64,000 bases of DNA. Origin: Penicillus capitatus (lineage: Eukaryota > Plantae > Chlorophyta). Positions 1 through 64,000 of the stretch are shown here, piece after piece. The notes beneath the pieces are model-generated. The model did no database searches. It worked only from the letters and a program-made list of their open reading frames with translations, and was not told the DNA's origin. The first letter of the stretch is position 1. Each line of letters starts with the position of its first letter. The stretch lies in the NCBI GenBank assembly GCA_965649825.1, contig OZ287696.1:1209981-1273980 (forward strand), in the 5' to 3' direction. Position numbers and translations under genes: made by a program.

Positions 1-466
1 TTCTTCGACCCCGTCACACTCTTCCTGACCGGCTCGCTTGTTCCTTCCCTTCTCTAGCATCCAACTGGCTCGTTCTCTGGAGTTGGCTTGGCGGCGGCGT
101 CTTACTCTTGTCGGAGCGGAGGCTCAGTCGGAGTCGATGCAAGGATCGGCTCAGCTCCTCTCCCTTGGGTCTGCCAACACACATCTGTTCTGCCATGGAC
201 TCCGTGCGATCGAGGGGGACCGGTTGAGCGTCCGCACTCTGTCGCGGATGGTGAGGGTGATTGTCAAGTTCTCTTCGGCGTCGGGAATGCGCACGACGGC
301 CTGGTCGCAGACACGCGTGATCGAAGGACCGGACACTCCTCGAGCGCACTTTCTCTGCGCTGCTGCCAGACATGTTCGGCGCTGCGCCGAGTGCGAGGGA
401 CGCTTTGAAGAAACGCGGACGGAAATCGCGGCGCAGTAACGTCAACGGCGAAAAGGGGGCGTGCAT
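1..466 (-). CDS. PDE12: PDE12-family 2',5'-phosphodiesterase, 5' part (copy 1; continues left of window)
   Basis: Spliced reading MHAPFSPLTLLRRDFRPRFFKASLALGAAPNMSGSSAEK|AVVRIPDAEENLTITLTIRDRVRTLNR|PKGEELSRSLHRLRLSL resembles the PDE12 N-terminus (AVVRC...NMQRDQSEPLGRVLSRI). Near-identical to 52434-52906, where the gene can be followed into the nuclease domain. Confidence 0.75.
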
Positions 467-510
467 GGCACTGCCGATCACATTCCGCAGAAGGACAAGG
501 CGATTGCCTG

Positions 511-1190
511 TTAGGTACGACGTCCCATCGTCTGGGGCACAGGATCGGCTGGTCGCAGATCCGCGAGGGTCAGCGCCGACACGCGCTCATCGCCCGGACG
601 AACAGCGCCTGAACCGTCTGGACGCCTTCCCCCATGCACTCCGTCGTCTCTCTTCCTCCTCAGCTTCCTGTCCCAAACCTGTCCGATGGAGATGGCATCC
701 TGGATGTGGCGAATCGACGTTGTGCTGGGGTCGATTCCGAGGTCCAGCATCCTCGATAGGATCTCCACTGCCTTCTCTGGCATTGCTTTGACGTGACAGC
801 TCTTCAGGAGCAGCTCGAACGTCTCGCTGTTCGGTCTGGTCTCCGACGATACGCCGAGTTCGATTCTCCGCATCGCGGAATCGAAAACCTCCAAGGCTGC
901 CGAAAACTGAAAGCCAGTCGTCTGCGTTGTCCGGAAGGTCGTCTGCCGCTCACTTGGTCTGCCTTGATCAACGACTCGATGACGGCTTCGAGGAGATCGA
1001 CTGGCATCCGACAACCGCTCAGCCTCGCCCCCTGCGGCAATTCTCGAAGTTCAGTCTGTCGACTGGACTCGGCAGCCGGGTCGACACTATAATCGCTCGC
1101 GGGGGAGCCCATCGGCCAGCCGCTTTCAGAAGCGAGACGATCGTCCATCAGTTGCTGTTCGAAACGCGGACCAAGTCGAGGAATAGACAA
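511..1190 (-). CDS. Small PPR (pentatricopeptide repeat) protein, copy 1; 5' end uncertain (possibly to ~1440)
   Basis: Joining ORFs 804-1190 and 511-1014 over a gtgagc...tttcag intron gives two PPR-like motifs: VDLLEAVIESLIKADQFSAALEVFDSAMRR..P and NSETFELLLKSCHVKAMPEKAVEILSRMLDLGIDP. Confidence 0.65.
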
Positions 1191-2071
1191 TCGAGAACGA
1201 GGGTGCGATCGGCGGTATTTGCGAGGCAGTTCGAAGCCGCTCGCCGTTTCCTGTTACATCGTCTCGTCGTCAGTCGACCGCAAGTGCTGATCCGGGTTCT
1301 CGCAAATCGATAGGCCTCCAATGGATTGTTGCTCTAACGTTCGAATTTGTGTTACATCCTCTTCAGTCGTTTTCTGCAACAAAGAAGAGCGTCTCCTGAC
1401 TAAATCGGTTGTCAAGAATCGATTCAGATCGTCCACCAAGCCGACGCTCTGAAAAGAATCTTACTCGTGCATGCATCTCACAGACGAGAAAACAAACGTC
1501 ACCGAACTGAATACGCGTCGCAATGAAACAAAGATTTGCCGGAAGCAAGAAACGACCCATCGGTAAATCCAGACGAGCGATCCTTCATCGACGTTGCAGC
1601 GATGAACAACAGACACAGCTTTCCAAGAGCTTCTCAGGCGAGGGACACTCTTCTGTGTGCGATCGTGCAGGCAAGTGCCACAGCAGTATGCACTGTCGAC
1701 GACGGTTTCTCCAACAGGCTGATGATGCCGGATCGCCTGGAAACCGCCGATCGAGGACGACCAGATAAGCATAAAACGCACGCGATGCTCGATCGATCGC
1801 TGATGGATCGTCCACAGAGTGCGAATCCGTTGCGCTCTCGTGTGCATTGCGAGTGCGGTGTGAAAGAACCTATTGAACTCTCGGCCTGCTGTCGTATTCT
1901 CACTGTTTCGTAACAAGTCTGGAGTGTCTTGGTTTATCCAGATTGTCGGCTTCCTGCTACACAGTCTTCTGTCTCTTTTCAGTCTGTCTGCGGTGTGCGT
2001 GGCGCGTCATTGAAGTAATAGTTAGACGATTGGAACAGCGTCGCAGAGATGATGTCCTTCTCGTTTTCCTG

Positions 2072-2533
2072 ATGTTACGATCAGCTTGCAAAACCGGCGT
2101 TTGTTCTGTCTGCATTGTTTTCCTTGTACCACTCGCATTTTATGCAGTGTCACACTACTATGACTTTATCGACAAGCTTGCTCTTCGTTCGGCCTTCTTT
2201 AGCGGCACGGACGAGGAATTCCTCCTCTTTATGATGGAAGACGAAGAAATCTCGGCTGCGTTTGAAGAGCTACTCCATAGTGGCCTTCGCCTTTTATTAC
2301 TCGCTATTCTCGCCATTGGGAGTCTTATCTGCTATACTGGTTTCGCAGTCTGCCCAAAATGCTGGTGTTGTTGTTGGGTCTCCTGCTGTTTCTTTGTCTT
2401 CGAGTATGTGTTGTTGATGATGTCTCCATCGATTCTGAACTTTCTCGCCGTGTATGTCAAGGATAACTTCGTGCCCCATGGTGATAAAAACACGGATGAT
2501 CGATTTTGCGATGCGGACATCGGAATCTGCTGA
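2072..2533 (+). CDS. Cys-rich multi-pass membrane protein of unknown function (copy 1)
   Basis: Three hydrophobic segments and the motif GSLICYTGFAVCPKCWCCCW. The reading frame is preserved in the diverged paralog at 54520-54987. Confidence 0.55.
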   Translation: MLRSACKTGVCSVCIVFLVPLAFYAVSHYYDFIDKLALRSAFFSGTDEEFLLFMMEDEEISAAFEELLHSGLRLLLLAILAIGSLICYTGFAVCPKCWCCCWVSCCFFVFEYVLLMMSPSILNFLAVYVKDNFVPHGDKNTDDRFCDADIGIC

Positions 2534-4573
2534 CAATGGATGTTTTTTTGTGAGTCGGCGCTTTCCTTTACACAAGTGACGACAGTCCGATTCCACATTC
2601 AGCATCAGGCATAAGATGCAAAAGATTGTCTTTCAGAACGAAGATAAGATCGAAAGAGTCGAGGATCAGGAAAAGTATCAGATAGCCTGTTGGCCAAGAC
2701 GGCATCCCAAGTGTGGAAGAGCATTCCGGACACTTCTGTTGATGCTCGTTTTTAATGGTTTCGTTCTTATATGTGTGCTTGCATGCTTCCAATGACTTCG
2801 ACTGTCGTTTACGATCAAATTCGTTAGAATCCTCTCTCGATGACACATGGCTTCAAGAAACGCGTGAATTGGAGTGCGTGAAAGACTCTATGCCTTCCTC
2901 CACCTCTGACGCTTCCAATTCTTGGATCATACAGGGCATAAGGCATAGATATTTCTGGATCTTCCTTCCCTTAGCTCTAATGAAGCAACATCGCTATTTC
3001 GAGGTTATTATCGTCAGCTGATGCCTCAATCGAGGTTCGGTGACCAAGTTCGACCGTCCACATACAAGTCGTGCAACTTACAGAAGACCTCTTAAAACCA
3101 CGAGGTATCTTTACCTTACCACGTCCAGCAGCAGATCACATAGAATCTTAACGCAAGCTTTCCACTTGCTCGATTGTTCTTTCCGTATTGTTTCTTACTC
3201 TCGAAATTGCTCTCCGATTTTGTTTAAGTATCTCGCAGCTGCACAGGCACTATGCTTCGTTCGCAAATGCGTCACTGAATTCTCCCCTATCTCGACGAGA
3301 ATGTGTCTCATTTTGGCTGTCGAAAGAGAACATACAAATCAACGTTTGACAATGTTCTGTAATGCTGGTATCCAATGGCGTAAGTTGAATGGAAAACTCT
3401 GAAAGACTTTTCGACATTGTTTTCTGCACACAGTTCACAATGTGCGGTAAACGTCGTGCATCCAACTCTTTCCTCCGGCACCAGAATACTTGCGCAAAAC
3501 ATGTGATAAACCTTGTTAAGACGAGAACAGACAGTATCATTTCTACTCTTTAGTGTCGTCTTCAGAAGGCAGGCGATCGTTTTTACTGTTTGTGGTTGTT
3601 CTCATTGTCTTAAAAAGGTAACAACGTTCATTATGATTACCACGAACATGTCATTGGCGATGAACTCGAAAGCCAAGGACGATTATGCAGCGCGTTCTCG
3701 ACAGAAAATAGATCGCCACGTTTGATCGCGAGAAACTCAATAGCACATGGTTATTGATCTTGTTCTCTGATGAATTCGAGAGCTATCGTTGAACGTGGTG
3801 TTGTTCTTTTCTTTCCATCGATTCACAACACGGCGAAAACGTTAAACACCTGCTTAATCGACGATCAAAGACCCGTCTTCTTTAGTTGCCGAATTAACCA
3901 AAGGAGTTCCAAAATTTGTCAACGCCGTTAGTGCGCGTCTTTGCAAGTCGATGCCATTCCAACATCAACGCGTTTTAAGACCGAAGAGGTAGATCGCTGC
4001 GCGTCGAACTGAGATCGAAATCGAATTGAACGATCGATTAATCGCTACGAGCAAAGCTAACTTGCTCGATTTTTCGGTCGTCAGTTTCACTTGGAAATCG
4101 CGACATGATTGGTACGAGATTCTACTTTTTCCGCTTTATGCGAGGTTGACAGATCCAATATCAATCTGCATCAACTCTATAGATCGATTAAAATACAAAT
4201 CGATTTCGATCAGTTTATTTCCGATTGAATCGGACTACCTTGATTGTTCGATCGTCAATTGCGTTACAATCATCCATGATTGGATAAACATGGATAACCT
4301 GCTTTCTTGAACTGGCTGTTCGTAAAGCTTTAATTTAGTCGACGATCGTTTGCGGTTCCTGCAGATCAGCGACACAGGTATCTGTACGTGTGATATGCAA
4401 CGAACTTATCGTTGTGCACAGTTGATCGACGATGAAAACGAGACGCCGGAAGAGTTTGTTAATGATTCCTACTAGGAAGTTGATCTAAGAACGATCCTCG
4501 AGAATCTTTCCAAGAAAACGAATTCCCGATAGGCAATGATTCTGATTCCTGTCTTACACTTTCTCTTGGGTTG

Positions 4574-6346
4574 TTATATTGGTTTTATACAGTTTACTCG
4601 TCTCTGTTCGCTTTCCACAGAGTTTTCCCAAAACAAGAGACCTCGTGCTTTGGGTGGTACTGCAGAGAGAAGCATATTTTCTGGCGATACGTCACCGGGA
4701 ACGTACAAAGCGAGTTCCGATTGAAGCCCTTGATCTACGAGCCATTCCATGCGACACTCGTCGATCAATCGCTTGCATTTCATTCCAACGGAGACCCTGT
4801 ACTCCTTAGGAAAGAATCGCCAGAAAGACGGCGATGCTTCGTCTGTCGGAGTTATCTCTTTCATACGTAAACCTATCTGCTTGGTACTCTCTACTGCTTT
4901 CTCATCGACAACATCTAAACGCTGATGATCACACAGTGCCCAACCTGATCATCACTCGTTTGCATGGTCTGAGTGTTGACGTGATTAAGCTACCTGTCAT
5001 CCACGAGACGAGTTCGAAGTCTTCTTTTGTAAAGTCGCGGCGAACGAAGTTTTCTCTCGCGGCATAAGATTCCCAGTCGCAACGATGGTGACAGCAGGTT
5101 GCGATGAACAGACCAGTAAACCGATCGGCGACTTCTGTTCTGCGAAAAGACGACCATTCGGAAAAGCAGACAGCGACAAGATGTCGATCGAACCCGATCG
5201 CTTTACGGCAAGCCAGTAGAGCGTAATCCGTACCGCTGCCACAGAGATGTTTTCCAAGGGCCACCCATGGACCGATCGGCTTCTGATCGATCTCCGGCAA
5301 TCGACTCAGATCGAAGTCTTTGAGATCGATGCGGATTCGTCGGACCGTCAACGCCTCGTCGCTCTTCATTGTGCGTTCCGCCTTTAGAAGTGTTCGTTTG
5401 TTCGACTGGATCAGGCAATTGTCAACGAATACCTTTAGTTTGAAAGATTGGTTGTCCACCAGCACAAAACGCTTCGCATCTGTGCAATCCGAGATCATGC
5501 TCGATAAATAAGCTTTTCCCGCCCCAAATTCGATCACCAAGGGAGGTTCAGCAAAACATCGGAAGACTTCCTTTTCCATAAGGTATCCTGGAGCACCTTA
5601 CCGATCAAACACGGTCCTCGACATCTGTGATAGCTCGCCTGCTATGGATGCTTGTTGCATAGCGTGCTTCAATTTAAACGGTCGGCGACCATCCGGTTTT
5701 AGAAATGGCTGACACACTTCTGGTATGCGGTACTTCAATTCCAAGCGATCCATCGACGCAACGAGTTTCTCGACCTTTGTCCATACGCGCGTACAAACTT
5801 CGTTTTCGCACATTGTCGATTGATCGGAAGTAGCACACCTTGCTTATCAGAGTCAGCAATCCTTCGACTCCCAACTCAAGCGCATACTTCATTCTCCGTT
5901 CGCTCCTCGTCGATCCTATCGATATCGTCATGGCCTCGGATGCGATAGACGGGAACGTACCACTTGGGAGCATTGGCTCATCTGAACAGTATTTATTGAC
6001 ATCCTTCGTGTAGGTGGCATCTTTCTGAATACCAGAAGTCAAGACGAAGCAGACAATCGTCGAATCGAAGACCTACCTCTGTTTCGTTCAATCTCTTCTG
6101 TTCTGAGCATTTTCGGATGTGTCGGACAAGATTCTCCTCCAGCACGTAACTTGGATGGAGACAGAGCGTTGTCGACAGGCGAAGAGAACCATCTTCTTAC
6201 TGTCCCGGGTTCAGCGGACAGGGAACACGCTTCTGCCCTTCACCCGTCGCGAAATAGAGATGCTGTCCGCAGTAATCCTTGTCGGGAATCGCATGGAATC
6301 GGCACGTTCGGTTTTTGTGAGCTATGTAGTATGTGCAGCGAGGCAT
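4574..6346 (-). CDS. TRM13: tRNA:m4X (2'-O-ribose) methyltransferase TRM13
   Basis: CCCH finger (CTYYIAHKNRTCRFHAIPDKDYCGQH), CHHC finger (RVPCPLNP), VIEFGAGKAYLS, GKHLCGSGTD, IATCCHHRC and VSPENMLL, all in spliced exons. Confidence 0.92.
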
Positions 6347-6973
6347 CGAGCGATGATGGCGAACAAATGTTACATGATGGTGTCGGCGCGCCGCCGCCGC
6401 CTTTGCGATACCCATTCAGCAATTCGATACACTAAGACATCGAAAGCTCTCTGGTAGCTGCGAAGATCGCCTATCTGCACATATCGCCTGTAGTTATATC
6501 GTAGGCTGATCACTGGACACGCGATCACAGCCCAGTGTCGACTGAAATGAACATTTGAAGTGAATGCATTCGCCAGTATACGTTTGAAATTGAAGATAGG
6601 CCTCGCTGGCTGTGCCGATATACAAGCTGCGATGAGAAGATGTAATGGTTCAGGGAAAAGTTGTCGTGCGAAGGCAAGGACGAGTGCGTCTGCTTTTTTG
6701 TCAACCGGCAATGGTTCAGTCAGAACCGAGTTTCTATTCAAAGAGATAATAACAAGGCAGAGTGGTCCTTGAGCAACATCGATGTAAAGAGACAGCAATC
6801 AGATAGCAGGAATTTTGCATGCAACAATTAAAGTCCTTGTTGCGTCTATAGAGCACGAAATGTGCATATGTGTTTCGAGTGTCTTTCGAGATAATGAAAC
6901 GTCAGTCGTCCGTATGAGTTTAGCCCGACTCATCCAGAATACTGACCAAACTGGATTCCTGATCCTTCGCTTT

Positions 6974-7499
6974 TTATCGAGACGGAAGGAATTTTCTCTC
7001 GATCTTAAATGTCACTTCGACGCAGAGGAGTGGCTTGTCCTCTTTGTCTTTTGCCGCGACTTTCACCGTGTATGTTCCTGCTGGTGTAATCGCAGGGAGC
7101 ATGCGGTTGTATTTGAATACAACGGTTCCCGCTTTCATTGGACATTTCATGTGATCCTTGAGCTCGGAACGCTCAGTATTTAGCGGAGTCTTTATGGTTT
7201 TCCCAAACATACTTATCGTCGTGGAGGTCTGAGCCGTGACCTTACCGGAATCCACGTCAGGGCCATCTGCAGCGGAATAGTGAGAGACAGCAAGAAACGG
7301 ATAGTCATGCATTACCGTAGGTTCCTTTAATCTTGAAGCGGGCGGTGTGTCCAATTCGAAGCGGAGTGGGAGTTAGGTCGACAGAGGTCGGCTTGATGGG
7401 CGGTGTTACGCCATCCACCGTGCAAGGGGTAAAAGGATAGGCCGCGACAGCGCCCGTCAAAAGAACGCAGAATAGACTGCAAACAAAAGCGGGATGCAT
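6974..7499 (-). CDS. ML-domain (MD-2/NPC2-like lipid-recognition) secreted protein
   Basis: Signal peptide MHPAFVCSLFCVLLTGAVAA; motifs VDLTPTPLRIG, KCPMKAG, PAITPAGTYTVKVAAKD and LLCVEVTF; one GT-AG intron (~7268-7316). Confidence 0.85.
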
Positions 7500-7921
7500 T
7501 ATCAAATGCTCAACATGGCACACACGCCGTCTCATTCTCATAATGGCGGACGTCGATCGGGTCGAGACTTTGGAAAGACGTTGCACCCAACTTGAAGAAA
7601 TCGCCAAGCAACTGGAAAAAGGCATATCACGTTCTCCAGCAGGTAGACGACCTTTTTCGTTTCCTCTGAAGGAGGGCCCGTTTTAGAGACTGAGACAAAG
7701 CCATCCCCTGCAGAAGATGATCACAAAGGCAAGCTGTCATCGTTTCGACGTTGTCAATAGCGATTGTATTGCTGTTAGACGTGCTCATAGAGAAGCTGCG
7801 TTATCAGATTCTCCATCTAAAGAGATCCTTGCGCGAACAGGAAGCACAATCTTCTTGAAATCAGAAAACAGATGTCGTTTCGAGATGCATGTTGTCCGAT
7901 CATTCTTTCGCCTATCGAGCC

Positions 7922-9100
7922 TTAATAAGGCGCTTCCAGTCTGGAAGTGTTTCTGCTGTCATAATTGTCTAATTTGAAGCTGTTCCAATCGGCAGATGTC
8001 AATCCTCGCTGCATCATAGCCAGAACCGTCGCCATCTGAGAATAGGTCACACTATTGATTAACCCTTCCTGCAGCAAGACATATGTAGACTGAAGACGAG
8101 AACTTATTACCGTACAACAGGAGTACCTGCACGCGAAATGGCCTCCCTCCTTCTGACAGTTTCACCAATTGGTGTGTGTCTCTGACGGGGACCTTCGTTA
8201 AATCTTCAATGCCATCTTTTTTGATGATCTCCTGAATCGCCGCGTGGACGTTGTCGATTTTCATGTATCGACTTCTGCCTGTTCCCAGAAGACAATTCCT
8301 TGCCAGCCACTCGAAGTCCATTTCTTTTCCATGGAAGGCAGCACTGGCCAAGTACGATAACACGGTTGCCGTTTTGAGATTGCGCTCTTTTGCGATCGCC
8401 TCGACGTCAAGTCCTTGTGTCCAGTCTTCATGCGCCCGTTCCGCTGTCTTTCTCAGGTAAGAATCTACGACGACCCTCTCTCCAGAAGTTTGGACTCTCT
8501 CTGCAGAAGCAGGAGGTTGATCGAATTGAAAGCTCTCATCAGTCAGGAACGCAAAATCGCGGACAATAACGTTGACCCGTCCCTGGTAACTACTCAGTGT
8601 TCCTTGAATGACGATCTTGACTCCCTTCTGGACATGTTGACGCACTTGCTTCGCCGCAAAATCGAAAAACACAGTCTCGAAGTAACCGTAGCTTGTCTCT
8701 TTCTTGGATGATTCGCGCGGAACAGCAAGAGTCATATGGGCAAAAGGACTTCCGTCTCGTGAACTTCTTTCCTCGGGGGTATCCATCGCAAACCCGCTGA
8801 GTGTTACGGTATTGGTCATCTGGGACTCAAAGTTCTCGAATCGCGGAGGAGGAACGAGTTCGCTCTTGATCTCTGTTTCGACGGCAGGCTTAACATTCTG
8901 CTTTGCACCGATCGTGGATCGGCGACTAGGCCATGTACGCTGAACGGCATCACTGATAAAGAAGAAGGCTGAAGAGACGGAGGGTGCTGCACCTGAGAAC
9001 TGCTGCTGGCGGACACCGATAGCCTCGATGGTCCGCGTAGGTGGGTCCGCGTCGCTCGGATCGCGGCATTTCTCGGAACGTGACGCAGCAACATGTGCAT
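7922..9100 (-). CDS. Organelle-targeted single-stranded DNA-binding protein (SSB/OSB-like OB fold) fused to a C-terminal HTH_40 (YpbB/RecQ-C-terminal type) domain
   Basis: Arg/Ser-rich transit-like exon 1. SSB motifs NTVTLSGF...AHMTLAV...GVKIVIQGTLS. HTH part GLDVEAIAKERNLKTATVLSYLA, with a last exon containing VTYSQMATVLA. Confidence 0.8.
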
Positions 9101-9230
9101 TCAGATGGACAGCGAGAGCCCTCGCGACCTTCGATGTGATTTGACAGACGGGTCACATCCGTCACCATCTCGCCAACAACGCACGACGACCACTGAATAA
9201 CGCGGTGTCTGTTTCTTGCTATTTCAAAAG

Positions 9231-9819
9231 ATGCTGCTTCGTCGTTGTATTTGCTCCTACCCATCGACGCGCCTCCTGTCAACGACCGTAAGAATACAAA
9301 CGCCGTCACCAACCCGCATCCCACGCACTTGGATTTTAGGCTGTCCTACGGGGCGAGGTTGCGCATATCGAGGAGCCGGAGTTTTCAGCAGAACCGCCAC
9401 AGGAAGAAAAGGCGGAGCTGCGTCGAGACGAGCCCTTAACCACGGCACAGAAGAATGCACAGCTTTCTGTGTTGGACCCTTTTGAGTCTCTCCCGTTGCA
9501 AAAACTCGCGACGTATCTGGGGGAAACCTTTTCGCCGAAGCTCGAAGATCTGCAAGCATCGGAGCGCGAACGTACACGACCGAAAAAATACAAAGAAGTG
9601 ATGGAACCTCCAAGCGTTCCACATTTTCTGCCTCTGACGCGATGGGCGTCGCACAACAAACAAGTTCGTGAGACGCTTGTGATCGACGAAGAGAATCGCC
9701 CTCGTGTGCGTCTCTCTTGGTATCATCCAGACGATACGATGATCCCGCGCGGCTGGTTTTCGAAGGGACTGCTCGATGACATTAAGTACTACAGGCCGTT
9801 TTTGAAGAAGAAACAGTGA
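9231..9819 (+). CDS. Hypothetical protein with mitochondrial-type presequence
   Basis: MLLRRCICSYPSTRLLSTTVR presequence-like start. The second ORF 9469-9819 has coding-like composition. Family not recognised and splice junction not resolved. Confidence 0.5.
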
Positions 9820-10264
9820 AGAACTCAGTTCTTTGTCGATTTTGAACTGCACGCGTGCAACTCGACGAGTGCACTGCGGATGCGCAGAAGGGAGAAGTGG
9901 GTGGCACGCGTCCAGAAAGGACGGATACTTTTGATCGACGGATGGCACAATGTATGAAGCCAACGTCTGAGTGGGTCGTTTCTGTCGAGGCTTTAACGGA
10001 TAGCCTGGTAAACATTCGCCGATCGGGACTGCACTCAGTGTATCTTTCTCTTTATGTAAGTAACGTCACATCGACATTGCCAACGATGAAGCGCAATTCC
10101 TATCATGGGCTCATCGCCCAAAGCGAAACGACGCGGTCTTCACATCGATTGGTTTTTCCGATCTGCGATCATCGATCGCAAAATACAGAACGGCCGTCTT
10201 TAAAGAGCGATTATCGTGTGCATCCACGGAATTTGCTTGATGATGGGACTGTTGCGGCACGGCT

Positions 10265-11916
10265 CAATCGAAGATATCGACATGCTCACTCACATCTCGA
10301 TCGATCACACTCACCTGACCCCATCATCGATACCTTAGTGTCTGTATGTACAGGAAGTGGAACATGGTTACCGATACAGGACGCGGGATGACAGATCTGA
10401 GCTTCTGCTTCTGTGTGACAAAGCGTTGTTCGATGGGGACGAGTTCTGCCGTTTTCTTTTTTCTATCCAATCGCACGACCCATTTCCACTTTCCCAATTC
10501 CGATCGCATCTTCTTACGGTAGAAGTACTCTCGAATCCACAGATACTCCTCTTGTCCGTCAATAACCGAATCGCGTCTGCGAGACACCTGTCACATCATG
10601 CGAGCACAGTGCCACTTACCGGTCACTGGAGCTGTGGACATGGCATGGAGCAATAAGACCAAGATACTTGTTATCGAATCCGATCGCGCGATTCACTTCT
10701 GCCTCCTGCACAGATTTTGGTTCCACATACAGTTCCTTCATCAGGACGTTCTCTGCACAGAAAGGTCACATACAGTAGCTGGTAAATGCAAGAACCTGAA
10801 ATCTGCATGCTATAAGCATCGCCATGAGGTATCAATTTGTCGCTGTCGTTCACACAGTTGTTGTGGAAATTCACAGTACAGAACGCACGGCCATGTCGAT
10901 CTTCGTGCGGCACCACTGTAAGTGTAGTAATGAGAACAGAAATGCTGTCAGTGTATTCGTACCGTTATAGACAGCCACAGCTTTTCGTGCTCGTGTTTGC
11001 ATCGTCTTTGATCGTCCTCCGTGAAACGACGATGTCAGTTGCGCAGCTCTAGTTTCTGGGGGCTGTTTTGCCCTGTCAAATCCCCTCTATATGTCAGACT
11101 GCATATCAGGCAATGGATGCACAAGTGTCGTGTTTCATGACTTGGATGGATCGAAGATAGGCTTCTTTCGAAGCAAAGGAACGCATCTTGCGTTTTCGAG
11201 ACGGTTTCTGGAAATTCAATGGCCGAATCTGTGTTTTCTTCTCCGCCTCCGCATCTTTGATCCACCTAACAGCGATCGCAGCTTTTCGCGAGTTGTCGCC
11301 AACAGTCACATCACACCATCTTTCCGGATCGACGTTTTTGAGCACGACTGGCATTTTGTGCTTCTTGCGTGGCTTCATCAGCATCGTCTCTGAATCCAAC
11401 GTCCATTTTGTATGAGAGACGCTCTCGACCTGAATCGCCAAATGTTGGTCTCGATCGATCGAGGAGAGGCGTACGGCGTCGAGGATTTCGTAATCCTCAT
11501 CGTCCAGCGAAGGAAGCGTATCGAGCGAATCGGGATCGGAGAGATCGCCTTTATCGGGCGACGGCGGCCGTTCCTCATAGCGATACATTTCTGCAGCTGC
11601 GGTTCCGAACTCGAAGCCCAGAAAATCTGGAAGAGGGAGGTCGATCGACGGAGGGAGCTTTTCTTCAGGCGCCAGACAAAACTTCGCGAGTTCCGCCGCG
11701 TCGAATGGCGTCACTAAGGACTTCATGTCGCAGACAACCTCCATAAACACCCTTTCTTACAAAGGCCGATAGCCATCAGAACCGCACCTCTGGTAGGTCG
11801 ACACGAAAACGCATATCGGAGATGAAACGCGTAGGCCGATTGAGTTCTGTTTGCTCGATCTCGGGGCCATGATTCTGAACGGGACGTTCGCCACTACGTC
11901 CAGGACGACGACTCAT
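10265..11916 (-). CDS. PAF1: RNA polymerase II-associated factor 1 (PAF1/ELF7-like)
   Basis: LNRPTRFISDMRFRVDLPE|VVCDMKSLVTPFD matches the PAF1 N-terminus. Also IAVRWIKDAE, SIQ|RGFDRAKQPP, VVPHEDRHGRAFCTVNF and EEYLWIREY. 3' end approximate. Confidence 0.75.
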
Positions 11917-11984
11917 CGGGAATGGTAAAACGATGGCGACGATGATGAAGGAATGCTGTTTGACGGACGTGACGACTCTCGACC

Positions 11985-13550
11985 ATGCGTCATCGCATCC
12001 TGATGATCAGCGACTTCTTCTTTCCGTCTTTCGGTGGCGTCGAAAGCCACATCTACCAACTTTCACAGTGTCTGATGCAACGCGAACACAAAGCAATCGA
12101 CGGACCATCGCCTCACACCCATCCAGCATCCATCGCATGTCTATAGGTTGTGGTGATGACGACTGCTCGAAGTGATCGCAAAGGGGTGCGGTTTCTATCC
12201 AATGGACTCAAAGTGAGGTGTCACACATAATGATGGGACAGTGAGTGAGAGGATAGGTCTATTATGTCCCGCGATGGGGCGTGTTGAGTGGATGCATTCT
12301 CCCCAATGTCTTTGGAGGATTCTGCCTGTTGCGGGCGATTCTGATCCGCGAAGGGATTACGATCGTCCATGGACACCAATCCTGTTCGCCATTTGCCTGC
12401 CAATGCATTTTCCAAGCACAATCCATGGGATTCAAAGTCTGTCCCATCTGCTTCAAACTGATACCGAGTGTGTTGCTCTGTCAGTGTGTGTTTACGGATC
12501 ACTCCCTGTTTGGCTTTGCCGATCTGTCGGGCATTGCTCTGAACAAAACGCTCAAATGCGTCATGGCCAATGTCGATCATGTCATCTGTGTTTCGCATAC
12601 CTCCAAACAGAACACAGTAATCCGTGCCTGCATCCCTCCCTCCCGCGTGTCTGTCATACCAAACGGTGAGCCCGTTATCTGAACGTTTCGTTCTCCTGTT
12701 CACTCTCACTCGTTTGCGGCAGCTGTTGATGCACAAGACTTTGAACCTGACGATTCGCGTGTCTTTGATCCCGAGCACATCACCATTGTCGCCTTTACGA
12801 GGCTGGTTTACCGTAAAGGCATTGATCTGTTGGCCGTGATTCTTCCCGAGATCTGCGAGCGACATCCTCATGTCCACTTCCATATCTGTCTCCTTCCATT
12901 CATCGTATTTCGATCACTCTGATTGCTTTCTAGGTGGAGATGGACCCAAGAAGAAGCTGCTCGAAGAGGTCATCTTTCGAGAAGATCTGTCATCGCGGGT
13001 CGCATTACACCCTGCTGTGCCTCACAGTAAAGCAAGGGGCGTTTTGATTCAAGGGGATGTTTTTATCAATGCCTCACTCACTGAAGCCTTCTGCATTGCC
13101 ATTGTGGAGGCGGCGGCGGCGGGACTTGTGGTTGTGTCCACCAGAGTGGGTGGCGTTCCGGAAGTCCTGCCACCAGATATGCTCATTCTGGCCGATCCGA
13201 CACCCGATTCTTTGATCGAGGCAGTCGAAACCGCACTGCGACGCGTGGGATACATCGATCGACGCGAACAGCATCGTCACATCGCAGAGATGTACAGTTG
13301 GTGGCGTGTGGCCGAGAGAACGGAATCGGTGTACGACGTGACGGTCGAATCGCAACGAGAAGACACACTGGCGGACGATATCCTCCGTCTCCTCCAATGT
13401 GGTCCAGTCGCGGGCGTCATCTTTGCTCTCCTGGCGATGGCTTTGAGAATCGTTGCGATGGTGGTTGAGTGGTGGCGGCCCAGTGCGTCCATTGAGGTGG
13501 TCCCAGATTTCGCCCATCAGAGCGGTGCGCGGACCGGGCAATCCCGATAG
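11985..13550 (+). CDS. PIGA: Phosphatidylinositol N-acetylglucosaminyltransferase catalytic subunit (PIG-A/SETH2)
   Basis: [53 protein letters not shown] and [35 protein letters not shown]. Confidence 0.97.
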
Positions 13551-13588
13551 AACCCAACCACCGTTACTCCCCCGCTCACGCTTGCGTC

Positions 13589-15270
13589 ATGGAGAAGGGC
13601 AACGACACCGTCGACAGACGGTCGAGCTGTGAGAGAGGACGTCTCCTCCCAGGCATGCGTTCGCTTTCCAAGCACGACAGCCAATGCCTTTCTGTAAACA
13701 CATGTTCACCTTTCGATGCTTTAGTCATCACAAACAACGCAGCGTCGACGATCTCTATATCGAGGGTGGCGATTCCAAAGGGGAAATTCAGAGTCGCATC
13801 GAAGTTCGCCTCTGCCATCGCGAGTCGCACGCTCCCTCTATGCACCATAGGCGTTGATTCATGAGGCAGCTGATCAGACTCTGCCAGTCAGAAAAGAGAG
13901 TTTGCTGTTTGATCCCCTCCTTCACACGTTTTCCCCTATTCACTGGTCATTTTACCAGGAAAGAAGTGTTGGATATCTCAGCGCCCTTCACGGATGCTGC
14001 CTCATCCATCATCGATGATTCCTTCCTGCGTTGCTTCACAAGCATGCCGCCTGATAACTGGAATTGGAATCTCTATCTCTTTCCTCTCTGGTGTCTGGGC
14101 GTCGTGTTGCGTCATTGCATTCTCTTTCCGTTAAGATTGCTGCTGCTGATGGCCGGTTTCGTCATGTTCTTTGTGGTCTATTTCACCATGAGAGCCATCT
14201 TTCGGGTAAGCAAAGCTGCAAGGGTTGCTGTCGGTATGTGCGTTTTTCAGGATTCTGCATGGAGGCGGAAATGGGAACGCGCATTGGTGTGTTTTCAGTG
14301 TTCGATATTTGTGGCATCTTGGACAGGGGTTGTGAAATTTCATGGACCGCGTCCTGTGTCGGCAGCCAATCGAGTCTGGGTGGCCAACCATACCTCCATC
14401 ATCGACTATATCATTCTTTGCTCATACAGGTCTCTCTCCGACAAAGGGTCATCTATCACAAGGGGATTTCTGCCTCTGTAGTCCTTTCGCTGTGATCATG
14501 CAGCTGCACAAAGGATGGGTGGGATATCTGCAGAAGTCGGTGCTGTCTTGTCTGGGCAGCATCTGGTTTAACAGGACAGAAGTCCACTCTTCCCCTCCCT
14601 TCTCACTCTTTTGCCCTCATTTTTTCTGCTTTCCAGGTCAAGGATCGGAAAACAGTGAGTGCGCGAATGAAGGAGTATATCTCAAACAAAGACTCGACGC
14701 CGTTGCTAATCTTCCCAGAAGGAACATGTGTCAACAACGAGTACTGTGTGATGTTTAAACGTGGAGCTTTTGACTTGGGAGCAACTGTCTGCCCCATTGC
14801 CATCAAATACAACAAGAGCTTCGTCGATGCTTTCTGGAACAGCAAACGACAATCGACAACGGGCCACATGGTCTGCTCACTCATCGTCTGTATAAAGGCA
14901 TCACTCATGAGAGGCTTGGCTAACTAGATCAAGCTGATGACGAGTTGGGCAGTGGTGTGCGATGTTTATTTCTTGGAGCCCCAGACGCAGCAGCCCTTTG
15001 AAGATTCTACCGAATTTGCCTCGCGTGTGCAACAGATGATTGCAAGACAGGCGCAGCTGTGCATCGTTCCATGGGATGGATATCTCAAGTACTATAACCT
15101 CGGCAAAAAGGCAAGTCTGCTGCACAGTGCTCGCAGATGTGCAGAGCGTGTTGGTATAGAATCCGCATTTGATCGAGAAACGACGTCAGATTTTTGCAGA
15201 AGCCATCAAAAACTACCTTACAGAAGACACCAAGCACTCAGAATCAAATACAGAGACACCCTTTGCTTGA
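13589..15270 (+). CDS. GPAT9: ER glycerol-3-phosphate acyltransferase GPAT9
   Basis: NWNWNLYLFPLW, VANHTSIID (HxxxxD motif), LLIFPEGTCVNN, PIAIKYNK, LMTSWAVVCDV and WDGYLKYYNLGKK|NPHLIEKRRQIFAE. 5' end approximate. Confidence 0.95.
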
Positions 15271-15395
15271 GGCACGATCTGTTTATGTGCCATTTTAGCT
15301 CTGTTGTGGTATACGCTCCAAGAGACGGATGGCTCCATCTTTCTTTATCCAGCTGCTCTCGACGCCCCCGTCCTGTCATCTCGTGTCCGTGTCGA

Positions 15396-17931
15396 CTAGA
15401 AAGAGATCTCTCCGTCTTCATCCGGTTCCTCATGTGCCAGCTCGATCATCTCTGGCTGAGTCAATGCACCTTGAAGTTCAGCACCGTTAATAAGCTGCAT
15501 GCCGGCAACGACGCTCATCATGGTGAACAGTGTATCGAAGCTGCCAGCCAACTGACTTCCAATCTGGCCCAGTAGTAGACACATCAGATTCTGCATCACA
15601 GCGGTGTTGCCTGCTCTCGATGAGGCGGAAGGACTGTGGTGACCGAAAACTTGTTCCACCAATCGGGACGTTGAGTTCTTCACGACACCTTGCAGCACAT
15701 TCAAGAGAGCGGCGTTCTGAGCAGGCGGCGGATTGATGTTCACACGATTCGACGATACCTACAACTCGAGATCAGACAGACAGATTTTATTGTCTGTTGA
15801 TGGAACCACGTTTTCACGACTCCTTCTGAATTCGTGACAGAGGGAAATGAGCTGACTCTGTGACTTCTCCACCTGATGTGACAGGTCAGGCTGTAGCAGA
15901 GAAACCGCATCTGTGTCCTACACGCAGTTCACTGTCAGTAGACTTGAACGGATCGCCTTACGGTTACCATCAGAAACTTCTCAATGCGTTTCCAGTTCTT
16001 GTCGAAATCCAGCCGTGCTTTCTTCCCTTGTTTAGCAAGTGTTCTATAGTTTTTGCTCGGCAGGTACTGTGTCTTAATCAGCTGGTGGTCTTCATTGTGT
16101 CGCTGAACTGCGTAGGACAGGAGAGATAGCTCCGTGGGGGACCAGATGTGTCCACGACTCACAGGATCATGTCTGACGATGCTCGCTCTCAGTCCACAGG
16201 TCATCATCCCATCCATCAATTTCATCACTCTTTGGATGATACGAGGAAAACGAAGCGTCGGCAGATAGCCAAATCTTCGGGAGGATCCCTCGACCGGCCA
16301 TTCATCGCTGTCGAAGAAGATGCCTTGCTTGGTGAACGAAATCACCATCAGAGCCTGCCACAGATGCGGAAGCACATGCAGCAAGGGCACATCGAGGACA
16401 GAGCTCAAGCTGTGCTCTGCCGTTTCACTCTCATCTTGCGTGTTCTCTTCCGTCAGATCGATGACGACTTCGACAGATGTCTTGCCTTGACGTTTCTTCC
16501 TTTTGTGTGGAGGTGGTCGCGTTCTCTTGCGACCTCGCTGTCCGTGGTCGACCGTTTGGGGAAGTTTTGTATGGAGAGGCAGGAGAGCTGGTACTTCTTT
16601 CTTCAGCATGGTTACGTAACCGAAGTCAAAATCTGCTTGGACTTTACATAACTGATACATGGAATGCAGCTGAGCATGCATCTCTTCGGCAGTCTCTCTC
16701 AGATGCGGAAGACCCAGACAAGCTGCAAAGGACTAGACACACAGATACCGTTGTTGGCACGGACTGCCGTGCGGGAGAGATGGTCGGTGACTTGAATTAA
16801 GAGCTGAGTGTGTGCATTTACAATTCTGTTAAGGCAGAGGATCATTTTGGGCGTCCAGGCATCGGTCTGCATTCTCATGACGCCTGACAAGGTGTTGACA
16901 TGCATTTCCATCCATCCAGGATCGAGCAATGTCGTCGAGAGTCCACCGCAGGAACTGTCGCATCGCTCAGGGTTAAACATATCTGCAACACAGTGTCATG
17001 CAGATATGGCCATCGGAACCGGCAGATCCTCACGTGAGGGGAAGATATCTGCAAAGTCAGAATGCGGCTCATGATGGCGGACACGACGAACAAATGATCC
17101 TGTTCTGCGTTTCAACGGTTTTGCTTCCGGATGGGCGGCGCCGAGATATCTTGGTTGAGTGTCTAACATTCTGCACGGATCATGGAGATCAAACTCCATA
17201 TGCATCGGCCTGAGGTCCTCAACGGAACCGAATTCCGGCAACTGATCATAGCACACAAGGACACCTGTCCGTCACATCATCATCGTCGTGAATAGCCACC
17301 CACCTCATCGAGTGTTGTATCGTCGACATAGGGGAAGAGACGGCCTTCCAAGTCTTCGATATCCAATGTGTTCATTGGGTAACGCGATCTGGTGCACCAG
17401 GCAGGCGACAGTTCATCCAGGGAGCCTAACCATAAAGCACGCCGCTCAGCAGGTACTGCCAAATCTGAAAGTGATGTGACGTGGATGCTCGACGCGGTCC
17501 GAAGGCGAGCGTAGAAAGCGCATCGGATGCGGAGACGGTGCGCGTTCCAGAGGCAACTCCCAGTTGGAGAAAGCACGTGGCGACAGCAGTGCCGTTTCTG
17601 TGACGTCGGGAAAGCCCTATAGACCGAAGTCGAGGTCAGCGCGTAGAGTCGCCTTCGATCGTTACGACGACGTTGCGTTCGTCTTCGGAAAGCTCATCAA
17701 GGAGCTTCCGCATGTCGGCGTCGAAGTCGGGATCGTCATCGTCCTCTTCGGGCAATGCATTGTCATCTCCGAGCGACTGCACACGACACCGAGTCACCGA
17801 TCGAACGTACAAACGGCTGTGGCGCTGACCAGTAAGAAACGCAGATAGTCGTCGTCTTCGTAGAGCGGCTCGCGCGGTGCTGTCGCGGAAGCTGAGATGG
17901 CGTCGTTCTCTCGGGACCATCGTCGGTCCAT
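15396..17931 (-). CDS. GON4L/DUO3-like nuclear protein with SANT/Myb-like repeat
   Basis: EDDDYLRFLL|..EEDDDDPDFD, CTRSRYPMNTLDIEDLE (cf. RTRSK/RTRARYSL) and WSPTELSLLSYAVQRH..YLPSK. ORF 15396-15743 can be joined in phase as the last exon via two GT-AG introns. Confidence 0.65.
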
Positions 17932-18044
17932 CTCGCTTTGCCGAACGTACCAACACCTCGATAGAACAAGGACAACAAGGATTAAGGCCGAAACCGATGC
18001 CTTTACAGCGATGTCATTGCAGATGTCACATCATTCTTTATCGA

Positions 18045-18497
18045 TCAATCTTCAGACGTTTCCGGATCCCATCCCTCCGCTTCCAACTCCTTATCGAGCT
18101 TCGCCGGAAGGCCAGTCTACAACACAGAGCGAGAGAGATCGATCGCCCCGTGCATTTCGAAATGCCTTACCAAAAACACATCCCAGTCATGATAGGCACG
18201 GAATAACAGCCAGAACCTGGGCGCCGCCGCCATGCGTCACACGATGGATAGAGAGAACGCGCACCATAGCTGCGCTCCGACGAACTCTGACATCCAGTTC
18301 TCGAATTTCTGCGGCTTGTTGATCGTCAGACCGGCATACGTGACGGGTTCACCACTTCCGAACAGGCCACCTGCATTCACACTGTGTGGCTTCGCGCCTC
18401 GATGAAAGCGCGCACCGGAAGAGGTCGAAGCGGCTCGGCGTTGGTGGACAGCGTCCCGAACCACATACTGAGCGCGTTTTGCGAAGGCCCTGAACAT
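18045..18497 (-). CDS. NDUFB2: Mitochondrial complex I subunit NDUFB2 (AGGG)
   Basis: Presequence, then GEPVTYAGLTINKP..GAQLW|FWLLFRAYHDWDVFL|TGLP; two GT-AG introns. Confidence 0.85.
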
Positions 18498-18535
18498 GAT
18501 GTCACAAATGAGCGACCATCTTGGTCGATAACGCG

Positions 18536-19364
18536 ATGCCGTCAGACCAGCCTGACCAGATTTTCAAACTCGTTTTGGTCGGTGACAGTGGCGTCGGAAA
18601 GAGTTGCCTTCTGAAACGTTTCACATCGGATACTTTTTCCACGAAGTCTCATTCCACCATTGGTGCGTTTTTAGCTACAATGCAGCTTTTTTGGAGAGAA
18701 GACGAACAGGTGTGGATTTCATGATTAAATTCATCACAACGGAGAGGGATAGGACAAAGCTGACGATGTGGGACACGGCTGGCATGTCTAGATTTCAGGA
18801 ATTGACGCGACGTTACTATGACGGCTCGCATGGCGTGATGTTAGGTAGGTGTCTTCTCTCTTGTATGACGGACGCATGACATCACGGCAATGGATCAGTC
18901 TATGACGTAACAAGACGCCAGACACTACAGAACCTCGAGGAGTCGTGGATGTATGAAGTGAATGCGCATAACTCGTTTGACAAAGCCGTCAAAATCGTTG
19001 TCGGTAACAAAGTGGACTTGGTACTCTAATGCAGCATCGATTTCAGGGACAGACAGGCGAGATGCTGATGTGATGTGACGTTTAGTCGGCGCGAGAAGTG
19101 ACCTGGGAGGATGGAGCCGAGCTTGCTCGAAGGCATGGCTGTCTGTTCGCCGAGACCAGTGCCAAGGACGATGTCGGCGTGAAAGAGGCATTTGAGAATC
19201 TGGCCATCGCGATGAAGCAAGTGCCTGAATTGATGGAAGACGCTCGGAAGAGGGCGGAGATTCGCTCGAAGGGGAAGAAGAGAAAGCAGATGCGCCAGTG
19301 TTGTCCGAGGTATGGATTGTTGGTCGATCGATTTCTCGCGGTATTTTTCACGAACAAACAGTGA
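18536..19364 (+). CDS. Rab GTPase, RabC/Rab18-like, divergent; 3' end uncertain
   Basis: [11 protein letters not shown]|VDF, WDTAGM, YDVT, GNKVD and ETSAK motifs, followed by QCC. Confidence 0.9.
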
Positions 19365-19931
19365 CGAACGGACATCTATCATCACCAAAGCATATCCATC
19401 TTGTACACTGTTTACACTGATTGATCGCGTGATATACTGTTTCCTGACAAGGGACGTTGAATGCTGTCTTTTGAATCCGTCTGTTTAGTATTCGGCGCTC
19501 AATCGGAGACACGATACTCCGAGCAGAGATTCCGAAGGTCACTGTCGTCACGATGTCAACGCGACGCGTTCGCTAAGGCGTCGTCATTGAAGAGACGTTT
19601 CGCGTCGCAAAGAGATCGTGGCGAGGTTACGACGACGGACGCCGACAGTTGTCTGTGTGCAAACGACCATGACGCCTTGTAAATTGCGATGCTGAGTTTA
19701 TGAATCATTTGAAGAGGAGGGTCACGAGAAAAGAGAAGATACCATTTCTGTGCTGTGAGGAGAGGGAGTGTTTTGTTGTTGTGGAGGACGGATCGTTAGC
19801 TCACGGCAAACAGTCACTTGGTTTTATGATTGTTCGTTTGTTTATGAATCCACACGGGTGTCGTAAAAACGAGCAGTCGTCATTGTGCACAGGGATCCGA
19901 GACTTACATACACACTGCTGATTGCGGTCCG

Positions 19932-21551
19932 TTATGTGACTCGACGGATGACGCCTAGGTCTCTGATCTCGTCCGATGGACCTTCTCGAATAAACTTCTG
20001 CCAGTGCTTTGGCATAAGTGCTGCCAGATGTACTGCTTCGACACGTCGCTCCAGCGCCACCTCCAAAGCGACGACCTGATGCACATGTCCATGATCGCCA
20101 GAGGGGAACAGTTCGATGTCATGGTACTTCAAACAATGTGGTTTCGATTTCCGCTTTCGATTTTTGGAGTTTCGGCAGCAGGGCATGCATAACGGCCTCT
20201 GCATCATCTTTGGCCAGCCATGCGTGCTCGAGCAACTCCGGAAACTTGCCTGCAAGCACACAGAAATTGCAGCAGTTCTTCATAGCTTCCTCACACCTTC
20301 CACAGCTCTAAGAATATAACAGAGTCTCTCTGCTAAGATAGATTTCAGTTCTTTCATCTGATCGACAATCTCGTCCAGTTTCGCATCATTGCCCAATGAC
20401 CGACAGGCACGACCATACAACCCTGTATCGATGCGTCAAAACAGACATGGAGGATGGCACACAGCCGAGAACACCTGACAGAAGATAATTGATTTGCTCC
20501 GTACCGACATTTGCTGCCAAGTTATCCAACAACCACTCATAAATTCGATCTGCCTCATCCGGCTGATTCCAGAATATGTGCTGCAGCAGCAACGTATCGT
20601 ATTCCGTCACTTCTGATCGACCGTTACAGTAAGCAGAGACCTAGTGGAGACAGTCACGCATCCAAAGCCGCCATTCCATCATGCAAGGCATACACGCATG
20701 AGATCCACCGCTTTGACTAGGCGTCGGTCCGAAACGTAGACAGGAGGCTCGCACTTGTTCTGTAGCCAGCTTCGGAGATCTGCCATGAGATGGACGACCT
20801 GAGGAGGAATCGACACTTCTTTGCGTGCCTTGTGTCGTGTCTCTTCAAAATCTGTCAACAGCAGTCCAGATTGCTGCTCCTCTGTTCCTTTCTCTGCCTC
20901 TTCGTTTCCTTCTCGTGGCGTTCCCGCTGAAGACAGCAATGCCACCAGTCCTCCTGATGTGACTTGCTTCACTTCCTTGCGAATCAAGAATCGATCGTAA
21001 AGGGCATTCAGTTCTTCACTCTCGGGCAACTCGTTCGAAGCCCCCACCAAACACAGCAACGGAATCCGTGTCCTTTCCGATCCATTGTCGAACAATCGCT
21101 CATTAAGTACGGTGAGCAACGTGTTGAGAATGGCGGAGTTGGCTTTGAAGATTTCGTCGATGAAGGCGACGGTTGCATCCGGAAGATACCCCTCCGTTTG
21201 GCGGATGTATCGATCGTCCTCCAGTGCGCGCATGGACAGGGGGCCAAAGAGCTCCTCAGGTACGGAGAATTTTGTCAGCAGCCTCTCAAAGAACGATCCC
21301 GCACAGAGCTTAGACAGACGTCGTCCCAGTTCACTCTTGGCCGTTCCAGGCGGTCCGATAAAAAGAACGTGCTCACCACTCAATGCCGCCAGCAGTAAGA
21401 GACGCACTTCTGTCTCCCGTTCCACGAGATTTCGCTCCATCGACGTGATCGAGGATTGGATGCGTGAACGCAGGGATACTGTCGCCAGATGCTGCCCATC
21501 CTGCCGTCCATTCATTGCGCTCTCTTGCACTTCATCGTAGATCTTCTTCAT
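19932..21551 (-). CDS. MoxR/RavA-type AAA+ ATPase (5' exons extend toward ~21813, not resolved)
   Basis: GEHVLFIGPPGTAKSEL, FERLLTKFSVPEELFGP, FIDEIFKANSAILNTLLTVLNER, ASNELPE, ALYDRF and VSDRR. Confidence 0.92.
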
Positions 21552-21883
21552 GGCCTTCTGTGAGAGCTCACGGAGCTTCGAATTCTGGACAGGTGTTATA
21601 TGAGGTGCTGAGGATGGAGTGCCGCGTCTACCTCAACAGCGACATTGTTGTCACGTTGCTCGAAGGGACCCAGTCTTCCGCCACACGCCCCTCGTCTGCC
21701 TTCGAACGCGTCCCTTTCCCAGTGACTCGCATCTGTGTCGACATAAGACGCATGGGACGGCAGATGGCGGGATACAAGACGCACGGACGATCTTGAGACG
21801 GCCCCGTGAGCATGGAGGTCGTCGATACAGACGCAGGGGTCGACTAGAAGAAAGCGCCACGACGTGCATGATGATGTTGTATA

Positions 21884-24800
21884 ATGACGAAGAAAAGGAG
21901 AAATGTCGGCGTGGGGGTGGACTTTCGAAGGGCGAAGCGAAAAGTGGGACGATCGTTGAAGAAATCCACGGCCACCGCGACAGACACAACCATTCGATCT
22001 CGGCAGATCTGTGTCCCAGGTCAAAGCGTCTTGGCCGAACGCGAAGGGACGGCGCTGAGCAAACGACATCTGTCGCTCAAAGTGATCACGGCCAAAACAC
22101 CTCTTCGTCGTCAGTCGCAGCCTTCACTTTAGGAACTCCTGCAGCAAACGACGCACTACAATGCCAAAGTGCGGCGCGAGGCATTTGGCGGAATGGCGGA
22201 GCTCTGTACGGAGCATCCCGTCGAAATGCACGCCCATCTGTGCCCCATACTGAACGCCATGAGCGAAGGCATCGTTGACGTGCAGGGATCTGTTCGTGAG
22301 GCGAGTTATCGATTTGGTGCACACATTGTCGTGTCCTCGATCAGCAAGGAAGCCATGTCACCTTTCCTGTCGACCATTCTCGCACACATTTGCTGGTCAT
22401 GGATCAAACGTGTGTTCATGGCATGTGTCTAACGATCCCTGCTTGCATATACAGTGCTTTGACGCATTTGGATGGAAACATCCGCGAAGATGGACTGCGA
22501 TTTTTGCAGCTCATGGTGTGAGAGCGCAAAACGGGATGCAAAGGACACGTGTATCTATAGGTGAAGTGTTACGGAGAGGTGATGGATTCTTCGAAACTGG
22601 AGCCGTGTATTCAGCAGCTGGTGCATTTACTTGCCGATAAGCAGCGATTGCAAAAACTGGAATGGCAATCGCATGCGTCTCTGACCAAGGTATCGATTAT
22701 CGAGTCCCTCGACGACTCAGATTTCTCTCTGTAGGTGCTCAGAGCATGCAACGATCTCCTTCCGGTGACGTTTTCGAAAACAGAAGAGTGTCAATACCCT
22801 CCTTTGTTCTCTTCCACAGTGGGACGCTGATCTTCTGGTGCAGTACATAAGACAGACATCCATCGCCTGTTTGTAGATGTCGAACTTGGAGTCTGAAGAT
22901 GAATGGCATTCTATGTTCATCGCCCTGCTGAAGAATGCAAAGGACATCGTGGAATCCAGTCTACTGCTGGCGGACTCTGTATCAGAGAGAGATGTGCATC
23001 TGTCAAATGCGGTGGAGGCATTGACGTGTTGTCTGCTGACGGCACGGCACCTCTTGGCACCGCAGAAACAAGCGGGGGCTCAGAAAGGGCAGAGAATAGA
23101 AGCACACCTACAGGTGTCTTCTAATCTCGAGCTTCTGCTGTGTCTGAGAGGCATATGAGCAGGAGATGTGCATAAAGCTCAGAGATCCGTTTCCTTGGTC
23201 CTCAGATACGTCGGATCCTGCCGAGCGATGCAGATTGATTGGACTGCTGAACCTGAAGACGGCAGAGTTCTATGTGCTGTGCTTGCGTTCATGTGGACAG
23301 ATGCGAGATCTCATTCAGCAGGACGCCATTCACCAGTTCTACTCCGGTCTGTTGCTTTTTCTGCCATCCCTCTCACTACTTGTGTGATGCAAGGTGTTAT
23401 GGACACGGCCCTCAGCCATGTCTGTGCAGCACATGGAGAGGCAGTTGTGATGCTGTTGCCGCAATTGCAGGGATTCATGGAGATCCTCGACGAGGAAAAA
23501 TGGGAGGCGTTGTTACTGAAGCTGTTGCATTGTTGTGACAGATTCCTCCATAAACCAACAACACTGCTACCCTGTTTGCAACTCGTACAAGACATCATGA
23601 TAAATCGGTTCTCCCACAGAAGCAGCCAGAGAGGTCGTCAATCTTGCGCACTTCGTACTGAGAGATGTGTTCTGGAAGGTGAATGTCATACAGCTGTCAA
23701 AGAATTGCTGGCGTTGCTGCCGAAATGGATGTGGAAAATGGCGTCCAGGACATCCGACGGCCTCCACGTGTGATTTCAGAACTCCTTGCACAAACCAACA
23801 GTTGACATTCGCTGTAGATGTGCTTGCATCTCCTGCGTCTTTTGGCATGCTCAGCTGAGTCAGAGATGACAGAGGCACTGCTCGCCATCCGCCCTCAAGT
23901 ACTTCTCCTTCTTGTGGTCCCTCAAAGAGACAAAGAAACAGGTAATCAGATTCATGGCAATTTCCTCGCTATGTTGGCTGAATGATGATCTTAATAATGT
24001 GAGCGAGACCTGACGGTCCATGACAGACGTCATAGTTACACTGACAGCTGGACAAAGCCACGAGATGGTCCTTCGTGCTGTGAGAGGACTCATCTTTTGC
24101 TTAGGGGAGACGCGCTTATTGACTGGACCGCTTGCGGCTTGTTCCCAGGAAGTGCAACTGCTCCTACTGGACGCACTGTTTTATTTTCCGGTCACAGAGA
24201 TGCCATTTCTGGAGTTGACTCGTCTGTTGTTCATTCTTCGCGAGAAGCGCTTTGGGTTCGAATTCCTTTCGAGGCTGTGGCTTCTGATTCGTCATCAGTT
24301 CGATCAATGCAGAGAGAGTGATAAGACACAGGACTATGTCAAGGAGCTGGTTCGGGAAGCTCTCCACGACCGAGAATTCAACAATGCAACCAGAACGAAA
24401 GATGCATTGATCAGAGCCGAACTCCTCAAATCTGCAGCAGTTGATTTGGCGCTTTCTACCATCCTCGATCCGGTGACTTTCGCCCTTCAATTAACGGAGA
24501 AACTCCGACAGCTTCCTGCAACCGAAGCTGACTGCTGCATTCATGGGGTGCTTTGCCTAGCGTGCCGCGTGCTGCACGATGCATCAAGGGAAATGCGCGA
24601 TCGTGAAGAAGAGACGTCTTTTCATGCAATACTGGCAGAATTGCTGGTGCACTATCTGTGCAGCTTTCTGCAGACAAGGCTCGATTGGGTCTGCAGCGAA
24701 GATGAACCTCATGTCCGTCAATCGCAGGCTCTGGCATGTCCCTACCACTCAGTTGACCTTCTACATTCTGTCTGCTCAAGCCATCCCTCCATTCTACCTT

Positions 24801-25033
24801 TCCTTCTCACATCTCTGGGAAAACAACTCGAGAATGCATCCGACAAGAAAGCGCACATAACGTCCGCCCTTTTATTGTTGCTTCTGGAGAAAAGGAGTTT
24901 AGCAGAGGAATGGGTGGCGTTGAGAATCGCTGTTCTTGATCTGTTCGGACGGTTAGAACGGTTCTATCAAATGGGAAGACAGACACATATTTGGCACAGA
25001 CTATCTGCTCTAAGGCAACATCTGTTTCATTAG
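21884..25033 (+). CDS. TEX10: TEX10/IPI1 (Rix1 complex, pre-rRNA processing)
   Basis: DFRRAKRKVGR, ATDTTIRSRQICVPGQ, LSLK|ELLQQTTHYNAKVRREA and ALTHLDGNIREDGLRFL, followed by helical-repeat exons to 25033. Confidence 0.85.
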
Positions 25034-25038
25034 CAGAT

Positions 25039-27185
25039 TCACCATCGAGCGACTCTTGACTTATACATGCTTTGGATCTCGTCAAATGTCAGTCCCTTTG
25101 TCTCGGGCAAGTAGATCCAGACAGCAATGAATCCGCAAAGGGCAAAGACAGTATAGATGAGAAAGGTGCCTGAGATACCCACGGCTTCGCTGATGGTCAG
25201 GAAACATTGAGAGACAACGAAATTTGTCAGCCAGTTTGCCGTGGCCGCTGCGCCTCCTGCCATGCCTCGGATCTCTGCTGGATAGATCTCTGCATTGATT
25301 GCCCACGGAACTGGACCCACTCCAGGAGCAAAGCAGAGCAAGTAGATGATCAGGAAAGAAATCAACCAACTCTGATAAGGATTTGGACAGCCAGAATCGT
25401 AGACGGTGTAATTTCCTTCAGGACATCGCGCCGCCGTCTCGCCGGCAACGACACAGATCCCATCGAAACCGCTCCCCGAAAGGGGGGACGTGCAGAAGGA
25501 GCAAGATTTCTGGAAAACAACACAGAGGCTATGATTTAGGGGAGACGTGGTCTCACTTCAGTGATGCCAGTGTTTAAGCATTCGTGGCAATTCGATGCGG
25601 AACAGAGGGACTGAGCAGGAAGATCGATTGGGTTGTGCAATACTTTACCACTCGTGCTTTCTCCCAGATGAAATGCCCAACTGGCTAACAGCAGCGATCC
25701 AAACACAGCACCCAAGCTGCTGAGCAGCAGCTTTCGCCGACCGTAACGGTCGATGCACCTTGGAATCGAAATTCAGACAGCTCCAGTAGCAGAGGAATGT
25801 ACCACATGCCGATCGCCGTCCCGACAGAATTCACAAAGGCAGGGAGGATAGACAGAAACAGTGCCTGGCGTTTGTCAACAAAACCAGCGATTTCGAGGAT
25901 CGTCGGGGTGTAGTACATAACCGTATTGATACCACAGAGTTGCTGCATAACCTGCAATCCGATCCCTGGTTCAAGAACCTCGACAGATCCTTCTTGGATC
26001 ACGATGGACGGATGACCTGTGCAAAGCTGCAGTCTGAGTTCAGGATATTTGCACGCTGCTTTCAACAGGTTTCTATCGGAATAGAGACCACTTTGCGACT
26101 CTGTCTGCATCTCTTCCTTTGCTTCATCGATCTAAGAAGGTGTGCAGGTCTTCTTTGGACAGCAGGGAAGTGCACCTCCGACCTCATCTTGAGGCATAAG
26201 CTGCCTCAATACTTTCTGTGCCTTTTGTCGATGGCCACTCAGGAATAGCCATCGAGGTGATTCAGGTAGCAGACACAGTGCAACAAACTGCAGCAGTGCT
26301 GGCACACCTGCAACTCCCAGCATCCATCTCCAAGTCCCGGGTACATAGGTGAAGAAGTAGTTCACAATGTAAGACACCAGTTGTCCTGAGCAGCACAGCA
26401 CCAGACCTGAATTTGACCCCGACAAGACGTGAGCTTTGCCTGTTGTGATCATCAAGACATTTCCTGTCACCAGGGATGCCCTGAGCGTGACAGGACTGCA
26501 CTCAGCGATGTATACGGGCACTGTAACGGAAGCCAGTCCCACTCCAAGACCCACAACTACTCGGCCTGCACCATCAGCTACGTTTGATCTCTGCCCAACG
26601 ATGTGTGTGACCTGTGATGAGAAGTGTGACGTTCTGAGCAGAGGCCATGAGTATGGCTCCAAGACAGAACACAGCATCGCCGACCAACAGTGTCTAAACT
26701 CAGTCACTCGACGCAAGGGGTTAAAGTCTGTCGAGATGCACTGTTCTTCGTCCGATCTTGTCGCTGAGCCATCCACCCATGGCTGCTCCACAACCTGCCG
26801 CGAGAATGGCACTGCTGACAATGAGTTCTTCCAGAAAATTCAAGATGTGTCGAGTGGGCTTAAATTTGTGCAACAGATCGTCTCTCATAAAAGGCAGCGC
26901 ACCAGAAATGACACCCGTATCGTAGCCGAATCTAAACCAATGCATTCATGATGTGACAGGCAGTAGAACTTACAAGAATCCTCCAATGCCGGCAGATAGC
27001 GTCAAGAGTGTGACCAACGCATTTTGGGGCCTGGTGTTGCACACAGTCGTCAATGCAATAACATCTCTTTGATTGGGAGACGTTAGCGGAGCGGCTCGCT
27101 TTTCAGACGATACAGCTAACGGATGCAAGCGAGGAAGAAGTTTCGCCTTCTCGTCTTTCGTTCCGCGCATGACTGTCGTCGCCAT
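25039..27185 (-). CDS. Inositol/polyol transporter (INT/HMIT-like MFS sugar porter)
   Basis: FL|[72 protein letters not shown] and PETKG. Confidence 0.95.
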
Positions 27186-27911
27186 CAACACGTCACGTCA
27201 AGCATTTCTCATTAACGAGTACACAGAGTGGACGGACCTCTGAAAAGGCCTGTCGAATCGCTCGAGTGTGATTAAAGTGGCTTTGTCGGTTGCTCTCTTC
27301 TATCGAATGCGTGGGGAGCTTTGGAGAGTATGCGTGTGTTAAACCAATGACTCGCCAAACTTCGTAGAAAACTAAAAGACGGCATCGCATTCGGTGGAAT
27401 CGTAGAAAAAGTGTTCGTTGTAACTATGTCCATCCAACACCATTCTGAGGGCCTGTTCCGTTATCTGGGCGTCAGTCAGACTGCAGCAGCAGCAGTTGTG
27501 TCTGCAAATTCATCCTTGTTGGCGTGCGTCTACGAACTCGCTCTTTACCTTCCTGCGGCGAAAAGTCATCGTCTCACCACACGTTGAAGAATCGGCGGAT
27601 GGACGCAGTCGTCGCTCATGTACTCTCACCATTCGTATGGAAGGACACAAAGTCTGCGACGCCGGAGAACACCAGCACCGGATTCACGTGGGAACCCAAT
27701 GGACGAAGTTGTGCGCCGTCACATCACAGTTGGCCATGGCAAAGTCGTCGTTGGTGTCACTCGCACAGCACAAGTGCTGTTTCAAAACGTTTTCTTGTGG
27801 CGACCGCATTGTTCTCATCTGTCGCCCGAAGAAAGCATCGTTTCTTGAAGGACAGACACGTCGCTCCATTGACTGCATTGCCTTTTGCGTTTCTCCGTTT
27901 CCGTATTCGTG

Positions 27912-30158
27912 ATGGCAAGTGAATCATCGGCATCAGATTCGAGGTCGAGCTCGCGGTCATCCCCTCGAAAGCGTCGACATCGTTCTCGCTCAGACGAACG
28001 GCGCAGAAGCGAACGCACACGTCGCGAACGACGTCGACGCGATTCGGCGTCACCTTCGTCGCCCCATCCCAGGTTTGATTGATTGTTTGCGAAGCAATCT
28101 CGTGCAACGAGCGTCGGCATGTTGGCAGAGATCGTTCGAGGCGCCGGACACCTCCACGCCGTCTTACGCCTGACCGTTCCCGTGAACCAAACCCACCTCC
28201 GCAGAAGGAAGCCCCTGCCCAACAGGATGGCGTGTCCGCGGCGGCAGCAGCAGCTCCTGCAAAGAGAGCCTCTCTACTGCAGAAGGGAGTTTTTGGCGGC
28301 ATCTATATTCCACCCTTCAAGTTGGCCAAGATGATGAAGGAATGCGAAGACAAGTCGGGAAAAGAGTACCAGAGACTCACATGGGATGCATTGAGAAAGA
28401 GCTTAAACGGAATCGTCAACAAGGTCAATGGCTCAAACATACGAGAAATGCTGCCTGAACTCTTTTCCGAGGTTCACTGACAACATATCCACTCTCCAAC
28501 GGATGTGATGATCTCTCTTCTGTGCAGAATCTCGTGCGAGGACGGGGACTGTTCTGCAGATCTGTCATGAAATCGCAAATGGCATCTCCGGCCTTCACAC
28601 CCGTCTATGCCGCCCTGGTGTCCGTCGTCAACACCAAGTTCCCCGAAATCGGTGAACTTCTACTCAAGAGGATCATCCTTCAGGTGCAACCGACGTCTTA
28701 GATCACATACCTTTGCTGATTCGCTATGGTGTAGTTCAAGAGATCGTACAGACGTAATGATAAGCCTGTTTGTATTGCCACTACGACATTTCTGGGTCAG
28801 TTGCTGAACCAGGGAGTGGTGCACGAGCTGTTAGCCCTCGAGTTACTTATGGTCATCCTGGAGAATCCAACGAATGACAGTGTCGAAGTGGCCGTATCGT
28901 TCATCAAGACAATCGGTGCCACCCTACAAGAAATCTCCCCACAGGGATTGCATTCCATCTTCGAGAGGCTGAGGGCCATTCTGCACGAGGGCGAGCTGGA
29001 GAAGCGCTGTCAGTTCATCATCGAAGGACTCTTTGCCGTACGCAAAGCAGGCTTTGTGAAATCTGGATTTCCCTCTCTACCAACTGAGCTCGATCTCGTC
29101 GAAGAAGAAGATCAAATCACGCACGAGATCGGCCTGGACGAAGAACTGAATCCAGAAATGGCATTGGATGTCTTCAAAGTCGACGATTCCTACGAAGAAC
29201 ACGAAAAGCAGTACGAGACCATTAAGCAGGAGATTCTGGGTAAGAAACAGGCTTTGCACACACAGAATGCAGTGCCACGGATACAGGTGGGGAGTCCGAA
29301 GACGAGAGTGGAGAGGGCGAGGAGGAGGAGGAATCTGAAACGGAAGAGGAGGAGGAGGGCGATGTCAAAATGAACATCACAGATATGACGGAGACGAATG
29401 AGGTGAATCTGAGACGAACCATTTACCTGACGATCATGTCCAGTCTGGACTTCGAAGAGGCAGGCCACAAACTGCTGAACATCAAGATCAACGAAGGCCA
29501 GGAATCCGAACTGGTCACGATGATCATCGAGTGCTGCAGCCAAGAACGAACGTACCTTAAGTACTATGGACTTCTGGCGCAGCGGTTTGCCTATCTGAAC
29601 ACGACGTATCAGGGACTCTTTGAGGAGTCCTTTGCTTTTCAGTACGCACATGTGCATCGTCTGGAAACCAACAAACTGCGCAACATTTCGAAGCTCTTTG
29701 CTCATCTTCTGGCGACGGATGCGATCAGTTGGAGCATCTTAGAGAACATCAAGCTGACAGAAGAGGACACCACATCGTCCTCCAGAATTTGCATCAAGAT
29801 TCTCTTTCAGGTAGCCATGCCACATTGTCTGTAGATGACATTCTCATGATACGTTGCTCTGTAGGAGCTGTCAGAGATTTTGGGATTGATTAAATTGAAT
29901 GAGAGACTCAGCGATGCAGAGCACCCGGGTTGGTTTGCTGGGATCTTTCCAAAAGACACCCCGCGTCACATGCGATTCGCGATCAATTTCTTCACATCCA
30001 TTGGGCTAGGCGGATTAACAGACACGATGCGAGAGGCCTTAAAGAAACTTCAGCAAGAGCAAGCGTTGAAGAAGATGCAAGAGAAACAAAAAGCAGAAGC
30101 TGCATCTAACAGCTCATCCGACACTTCAAGTGATGTATCATCAAACAGCTCTGTATGA
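27912..30158 (+). CDS. CWC22: Pre-mRNA splicing factor CWC22 (MIF4G + MA3)
   Basis: RS-rich N-terminus, [53 protein letters not shown] and [16 protein letters not shown]. Confidence 0.97.
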
Positions 30159-30185
30159 AATGAGTACGCGCAGGCAGTGCATTGT

Positions 30186-31598
30186 TTAAACTACATCTCT
30201 CTCTTTCTCATCCTCGATTGATGAAAGCACTGTACCGGCCACGATGAGCGCGCCGCCAATCCACGTTTCTTGGCCCAGTGTTTCGGTGCGGAAGAGTTGA
30301 GAGGCCAGCAGGGCTGACCAGAAGGGTGCCGATGCATAGAGCATCTACCAGAGCAAAATATCTATCGATCTGTGACAGGCAGAGTGATCGGTATTACTTG
30401 AGCGCGTGAAGGAGGGATGATCTGTTGTCCTCTGTTACGCAGAACAGTAGCGAGGGATTCAGGCCCGATCGTGATCCAAATGATCACTGCCCATTGCACC
30501 CATTGTCCAAAGCCAGGCCACAGATTTGTTAATGTCGCGGAGTTTCCCTCCATCTCTGATCATCACAGAGAAGGTGCACTTAGTGACGATGCGACAGGCG
30601 GCTGACCGGCGATGTCGGCTGACAGCCACAGTGCTGTGCAGGACAGGGTGACGAAAGAACCGCCAATAGCAAGTTGGGTCGGATCGAAATCTTTCACGAA
30701 AGCACTCAGACGTACAGTAGCGATGGCATACATGCATGCCGCCAGAAGAATGCATCCATCTCCAACCGCATCCACTGATGTCAAGATATCGGTATGCTGT
30801 GCGAAATCAAGTGTGACGCACAGGCTTCCTAACAGACTCATCGCGCATCCCAGCCAGCCTAATGGTAGAAGTATGTCCCCTGCAGAACGACAGCAGTTAC
30901 ATGGATTTCCAGCCAGGCACAGTTCTCTAGCCTGTAAAAGATGCGAGAGCAGGAGTAAAAACTGTCGTTGTGTGAATCAAGAATGCGGCAGAGGTCGCAG
31001 TTGTCAATGAAATGCCGATGGTGTGCAAGAACGCGCCACATGTCTCCCAGAGACCCAGTTCCAGGACAGACCATAGCAAAGAACCAGATTTCCATGTCAG
31101 CACCTTTCCCAAGGCCCCAAGTCGTGTATCAGTGACTCTTGTCTCTTCGACGGATTGCCTCGCTGCCTGCTGCGTTCCCCTTGTGAGCTGGAATGCAGTT
31201 AAGAGGAGCAAGGTAGAAAGCACTGCTTTCACAAAGCACAGGGTGGAAGGCAGTGGCCCCTCAGGCATTGAAAAAAGAAACCTGGTGGTCGGATCGTACG
31301 TACCCCACATAAATGCCACTAACAGGAGATACACATTCCCCCGGGATTGTTCTGAATCGAGTGGATTGTTTCCAGTCACATCAAGCTCTTCTTCTGTGAA
31401 AGGAGAGAGAAGCTCTTTTGCCTCTTTCAGACCGAGGCGCCTAATGCATTCTTCGTTGCGCACTCGAGGTACACGAGCCAAGGATATCCGATGAGAGCCT
31501 GAAGCGATGTTGCCCCGCCAGGCGAGACGGAGGTTGGTTACGGAGGAAATGTGTCGCAAGGAGCCGGTATAAGAGCTCAGCCGATAGGACGACAACAT
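30186..31598 (-). CDS. EamA/DMT-family transporter with plastid-type transit peptide
   Basis: LLLVAFMWGT, ELGLW, TTATSAAFLIHTTTVFTP, and last exon MLYASAPFWSALL..WIGGALIVAG. Confidence 0.85.
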
Positions 31599-33098
31599 GA
31601 AGAGTCACGTCTAATTTTGGTGCGTCGTATCTTTATACATACCAAGTCGTCTAGGCCTGGCTATCGCAGTAAGTTTCGCGGGTCGTCGCTCGCTTTCCGT
31701 CAGCTGGCTCGGGATATCGGACTGGAATCTATAGTTTGAGATTAAAGCAGTCACACAACATCTTCAGGACCCGCAGTCGCGAGTGTCGCTATTCTCATTT
31801 CAGACCATGAAAACCGGGTATGGGCATTATGCCATACCTCGAGCCGAATCATCAAAGATGCATTTTACTGCATCAAAAGTATGTATGATAGAATGTTTCA
31901 TTCGCCACTTCGACGTCCACAAGTGGGTCAAGTTAACAAATGAGTGAAGGGAACACACGACGCCCCAAGAAGAGTAAGAAGTCCACTTCATTGGGTATTT
32001 GGCCTCATTCTAGAGAACTCATCTTTCAAATGCTTATGTGTAATCGGTGTGCATATTTGGTTAACAAAATGTCCTTATGCTCAACGCGACCTTTAGAGCC
32101 ATCATGTAAGCAGACAAGGATACTCTCGATAGAAAACAACTTTGATGAGCTATCTATTTCTCTCTACTCATCTCCGGCATATAAAAGACGCAAACTCGGA
32201 AACACAAGGTTTTCTAAATACTGCAAGACATAAAGTATGCGACTTCATTTCTAAAAAACGCAGTAAGAATGTTCAAAAGGCGAAGACCATCCGAGGCAAG
32301 ACTATAACTCCCAATTTGTTCGCCCTTTTCCAGGCACTGTGGTCTTTTGATGCGGTCGGCAGATTCGATCCGCTTCGCCACTCCGACGTTCAGTGCTCTT
32401 CTGTCCAAAAACAAACGCAATCGGGACCCTTTTTACTGCGCTGACAATGTCATGCTTGACGTCTTAAAGACAGCTGATCGAATGACTCAAGAAAGGACAC
32501 AAAACACCGAGACGCTCGCACCTACGGATAAAAGAGCAACAGCGCTTCCAATGGGCAATATTGATAACGAAGCTCCGGACAACTCGGCAGTCGACACCAA
32601 AGAATATATCTCAATCAGTCTATCGGATTTCTTTAGATTGCCTTGGAGCACAGATCGCAACGAGAAGAGGCATTCTACGACAATTCTGGCCCGAGTCACA
32701 ATCCTTCTTCTGTGCTGTACTCTGATGTCCTTACGACTCACCCAACTCATCAAGAGGGTGCTCATGATGCGATCATTATTCATGTACACGCATTCTTTGG
32801 AGTAACTGGTGGATCAAAACACCATGTAAATGACGATGACTTGTTGAAAAAGTACAACGCCGAGGAGCATCCTGTATGGTGGAGATCGCTGATGTCGGAA
32901 ACCCGGCGGCACACAGAGAAGCCTAAATAAATGCTAACCAAAGACGTTCATTGTCAGTTGTCAGACCCTCGTTTGCCGCACATTGTCTGTCTGCTATGCT
33001 CCCTTTCCTCGACAACATGTACAACAAGATGCCGTTTCGTCTGCCCTTCGGTACAAGGATCTCTGCAACACAGAAGAACTGGATGTCTCCGAGAGACT

Positions 33099-34398
33099 CT
33101 AGTCGGTCGTCGCTTTCTGAGACTTCAAGAGATCTTTGAGTCGTAGAAGTCGCGAAGGATCCGCGTGTCTCTCGATCCAAGGATGATCAAAAATGCCTTC
33201 GAGCTGGAATCTGTCTGTCTGGCTCTTGCACAGTAGCTGAACACACATCGATCGCCATCCATCGCTATCGAGGACGGAACCCACCTTCAAGATCAGGTGC
33301 TGGACGTCGACATCGACTTTGGGTTCCAGTGGGAAACGGACGTCGACGTTGCGGATTCTGTGGTAAGTCCATTGAGGAGTGTGTTCTGCAAAGGGAGACT
33401 TCCCATAGAGGAATTCGTACAGGAGCACACCAACTGCCCACGCATCCACTTCACTGCCATAAGATCGCTTCTCCAGCAACTCTGGCGCCAAATAGTCCAC
33501 AGTTCCGCATATCGTTGTCCTCTTTGACTTCTTGTAGCGGATCGACCATCCAAAATCGCTCAGTTTCAATTCGCCGTGTGCGTCTATCAGTAGATTTTCG
33601 GGTTTCAGATCTCGATGAATGACACGCTGAGCTTTGCAAAAGGCCAGGGCGCTACACACCTGGATGAGATAGCTGCACACAGACACCCAATGGCAATACA
33701 ATCCTCAACAGTCCACAGCGTACTTTGCTGCCTTCCGTTGACTAAATGTTCGTTGTCTTCTTAACTCCGAAAACACATCGCCTTTCGGAGCATATTCCAT
33801 AATAAGGTATACGGAATCCTGTCCAGTCAGTCGTCCATAAATGGGAAGACGTGGATGGGATACGGCGGTGCCTTGTCATGAAACCAGGTGTATAGTTGGA
33901 TGATGTGAGGGTGCTTCAACCTCGATTGGATATCCACCTCGCGTCGTAGTTGACACTCAGCCTTGTGTGTCACCATGTATTGCTTGTTCATTCGCTAACC
34001 GCAGCAAAGATCCATCGATAAGACAGACATCTCGGTCGTGGAGCCACCTTGAGAGCGAGGATGAATTTGGACGTGCGTTCTCGGGCGACGTAGACGTGTC
34101 CGAACTTTCCTTCCGCCAATGGTTTGCCAATCTCGAAATCTAGAAGGGTCATCATCCCCGGCTCGTTGAGCGGCTGGTAGCTGTCTGGGAGATCCAGGGG
34201 ATGGCCTGGAAGCGTCCCCCGTCGCGTAGAGACGCGCTCTACAACGTCACAGGCGACTTGAAGGTCGTTTGGATCGAAGGCGGAAGCTGAACGAGTGTTG
34301 CCGAGAAACGTCTCCGTCTTCGGCGACGAAGCATTGGCTTCCTTCGATGGTCGCAGCGCCGCCGTGCCGTTCTCTGCCCCGGCGTCGCTTGGTTCCAT
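33099..34398 (-). CDS. Aurora-family Ser/Thr kinase
   Basis: [52 protein letters not shown] and TYHRIRNVD. Confidence 0.95.
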
Positions 34399-34893
34399 AG
34401 GAAGGCGACGATGACGATGACTGACAGAAATTCGAGTGCCTAAATGGAGGCGTCTCGACCATCAAGTGCGAGTTACGTTCGTACGACCTCCACTGTTACG
34501 GAGTCAATGGCCAATGCGTTGCGCTTCTGGACGTCCGCGTTGCCCCTTGAAGTCTAAACTGATCGACGACAGTCATCTTTGCGAATGCCGATCACCGCGT
34601 TGTTCAGTGCACGGTGAAGAAGTTCACGTCGTCCTCTACGCTGTACGTTCGTAAAAAGAAATGACGGGAAGTGTATTTCCATCTCTGTCGTTAAAAAGAC
34701 ATCGAGAAAAGCAAAGAGGAGATACCCAGACCGACCGACCGATCTGTGCGTCCTAAAGTCACAAATGATTGCCGTAAGAGAGAAAGTGCGTGCGGCATAG
34801 GAACTGGTCCGAGAACTAGTAGGAGAGAAGGAAGCACCTGTCAAGATCGGGAAACAATACAGGTATCCATGTCGAGCCATCACGTTACTTTAC

Positions 34894-35872
34894 ATTCGCA
34901 GCGTCTCAGCGAACAAACGATTCTGAATTTCACAGACGCAACGGCATCTGAGACAACCATACAAGTGGCTGAAGCAGATGCCATGAACAGATCTCTAAGG
35001 TTGGCAGAAGCGGAAAAAAGTCGCTCCCGATTCTGCGATACACCTCCTCCGATCAATTTTTTCAGGATGTCGCGTTGCGTTATCTGAAGTAGTCAGTAAA
35101 GTTTTGAAGGCAATGGTATTGGATGTTACCGCGGACAAAGATGAAGCAAGGAACTGACTGGATGAGCTGCTCCGGGAGTTCAAATCCGCCGAACTGGTGA
35201 CAGACGCCACTCCGCAGTCAGACATACCCTTTTCACCACGCCTTCCGAGCCGCCGATCGCAGAACCTTTCAACTTTTGTTCAATATCTCGGCCAGTCCTT
35301 TGCTGGATACGGATTCTGTTTCTATCACGTACAGAATCGACAAGTGGGAGAGTATTGGGCATATCGAGATGAAGCGAAGCGAGACGGTAAGTGACATGAC
35401 GGTTGAGTAGTCGGAAGCGGACCACGATTTGGAACCATTGCTCTATCGATTCGATTTCGTCTCTGTGGACGATGTCTCCGGACTCGTGGATAACAACAAC
35501 TGCAAGGATCTCTATCTGAGACTCAAAGGTGTCCTGACCAACGGTCAGCTCCCGGAGGAACATAATCTGTTCTACGAGATTGTTTCTAATAAAGACGAGC
35601 TGCTGGAGTCGACAACACACCCGTCAATCCCAGAGGGCTGGATACACAAAGCAGACATTTGCACTGCCATTTCAGGCACACTGTTGAAGATCTACACAAT
35701 GCCGAGCGTAGAAGAAGATAGGTTTGAGGAACGCATCAACTTATCAATGATCCCTCACGCGACACCGATGACGCGGTTGGATGGTAACACTATACATAAG
35801 AGGACGGACCATCGAGAAGAGACAGGCAGATTTTGTGAAACTGTATTTGGCCCGTGTAATGAAGATGTCTAA
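34894..35872 (+). pseudogene. Gene-like spliced sequence of unknown family with apparent lesions
   Basis: Exon-like blocks between GT/AG pairs. In-frame TGA at 35155-35157 in ARN*LDELLREF. Phases could not be joined cleanly. Terminal ORF 35429-35872. Confidence 0.3.
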
Positions 35873-36093
35873 TACTTCCCCCCATCGAAAACGCATTAAA
35901 CAGAAAACAGCCTCGCCAATGCTTTCTACGCACTTAGCTCTGTGTTTTGATTTTGGATGAAACACGTTGAGCGTCCTCTATTGAACAGTGGCTTGCTGAA
36001 GAATCTTTTCTTTACCCTTAAAGAATAAATATTCAATCAGAATGATGACCATCCCTAAAAACGTCGGACAGAATTGCGGAACTCGAATGCATA

Positions 36094-38796
36094 TCAGGCA
36101 TGAATTGTTAAGGATTCTTCGGCCGCAGGCATCCTTAACGATTCGGGATACATCAGATACCGTTTCGTAGAGATGTACGTGGTCAGACGCGATACAGCAG
36201 CAGAGGCGCTGGCGTCCTCCGTAACCATGTTCTGCTTCAGCCATTTGTCTTGGATAAAATTCAGCAGTTTGACGAACTGCCGACGATATCTCTCATGCAA
36301 GCTGCAACCTGCGATCTGTACGGCATACAGCATTTAAAAGCATCGTTGATGGATGTGCCGATTCGACCTTAAGAAAGAAACCGAGGCAATCGACTGTCAG
36401 CCTGTCGGGCGGGATGTTGTTGAGGAATCTGGAAAGGTAACTCCAACCGGCATTGGCTCCGTGTGCGTCATGAGCTGGAGCAATCTGCATGGTCCTGTCA
36501 CTTTGGGCTCGATGGAATGAGGAAACGCACCGCAATGAGTGCAGCGTTGAAGAAGAAGAGGCCTTCATGCTTCTTGAGATATCGATCGTCTTTCTGCACG
36601 TTGTTTTGAGGTCCTCCATCAGTCTGATCGAAATGCATGTTATGCTCGTACTGACTTCTGTCGTGTGGACACATCCGATCATAGCTCCAGTGGATGGGCA
36701 CGGTAAGGGGAGACGCCTGCGACGGATAACCAGTCATATCTCTTCACGATCCATCGCCACGGACAAGGGGTCATACCTTGTGGAGATGGGCCAGGACGAG
36801 TTTGCGCAACTCTGGATATTCGTCGAAGAGATTATTGGCGACATGAGCCAGCGGAATGGCTGATGCCTCGTTCAGGTTGAAACAGCGATTGACGATGTAC
36901 TTCGCCAAGCGACTGAAGCAGAAGAGCTTCACTTCAATGTCCACATGATTACTCAGGAACGCCAGAATAACACCCGTTTGTGTTTCCACCTGTTTTCGCT
37001 AGCATTATCGATGGAATGGGAGGCGAAAGGCTTGACCTGTCGGTGAGAACGTGAGATTTGGCCAACGCTGACTTTGAAGACTTTGTCGATGGCGCGTCGT
37101 TCCTTGTCCGGCGTGCGCGCTTCGTAGTCCAACAGCTTTTCCGCCAGAACATCTAGATAGCCCTTGTAGACGAATCTCCACCTCAGCGCATGGACAGATG
37201 CCTTCCGAACAATTCCTCCCTGTCGAGCACGGCTGGTTCATGTAAGTGATGTGACGGCCGGCTGCTTTAAGACCTGGTGCACAGTTTGACTGCCGTTGGA
37301 CGAACTGTGGCGCTCTGTTTGAGAAAGCGAATCTCCAGTCGACGAAGACGGTTCTACGGATCTTCTGATCTCCGAGTCTTCTGTCGTCAGAGTCGAGAAA
37401 TCCGATAGAGGTGGCTGACGCTGCGATGTGGTGGAGGATGTCATTGTGAAGCCTTCGAATCCGGGAGGACAAAGAGCTTGTTCCGGCAGTAGCGAAAAGC
37501 CTTGATCCCCTTCCGCTGCTTGCACGAGCGGATCAGTTCTTCCTCTACGGAAGCCACTGGTCGGAAGGAAGCTCAGACAAGACCAGCAGTCTGCATCAGA
37601 GGATTCGTCCTGAAGTTCCACTTTTCCAACTTCGTCGCGTTTTGTCACATCTTCGTCATGACTCTCCACATCGATCTTCTGTTCCACCGATGATGTGACT
37701 TGATCGACAGATTCTTGAGTGTGCGACTCAGCGAGGTGCGTGGGTGACGATACGAACGTCGAGTCTTCTTCGTCCGGGTATTCCGTCTCTCCTTCCTCGA
37801 TGGTCTTCGAAGTTGTGCGGTCATTGGAAAGTGCTTTGTTTGTTCCACTATCTGGCTGCACAGTAGATGGATGCGTGGAATCGCTCGCCCTTTCCTCTTG
37901 ATCTTCGATTTCACTCACACACACATCGGAATCTGAATTCTCTGCGTGCTGCTGAATGTCCAATTGGTCGATCACTTGTTCCGGCGTCGTTCCCTGGGCG
38001 TCGTCACCTTTGCTATGGGTATCGCTATCTATCTCAGAGACATCGTGAACGCGGCCCATCTTCTCCCCATGACGCTTTCCTGGACTGTCGCTGTCTGTCT
38101 GTTCAGTCAAATGGTTATCATCTGCTGCACAAGACGACCCTTCATCACGTTCTTTTTCTTCGTTTGTGGCTTTATCTGGTTTGTCTTCTTCGCGCTCGCA
38201 AGTCTGATCCCTCCCTTCCATCCCCTCATTCTGCACATCGCAGATCGTCATCACTCGATGGGCGTTATAGATGACAACATCACAAGGCTTACGTCGAGTG
38301 GCATCGAAAACAGTTCCTCCAAAAAAGGGCTGTGCGGGCGACTGTGATCGAGATCCGTCCCCTCGACTTCGAAACAACGGCGCTCGATATCGTAGAATTC
38401 AGGACACGACATTCTTTCCAACCCTTCTTCGCCCAACACCACATCTGGACGACTGCTTTGACTCGACTTCGCCTTGGTCAGCAGCTCCTTCTGCGACGCG
38501 GGACTATTGATATCGCTCAAGACATCATCGGCCTCGTCGCCAGAAGTCATCGACATTGAAGCATCCGTGTCGCTCAGCGGATAACTCTCCAACGCCGAAG
38601 GCACCGAAGCAGCGCAGCTGAGACAGTCGTACCCTTGAGACGACAGCTGTGAAGGTCGGCGGTCCTCGACGTCGTCACACGCTAGTCGTGTCAGCGCCTC
38701 ATGTGCATTCTCTCCCTTGAGGCGAACCACCTCCGAAATCAGTTCCTTGCTGAAGAGTGGAAACTGGAGAGAGAGCGTCTCTGTTGTGTCCGACAT
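36094..38796 (-). CDS. GLE1: mRNA export factor GLE1 with long acidic N-terminal region and CUE-like first domain
   Basis: C-terminal GWSYLSRFLN..LGFFLK, AGCSLHERYRRQFVKLL and PESLRMP match GLE1. ORFs 38251-38796 and 37238-38377 join to it in phase via GT-AG introns. Confidence 0.8.
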
Positions 38797-38819
38797 GCTT
38801 TAGCAAAACGCCTGTGCGA

Positions 38820-40445
38820 ATGACATTATTCCGTACAATGCGGTTGGCCAAGTCCTGTGCCGTCAGCGCTGTTCGAGGGCTCGATCGGTTGTCCGTGCGC
38901 AAAAGCACGCCTTGGTATGTGGCCCGACAAACATCATCGTCCACGCGGGTGGCCGGTCTACAATCGCTGAGAGGTGGAGAGCGTCTTGTCCTCAGGGTCA
39001 GTCGACTGGTACTGTGGTGCAGAGAGGATGCTCGTGGCGGGAGCATCAGGGGTTTTGAAGGAGACAGATGGCGCTGGACCTCTCGAGGATGAAGCCGGTC
39101 TACCGGACGAGGATGTGACAACGTCACAAACGGCAGCTTGGTTTCAGAAGAAAAGGAACTCTGTTTACGATAAAAGTGTGACCTTGTCCATGAGTGAGAC
39201 GGATGTGTAAGAGCGGGTCACGGAGATTAGATTTCGTGCTGCTTGGAAAATCGAAGGAAGAAATGGATGTCTTGATGCAGCACTGTGGGGAGTCTCTTTA
39301 TCGCTCCCAGCAGATCATGGGTTTCCTGGTGCGTGGAGCCAAGAAAATCGACGACATGAATTACGTAAGAAATAGAGGACATGAGACGATGGTCAAAGAT
39401 GAACGAGGTGTGGTATACAGATCTCGAAATCCCTCAGAACAAGACTGAAGGAAATGGATCTGAGAACTGGGAGATCTCATTTGCATTCCGTATCGCCTTG
39501 CAATGATGGAACGGTGAAGTTCTTGCTGCAGCTGGCAGACGGCCGAGTTGTCGAAGCCGTCGCCATTCCAGCCAGCAAAGCCGAAACCCCACGGCTCACT
39601 GCCTGCATCTCGTCACAGGCAAGCAGGTAGAGGTCTTCCACAATCGCAAACCTGTGTCTGGTTAGGTCGGATGCGCCATGCGGTGCACGTTTTGTGCGAC
39701 GGGACAAGGAGGATTTAGCAGAAACTTGGAGGCACATGAAATCATCGATCAGGTTCTGACCATTCAGGAACACCTGAAACAGGAGGTCACCAATGTCGGT
39801 AATGTCCGAAGGAAAACCGAATTCTGTTGACGTTTCTGTGTTGCAGTGTTCATGGGTATGGGAGAACCGTTGCTGAATCTCAACAAAGTGCTCGACGCCT
39901 ACTACTGGATCAATGCACATATGAACATCGGAGGTCGATCTTTCACAATATCAACAGTCGGCGTTCCGAAAGCGATTCGGCACTTGGCAGAACGTCAGCT
40001 TCAGTTGACGTTAGCCGTTAGTTTGCATGCACCCAATCAGGGACTGCGCGAGCAGTTGGTGCCGAGCGCTAAGAGATATCCCCTGCCGGAGCTCTTCAGA
40101 GACTGCCGGTGGTATTTCAACAAAACGGGACGTCGCATCACGTTTGAATACACGTTGCTGAGAGGCATCAACGATTCAGCGGTCCAAGCGAGGGAGTTGG
40201 TCAGAGTGCTGCGACGAGAAAAGTGTAATAGTCACGTCAATCTCATGCTCTGGAATCGTGTCGAAGGAATGGAATACGAACGACCTGCCTGGCGAACGGC
40301 AGTAAAGTTCAAAGAAATGCTGGAGCAGCATAAAATCTCGACCACCATTCGGAAGAGCAGAGGACTCGAGAAGTCAGCTGCCTGCGGCCAACTGAGCAAT
40401 CAATTTCAGAAGCGTCCGCTGAAAGAGATCGTACCGCTTGGTTGA
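38820..40445 (+). CDS. rlmN: Organellar dual-specificity RNA methyltransferase RlmN (radical SAM)
   Basis: ACISSQ|[13 protein letters not shown] (CxxxCxxC), [31 protein letters not shown] and AACGQL; transit-like N-terminus. Confidence 0.95.
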
Positions 40446-40544
40446 CTTTGATCGCGCTGTCAAAGGAACAGTCCATTTGACAATTACGCCGTTGTTTGTT
40501 TGGTGGTTTCTTGACTGCGTCGATTCATCGGGACGTCGTGCGCC

Positions 40545-43329
40545 ATGGAGATCGAATCGATCGACGACGAAGAGGTCTCGAAGATCGCGTTCACGGCTGA
40601 ATGCTCATCAGAGGTGACTGCTCGTCTTCCGGATCGGTGTCGCAGCTGGGCGGTGACGCGATCGGCTATTCGACAGGACGCAGAGCATCCCGTGTGTGAG
40701 CTGCTCCACCAGACTAAAGAGACGCGCGGATGGCAGTCCGCAAAGTCGACAAGCGCGTCGCTGATGTCTCTGCGATGGAACGTTGGTTGCAGGAACTGTG
40801 CGTATCCGCAAGAGCTCCTCCTGCGCTTCGACCGTTGCGTCCGAATCAGACAGATCCAGCTGCTCTGTCACGAATTCAAAGTCCGGGTCTGCAAGTGTCG
40901 CCGCAGTTGGTGATATGCGGTCGCAGATTTCGTCGAGAATCGAGCTGAGCGTGGGGACGGTTGTTCCGCAGGACGAAGAGGACGTCCTCGAGTGGACGAA
41001 GCTCGGAAGTCTGTCGTTCGACGCCAACGAGAGAAGCCGATTTCTGGCCCGGGAGCTCAAGAGCGTGCACGTGACCGCCGAGGGAGATGCGTTGAGGCTT
41101 CGGCTCTTCGACTGCCACGCAAACAGACTCAACACGGACCGCCAAGTCTGTCGATGCATCCGGTGGATGATGGCGGACGGCGCTCGCCTTGCAGATCGGC
41201 GTCGTCGCTTTGAACGTTCTGGGGATGTACGTCGAACACGCGTCGTCGACTGAAGAAACGGAAGGCGGTCGACGACGTGGAGGCGGCGCTGAAGAAGACG
41301 CGGTGGCGTCGGCGGACCCGGCTGTCGGACAAGACCTGGACTCGGCAACGCTCGCCGAAGTTCAAAGGCTGCAAAGGTGCGACAGAACGAGGGAGACCGC
41401 ACTCCACGCGTACGCTCGATCTCTCGCCAGGCTCAAGGAGGTCGCCGTCGCCAACGAAGACTACGACGAAGCCAAGAGGCTCAAGCATCGACTCGATCGC
41501 ATCCGTTCCGTCGGGACTCGATTGGCCGCGCTCGAGAGGCAGAAGCGGCGAGCCGTGGAGGCCGAAGACTACGACCTGGCGAAGCAGCTCAAGGAAGAGA
41601 TCCGGCGCATCCGGGAAGGGTCGTCGATGGACGGCGCCTCCTCGGTGGACGCGTCCGACGAGGGAGCGATCCAGGCCCGGACCGACGTCGACGTCCCGCA
41701 CTCAGGTAGCTCCCGGAAAGGATGTGAAGGGGCGAGACGATGTCCTTCATCGCAGCGGAGCGCGTCCGGGGACGGGAGGCTTCAGTCGAGTCCACGGCTG
41801 CTTGGGCGGCGAACCGCGTGCCCGACTCCCTCGCCGGCTTTCGAAGCCAGCACGACGATTACGATGAGCGCGCCGTCAAGGGAAGAGGCGGAACAGGCGA
41901 CGTCGAAATCGATTCGCCTCCTGCTTACTCTCTCCCCGAGTCTCCGGCCTCCGCCGCGCCAGACGCTCCGGAAGGATTCCCTTCAGGTCTCCCGTCGCCG
42001 GAGCCTCTGGCGGATGCGCATGCCAAATCCGCCCAGCCGCTCGAGCAGTTCGCCGGAGAGTTCGTCGCCCGATGCTTCTACTCCAGAAACTGGCACCTAC
42101 GAGAGGCGTCACTGGTCTATCTGCAGGGCCACGCGGAGGAGCTGGCGCAGCCGGGTCAGGAGAGGGAGGGGTTCCGTCTGCTCTGCCAGGTCGCGGTGCG
42201 CGGACTCGGTGACAAGGTCGCCAACGTCTTCCTCGCCTCCGCCTCGTTCATCCGCACCATCGCGACAGGTAACCCGACGCTCTCCAGGGATCTGCAGTTC
42301 GCGACGGCCGAGTTTCTGCCGATCCTCGTCGGGAAGCTCGGCGACACGAACCCTCGGATTCGAGACGCGGCGCACGAGTCGATCCTGATGCTGGCGCGAC
42401 TCAAGGACGGCGCCGTCAAGAACCACACAGGACTCTTCATCAGTCCCGTCAAGAAGCAGAGCGCCTGGCGTCCCGTCCTCGGCAGACTGGAGCTGGTCTC
42501 GGACCTGGTCGAGGTCATCGGCGTCGGCAAGGGAGGCTCTGCCGGTTTCGACGTCGACCAGTTGATGTCGTTCGTCGCTCGGGCGTACACGTCGCCGAAC
42601 GCGAGCGTACGGACCGCGGCCATCGGCCTGACCGCCAGGCTCGCGACCGTCGTCGGGCCCGTCGTCAAGAAATACGTTCCGGGCGACGTGAATCCCAAGG
42701 TGCGGCAGCAAGTCGATCAGGAGATCGACTTCGCGCTCGGAGAGACGAGTCGGCAGGCGTCTCCGGCCCGACCCTCAAGACGGAGTCCAGGGAGCGACGC
42801 GAGGACGCCCACCACCACCGGTAAGCAGACGCGGGCGTCTTCCGTCGACGCCCTCTGTCGCTCATCAGGCAGCCAGCTGTCGCCGAGCTCCTCCGCGGCG
42901 CAGCTCGAAGAGGATCCGGCCGTTCTCGAGTCTGCGCTGCGGAAACAGGAGCAGCTGCTGGGCGACGACCATCCAGATCTGGCCGAGGTGCTCACGAATC
43001 TGGCAACGGCGTACACGCAGCGGGAGGAGTTCGACAAGGCCCATCCTCTGCTGAAACGCGTGCTCGACATCAACGAAGCGCACTTTGGATGCGATCACTC
43101 GAACGTGGCGCACGCTCTGACGGACCTCGCTGTCTTTCACATGGAACAGGTGCAGAGAGTCGGTCGGCGGAAGGCAAAACGAAAGACGCCTTTTGTTGCC
43201 GGACAGGGCCAAGACGACGAGGGACGTCCGCTTCTGGAGCGAGCGCTGCTCATCCAAGAGAAGAATCTCGGCGCAGACCATCCTGACGTCGTCGCCATCA
43301 GAGATGTCCTTGCCGCGGACGACGAATAG
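40545..43329 (+). CDS. CEP104: CEP104/FAP256-like ciliary tip protein (jelly-roll, UVR coils, TOG) with C-terminal TPR repeats
   Basis: GWQSAK|NCAYPQELLL, QIQLLCHEFK|ISSRIEL, ARELKSVHV, AVANEDYDEAK, TOG segment SRNWHLREA..KLGDTNPRIRD, then HPDLAEVLTNLA/HSNVAHALTDLA TPRs. Confidence 0.9.
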
Positions 43330-44223
43330 GCAGACACAGGAATAGCTGGACCCGGTGGCGCCACTCTGTTGCACCTCAAACGCCGTGGCCGTCCGTTCGC
43401 GCGAAGTCGAGTACGGTGAACGAGAAGTCATCGGATGTTTAAGCTCGTCGCTGTATACAATCTCCGGGTCATCAGCGTTGTTTGAGCGAGATGTGTTTTG
43501 CGATCGCAAACGCAAGGCCGTTCGATCGAACGTCTTTCGACACACGCCGATCTCCTCGTTCGTTCGTGTCCCTCGGTGGATACGAACGAATTCACCGACA
43601 ACGTCTGAGGACGAACCCGGATCAGGTGCATCAGTATTGAAAATCAAGCTTTGGCAGTTTTGTTAGACAGATATCTTTCGCCGATGCATTGATCTAATCG
43701 TCAGTATCTTTGATTGGACGGGCACGTGTCTTTCCGCTCCGATGATAAAGACCGTCATCCTCTAACATACAAGGTTTAGCAGGAATGTTCTAACCACCAG
43801 CAATCGAATGTCCTAGACAGTATATCCTACCGCCAAAGAGTACTGCGAGATGATACGGGCAAGCACGGATCTCTCTTTTTCGTCCTTGAGCTGTGTGTGT
43901 TCAGGAGTATCCATCTGTGACGAAGGCCTCTCTCCCACACTGGGTTGGTGCCGAACCTGCATACTCGTTCATGAATTTTCTGTAGTCTTGGATGTTCTTT
44001 CTTCAGTGTTAAATGACACTCGGCAAGAGATGCCATTGGGGTGGCAGTAGTATACAATCGAGCTTCTTTGTGGTAGGTACTCTGAGTCCTGCATGTTTAA
44101 ACCGAGTCGATCGGACACACCTCTAGCAACCTGGACTGGGATGCATAAGGGACGTCTTATACTGAATTTTCGACGCGTTCGTTATCGCGAGCCACATCGT
44201 CTACTGTGTCTGTGCAGTCGTAA

Positions 44224-44338
44224 CAAATGAGATGGCCTAAACAGCTTAACAGGTGTCTGTACAATTGCCACAAGTGAGATGGCCTAAACAGCTTAACAGG
44301 TGTCTGTACATTTGCCTCAAATGAGATGGCCTAAACAG
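44224..44338 (+). repeat. 47-bp tandem repeat (~2.4 copies), element copy A
   Basis: gatggcctaaacag recurs at 44231, 44278 and 44325 (period 47). The same unit occurs at 63.3 kb. Confidence 0.95.
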
Positions 44339-44559
44339 AAAATCCCTCTTTTTATTAAACAGAACGGACAGAATGTGATCGATTCAGTAGTACGTCATCA
44401 AGGTTGTAAAATCTAGTTTGCACAAGTCCAGCATTCTTAAATGCTCGAAAGATAAAAACTGGGATAGAGATATGCAGAAAGGCCAAATGGCTATTCGTCT
44501 AGAGGTAATTGAGAATGTCCCACAACAACTGAAATGTACGCGATCGGCATTAAAAAAGC

Positions 44560-46140
44560 TGTCTGCTGCTGTCAAATCAGGGATTGTATGCTGCTGCTGT
44601 CAAATCAGGGATTGTATGCTGCTGGAGGCTGATAATAGGCTGTCTGCTGCTTGCTTCATCATAGGCTGCCGGATGTCAAATCATAAGTTGCCTGATGCTG
44701 GAGGCTTGCTTCATTGTCGGTTGTCGTCTTCATCGAACACCGTCGGATTTCAGATCACGTAGGATGTCTGCTGCTGGAGGCCTGACCGTAGGCTTTTCGT
44801 CTTCATCATGGACAGTCGGATGTCGGATCGAATTTGTTGTCCGCTGCTGGAGGCTGCTGCTGCTGGCTTTATCATAAGGTATTGGACGCTTAATCGGAGA
44901 TCCTGATCTTCATCATAGCTCTCGGATCTTAGATCGGATGGGCAGTTGTCTTCATAGCAGGCTCTCGAATCTCCGATCACATGGGCAGTTGTCTTCATCG
45001 CATGCAGTTGTCTTCATCATAGCTCTCGGATGTCCGATCGGATGGGCAGTTGTCTTCATCATACGCTGTCGATTATCCGATCAAAGGCTGCTGGAGGCTT
45101 GATCGTCGTTTCTCGTCGTCATCGTAGGCTTTTAGATGTCGGGTCATAGACTGCCGGAGGCTTGATCACACACCATCGGATTCCAGATCTAGGCTGTCGC
45201 CTTCATCACACGCCGTCGAATGTCAGATCAGAGGCTGCTGTTGAGGCTTCATCATCGGTTGTTCATCATCATCGTCTGTCGGATTCCAGATCATATCGGT
45301 TGTCTGCTGCTGGCGGTCAGATCATAAGGCTGTCGGAGGCTTCATCGTAGGTTCTCGCCTTCATTGTTCGCCGTGGGATGTCAGATCGTAGATTATCTGC
45401 TGCCGTCGGATCATAGGTTGTCTGCTGATTGCTTCATCGTAGCTCCCGGATGTCAAATCAAATTCCGTCTGCCGCTTGATGTCAGATGATAGGCTGCTGG
45501 AGGCTTGCTTCATCACACGCCGTCGAATGTCAAATCATATTCTGTCTGCTTCTGAAGGATTGCTTCATCATAGGCTGTCAGATATCGGATCATGTAAGTT
45601 GTCTGCTGCCGGAGGCTGTCAGATTATAGGCCGTCGGAGGCTTCATCATAGGTCTGTCGGACTCCAGATCATAAATTATCTTCTGCTTGAGGCTTGATCG
45701 CAGGTCGTCGTCTTCATCATAGATTGTTGCAGGCTTCATCATGGGTTGTCGTTCTCATCAATGGGCTGTAGGATTCCATATCATAGCATGTCTGCTGCTG
45801 GAGGAGGCTTGATCGCAGGTTTTCGTCTTCATCGTAGGCTGTCGGGTTTCAGATCATAAATTATATGCTACTGGAGGCTTCATCGTGGGTTGTTCGTCAT
45901 CATCATCTGTCGGATTCCAGATCATGTAGGTTGTCTGCTGGAGGCTTCCTTGTAGGCTGTCGGATTCCAGATCAGAGGCTGTCGTCTTCATCGTACGCCG
46001 TCTACTGTCGAATTTTGGATCATTGGATGTTTGCTGCCAGAGACTTCATCGTGGGTTATCATCGTCATCATGGGCTGTTAGATTCCAGATCATAAGCTGT
46101 CTGCCTGGAGGCTTCATCGTACGTTTTCGGACGTCGGCTT
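44560..46140 (+). repeat. Degenerate satellite (core gctgctggaggcttcatcat / gtcggattccagatcat), element copy A
   Basis: Many degenerate copies of the core, no long ORF, and an exact 28-bp duplication starting at ~44571 and ~44599. Confidence 0.9.
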
Positions 46141-46727
46141 CGTCACGTGTCGTCTCTTGTTAGCACAGCTGGTCGAGAGAGACCTTATTTGGCCAGCATA
46201 ATGACATTGCTTCCGCGGCAGATTTCTCTAGGTCTCTCGGAGCTTCGCAGAATTCACTGGCTGATGAACTAGCACTCTGACCTTGGACGACATCTCTTCT
46301 TGACGAGCAACACTTGTTCCAATAGACCAACTGTTAACGAAAGTGAAACGTTTGCATCGGCTGGGTTTGATTGTACTCAGCAGAGATCAATCGGTGAACT
46401 GATCTCTACAGGCGATGCAGTGATGCTGATTGAGACAGTAATCTGCACTGAGGGCCTTCTGTCTGAATCAAAGCTCGATGACCAGCCATTGCCTCTCAAA
46501 CGGTAATCGATCGGTCTTCTACGACAAGACTTCACGCATCAATTCTCCACAGTGTCCTCCACAAAGATCCGAATCTTCTGGCCTGTCTGGAACATCTCGT
46601 TCGGCTTTTGTTTTTCGCATTCTAAGGTTCCATACCTTTGACATTATATATCTGCAGAACACCAGCGGCTTCGCATTCACGGAAGACGACTCGGGTAGGC
46701 ACGTCGTTCCAGGCTTGGATAGTTATG

Positions 46728-46942
46728 CCATGTGCAGGACTGCGCCGATCTGCATCAAGGCAGATCGACGGCAGTCTCATGCACATGGCAGTAGCTATGG
46801 CCTCTTGAGCCGCCTCCATGTGCAGGACTGCGCCGATCTGCATCGAGGCAGATCGACGGCAGACTCATGCACATGGAGTAGCTACGCACAAGGTCTGCGT
46901 CGATCTGCATCGAGGCAGATCGACGGCAGACTCATGTACATG
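46728..46942. repeat. Three tandem ~61-nt imperfect palindromes (hairpin array)
   Basis: Units at 46728-46788, 46816-46876 and ~46893-46942, of the form ccatgtgca..cgatctgc-atcgag-gcagatcg..tgcacatgg. Confidence 0.9.
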
Positions 46943-49463
46943 CCCCTTGTCGACCATGGGCTGATGTCTGCGTGCTTCCTACGCGTCTTCTCTTCGACTG
47001 ACCACGAGTTGGGTGGAACCGAGAAGGCAGTTGACAATGTTATTCCCCAGGTAATGGAGTTGGTCAGAACTCCCGGCTTTGTCGCTTCGGTCCTTGGAGA
47101 ATACTGGCTTTGATTCCAGCCTTCTGTTCGCCAAAGAAAATTTATCGTTGACCGACTTCTTGATGGGGATCTTCTTTCATCCATATCTGCTAGGATGGGC
47201 CTCCACCAGATAGTGTTTCTTTCTCCCTCTGTGAACTGCACAATCGTTTAGGAGAGAGTGCGTAAAGGGTGGGCTGACCTGGCGATTGCAATCACGGAGT
47301 GTTGGCTGTTAATCTCTAGGACAGCCTTACATCTGACTGCCTGCAGCCGCTCCAGATCCGTCCTGCGTCGCAGCTGGACTCGCTCTCCACTCCGGAGACC
47401 GCATCCTCCGTCCTGCGCACAGAGTGAGGAGAGGGATCCCTGGCAGAAAGGTTGGGCACCTTATAGCAAACCTTTTCGGCCGCTTGTGTTTCGGCTTCCT
47501 GGCAGCTCGAGGCGCGGCAGAGCCGCGCCTTCTCCTCTTCTTCGTCTCCTTCGGCTCTCTGGCGGCCTTCAGCGATCTCTTGCGACATCGATCGCGGTTC
47601 AGTCGCACCACCTGCTGGTGGGCGACATTCATCTTGTTGGCGATGTCCCTGCACTTCTCCACGTCGAGCGGATCCATGTCGTCCATCCGCTCCTGGAGCG
47701 TCAGCCACTTGGACGTCGTCGTCGTATTGGGGCTGAACCAGTTTCCAACGACAGCTCCATCCCTATTGCTGTCGACTCCGCCCCTTCCAGGTAGCAGCAG
47801 TCGCGGTCATCATCATCGTCGCCCGAGAGAGGCAACAACGTATCTTCCTCGTCGCTGCCCATGTCGCCGGAGACAGCTTGGTACCTGCATGGCTAACACT
47901 GGATTCTCTCAGAAGCTCCATCCTTAGCTACCTCTGTCGATTCAGACGTCAACCGTCCCATGCCACGCGTCTCCGAGCCCCCCGGCAGTCCAGAGAACAG
48001 CCGCACCGGACTCCATTGTCGAGTCCACCACACCCATGACCCGCGTTCTGGACAGTTCCGAGTCGATCCTTCCGGTCGCGGAGGGCAAGTTTTCGTCGAC
48101 TGGCGACCTGCAGGACGCAAATGAACGTTGGGTAATGTGAAGGAATTTCCCACGAGGGCAGGAGGAGAGATTCGACTCACTATCGAAGGCGCACGCGGAC
48201 TGAGTGCCGAATGGCTGGAGTCGGCTTCCGATCTCTATCCAGCAGATCCTTCTTGGAGGGTGAGTGCGTCGAAAGGCAGCGGCTTGGACAGCGGTAGACG
48301 AAAATCGTCAAAAGAGCGGCGACCGGGAAGCGTTTCTGCTGGAAAAGATAAACGCAGCGAGAAACGTCCAAAACTCGAAGAAACGAAAGAAGCAATACAA
48401 TTCAGAAACGCCCAGGGTTTTGACCGCAAATGACAGTCGCAACCGTGTGAGGCAGTTAGTGATGGCGACGTAATCACCAACGACGAAGCCGCCGAGCAAT
48501 AAGCAAGCGCTAGACTCGACTGAAACGCTTCCAGCATCCAAATCTCCTGCTGTGGAACGGACTGTGCCGTTATCCAGTCACATGTCGAGGAATGTTATTT
48601 CTCGAGGATCATGCAGAAGTGGCGGTTATGACTGGCACATGAGAGGCTGCATGTAAAACCGAACCGGATACCCATTTCTGGCGTTTAGCAAATCATGTTC
48701 TAGAAATCACCTGTGGACGTATACCTATTGCATCTCAGTACTAGTTTGAAACACACTGTCGTACAAGTATTAAAGAAATGTAACCATTTGTGCTTTTTAC
48801 ATTCGAGTGGTTGAAGGGCGAGGTGAGAGCCTCTCAAGGATATCTTCCCATCAGAATCGCGCGATCCGTGACTTGACAGCATTCCTTGTTGATTTCTCAT
48901 TTGAGCACTCTTCTGATGACGCGATAATGGCAAACATAGATTGATTTAGGATGGTATGAATTGGTTATTGGTTTGATGGTGATCACCTGGTGTGCATGTC
49001 GAAATATTGACGCGTAGCTCTCTGAAACGATCTGGCGAATTCTCTACCTACTTGGGCGCCGACCTAACTTCCAAAATCCGTAAAACGGTCTCGTTTAACG
49101 ATTCTTGCTTTTCGCGGGCGGGAGATTTCCAATGGATCTTCTCTTGACAGTACGTCGTCATACACGAGAGACGGCGATCAAGCGAGTCGAGATTTCGCCT
49201 TGACAGTTGCCTGTCTTTCGCGAGAAAAGACGGCTGCACAAAAGAGGCGTCGTCTAATTGGTGACCGTGGTTCAAGGAATGCAGAGCAAGAAACCACTGC
49301 GCAGCTCGCAAAGGAGGTTCTTCGTACGATCGGGCGCGTAGAAGACGATCGCTGTAAACTCATTCCGAGAACAGTTTCGTCGAGCAACAAGCGTCCCCTC
49401 TGTTCATCTGACGAAAGCTCCGCCAAAGAAACGCGTCAGCGTGAGCAACAGACAAATGCTATT

Positions 49464-52400
49464 TCACCCAGAAGCTTCTCGCACGCCAAAACGTTCTAGA
49501 GCTTCCAGAACGGACTGGAGACCGTCCCCTGCGCGCAGAATTTTGTACTGGCCCGATGATGACAGATCCACCACGGTCGATCCCAGTTTCGATCCTGAGC
49601 TTCGGCCACCGTCGAAGACGACGGCACAGTCCGGCCAGAGCTCCTGAAACTCAGAAACGCACACGCTTGACGGATCTCCGCTCCTGTTGGCGCTCGTCAG
49701 CGCGATCGGTTTGCGCAGCCGACTGCACAGAAGGCGAGCGAACTCGGCATCCGGTACCCGCACGCCTAGAGATGCAGCCGAAACGCGAGATGGCACCGTG
49801 GGTTCCATCAGAACCTACCGATCGAAGGGAGACCTGGATTGAGCTCCGGTGCGAGGGGAGACGTCTCCTTCCGTCGGAGGACCGCCGTTACGGGTCCAGG
49901 AAGCAGGGCATCCAGCAACCCGTCGGGCAGGTGATGCACCTCGCACAGTCTGGCGACATCCCGAAACTCGGCTACGCACACGGCCAGCGGCACATCCGTC
50001 AAACGACCCTTCGTCGCATACAGGGCGTTGACGGCGTTTCCGTTCGCTGCGTCCGCCGCCAATCCGTAGATCGTGTCCGTGGGCAGGCCTAGGCGTCGCA
50101 GAGGATGAGAGCGGAGAACGAGAAGCGAGATCCGGACCGACGAGTCTGCCTCTCTCGAGTTCCTCGACGCCTCTGTCCACGTGTTCAACGACGGCTGGAA
50201 GGATTCGTCCCTCGGTGTTGTCTCGGCCACCCGGAGAGCCCTTCCTCTCGTCTTTGAAACGCATATCCACGACGACCTGCGGTGCCGACAGTGGTTTCTT
50301 AGCTACGACACTCGGTACAGAGATGGCCACTCACCGCCAGATGATCGGACGGGTACACCTCGGAGGGACACGGCTTCCCTATCCTCTCGGGAGAGGGTAT
50401 GGGAATGTCCCGTTCGACGTCCACGAAGCGCGGCTCGTACCAAACGTAGTCCAGCAGTCCTTTGAAGCCTTCAGTGAAGTTCGAGTAGGGCGTTTCGAGA
50501 CCTGACACACAGCCGAACGTCTGTTAGACGTGATCGAACGAACAGCTTTCGATCGTTCGTTCCCTACTCATTGCGCTTCGAAGCTCGAACGGCGCCTCGA
50601 CGTCGATGCCTTCGACTGGATCCCCTTCGCCCTCGTCTGCGCTCTCGTACAGCCGCGACACGTCGTCTTCTGGTGTCATCTGGGCGGAGAAACAGACGGA
50701 GTCGGTGTCGAGCCGAGCAGAGGCGATCACCTTGGTCCAGCGGAACTTCCGGCACTCGCTCCACTCCCAGTGGTCCTTCCTAAGGCGGCCGTCGCGCAGC
50801 AGCGTCAGTGCGGCTGCGTCCACAAAGAGCGTTGCGGCTTCTGCTTCGCCGAGAGCCAGACAGCATACCGTCGACTTTCCCGGTGGCCAGATCGACGCTG
50901 CTGTTCAGATCGCCGACCAGCACCAGCTGCGCACTCTCTTCGACGGATCGCGCCCAGACGCTCGCCCGGTGGAGCATGTCGAGGACGTGGAAGACGCGTA
51001 TGTGCTCTCCGTGCGAATGAGAAATGAGGTGCGTGTTCACCACGCAGAGCGGCTTCTCGCCTTCTCCGACCGGCTTCAGGAGGACCGCCTGGCCAATCGT
51101 CACCACGTTCTTGAGCGCCGTGCTCATGTTCTTGCACCCGGCGATCATCTCGCGAAAGGGCATGAGGTGTGCGGGAAGCTCGCCGTTCAGGACTTCGTTC
51201 ATGTTCAGGCGGACATGCGCAGCAATCTGAGTGCACGCGATGCAAGGTTCGCGGCGGCGCAATCGCGGACGGACGCACCTCGAATCGCGATCGGCGGGCG
51301 AAGAGGGCCTCTCACTCTCTCGTGGTGCCGCTCTTCTGCGCAAAGACGCCGGCGAATCCTACAGACACGACAGATGGAGGAGAGGGACCCTTCCGTTGAC
51401 GTGACCTTCGGCCTGGAGATGGGGACGGTAGTAGGTGTCGAAGGCTTTCAGGTCACACTCCTGCAAGCAGACAATGTCTGCGTGGTAGCCGAGCAGTTCC
51501 TTGAGCACAAGCTGCTTCCGCACGTCGATGTCGAGATCGTTGACAGAACTCAGCGTCAGTCTCAAAAGACAGGGGGCGAGTGCGCGCCTGGGGCTGCAGT
51601 ATCCGAAAACGCTCTTCGCGTTCGGCCTCGAAACGTAGGAGTCGGCGAGGACGTTGTAGGTGACCACGCGGAAGGACGGGGACTCTAGTGTTCGAGGCGT
51701 CAGCTCGTGTCGGCCGTCTCCGGACGCCTTCTCCCTTCCGGGAGCCACGGGACCTGTTGGCGAACGGCACGTGCGTCGGCACCCAGCGGAGACGACACGA
51801 ACCCTGTTCGGCGAAACGCGACTCGCCGTGGACAGACGCTCCTTCTGCTCCGTCTTCGACGTCTCGAGCGACCGGCGTGCACTCGACTCCCAGTAAACGA
51901 CCCACGTCTGGCGGTGCCGGAGTGTAGACCCTCTCTGTGGCGGCTTTCAACTTCGTCCACGACGTGCCTGTCAACAGAACGCGATCTCCTCCCGACTGCG
52001 CGGCTGGAGTGGGCAACTTTTAGATGTCCTGGCGAACCACTGCCACAGACAGGCGGATTCGTCGGCGAATTCGAGCTGCACAAGACCCAGGTCGGCAGCA
52101 GTCCGGAAACGAACGCGGGCGCACTTCACAGAGCGGGAAGACAGGGTGTCCGGCGATCGGCCTTTCGTTTAGACACATCTGGAATGGAGAAATGGAAGAC
52201 GAAACGCGGACAGGCCTGGCTCACGTTCATGACGGTGGGCGGATTCGTCACGACCTCGTAGCGCTTGTCGCCTGCGATCAGCCACCTCGCTCTTCTCCAT
52301 GCACGCTCGTTCGTCACTGCTTCGTCGACCAGACTGCAAGAATCGCCGACCTCTGCGAGACGGATGTATCGGACGGGGCAGCAACGCACGTCGCTTCGGA

Positions 52401-52906
52401 GTCGGACGCATAGAGAGCCACGGTGACCGGTTGTTCTTCGACGCCGTCACACTCTTCCTGACCGGCTCGCCGGTTCCTTCCCTTCTCTAGCATCCAACTG
52501 GCTCGTTCGCTGGAGTTGGCTTGGCGGCGGCGGCGGCGTCTTACTCTTGTCGGAGCGGAGGCTCAGTCGGAGTCGATGCAAGGATCGGCTCAGCTCCTCT
52601 CCCTTGGGTCTGCCAACACACATCTCTTCTGCCATGGACTCCGTGCGATCGAGGGGGACCGGTTGAGCGTTCGCACTCTGTCGCGGATGGTGAGGGTGAT
52701 TGTCAAGTTCTCTTCGCCGTCGGGAATGCGCACGACGGCCTGGTCGCAGACACGCGTGAGCGAAGGACGGGACACTCCTCGAACTCACTTTCTCTGCGCT
52801 GCTGTTAGACATGTTCGGCGCTGCGCCGAGTGCGAGGGACGCTTTGAAGAAACGCAGACGGAAATCGCGGCGCAGTAACGTCAACGGCGAAAAGGGGGGC
52901 GTACAT
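49464..52906 (-). CDS. PDE12: PDE12-family phosphodiesterase fused to YrdC/TsaC threonylcarbamoyl-AMP synthase (copy 2; contains an in-frame TGA at 51312-51314, possibly a pseudogene)
   Basis: EEP nuclease motifs TYNVLAD, CLQECD, NTHL, GDLNS, LDYVWY and PSDHLA|VVVDMRFK continue without a stop into LVG|LPTDTIYGL, LLPGPVT, IG|VRVPD, ALTSAN and STVVD. Confidence 0.85.
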
Positions 52907-52950
52907 GGCGCTGCCGATCACATTCCGCAGAAGGACAAGGCGATTGCCTG

Positions 52951-53630
52951 TCAGGTACGACGTCCCATCGTCTGGGGCACAGGATCGGCTGGTCGCAGAT
53001 CCGCGAGGGTCAGCGCCGACACGCGCTCATCGCCCGAACGAACAGCGCCTGGACCGTCTGGACGCCTTCCCCCATGCACGCCGTCGTCTCTCTTCCTCCT
53101 CAGCTTCCTGTCCCAAACCTGTCCGATGGAGATGGCATCCTGGATGTGGCGAATCGACGTTGTGCTGGGGTCCATTCCGAGGTCCAGCATCCTCGATAGG
53201 ATCTCCACTGCCTTCTCTGGCAATGCTTTGACGTGACAGCTCTTCAGGAGCAGCTCGAACGTCTCGCTCTTCGGTCTGATTTCCGACGATACGCCGAGTT
53301 CGATTCTCCGCATCGCGGAATCGAAAACCTCCAAGGCCGTCGAAAACTGAAAGCCAGTCGTCTGCGTTGTCCGGAGGGTCGTCTGCCGCTCACTTGGTCT
53401 GCCTCGATCAACGACTCGATGGCGGCTTCGAGGAGATCGACTGGCATCCGACAACCGCTCAGCCTCGCCCCCTGCGGCAATTCTCGAAGTTCAGTCTGTC
53501 GACTGGACTCGGCAGCCGGGTCGACACTATAATCCCTCGCGGGGGAGCCCATCGGCCATCCGCTTTCAGAAGCGAGACGATCGTCCATCAGTTGCTGTTC
53601 GAAACGCGGACCAAGTCGAGGAATAAACAA
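52951..53630 (-). CDS. Small PPR protein, copy 2; 5' end uncertain
   Basis: Paralog of 511-1190 with both PPR-like motifs intact (SETFELLLKSCHVKALPEKAVEILSRMLDLGMDP). Confidence 0.65.
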
Positions 53631-54519
53631 TCGAGAACGAGGGTGCGATCGGCGTTATTTGCGAGGCAGTTCGAAGCCGCTCGCCGTTTCCTGTTACGTC
53701 GTCTCGTCGTCAGTCGACCGCAAGCGCTGAACCGGGTTCTCACAAATCGATAGGCCTCCAATGGATTGTTGCTCTCACGTTCGAATTTGTGTTACATCCT
53801 CTTCAGTCGTTTTCTGCAGCAAAGAAGAGCGTCTCCTGACTAAATCGGTTGTCAAGAATCGATTCAGATCGTCGCACCAAGCCGACGCTCTGAAAAGAAT
53901 CTTCCTCGTGCATGCATCTCACACACGAGAAAACAAACATCACCGAAATGAATACGTGTCGCGATGAAACAAAGATATGGCGAAAACAAGAAACGACCCA
54001 TCCGTCAATCCAGTCGAGCGATCCTTCATCGACGATGCAGCGATGAACAACAGATGCAACTTTCCAAGGGCTTCTCAGGTGATGATGGACACTCTTCGGT
54101 GTGAGATCGTGCAGGCAAGCGCCACAGCAGTATACACTGTCGACGACGGTTTCTCCAACAGGCTGACGATGCCAGATCGCGTGGAAACCGCCGATCGAGG
54201 ACCACCAGATAAGCATAAAACGCACGCGATCCTCGATCGATCGATCGCTGATGGATCGTCCACAGAGTGCGAATCCGTTGCAATCTCGTGTGCATTGCGA
54301 GTGCGGTGTGAAAGGACCTGTTGAACTCTCGGCCTGCTGTAGCATTCTCACTGTTTCGTAACAAGTCTGGTGTGTCTTGGCTTATCCAGATCGTCGTCTT
54401 CCTGCTACACAGTCTTCTGTCTCTTTTCAGTCTGTCTACGGTGTACGTGGCGCGTCATTGAAGTAGTAGTTAGGAGATTAGAACACCGTCGCAGAAACGA
54501 TGTCCTTTTCGATTTCCTG

Positions 54520-54987
54520 ATGTTACGTTCGGTTTGCAAAATCGGTGTTTGTTTTGTCTGCCTTGCTGTCCTTATACCATTCGCTTCCTATGTCGTGTTA
54601 CACTACTTTGACTTTCGCGACAAGGTTCGTGTTCGCTCGGCCTCCTTCACTAGCGGCACGGACGAGGAATTCCTCCTTTTCATGATTGAAGACGAAGAAA
54701 TCTCAGCTGCGTTGGGGAACCTACTCCAAAGTTGCCTTCGTTTATTAGGACTCTCGATTCTCACGGTCGGGAGTCTTATCTGTTACACTGGTTTTGCAGT
54801 CTGTCCAATGTGCTGGTGTTGCTGTTGGTTCGGCTGCTGCTTCCTTGTCCTCTTGTGTCTACTGCTGCTAATGTGGCCGGCGATTCTTATGGTCTTCCTC
54901 GCCATGCATGTCGAGAACGAATTCACGTCCGTCCATAACGAAGACACGGATGATCGATCGTGCGATGCAGACATCGGAATCTGTTGA
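54520..54987 (+). CDS. Cys-rich multi-pass membrane protein (copy 2)
   Basis: Paralog of 2072-2533 with conserved SGTDEEFLLF, GSLICYTGFAVCP.CWCCCW and CDADIGIC. Confidence 0.55.
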   Translation: MLRSVCKIGVCFVCLAVLIPFASYVVLHYFDFRDKVRVRSASFTSGTDEEFLLFMIEDEEISAALGNLLQSCLRLLGLSILTVGSLICYTGFAVCPMCWCCCWFGCCFLVLLCLLLLMWPAILMVFLAMHVENEFTSVHNEDTDDRSCDADIGIC

Positions 54988-56646
54988 CAGTAACAGTTTT
55001 TTCTCTCGGCCAGCGCTTTCCTTTGCGCAAGTGACGACAGTCCGATTTTACATTCAGCATCAAGCATAAGATGCGAAAGATGTCTCCCACGATGAAAGCC
55101 AAAAGAAGTCGAGGATCAAACAAGTCTCAACTATCCTGTTGTCGAAGATAGCATCCGCAGTGTGGAAGAGCATTACGGATACTTCTGTGTGATTCGTCTT
55201 GGACTGGTCACTCATCTCTTCGTTTCCTGGTTGTGCTTTCCTCCCTGTGTCCTTGAAGGAGAAAAGAAGAGACCTTGCGAACAAGACATGTGCATCCGTC
55301 TATGACGTAGAGGATGTTTTGAATCACACATTACACTTAGAGGCGTTCTGTCCCGTCGGAACGAGAAAAAATGGACTTGCGGTTGTAATGAACTTTTTTG
55401 CGATATGTGAGCAGACCTTGAGAAGACGTATCTTGCGTCAACGATTCAACTCATCAAAGACTATGCACTCACTCTCGAAATATGTGCATCGTTGTCATCG
55501 ACAAAGAATCGATTTCGTAATGAACCTGACGGGCGACTTTGAGAAATCCGTCGGCTTTTTGAGAAAAAGATTCTTGAACCATTGAACAGTGTTCAGCACG
55601 AAATTGGAGAATTGACATATGTAGATTTTCGCTGTGAGCTATCGCGTTCTCGACCACGAGTGAGGATCGATCCAAACGGATGGTGCAGCTGGATCGTTCA
55701 TTTCATCCGCCGACTCGTGCTCCGATTTGGTCGGTTTTCTCAAGGTAAGACAAAACCTGACAGTACCCTTTGATGAGCATCTTTGATCGTTTACGCTTTT
55801 CTCAGTGTGCTAAGCATGCTTTCGATGACTTCGACTGTTGTTTACGATCAAGTTCGTCAGAATCGTCTTCCGACGAGCAGATGGCTCCAAGAAATGCGGG
55901 AAGTAGAATTGTACGAACAAACATACCGTTCTCCTCCACCTCTGACGCTTCCAATTCTTGACTTGTACAAGGCATAAGGCATAGAGATTTCTAGATCCTT
56001 CCTTTCGTTTAGAACTAACGAAACAGCATCAATAGTTCGAGGATATCGTCGGTAGACGCCTCGTGCACGGCTCAGTAAAAAAAAGTCGATCATCCACATG
56101 CAAGTTGTGCGCCTTACAGGCAGACTCGCCTGAGGAGCGTTACAGAAAAGTCGCAATAGATTTCACAACGGATGTAGTGATGCAACCGTTCACGGTGATG
56201 GCCGAATCGAAGTTGATCTCTTTTTGCATCGCGTTCCAATTCAAAGCATCTGAATCTCGATCAAACAGTCGTCTGCAGAGAGAAAGGTTCGTTACATGAT
56301 TGGACGTCTTCTTTCTGCCTTTAAGAGTGACTGTTAGACGTAAATCGTCGTAAGATTGTAGAGCAGATTAGTATGTGACTCAACGACTAGCTTCCTTCAA
56401 GGAGAAAGCGATACCTGTCCTTTGCCAACGAGATTTTTCGCCATGCCTGGATGCCGAAATCAAAAGTCGGTGCTTCTTAATGCATTCATTAACGGATCTT
56501 TGGAATGGGAAATTGGCAGAGGCAGACCACATGAAGCCTTAATCTTCCTTATGTATGCCTTGAAGCTTCGGTTGATCAGACACTTATCTCAGCGAAAGAG
56601 AGTTAGCCACCACCGAACTCGCAGCCGTCCCTTGAGTTCGTCTGAG

Positions 56647-57180
56647 ATGCCGTCGTACTGGGAAGGGAAGACCTGTTTGGTCACGGGAGGCACCAGGGGC
56701 ATTGGCAGGGCAACAGTCGAAGCCTTCGCTGCCGAAGGAGCGCGGGTGTGTCTCGCGATCATGTCGAGATCGTCTTCCATGCGACTCAGGTCTTCACCTG
56801 CTCAAGAAAGGAGCAACAACTCCACGAGACCCTGGCGGTGTGGAAGGAGAGTGGATACGACGTTCAGGTTGACCCGAAAAGGAATCTGTGGTGTCTCTCT
56901 GCATCTGTCTCTACCCCTGAAGGGATGTGTCTGCGACGTCGGCAACAAGGAAGATCTGCAGACGATGGTCCAGAAAGTGCACCTAGTCGAGGCGGATGCA
57001 TTCCTTTGACAAACGCTCACTTTTCTGATGATGCTTAGGTCGAGAAGTGCTTCGACGGACAGCTGAATGCTCTCGGTGAGTAAGATGCGTCTACCTCTGC
57101 CGCTGCACATGACTTTGTTTCAGTGAACAACGCCGGGCTGAATGTAGCACGTAACAGAGCAATAGATCACGAAGAAACAG
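56647..57180 (+). pseudogene. 3'-truncated tropinone-reductase-like SDR (Rossmann half only, introns retained)
   Basis: GKTCLVTGGTRGIGRATVE..|VFTCSR..|GCVCDV..|FDGQLNAL|VNNAG. No YxxxK or C-terminal half was found downstream. Confidence 0.75.
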
Positions 57181-58443
57181 TGAGTGACGTCTTCGCTCTG
57201 CGAATATCGTTTTCCGCGCCTAGCGGGCAACAGACCTTGCAAAGAATTCACTCTGTCACTCGGTATGGGTATCATCAAACATTCTTCGGATCGAGACAGA
57301 GATATCCGTTTCAAGTTTTCTGCGTTCCGAACACAGGACAATCCGTGAACCACCTCGCTCTGACATTCATATGCTGCCATGGAAGGTAGGATATTGCAGC
57401 AGCTGTTGATGCAATGCAACGATGCAGAATAGCATTTTCTGCGTGTCATGCCACCATCTTGATAGGTCGATTCTACCGTGCATTTTTTCTATTTGTTTTG
57501 TGATTGTTCGTTTCTTACCGCCGATTTCTGCTGTCACTCACAACTTTCGTCTCCGCACCGAGTCTTGGCATCTATCGATTGCTTGATTTGGAATCTTCGA
57601 ACTCTTTGTCGTACTTTACATCGATATGTGCGAGTTCTAACGGGTCGGAGGAGAACTCCTGCAACGTCGCTGTCTTTTCCATTGCCAAGACAAGCGGCTC
57701 CGTCTGCGAGGCATGTGTGATTGATCAGAAGACATCTGCCTGAAATCACTGTGTCTATTTATCAATCTGTCAAATCGCGACGCATCGAACACGCCCGGCC
57801 CGATAACGCACGTGACAGAAAATGCATTAGCTCGGCACAGATCACCCAGAAAACACTTTCGACAAGAGTCGTCTAGTGAACGCTGAATTCTGGGACGTTT
57901 CTTCCTGTGTCGACACACCCTAAACACTGCGTTCTCCAAAGTTATACGTTGATATCATGTCATCGATGCATACAACAGCCGTATAAGCAATAACGAATCG
58001 AAAGCAACAATCAAAGCGACTTCGATCGATCGCACTTTCATCCAATCGGGCTTCCTCGATTGTTTTTGTAGTCTATCCAGCGAATTTCGAGAACGCGCGG
58101 TCAGATGTTTTTCGCTCTAGTTGATTGGCAGCGAGATCCGATGCGCATCTCTCTTGCTATGCCTAATGCGTGCCGAGAAGACATTTCTTCGATACCATTA
58201 CAACATGTCAGCGTACAAGAAAGACTCGGATGCTCATAATCTGCGCATAGAAGGAAGAACATGTCTTTCGAATCAGACCATCGCTTCAAGATATGAAGCG
58301 CATCTGCGAACCGTTGGTACACCCACCAGACGCTGGCGGTTCAGAGGACGCGTTATCGCATCAGCGTCCTCTTGTCGTATTTATGACACGCGTCTCCGAT
58401 ATTGCATTGTCCCTTTGTCTTTTTTGCTGTCTCCGAGAAAACA

Positions 58444-58983
58444 ATGGCGTGCATGGCATGCAAAGCGTGTGTCTGGCTCTACTGGTTTATCCTTACAGTG
58501 CTCACTGGAACCTATGCTGCGTTGAGCCTTGTCACCTTCTTCAACATCTATCGCGCCTATGATGACGAAAACAACGACAGCAACGAGGAACTCCGTGCCA
58601 TTCTCGCAGCCACCATCTTCGGCTGCGTCCTCGTCGCCGCATTCGCCGTCTTCAGCTTTCTCGTTCTCGTCGGGAAGACTCTGATGGCAACCGGCGCCGG
58701 TTTTGGCTACGGTCTCCTCCTCTCATCTTCCCTCCACATGGCAGTGACCTCCCTGCTCTGCGCGCTCGTGATGCACGGATTCGAAGACGCTGTCAAGGAT
58801 GAGCTGGAAAAAGTGGAAGACATCGACTGGCAGGGACTCGAAACGAACACCTACGAGGCCACCTGGTCTTTCGCCTATATCTCGGCAGGCGTTTATCTCG
58901 TCTTTTTCATCTGGCTGTTCTTTGCTCCCGGCGCCTTCCGCAAAGAAGAGCGGGAGCGAGACGAAAAAGATGAGGCAGCATGA
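58444..58983 (+). CDS. Intronless four-TM membrane protein of unknown function
   Basis: Four hydrophobic helices, a charged C-terminal tail and GC3-rich coding-like codon use. Confidence 0.75.
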   Translation: MACMACKACVWLYWFILTVLTGTYAALSLVTFFNIYRAYDDENNDSNEELRAILAATIFGCVLVAAFAVFSFLVLVGKTLMATGAGFGYGLLLSSSLHMAVTSLLCALVMHGFEDAVKDELEKVEDIDWQGLETNTYEATWSFAYISAGVYLVFFIWLFFAPGAFRKEERERDEKDEAA

Positions 58984-59153
58984 ACACACCGTACACGCAT
59001 CTCTGGAGTTTGGAACAGGTGCATGTCGCGGAATCAAGTTGCAATTTTGACAAGCCTTCTTCATATGAGTTGTTGCTGGCTCCAGTCATCTGCATCACAC
59101 ATCAATCATTCGCACTCTCATCACAGAAGAGCGATGTTGGCTCTGCGATTCTG

Positions 59154-62100
59154 ATGAACTTTATTAACAACGGAATGGAAGCTGCTTGCGTTCGAGAAAC
59201 GTTGTTTATCGATTTCGACGCGCCGACAGCGATTGCTTGGTCCGCGAATGGAAATCTGATCGCCGTCGCCTTTCCGCACCGGGACCAGACAACCGCACGT
59301 GTCATTCTCCTGGAACCCGACGTTCTGCATGTATTGTCCCGGCGGTACAGGAGACACCGCCTTTAACGACGCCGTCTTCTGCAGGAACACACGGTGCTCG
59401 AAGTCCCCCTTCAATCTCCTTCCGACTTCGTCGCCTTCCTGAGCTTCTCTCCTCCACACGCATCTCTGACGCTCATAACGGCGACCAAACAGGGGAAGAT
59501 ACTGTTGTGGACACCACGTCAGAATTCCCATACCTACCAGCCTGTCGCACTCAATACCTGGGCTGCTGAGCATGTGATGCTTCTGAGGGTGAGAGCAGAG
59601 ATGTTGATCGATCTGTACGTTACATTAGGTGACAATCGAGACTGGAGAGTTGCTCTTCTGTCGGTTTCTCTCGCCGCCGTCGTCTTTCCAATGGCCACCA
59701 AAAGATCCTCAATACAAACCTGTTGCGCAAGGGGCACCTCTCGAACAGCGTTTCTGTTCAATGGAACATATCGTGATAGACGATCCGGCCTGGCTTAGGG
59801 TCGGCATTCTTCATTTCCTGACCCTGGATAGATCTGGTGCGATGCATGTGCGATGCTTGATGGTTATCTGTATCTTCAGCGTCTCACTCTTGCTTCTCAG
59901 GTGCATCAGAGCGCGTTGGATAAATGGATCGTAACGCAGGGACAGAGTGTGGGCGACGTCCTTCCAGGAGAGCTACGGTGTGCGGACGTCATCGGCGGAC
60001 GTGGCTCTTTCCTCACGATGGCCGTCGTTACGGAATCCAATCCGTTCATTGCTGTGCTTTTGGAGATTCGTGGACATCCGAATGGCGCAGATCAGCTTGA
60101 GACGCCTTCTTTCTCGGTGAGATCCTTCGGAGAGCATCGCGAATCCCACGAACAGCCTTTGTGTGTTCGTATCTCAAGATGGAGATGCTGGCTATGGTGC
60201 GGCCATCGATCGAGCATCCCATCTGCGACGTGCAGTTCCGTCCTGCATCACTGGGCGATGGACTGGTCATTCTACAGAGAAGTTCCGATCGGGTTGGCGT
60301 CTCGAAGCACACGGCCGTCTCACACGATCCCGTTGGCTATACAGGTAGACAATGCATCCGTCAATGGCTGCGCCTGCAATTCTGTTGATTGTAGAAGCCA
60401 AAAGACTGATTCTGAATCTCGACAGCATCGATTCTGCGAACGTCGAGAAGATTTCGATGGTTCTGTCCACGGATAACACCTGTGTTGGGCTGTGGGTGCC
60501 GGGGACAGCGCTATCGCTCATTTCGTTGCACTCAATGTCGATCACAGATCGACTCGATCGGGGAAACGCATCCTCCTGTCTTGCGGGTGTTTTCAGTCCA
60601 AACGGCGTCTGCTTTGCCGGAGTCTTTCAAGCAGAAGGACGGCTGTCCCTGGAGATTTGGAGCCTGCCCGAGGCATCCATCGGTTCAAATGGCGTTTTCG
60701 AGAATCTGAAATCATTCTGTCTGTGGGACTGCATGCGTGCCGTCTGGGCACTCCTCACACATGCCGATCCATGGGATATCAGCCAACGTATCCAGAGGCA
60801 TGCCCAGGCACTTCCGGAATCTCTGGCATACTTTTCTCTCTTCTACTTGGACGGGATGCTTCACCGCCATCCACACTTCAGTCGTCCCCAGTACGCAGAT
60901 CTGCTCGACAGAATCAAGATTCGAGTCTTTCTCGAGAGTCGAGATCCAACGATTCGAGTCGAACGTCCCTATTGGTAGATGCGCTCGAGGTGCTGCTCTT
61001 CTGCAGGTCGTGCTGATGGACTTATATTCAAGGCGCATGATTTTTAATCTCTATCACGCCTTCGCCTCCGCATTGCTGTCCAACTCTCAGGCAGCGCACA
61101 TCAAAATCTCTTTGGAAGAATGGACAGAGGGAGACAAAGAGAGCTGCAGGAGGTGGATGCACTGGATCGAGGAATTCTTTCGGCTTCTTTGCACAGTGAG
61201 GCTTGCCTTTCTTCCGGCACAAGATAGGGATACCGTTTGGCGCATAGTGTGTCAAGACATGGTGTGTCCGAAACGTCAATGCTGCCGAGAAGACAGCAGA
61301 TGACGTTCCTTTCGTTCGTCTCCTCTGCGATTCGCATTTCATAAAGCGTCTCTGCACACTCCTGTACTGTTTTTGCGAATTCTCAAAACTGAGTCTGTCG
61401 TCATCGCAGTCCAATGGTCTGCTCCCTCTTCGAGATCTGGATGTCAATGGACGTCTATTTGTCTGTCTTAGAAAAGCACAAGTTCTTCAAGGATACCTGT
61501 TGCGATACCGTCAGCCAGATTCACCTTGTTGTGAAGAAGGCCAACAAACACGGGAGCATCAAGGATCAAGAATCGTGTGAAGGCGTTGAAGCTTTTAGGG
61601 ACTTGGTCAGTCAGACCAGGAAGACATGTGGAGGACCTGTTCATCTGCACTATGCTCGACTGGATGGGCCCATCACAGAGGAGGTCAACGAACAGTAGAT
61701 TCGCAATCGATGATGCAGAACTGTGCAGGTCCTCCGAACGCTTCATCATCAAATCCCGATGATTCGTGAATCGACGCCATGGGATCAGACGGCGATCGAG
61801 ACGAAGGCCAGAGAATTGGGACTTCTGCCGGATCGAGCCTTGAAGGGACTGCTCTTGATGAAAGAGAAGGAAAAACGACATCCGTTCCAAATGTCGCCAA
61901 AACGCTACATACCGTACAGCGAGCGACATGAGCATCTCTGCACCGCATCCATGTGTTTGTTTGTAGTAAGCGATTGCCTCTTTTCGATTGCATGAAGGGG
62001 AAGCCATTTACTGAGAACCAGCACATTTTCTACGCAGGAGATCAGTCTTGCATCGCCGGCTTTGGCACTGTCATCAAGGTATCAGATGCAGTTGACATGC

Positions 62101-62252
62101 GCAGCGTTTCAAGTCGGTATTGGATACAGGAGGACAACCCGGAAACAAGTCGATTGGATCTGACACTCCTTAAACAGTGCACCGCACGTTCTCCTTTCAC
62201 TGGATGCATGTGGAAAAAGCTGCATGCGTTCGACGACCCTGATCGAATGTAG
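59154..62252 (+). CDS. MED16: Mediator subunit 16 (MED16/SFR6-like)
   Basis: VLEVPLQSPSDFVAFLSFSPP..TLITATKQGKILLWT..TWAAEH (cf. SFR6 DSPRDSVQFIEWSP..HGRITIWT..SWQCEH), LDRIKIRVFLE (cf. LDRIKCRLLE) and C-terminal SPFTGCMWKKL. Confidence 0.75.
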
Positions 62253-63276
62253 TCGATTGGATCGGTGTTCGAGCAAAGACAATGCATCTCTAGCGTTTTC
62301 TGTTCGTATTCTTTTGGCCACTGAGCGATGGACCACTCAGAGAAATCGTGCGAAGTCCTCGTTCTATCAATCTGCGAAAAAGAAAGAGGATTCAAAGATG
62401 ATGTGTTCGATGGAAATGTGTAGAATGGTCTGCTTTCACGGAACAGCTTTTAGAGTGTCAGAGGTTATGTGCTGAATGCGTCACCATTCGTTTCAAGTGT
62501 CGTGATTGCTCGGCAATGAAAAGGACTTGTTCCGTCCGTGTCCTTTTCTACTTACCATCTGCAACTCAGAACACAGTTGCGCTTTTCATAAAGGGCAGCT
62601 CGATGTTGCTGCTCTGACTTTTCAAAAGTTGATGAGTATTTGCCGCATCCTCTTAGAATCATTTGAGCGTCGGAGTGTGCTCTACTTTCAAAAAGTTTCA
62701 TCGATCGAGACACAAAGCGCGGTGTCGACTCGAAGCCTCCTCTTTCACAACGTCGATCGGTCATCGAAACAGATAGACACCTCTGATCGCATCGCATCGC
62801 TTGTTGTTTTGCGATCTTGTATCGACATTCGCTCGAGGATTGGGCGCTTTCGATCGCATTGTAATTCTGAAGAAAATGCTCCGTCCGGCACAGAAGGTCG
62901 CCAATCGAAGTCATCTCCCGACGTCAAGATGAAATGCGCGCATCACAATGCAACAGTTGTGGCGTCCTTCTCTTCACACGATGTCTGTGGTGTCATAGCG
63001 AGGACGACAGAAAGCCGTCAACATCATCCCACTGTGCACGGGATGCTTCATCTTGGCCAACAGGCGCTGCATGGATGTATCATGCATGGTCATGTGTGTT
63101 GAGTGAGATACAGGATCTCAGACACGTCGATCACGATGGGGGTGCTATCATCGTACGAGATGCCGTTATTGCGTGCCACGTCGATGATTGCTCTGCGAAC
63201 GCCCTTCGTCCGAACGCGAATCGACGCGGTTTCGCGTCGAGGAATCGCAGGGTACATCGTCTACTGAGACTGTAGA

Positions 63277-63442
63277 ATTGCCACAAATGAGGTGGCCTAA
63301 AAAGCTTAACAGGTGTCTGTACGGTTGACAAAAAGGAGTTGACCCAAACAGTTTAACAGGTGTCTGTACAGTTGACAAAAAGGAGTTGACCCAAACAGTT
63401 TAACAGGTGTCTGTACAATTGCCATGAAAAAATGGCCTAAAC
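63277..63442 (+). repeat. 47-bp tandem repeat (~3.5 copies), element copy B
   Basis: taacaggtgtctgtac at 63307, 63354 and 63401 (period 47). Confidence 0.95.
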
Positions 63443-63509
63443 AAGAATCAATCGCTCTATTAAACCCAGAATGTACCACAACAACTAGAACGTATACGAT
63501 CAGCTCGAT

Positions 63510-64000
63510 AATAGGCTGTCTGCTGCGTGATGTCAGATTATAGGCTGCTGGAGGCTTCAGTATTGGCTGCCCGCTGCTGGAGGCTTGGTTTTATGCTGCC
63601 CGCTGCTGGAGGCTTCATTATATGCTGCCCGGCTGCTGGAGGCTTGATTTCATGCTGTCTGCTGGAGGCTTCATTATATGCTGCCCGCTGCTGGAGGCTT
63701 GATTTCATGCTGTCTGCTGGAGGCTTCATTATATGCTGCCCGCTGCTGGAGGCTTCATTATATGCTGCCCGCTGCTGGAGGCTTCATTATATGCTGCCCG
63801 CTGCTGGAGGCTTCATTATATGCTGCCCGCTGCTGGAGGCTTGATTTCATGCTGTCTGCTGGAGGCTTGATTATATGATGTCTGCTGCTAGAGAATTGAT
63901 TATATGCTGCCCGCTGCTGGAGGCTTAGACAAAAGGCTTCTGGAGCCTTCATCAAAGGCTGTCGTCTCAATCGTAGGCTGTCGGATGTAGAATCTCAGGC
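63510..64000 (+). repeat. 29-bp minisatellite (gctgctggaggcttcattatatgctgccc) with shorter variant units, element copy B; runs off the window
   Basis: Near-perfect 29-nt period at ~63740-63840, with the same core as the 44.6-46.1 kb satellite. Confidence 0.95.

What the first reader, a model, noticed from the sequence alone, without database searches (positions are those of the whole stretch)
49464..52906. PDE12 phosphodiesterase fused in frame to YrdC/TsaC t6A-synthase
Seen: the EEP nuclease's last motif PSDHLA is followed by a canonical 58-nt intron (gtgagt...accgcag, 50334-50277). The next exon supplies VVVDMRFK, which completes the PSDHxAxVxDLxxK motif. It then reads without a stop through a short linker (DERKGSPGGRDNTEG) into RILPAVVEHVDRGVEELERGRLVG|LPTDTIYGL, a complete YrdC domain. 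Known: PDE12 trims spurious poly(A) from mitochondrial tRNA/rRNA 3' ends and cleaves 2-5A; YrdC/Sua5 makes TC-AMP for t6A37. Both act on organellar tRNA maturation, and I know them only as separate genes. Inference: a bifunctional tRNA 3'-end repair/anticodon-modification enzyme. I do not recall this architecture being described, but cannot exclude it without a search.
Basis: partly seen in the sequence, partly recalled or inferred. Interest (0 to 1): 0.8.

Follow-up and report, generated by a model that had tools for sequence, protein, structure and literature searches.

The report
Green-algal PDE12–YrdC fusion gene, damaged copy
The gene really does join a PDE12-type RNA-trimming nuclease to a YrdC tRNA-modification enzyme in one reading frame. 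However, this fusion is already present (uncharacterised) in the databases for many green algae, and the copy flagged here carries a premature stop and a frameshift while an intact twin sits 52 kb away.

Summary
After PSDHLA comes a 58-nt GT-AG intron (50334-50277). The next exon gives VVVDMRFK, which aligns to the very last residues of human PDE12. It then runs through a 15-aa linker into a complete YrdC/TsaC domain. I built an 18-exon model on the minus strand with 17 introns of 39-66 nt. It encodes PDE12-like_N, an EEP nuclease domain and YrdC.

The fusion is not new to the databases. More than 45 fused proteins exist across Chlorophyta: Trebouxiophyceae, Ulva, Tetradesmus and Chloropicon. 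Some are single intronless 871-aa ORFs. Chlamydomonadales and animals have unfused PDE12. I found no paper that describes the fusion.

It has an in-frame TGA (51314-51312) at an invariant Gly codon. It also has a +1 C (52899-52894) that breaks a conserved 31-aa presequence. Four sibling sequences are intact: paralog B (its start is at window 466-1), two copies on another contig, and a related species. Those copies are under strong purifying selection (dN/dS 0.135).

Verdict: a real, conserved but uncharacterised fusion family. This locus is probably a decaying duplicate.

The parts
49464..52906 (-).
   Evidence: Model built. It is colinear with an intact ortholog in the relative L001 and with more than 45 fused proteins.
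52789..52906 (-). Exon 1. The upstream ATG is at 52906-52904. In intact copies it opens a 31-aa presequence that ends at a second, conserved ATG (52812-52810).
   Evidence: Copies B, X, Y and the relative read M(Y/H)A(P/S)FSPL(T/P)LLRRD(F/I)R(P/L)RFFKAS(L/F)ALGA(A/T)P(N/T)MS(G/N)S(S/N)AEK in frame.
52894..52899 (-). Lesion 1: a run of six C where all four sibling sequences have five. This +1 frameshift disconnects the presequence.
   Evidence: (site 1).
52660..52739 (-). Exon 2 (AVVRIPDGEENLTITLTIRDRVRTLNR), the start of the mature PDE12-like N-terminal region
52545..52609 (-). Exon 3
52390..52486 (-). Exon 4
52225..52333 (-). Exon 5
52125..52178 (-). Exon 6 (start of the Pfam PDE12-like_N match)
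52018..52075 (-). Exon 7
51803..51967 (-). Exon 8
51588..51753 (-). Exon 9. The EEP domain begins here (SFRVVTYNVLAD).
51549..51587 (-). Intron 9: 39 nt, GC-AG, with a conserved CTGAC branch-like site. It is the only non-GT donor in the gene.
   Evidence: The relative has a 2-nt indel here while both flanks stay in frame. Human PDE12 and the algal homologs lack these residues.
51406..51548 (-). Exon 10 (contains the LQE catalytic Glu motif, VCLQECD)
51279..51358 (-). Exon 11 (FAGVFAQKSGTTRE*EALFARRSRFE)
51312..51314 (-). Lesion 2: an in-frame TGA replaces GGA (Gly). This Gly is invariant in 17 fused homologs and is also Gly in human PDE12.
   Evidence: site 2; G329 invariant.
50869..51226 (-). 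Exon 12 (NTH and GDLN catalytic motifs)
50731..50813 (-). Exon 13
50568..50679 (-). Exon 14
50335..50501 (-). Exon 15, which ends ...YPSDHLA (the SDH catalytic motif)
50277..50334 (-).
   Evidence: It is 56 nt with indels in the relative, while the flanking exons have no indels.
50253..50276 (-). VVVDMRFK, the last beta-strand of the EEP domain. It aligns to the C-terminus of human PDE12.
50208..50252 (-). Linker DERKGSPGGRDNTEG. It evolves fast and has no stop codon in any copy.
50138..50207 (-). First helix of the YrdC domain (RILPAVVEHVDRGVEELERGRLVG), encoded in the same exon as the EEP end and the linker
49819..50088 (-). Exon 17: YrdC core (PTDTIYGL, KGR of the KxR motif, LPGPVT)
49464..49765 (-). 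Exon 18: YrdC C-terminal half (TSAN, the SxN motif; GSTVVD) and the TGA stop at 49466-49464
1..466 (-). 5' end of intact paralog B. Exons lie at 466-350, 300-221 and 170-106, and part of exon 4 at 53-1. The rest lies beyond the window's left edge.
   Evidence: The full copy was read in L008.
52434..55193 (.). The in-window part of a segmental duplication. It pairs with window 1-2743 (90.7% identity). On the A side the duplicated unit extends down to about 47359.

Best explanation
**What the locus is.** It is one of two paralogs, 52.4 kb apart, of a gene found across the Chlorophyta. The gene encodes a single polypeptide with, in order:
- a short organelle-type presequence;
- a PDE12-like N-terminal Ig-like domain;
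- a PDE12-type EEP 3'-exoribonuclease/phosphodiesterase domain;
- a flexible low-complexity linker;
- a YrdC/TsaC-type threonylcarbamoyl-AMP synthase domain.

**How the family most likely works (inferred).**
- Both modules are catalytically active.
- They are loosely tethered rather than sharing one integrated active site.
- The fusion mainly guarantees co-targeting and 1:1 co-expression of a tRNA/rRNA 3'-oligo(A) trimming activity and the TC-AMP supply for t6A37 in the same compartment.
- A conserved second Met just before the mature N-terminus may additionally give a cytosolic isoform.

It carries a nonsense codon at an invariant Gly and a frameshift in the presequence. It is most likely a recently disabled, redundant duplicate. 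The intact copy B starts at window 466 on the minus strand.

**Shown:** gene structure, domain identity, conservation, selection, distribution and the two lesions. **Inferred:** enzymatic activities, localisation and the reason for the fusion.
For: **Gene model**
- 18 exons; 17 introns of 39-66 nt; 16 are GT-AG and one is GC-AG.
- Against a related species (L001, 78% DNA identity), exons are 82.7% identical with one in-frame indel. Introns are 70% identical with 16 indels. The ortholog is fully open.

**Domains**
- Pfam: PDE12-like_N 6.9e-10, Exo_endo_phos 6.5e-12, Sua5_yciO_yrdC 3e-44.
- PDB: the best hit is human PDE12 at 2e-50, and the alignment ends at its C-terminus. The C-terminal part hits YrdC/Sua5 at 1e-17 to 5e-23.
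- The AlphaFold model of homolog P0023 matches PDE12 (TM 0.87) and TsaC2/Sua5/YrdC. No PDB chain covers both parts.

**One polypeptide**
- Intronless 871-aa ORFs carrying both domains sit on gene-dense genomic contigs.
- More than 45 fused proteins cover 98-100% of the query.
- About 35 clusters at 50% identity span the junction.
- The Met in VVVDMRFK is Leu in the relative, so there is no conserved internal start.

**Both modules under selection**
- Invariant in 17 homologs: E of LQE, N/H of NTH, D/N of GDLN, D/H of SDH, K and R of KxR, TSAN, PTDTxYG, PGPxT and GST.
- The KxR-SxN tetrad is essential for TC-AMP synthesis (PMC10484737).
- dN/dS between copy B and the relative is 0.08 (N-terminal), 0.14 (EEP) and 0.16 (YrdC).

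**Loose tether**
- The linker is 16-71 aa, low in complexity and poorly conserved.
- Its pLDDT is below 50.
- Chlamydomonadales PDE12-like proteins end right after the EEP domain.

**Copy A is damaged**
- A has TGA where B, X, Y and the relative have GGA. A has six C where they have five.
- Private changes: A 12 synonymous/10 nonsynonymous plus the frameshift. Its positional counterpart Y has 5/10, including P>S in the invariant PGP motif. The B-position copies have 9/4 and 5/2.
Against: - No transcript or protein data exist for this organism.
- The two lesions rest on a single metagenome assembly at about 21x coverage (L009 is the same sequence as the window). A homopolymer indel is a classic consensus error.
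- The excess of nonsynonymous changes at the A-position locus is only suggestive (20 nonsynonymous/17 synonymous against 6/14).
- Nothing here measures enzymatic activity, localisation or substrate.
- The model's pTM of 0.78 could mean the domains pack together, which would favour tighter coupling than I propose.
- I could not test whether chlorophytes have another TsaC.
Confidence: 0.8

Rival explanations
1. Copy A is functional. The TGA and the extra C are consensus errors of a low-coverage metagenome assembly, so the window encodes two working fusion genes.
For: - The contig carrying A has only about 21x coverage, and the only other sequence for it is the same assembly.
- One lesion is a homopolymer length change.
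- All 17 introns keep usable splice sites, and no other frameshift occurs in 2.5 kb of coding sequence.
- A-B dN/dS is 0.30, still below 1.
Against: - Two independent disabling changes fall in one 3.4-kb gene, while the adjacent 14 kb is identical between contigs.
- The G>T substitution is not a typical homopolymer error.
- A has the most private nonsynonymous changes. Its allelic counterpart Y also shows relaxed constraint, including a hit in an invariant motif.
Confidence: 0.2
2. The locus makes two separate proteins. PDE12 would end by retention of the junction intron (stop after PSDHLAVSGHLCTECRS). YrdC would come from an internal promoter or start (the Met in VVVDMRFK).
For: - An unspliced junction intron gives a stop 11 codons after PSDHLA.
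- An ATG lies in VVVDMRFK in copies A, B, X and Y.
- Chlamydomonadales show that the two functions can be separate.
Against: - Without the splice, the EEP domain loses its last conserved strand, which aligns to the PDE12 C-terminus.
- That Met is Leu in the relative.
- The end of the EEP domain, the linker and the first YrdC helix share one exon.
- Intron-free homologs encode both domains in one 871-aa ORF.
- The linker never contains a stop in any of more than 45 homologs.
Confidence: 0.05
3. The two modules are mechanistically coupled rather than merely co-targeted. For example, the EEP domain could check or repair the tRNA 3' end and hold the tRNA while TC-AMP is made for the partner TsaD/Qri7. 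Alternatively, the EEP domain could have been repurposed to hydrolyse stray adenylates such as TC-AMP, much as nocturnin turned out to be an NADP(H) phosphatase.
For: - The fusion has persisted since before the split of Chloropicophyceae from core chlorophytes.
- TC-AMP delivery is an acknowledged open problem, and proximity of TsaC to its partners has been proposed (PMC10484737).
- The pTM is 0.78 for the whole 871-aa model.
- EEP relatives have diverse substrates (PMC9181182).
Against: - The linker is variable and disordered.
- The fusion was lost in Chlamydomonadales.
- The two reactions have no shared intermediate.
- The EEP catalytic residues and the PDE12-specific N-terminal domain are conserved as in animal PDE12.
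Confidence: 0.2

Closest known systems
Human/animal PDE12 (2',5'-phosphodiesterase 12; PDB 4Z0V, 4ZKF, 4Z2B)
   Same: - Same two-domain layout: an Ig-like PDE12_N domain followed by the EEP domain.
- Same catalytic motifs.
- Best sequence hit (E=2e-50) and best fold hit (TM 0.87).
- The EEP domain ends at the same residue.
- PDE12 is a mitochondrial-matrix deadenylase that removes spurious 3' adenylation from mt-tRNAs and 16S rRNA (PMC9181182).
   Different: - Animal PDE12 stops after ...DLKWK. Here the frame continues through a linker into YrdC.
- Identity is only about 28-30%.
- The substrate and compartment in algae are unknown.
YrdC/TsaC (Tcs1) threonylcarbamoyl-AMP synthases (E. coli YrdC 1HRU; human YRDC; Arabidopsis AT5G60590)
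   Same: - Full-length YrdC domain with the KxR-SxN tetrad, PTDTxYG, PGPxT and GST motifs.
- No SUA5 C-terminal domain, so it is the Tcs1 type that plants and green algae are reported to use exclusively (PMC4615747).
- The closest unfused relatives are streptophyte YrdC proteins (Chara, 47% identity).
   Different: It sits at the C-terminus of an ~850-aa protein, behind a nuclease, instead of standing alone.
Database-annotated chlorophyte PDE12-YrdC fusion proteins (e.g. Micractinium conductrix '2,5-phosphodiesterase 12' / UniRef 'Threonylcarbamoyl-AMP synthase'; Auxenochlorella protothecoides; Chloropicon primus 'RibB-like alpha/beta DHBP synthase'; Ulva mutabilis UM024_0071)
   Same: Same domain order, colinear over 98-100% of the length at 35-40% identity, with the same invariant residues.
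   Different: - The window's organism is an unidentified metagenomic green alga with uniformly tiny introns.
- It has two copies of the gene.
- The flagged copy is interrupted by a stop codon and a frameshift.
Other TsaC/YrdC-domain fusions: Sua5 (TsaC+SUA5), TobZ/HypF (YrdC-like+Kae1-like), Pandoravirus TsaN (TsaD-TsaC-SUA5-TcdA), Mycoplasma TsaC/HemK
   Same: The YrdC domain is covalently linked to another enzyme (PMC4615747, PMC10484737).
   Different: In most of those fusions (Sua5, TobZ/HypF, TsaN) the partner acts in the same adenylate-transfer pathway and can channel the intermediate. Here the partner is an RNA 3'-exonuclease with no shared intermediate. Neither review mentions this architecture.

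Membership tests
PDE12 (2',5'-phosphodiesterase 12) family | PDE12-specific N-terminal Ig-like beta-sandwich domain (Pfam PF21171) upstream of the EEP domain | tested here: met
   PF21171 scores 39.3 bits (cut-off 27), E=6.9e-10, on residues 120-195 of the model. The PDB alignment to 4Z0V starts in this domain.
PDE12 (2',5'-phosphodiesterase 12) family | EEP catalytic domain with the CCR4-type metal-binding and catalytic residues (N of YN, E of LQE, NTH, GDxN, SDH) | tested here: met
   All are present in copy A (VVTYNVLAD, VCLQECD, VVNTHL, VGDLNS, PSDHLA). Across 17 fused homologs the LQE, NTH, GDxN and SDH residues are invariant, and the Asn of YN is conserved in at least 90%.
PDE12 (2',5'-phosphodiesterase 12) family | Closer to PDE12 than to other EEP deadenylase-like proteins (CNOT6L, nocturnin, ANGEL2, TDP2) | tested here: met
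   PDE12 scores 2e-50, CNOT6L 1.5e-14 and nocturnin 1.5e-13. Foldseek gives 5e-38 and TM 0.87 for PDE12 against 3e-22 for CNOT6L.
PDE12 (2',5'-phosphodiesterase 12) family | 3'-5' exoribonuclease activity on poly(A) and cleavage of 2'-5' oligoadenylate | not testable with these tools
   This needs a recombinant enzyme assay.
PDE12 (2',5'-phosphodiesterase 12) family | Organellar (mitochondrial matrix) localisation | not testable with these tools
   Intact copies have a conserved, basic 31-aa N-terminal extension. This is only suggestive. In copy A the extension is frameshifted.
TsaC/YrdC (Tcs1) threonylcarbamoyl-AMP synthase | Complete YrdC domain (Pfam PF01300) | tested here: met
   151 bits, E=3e-44, profile positions 2-178 of 178.
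TsaC/YrdC (Tcs1) threonylcarbamoyl-AMP synthase | KxR-SxN catalytic tetrad | tested here: met
   KGR (in ATKGRLTD) and SAN (in LTSANRSG) are present in copy A. K700, R702, S789 and N791 are invariant in the family alignment. The motif is defined in PMC10484737.
TsaC/YrdC (Tcs1) threonylcarbamoyl-AMP synthase | Tcs1 type: no C-terminal SUA5 domain (PF03481) | tested here: met
   There is no PF03481 hit, and the protein ends about 20 residues after the YrdC domain.
TsaC/YrdC (Tcs1) threonylcarbamoyl-AMP synthase | Makes TC-AMP from threonine, bicarbonate and ATP; complements tsaC/sua5 loss | not testable with these tools
   This needs biochemistry or complementation.
Chlorophyte PDE12-YrdC fusion family (database-annotated, uncharacterised) | Single gene with the order PDE12_N - EEP - linker - YrdC, colinear with family members | tested here: met
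   Coverage is 98-100% against more than 45 fused proteins. The profile search gives the same result. The junction lies within one exon.
Chlorophyte PDE12-YrdC fusion family (database-annotated, uncharacterised) | Uninterrupted reading frame from the start codon to the YrdC stop | tested here: not met
   Copy A has a TGA at 51314-51312 and a +1 frameshift after the ATG at 52906. The feature is met in copy B, in copies X and Y, and in the related species.

The most novel reading that the evidence does not exclude
In most green algae the only TsaC-type TC-AMP synthase is physically tied to a PDE12-type 3' exoribonuclease. It would be delivered to an organelle, and by a conserved second start codon to the cytosol as well. 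t6A37 synthesis would then be coupled to a check or repair of the tRNA 3' end, a link between two tRNA-maturation steps that has not been described. The fission in Chlamydomonadales and the decaying duplicate here would be natural experiments on that link.
Probability: 0.15. Interest if true: 0.6.

Novelty: new member of a known kind. Interest (0 to 1): 0.35.

Why it matters
A fusion of this kind (a Rosetta-stone fusion) is free evidence that two proteins work in the same place on related substrates. This one links the deadenylase that cleans organellar tRNA and rRNA 3' ends (PDE12) with the first enzyme of the universal t6A37 pathway (YrdC/TsaC). The fusion has been conserved since early in chlorophyte evolution. 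How unstable TC-AMP reaches its partner enzymes, and how plants and algae serve three compartments with a single Tcs1 gene, are open questions. A naturally tethered, and in one order naturally split, version offers a handle on both. For genome annotation the result is practical:
- These proteins are currently named after only one of their halves, and the name differs between databases.
- The flagged locus should be annotated as a probable pseudogene, with the intact paralog nearby.

Tried and rejected
I used an alignment of returned homologs instead.
2. I looked for an independent sequence of copy A.
   - The 114-aa YrdC ORF is not on record.
   - The contig found through the antisense ORF is 100% identical to the window, so it gives no confirmation.
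   - A cluster look-up did yield two further copies on another contig.
3. I checked the 3.1-3.3-kb Logan contigs L003 and L004 for poly(A) tails, to show they are mRNAs. None were present, so this is inconclusive.
4. TGA as a sense codon, selenocysteine or recoding is rejected.
   - The gene's own stop is TGA.
   - All siblings have GGA at that site, an invariant Gly.
5. Rescue by the cryptic donor that the G>T change creates (GA|GTGAGA) is rejected. Splicing from it to the next acceptor shifts the frame and hits a stop after 7 codons (reading).
6. I first read 13 extra residues in exon 9 as coding. I now interpret them as a 39-nt GC-AG intron. The relative has a 2-nt indel there, and all homologs lack the segment.
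7. I suspected an apicomplexan or chromerid origin from the sequence 'feel'. This is rejected. The best named hits for the PIG-A ORF are Trebouxia, land plants and a Scenedesmaceae transcriptome.
8. Literature searches for PDE12 with YrdC, for TsaC fusions and for PDE12 in Chlamydomonas found no description of the fusion.
Full report
**1. The observation**

The gene lies on the minus strand. The exon ending ...CPSEVYPSDHLA (to 50335) is followed by a 58-nt GT-AG intron (50334-50277). The next exon (50276-50138) reads VVVDMRFK-DERKGSPGGRDNTEG-RILPAVVEHVDRGVEELERGRLVG. A 49-nt intron (50137-50089) then leads into LPTDTIYGL... and a stop at 49466-49464.

- Pfam finds a complete Sua5_yciO_yrdC domain (E=3e-44, profile 2-178 of 178) and an Exo_endo_phos domain.
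- Against the PDB, the best hit is human PDE12 (4Z0V, E=2e-50).
- PSDHLAVVVDMRFK aligns with PSDHIALVCDLKWK, the last residues of the PDE12 chain.

The frame then continues where animal PDE12 stops.

**2. Full anatomy**

I assembled an 18-exon model (52906/52812 to 49464). It has 17 introns of 39-66 nt. Sixteen are GT-AG and one is GC-AG (51587-51549). The product has three domains: PDE12-like_N (PF21171), an EEP domain and YrdC.

A related species was recovered from a metagenome contig (L001, 78% DNA identity). It has the same 17 introns and a fully open frame.
- Exons are 82.7% identical, with one in-frame indel.
- Introns are 70% identical, with 16 indels.
- At the junction the relative reads VVVDLRFK-DEKTDASCDRDDNEG-QILPAV...
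- The linker is the same length there and has no stop. The Met of VVVDMRFK is not conserved, so there is no conserved internal start for a separate YrdC.

**3.

- Exon 11 reads FAGVFAQKSGTTRE*EALFARRSRFE, with a TGA at 51314-51312.
- The relative and every homolog have Gly at that position. It is GGA in the relative and an invariant column, G329, in a 17-sequence family alignment. Human PDE12 has HEG there.
- The ATG at 52906 is followed by GCCCCCC, whereas the sibling sequences have one C fewer.
- In the siblings that ATG opens a conserved, basic 31-aa extension, M(Y/H)A(P/S)FSPL(T/P)LLRRD(F/I)R(P/L)RFFKAS(L/F)ALGA(A/T)P(N/T), in frame with a second Met (MS(G/N)S(S/N)AEK) and the mature protein.
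- In this copy the extra C throws that extension out of frame.
- The G>T change also creates a GTGAGA donor-like site. Using it would shift the frame, so it offers no rescue.

**4. A second, intact copy and two more on another contig**

- Window 1-2743 is a 90.7%-identical direct repeat of 52434-55193.
- I fetched the contig that runs off the left edge of the window (L008, 100% identical to window 14364-1). It shows that the repeat extends over at least 7.8 kb and contains a complete paralog, copy B.
- Copy B is 854 aa, fully open, and has the presequence and GGA. Its first exons are at window 466-350, 300-221, 170-106 and 53-1.
- A cluster look-up found two further copies, X and Y, 52,454 bp apart on an 844-kb contig of the same assembly. 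Both are intact.
- Flank matching shows that Y is the positional counterpart of A and X is the counterpart of B.

Private codon changes:

| Copy | Synonymous | Nonsynonymous | Notes |
|---|---|---|---|
| A | 12 | 10 | plus the frameshift |
| Y | 5 | 10 | includes P>S in the invariant LPGPVT motif |
| B | 9 | 4 | |
| X | 5 | 2 | |

The caveat is that the lesions rest on one ~21x assembly. The only other sequence of this allele is the same assembly.

**5. Is the fusion real as a protein?**

Yes, for the family.
- A search with the assembled protein returned more than 45 proteins carrying both PF03372 and PF01300. They are 830-1015 aa long and cover 98-100% of the query.
- Some are single, intron-free 871-aa ORFs on gene-dense ~60% GC genomic contigs, so no splicing model is needed.
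- A profile search of a 1.8-billion-protein library gave about 35 clusters at 50% identity whose match spans the junction.

Named organisms with the fusion:
- Trebouxiophyceae: Micractinium (two species), Auxenochlorella, Apatococcus, Myrmecia, Elliptochloris, Trebouxia, and a partial sequence from Helicosporidium.
- Ulva mutabilis.
- Tetradesmus obliquus.
- The prasinophyte Chloropicon primus.

Chlamydomonadales have PDE12_N+EEP proteins that end immediately after the EEP domain (...PSDHLAVVYDMEWR). These are Volvox, Gonium, Edaphochlamys, Chlamydomonas sp. UWO241, C. eustigma and Sanguina. Animals also have the unfused form. The fusion is therefore old in Chlorophyta and was undone at least once.

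**6. Are both halves likely active?**

In the 17-sequence alignment these residues are invariant:
- EEP domain: E of LQE, N and H of NTH, D and N of GDLN, D and H of SDH.
- YrdC domain: K and R of KxR, TSAN (SxN), PTDTxYG, PGPxT and GST.

The KxR-SxN tetrad is essential for TC-AMP synthesis (PMC10484737). dN/dS between copy B and the relative is 0.08 (N-terminal domain), 0.14 (EEP) and 0.16 (YrdC). The linker evolves fast.

An AlphaFold2 model of homolog P0023 has mean pLDDT 82.8 and pTM 0.78. The linker (631-647) and one EEP loop have pLDDT below 50. Foldseek matches PDE12 (TM 0.87) for the N-terminal two-thirds and TsaC2/Sua5/YrdC for the C-terminal third. No PDB chain covers both.

**7. Mechanism (inferred)**

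PDE12 in human mitochondria removes spurious 3' adenylation from mt-tRNAs and 16S rRNA (PMC9181182). YrdC/TsaC makes TC-AMP for t6A37. Plants and green algae are reported to have only the Tcs1 (YrdC) type (PMC4615747).

Four observations fit two autonomous modules that are tethered for co-targeting and co-expression, rather than an integrated active site:
- The linker varies from 16 to 71 aa, is low in complexity and is predicted disordered.
- The two reactions share no intermediate.
- The fusion was lost in Chlamydomonadales.
- There is a single shared presequence.

A Met lies 0-25 residues before the mature N-terminus in most full-length homologs with presequences. This suggests alternative initiation and dual localisation, but that is speculation. 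Tighter coupling remains possible and is listed as a rival. Examples would be tRNA 3'-end checking linked to t6A, or hydrolysis of stray adenylates.

**8. Organism**

It is an unidentified eukaryote from a metagenome assembly (ENA ERZ25074695). A PIG-A ORF in the window has its best named hits in Trebouxia, land plants and a Scenedesmaceae transcriptome. The fusion itself is chlorophyte-specific. The source is therefore a green alga, but the lineage is undetermined.

**9. Novelty**

The architecture is already in public databases under automatic names that describe only one half. The name differs between NCBI ('2',5'-phosphodiesterase 12') and UniRef ('Threonylcarbamoyl-AMP synthase'). I found no paper that mentions it, including two papers that discuss TsaC fusions. 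This locus is a new, and probably defective, member of a known but uncharacterised family.

Noticed in passing
window 1-2743 and 52434-55193 (the A side extends to about 47359; the B side runs beyond the window's left edge, in L008 11622-19436): A segmental duplication of at least 7.8 kb. It carries the whole fusion gene plus its divergently transcribed neighbour, with the copies 52.4 kb apart. The same two-copy arrangement, 52,454 bp apart, is on an 844-kb contig of the same assembly.
   Followed up: yes
window 54370-54987 (+) and 1943-2533 (+): A duplicated ORF for a Cys-rich, multi-pass membrane-like protein (about 200 aa). It is divergently oriented upstream of each fusion-gene copy and has no Pfam match.
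   Followed up: partly
window 7985-49309: In the related species (L001) the fusion gene is followed within about 200 bp by an ML-domain gene and TRM13. In the window the same ML/TRM13 genes (about 7985-4505) are separated from copy A by about 41 kb of other genes. This is an insertion or rearrangement relative to the relative.
   Followed up: partly
window 49464-52906, all introns: The introns are uniformly tiny (39-66 nt; 17 in a 3.4-kb gene), including one GC-AG intron of 39 nt (51587-51549). The gene is 58-62% GC, against about 50% for most of the window.
   Followed up: partly
copy B at window 466-350; homologs P0010, P0012, P0014, P0028, P0029, P0033, P0041: Most full-length homologs that have a presequence carry a second Met 0-25 residues before the conserved AVVR(S/I) start of the mature protein. 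This may mean alternative initiation and dual targeting.
   Followed up: partly
window 20679-21551 (-): A 290-aa ORF gives a strong match to the bacterial-type bpMoxR AAA+ ATPase domain (PF20030, E=3e-63), inside what is otherwise a eukaryotic algal region.
   Followed up: no
window 8052-8819 (-): An ORF combines a bacterial-type SSB domain with an HTH_40 domain. It is possibly an organelle-targeted single-strand-binding protein.
   Followed up: no
window 63544-63926; 44223-44338 and 63270-63421; 44560-46130: - A 29/55-nt tandem array (13.5 copies of the 29-nt unit).
- A 47-nt repeat unit occurs at two sites 19 kb apart (about 79% identity).
- A degenerate ~40-60-nt repeat field.
   Followed up: no
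homologs P0242, P0247, P0248, P0251, P0252, P0254-P0256 (not in the window): Chlamydomonadales PDE12-like proteins end right after the EEP domain, so the fusion was split or lost in that order. I did not locate their YrdC gene.
   Followed up: partly
window 50606-51688 (+): A 360-aa ATG ORF lies antisense to the EEP exons. Metagenome gene callers report it as a protein, and it forms a 4-member cluster. It is almost certainly an artefact of GC-rich coding sequence on the other strand.
   Followed up: partly
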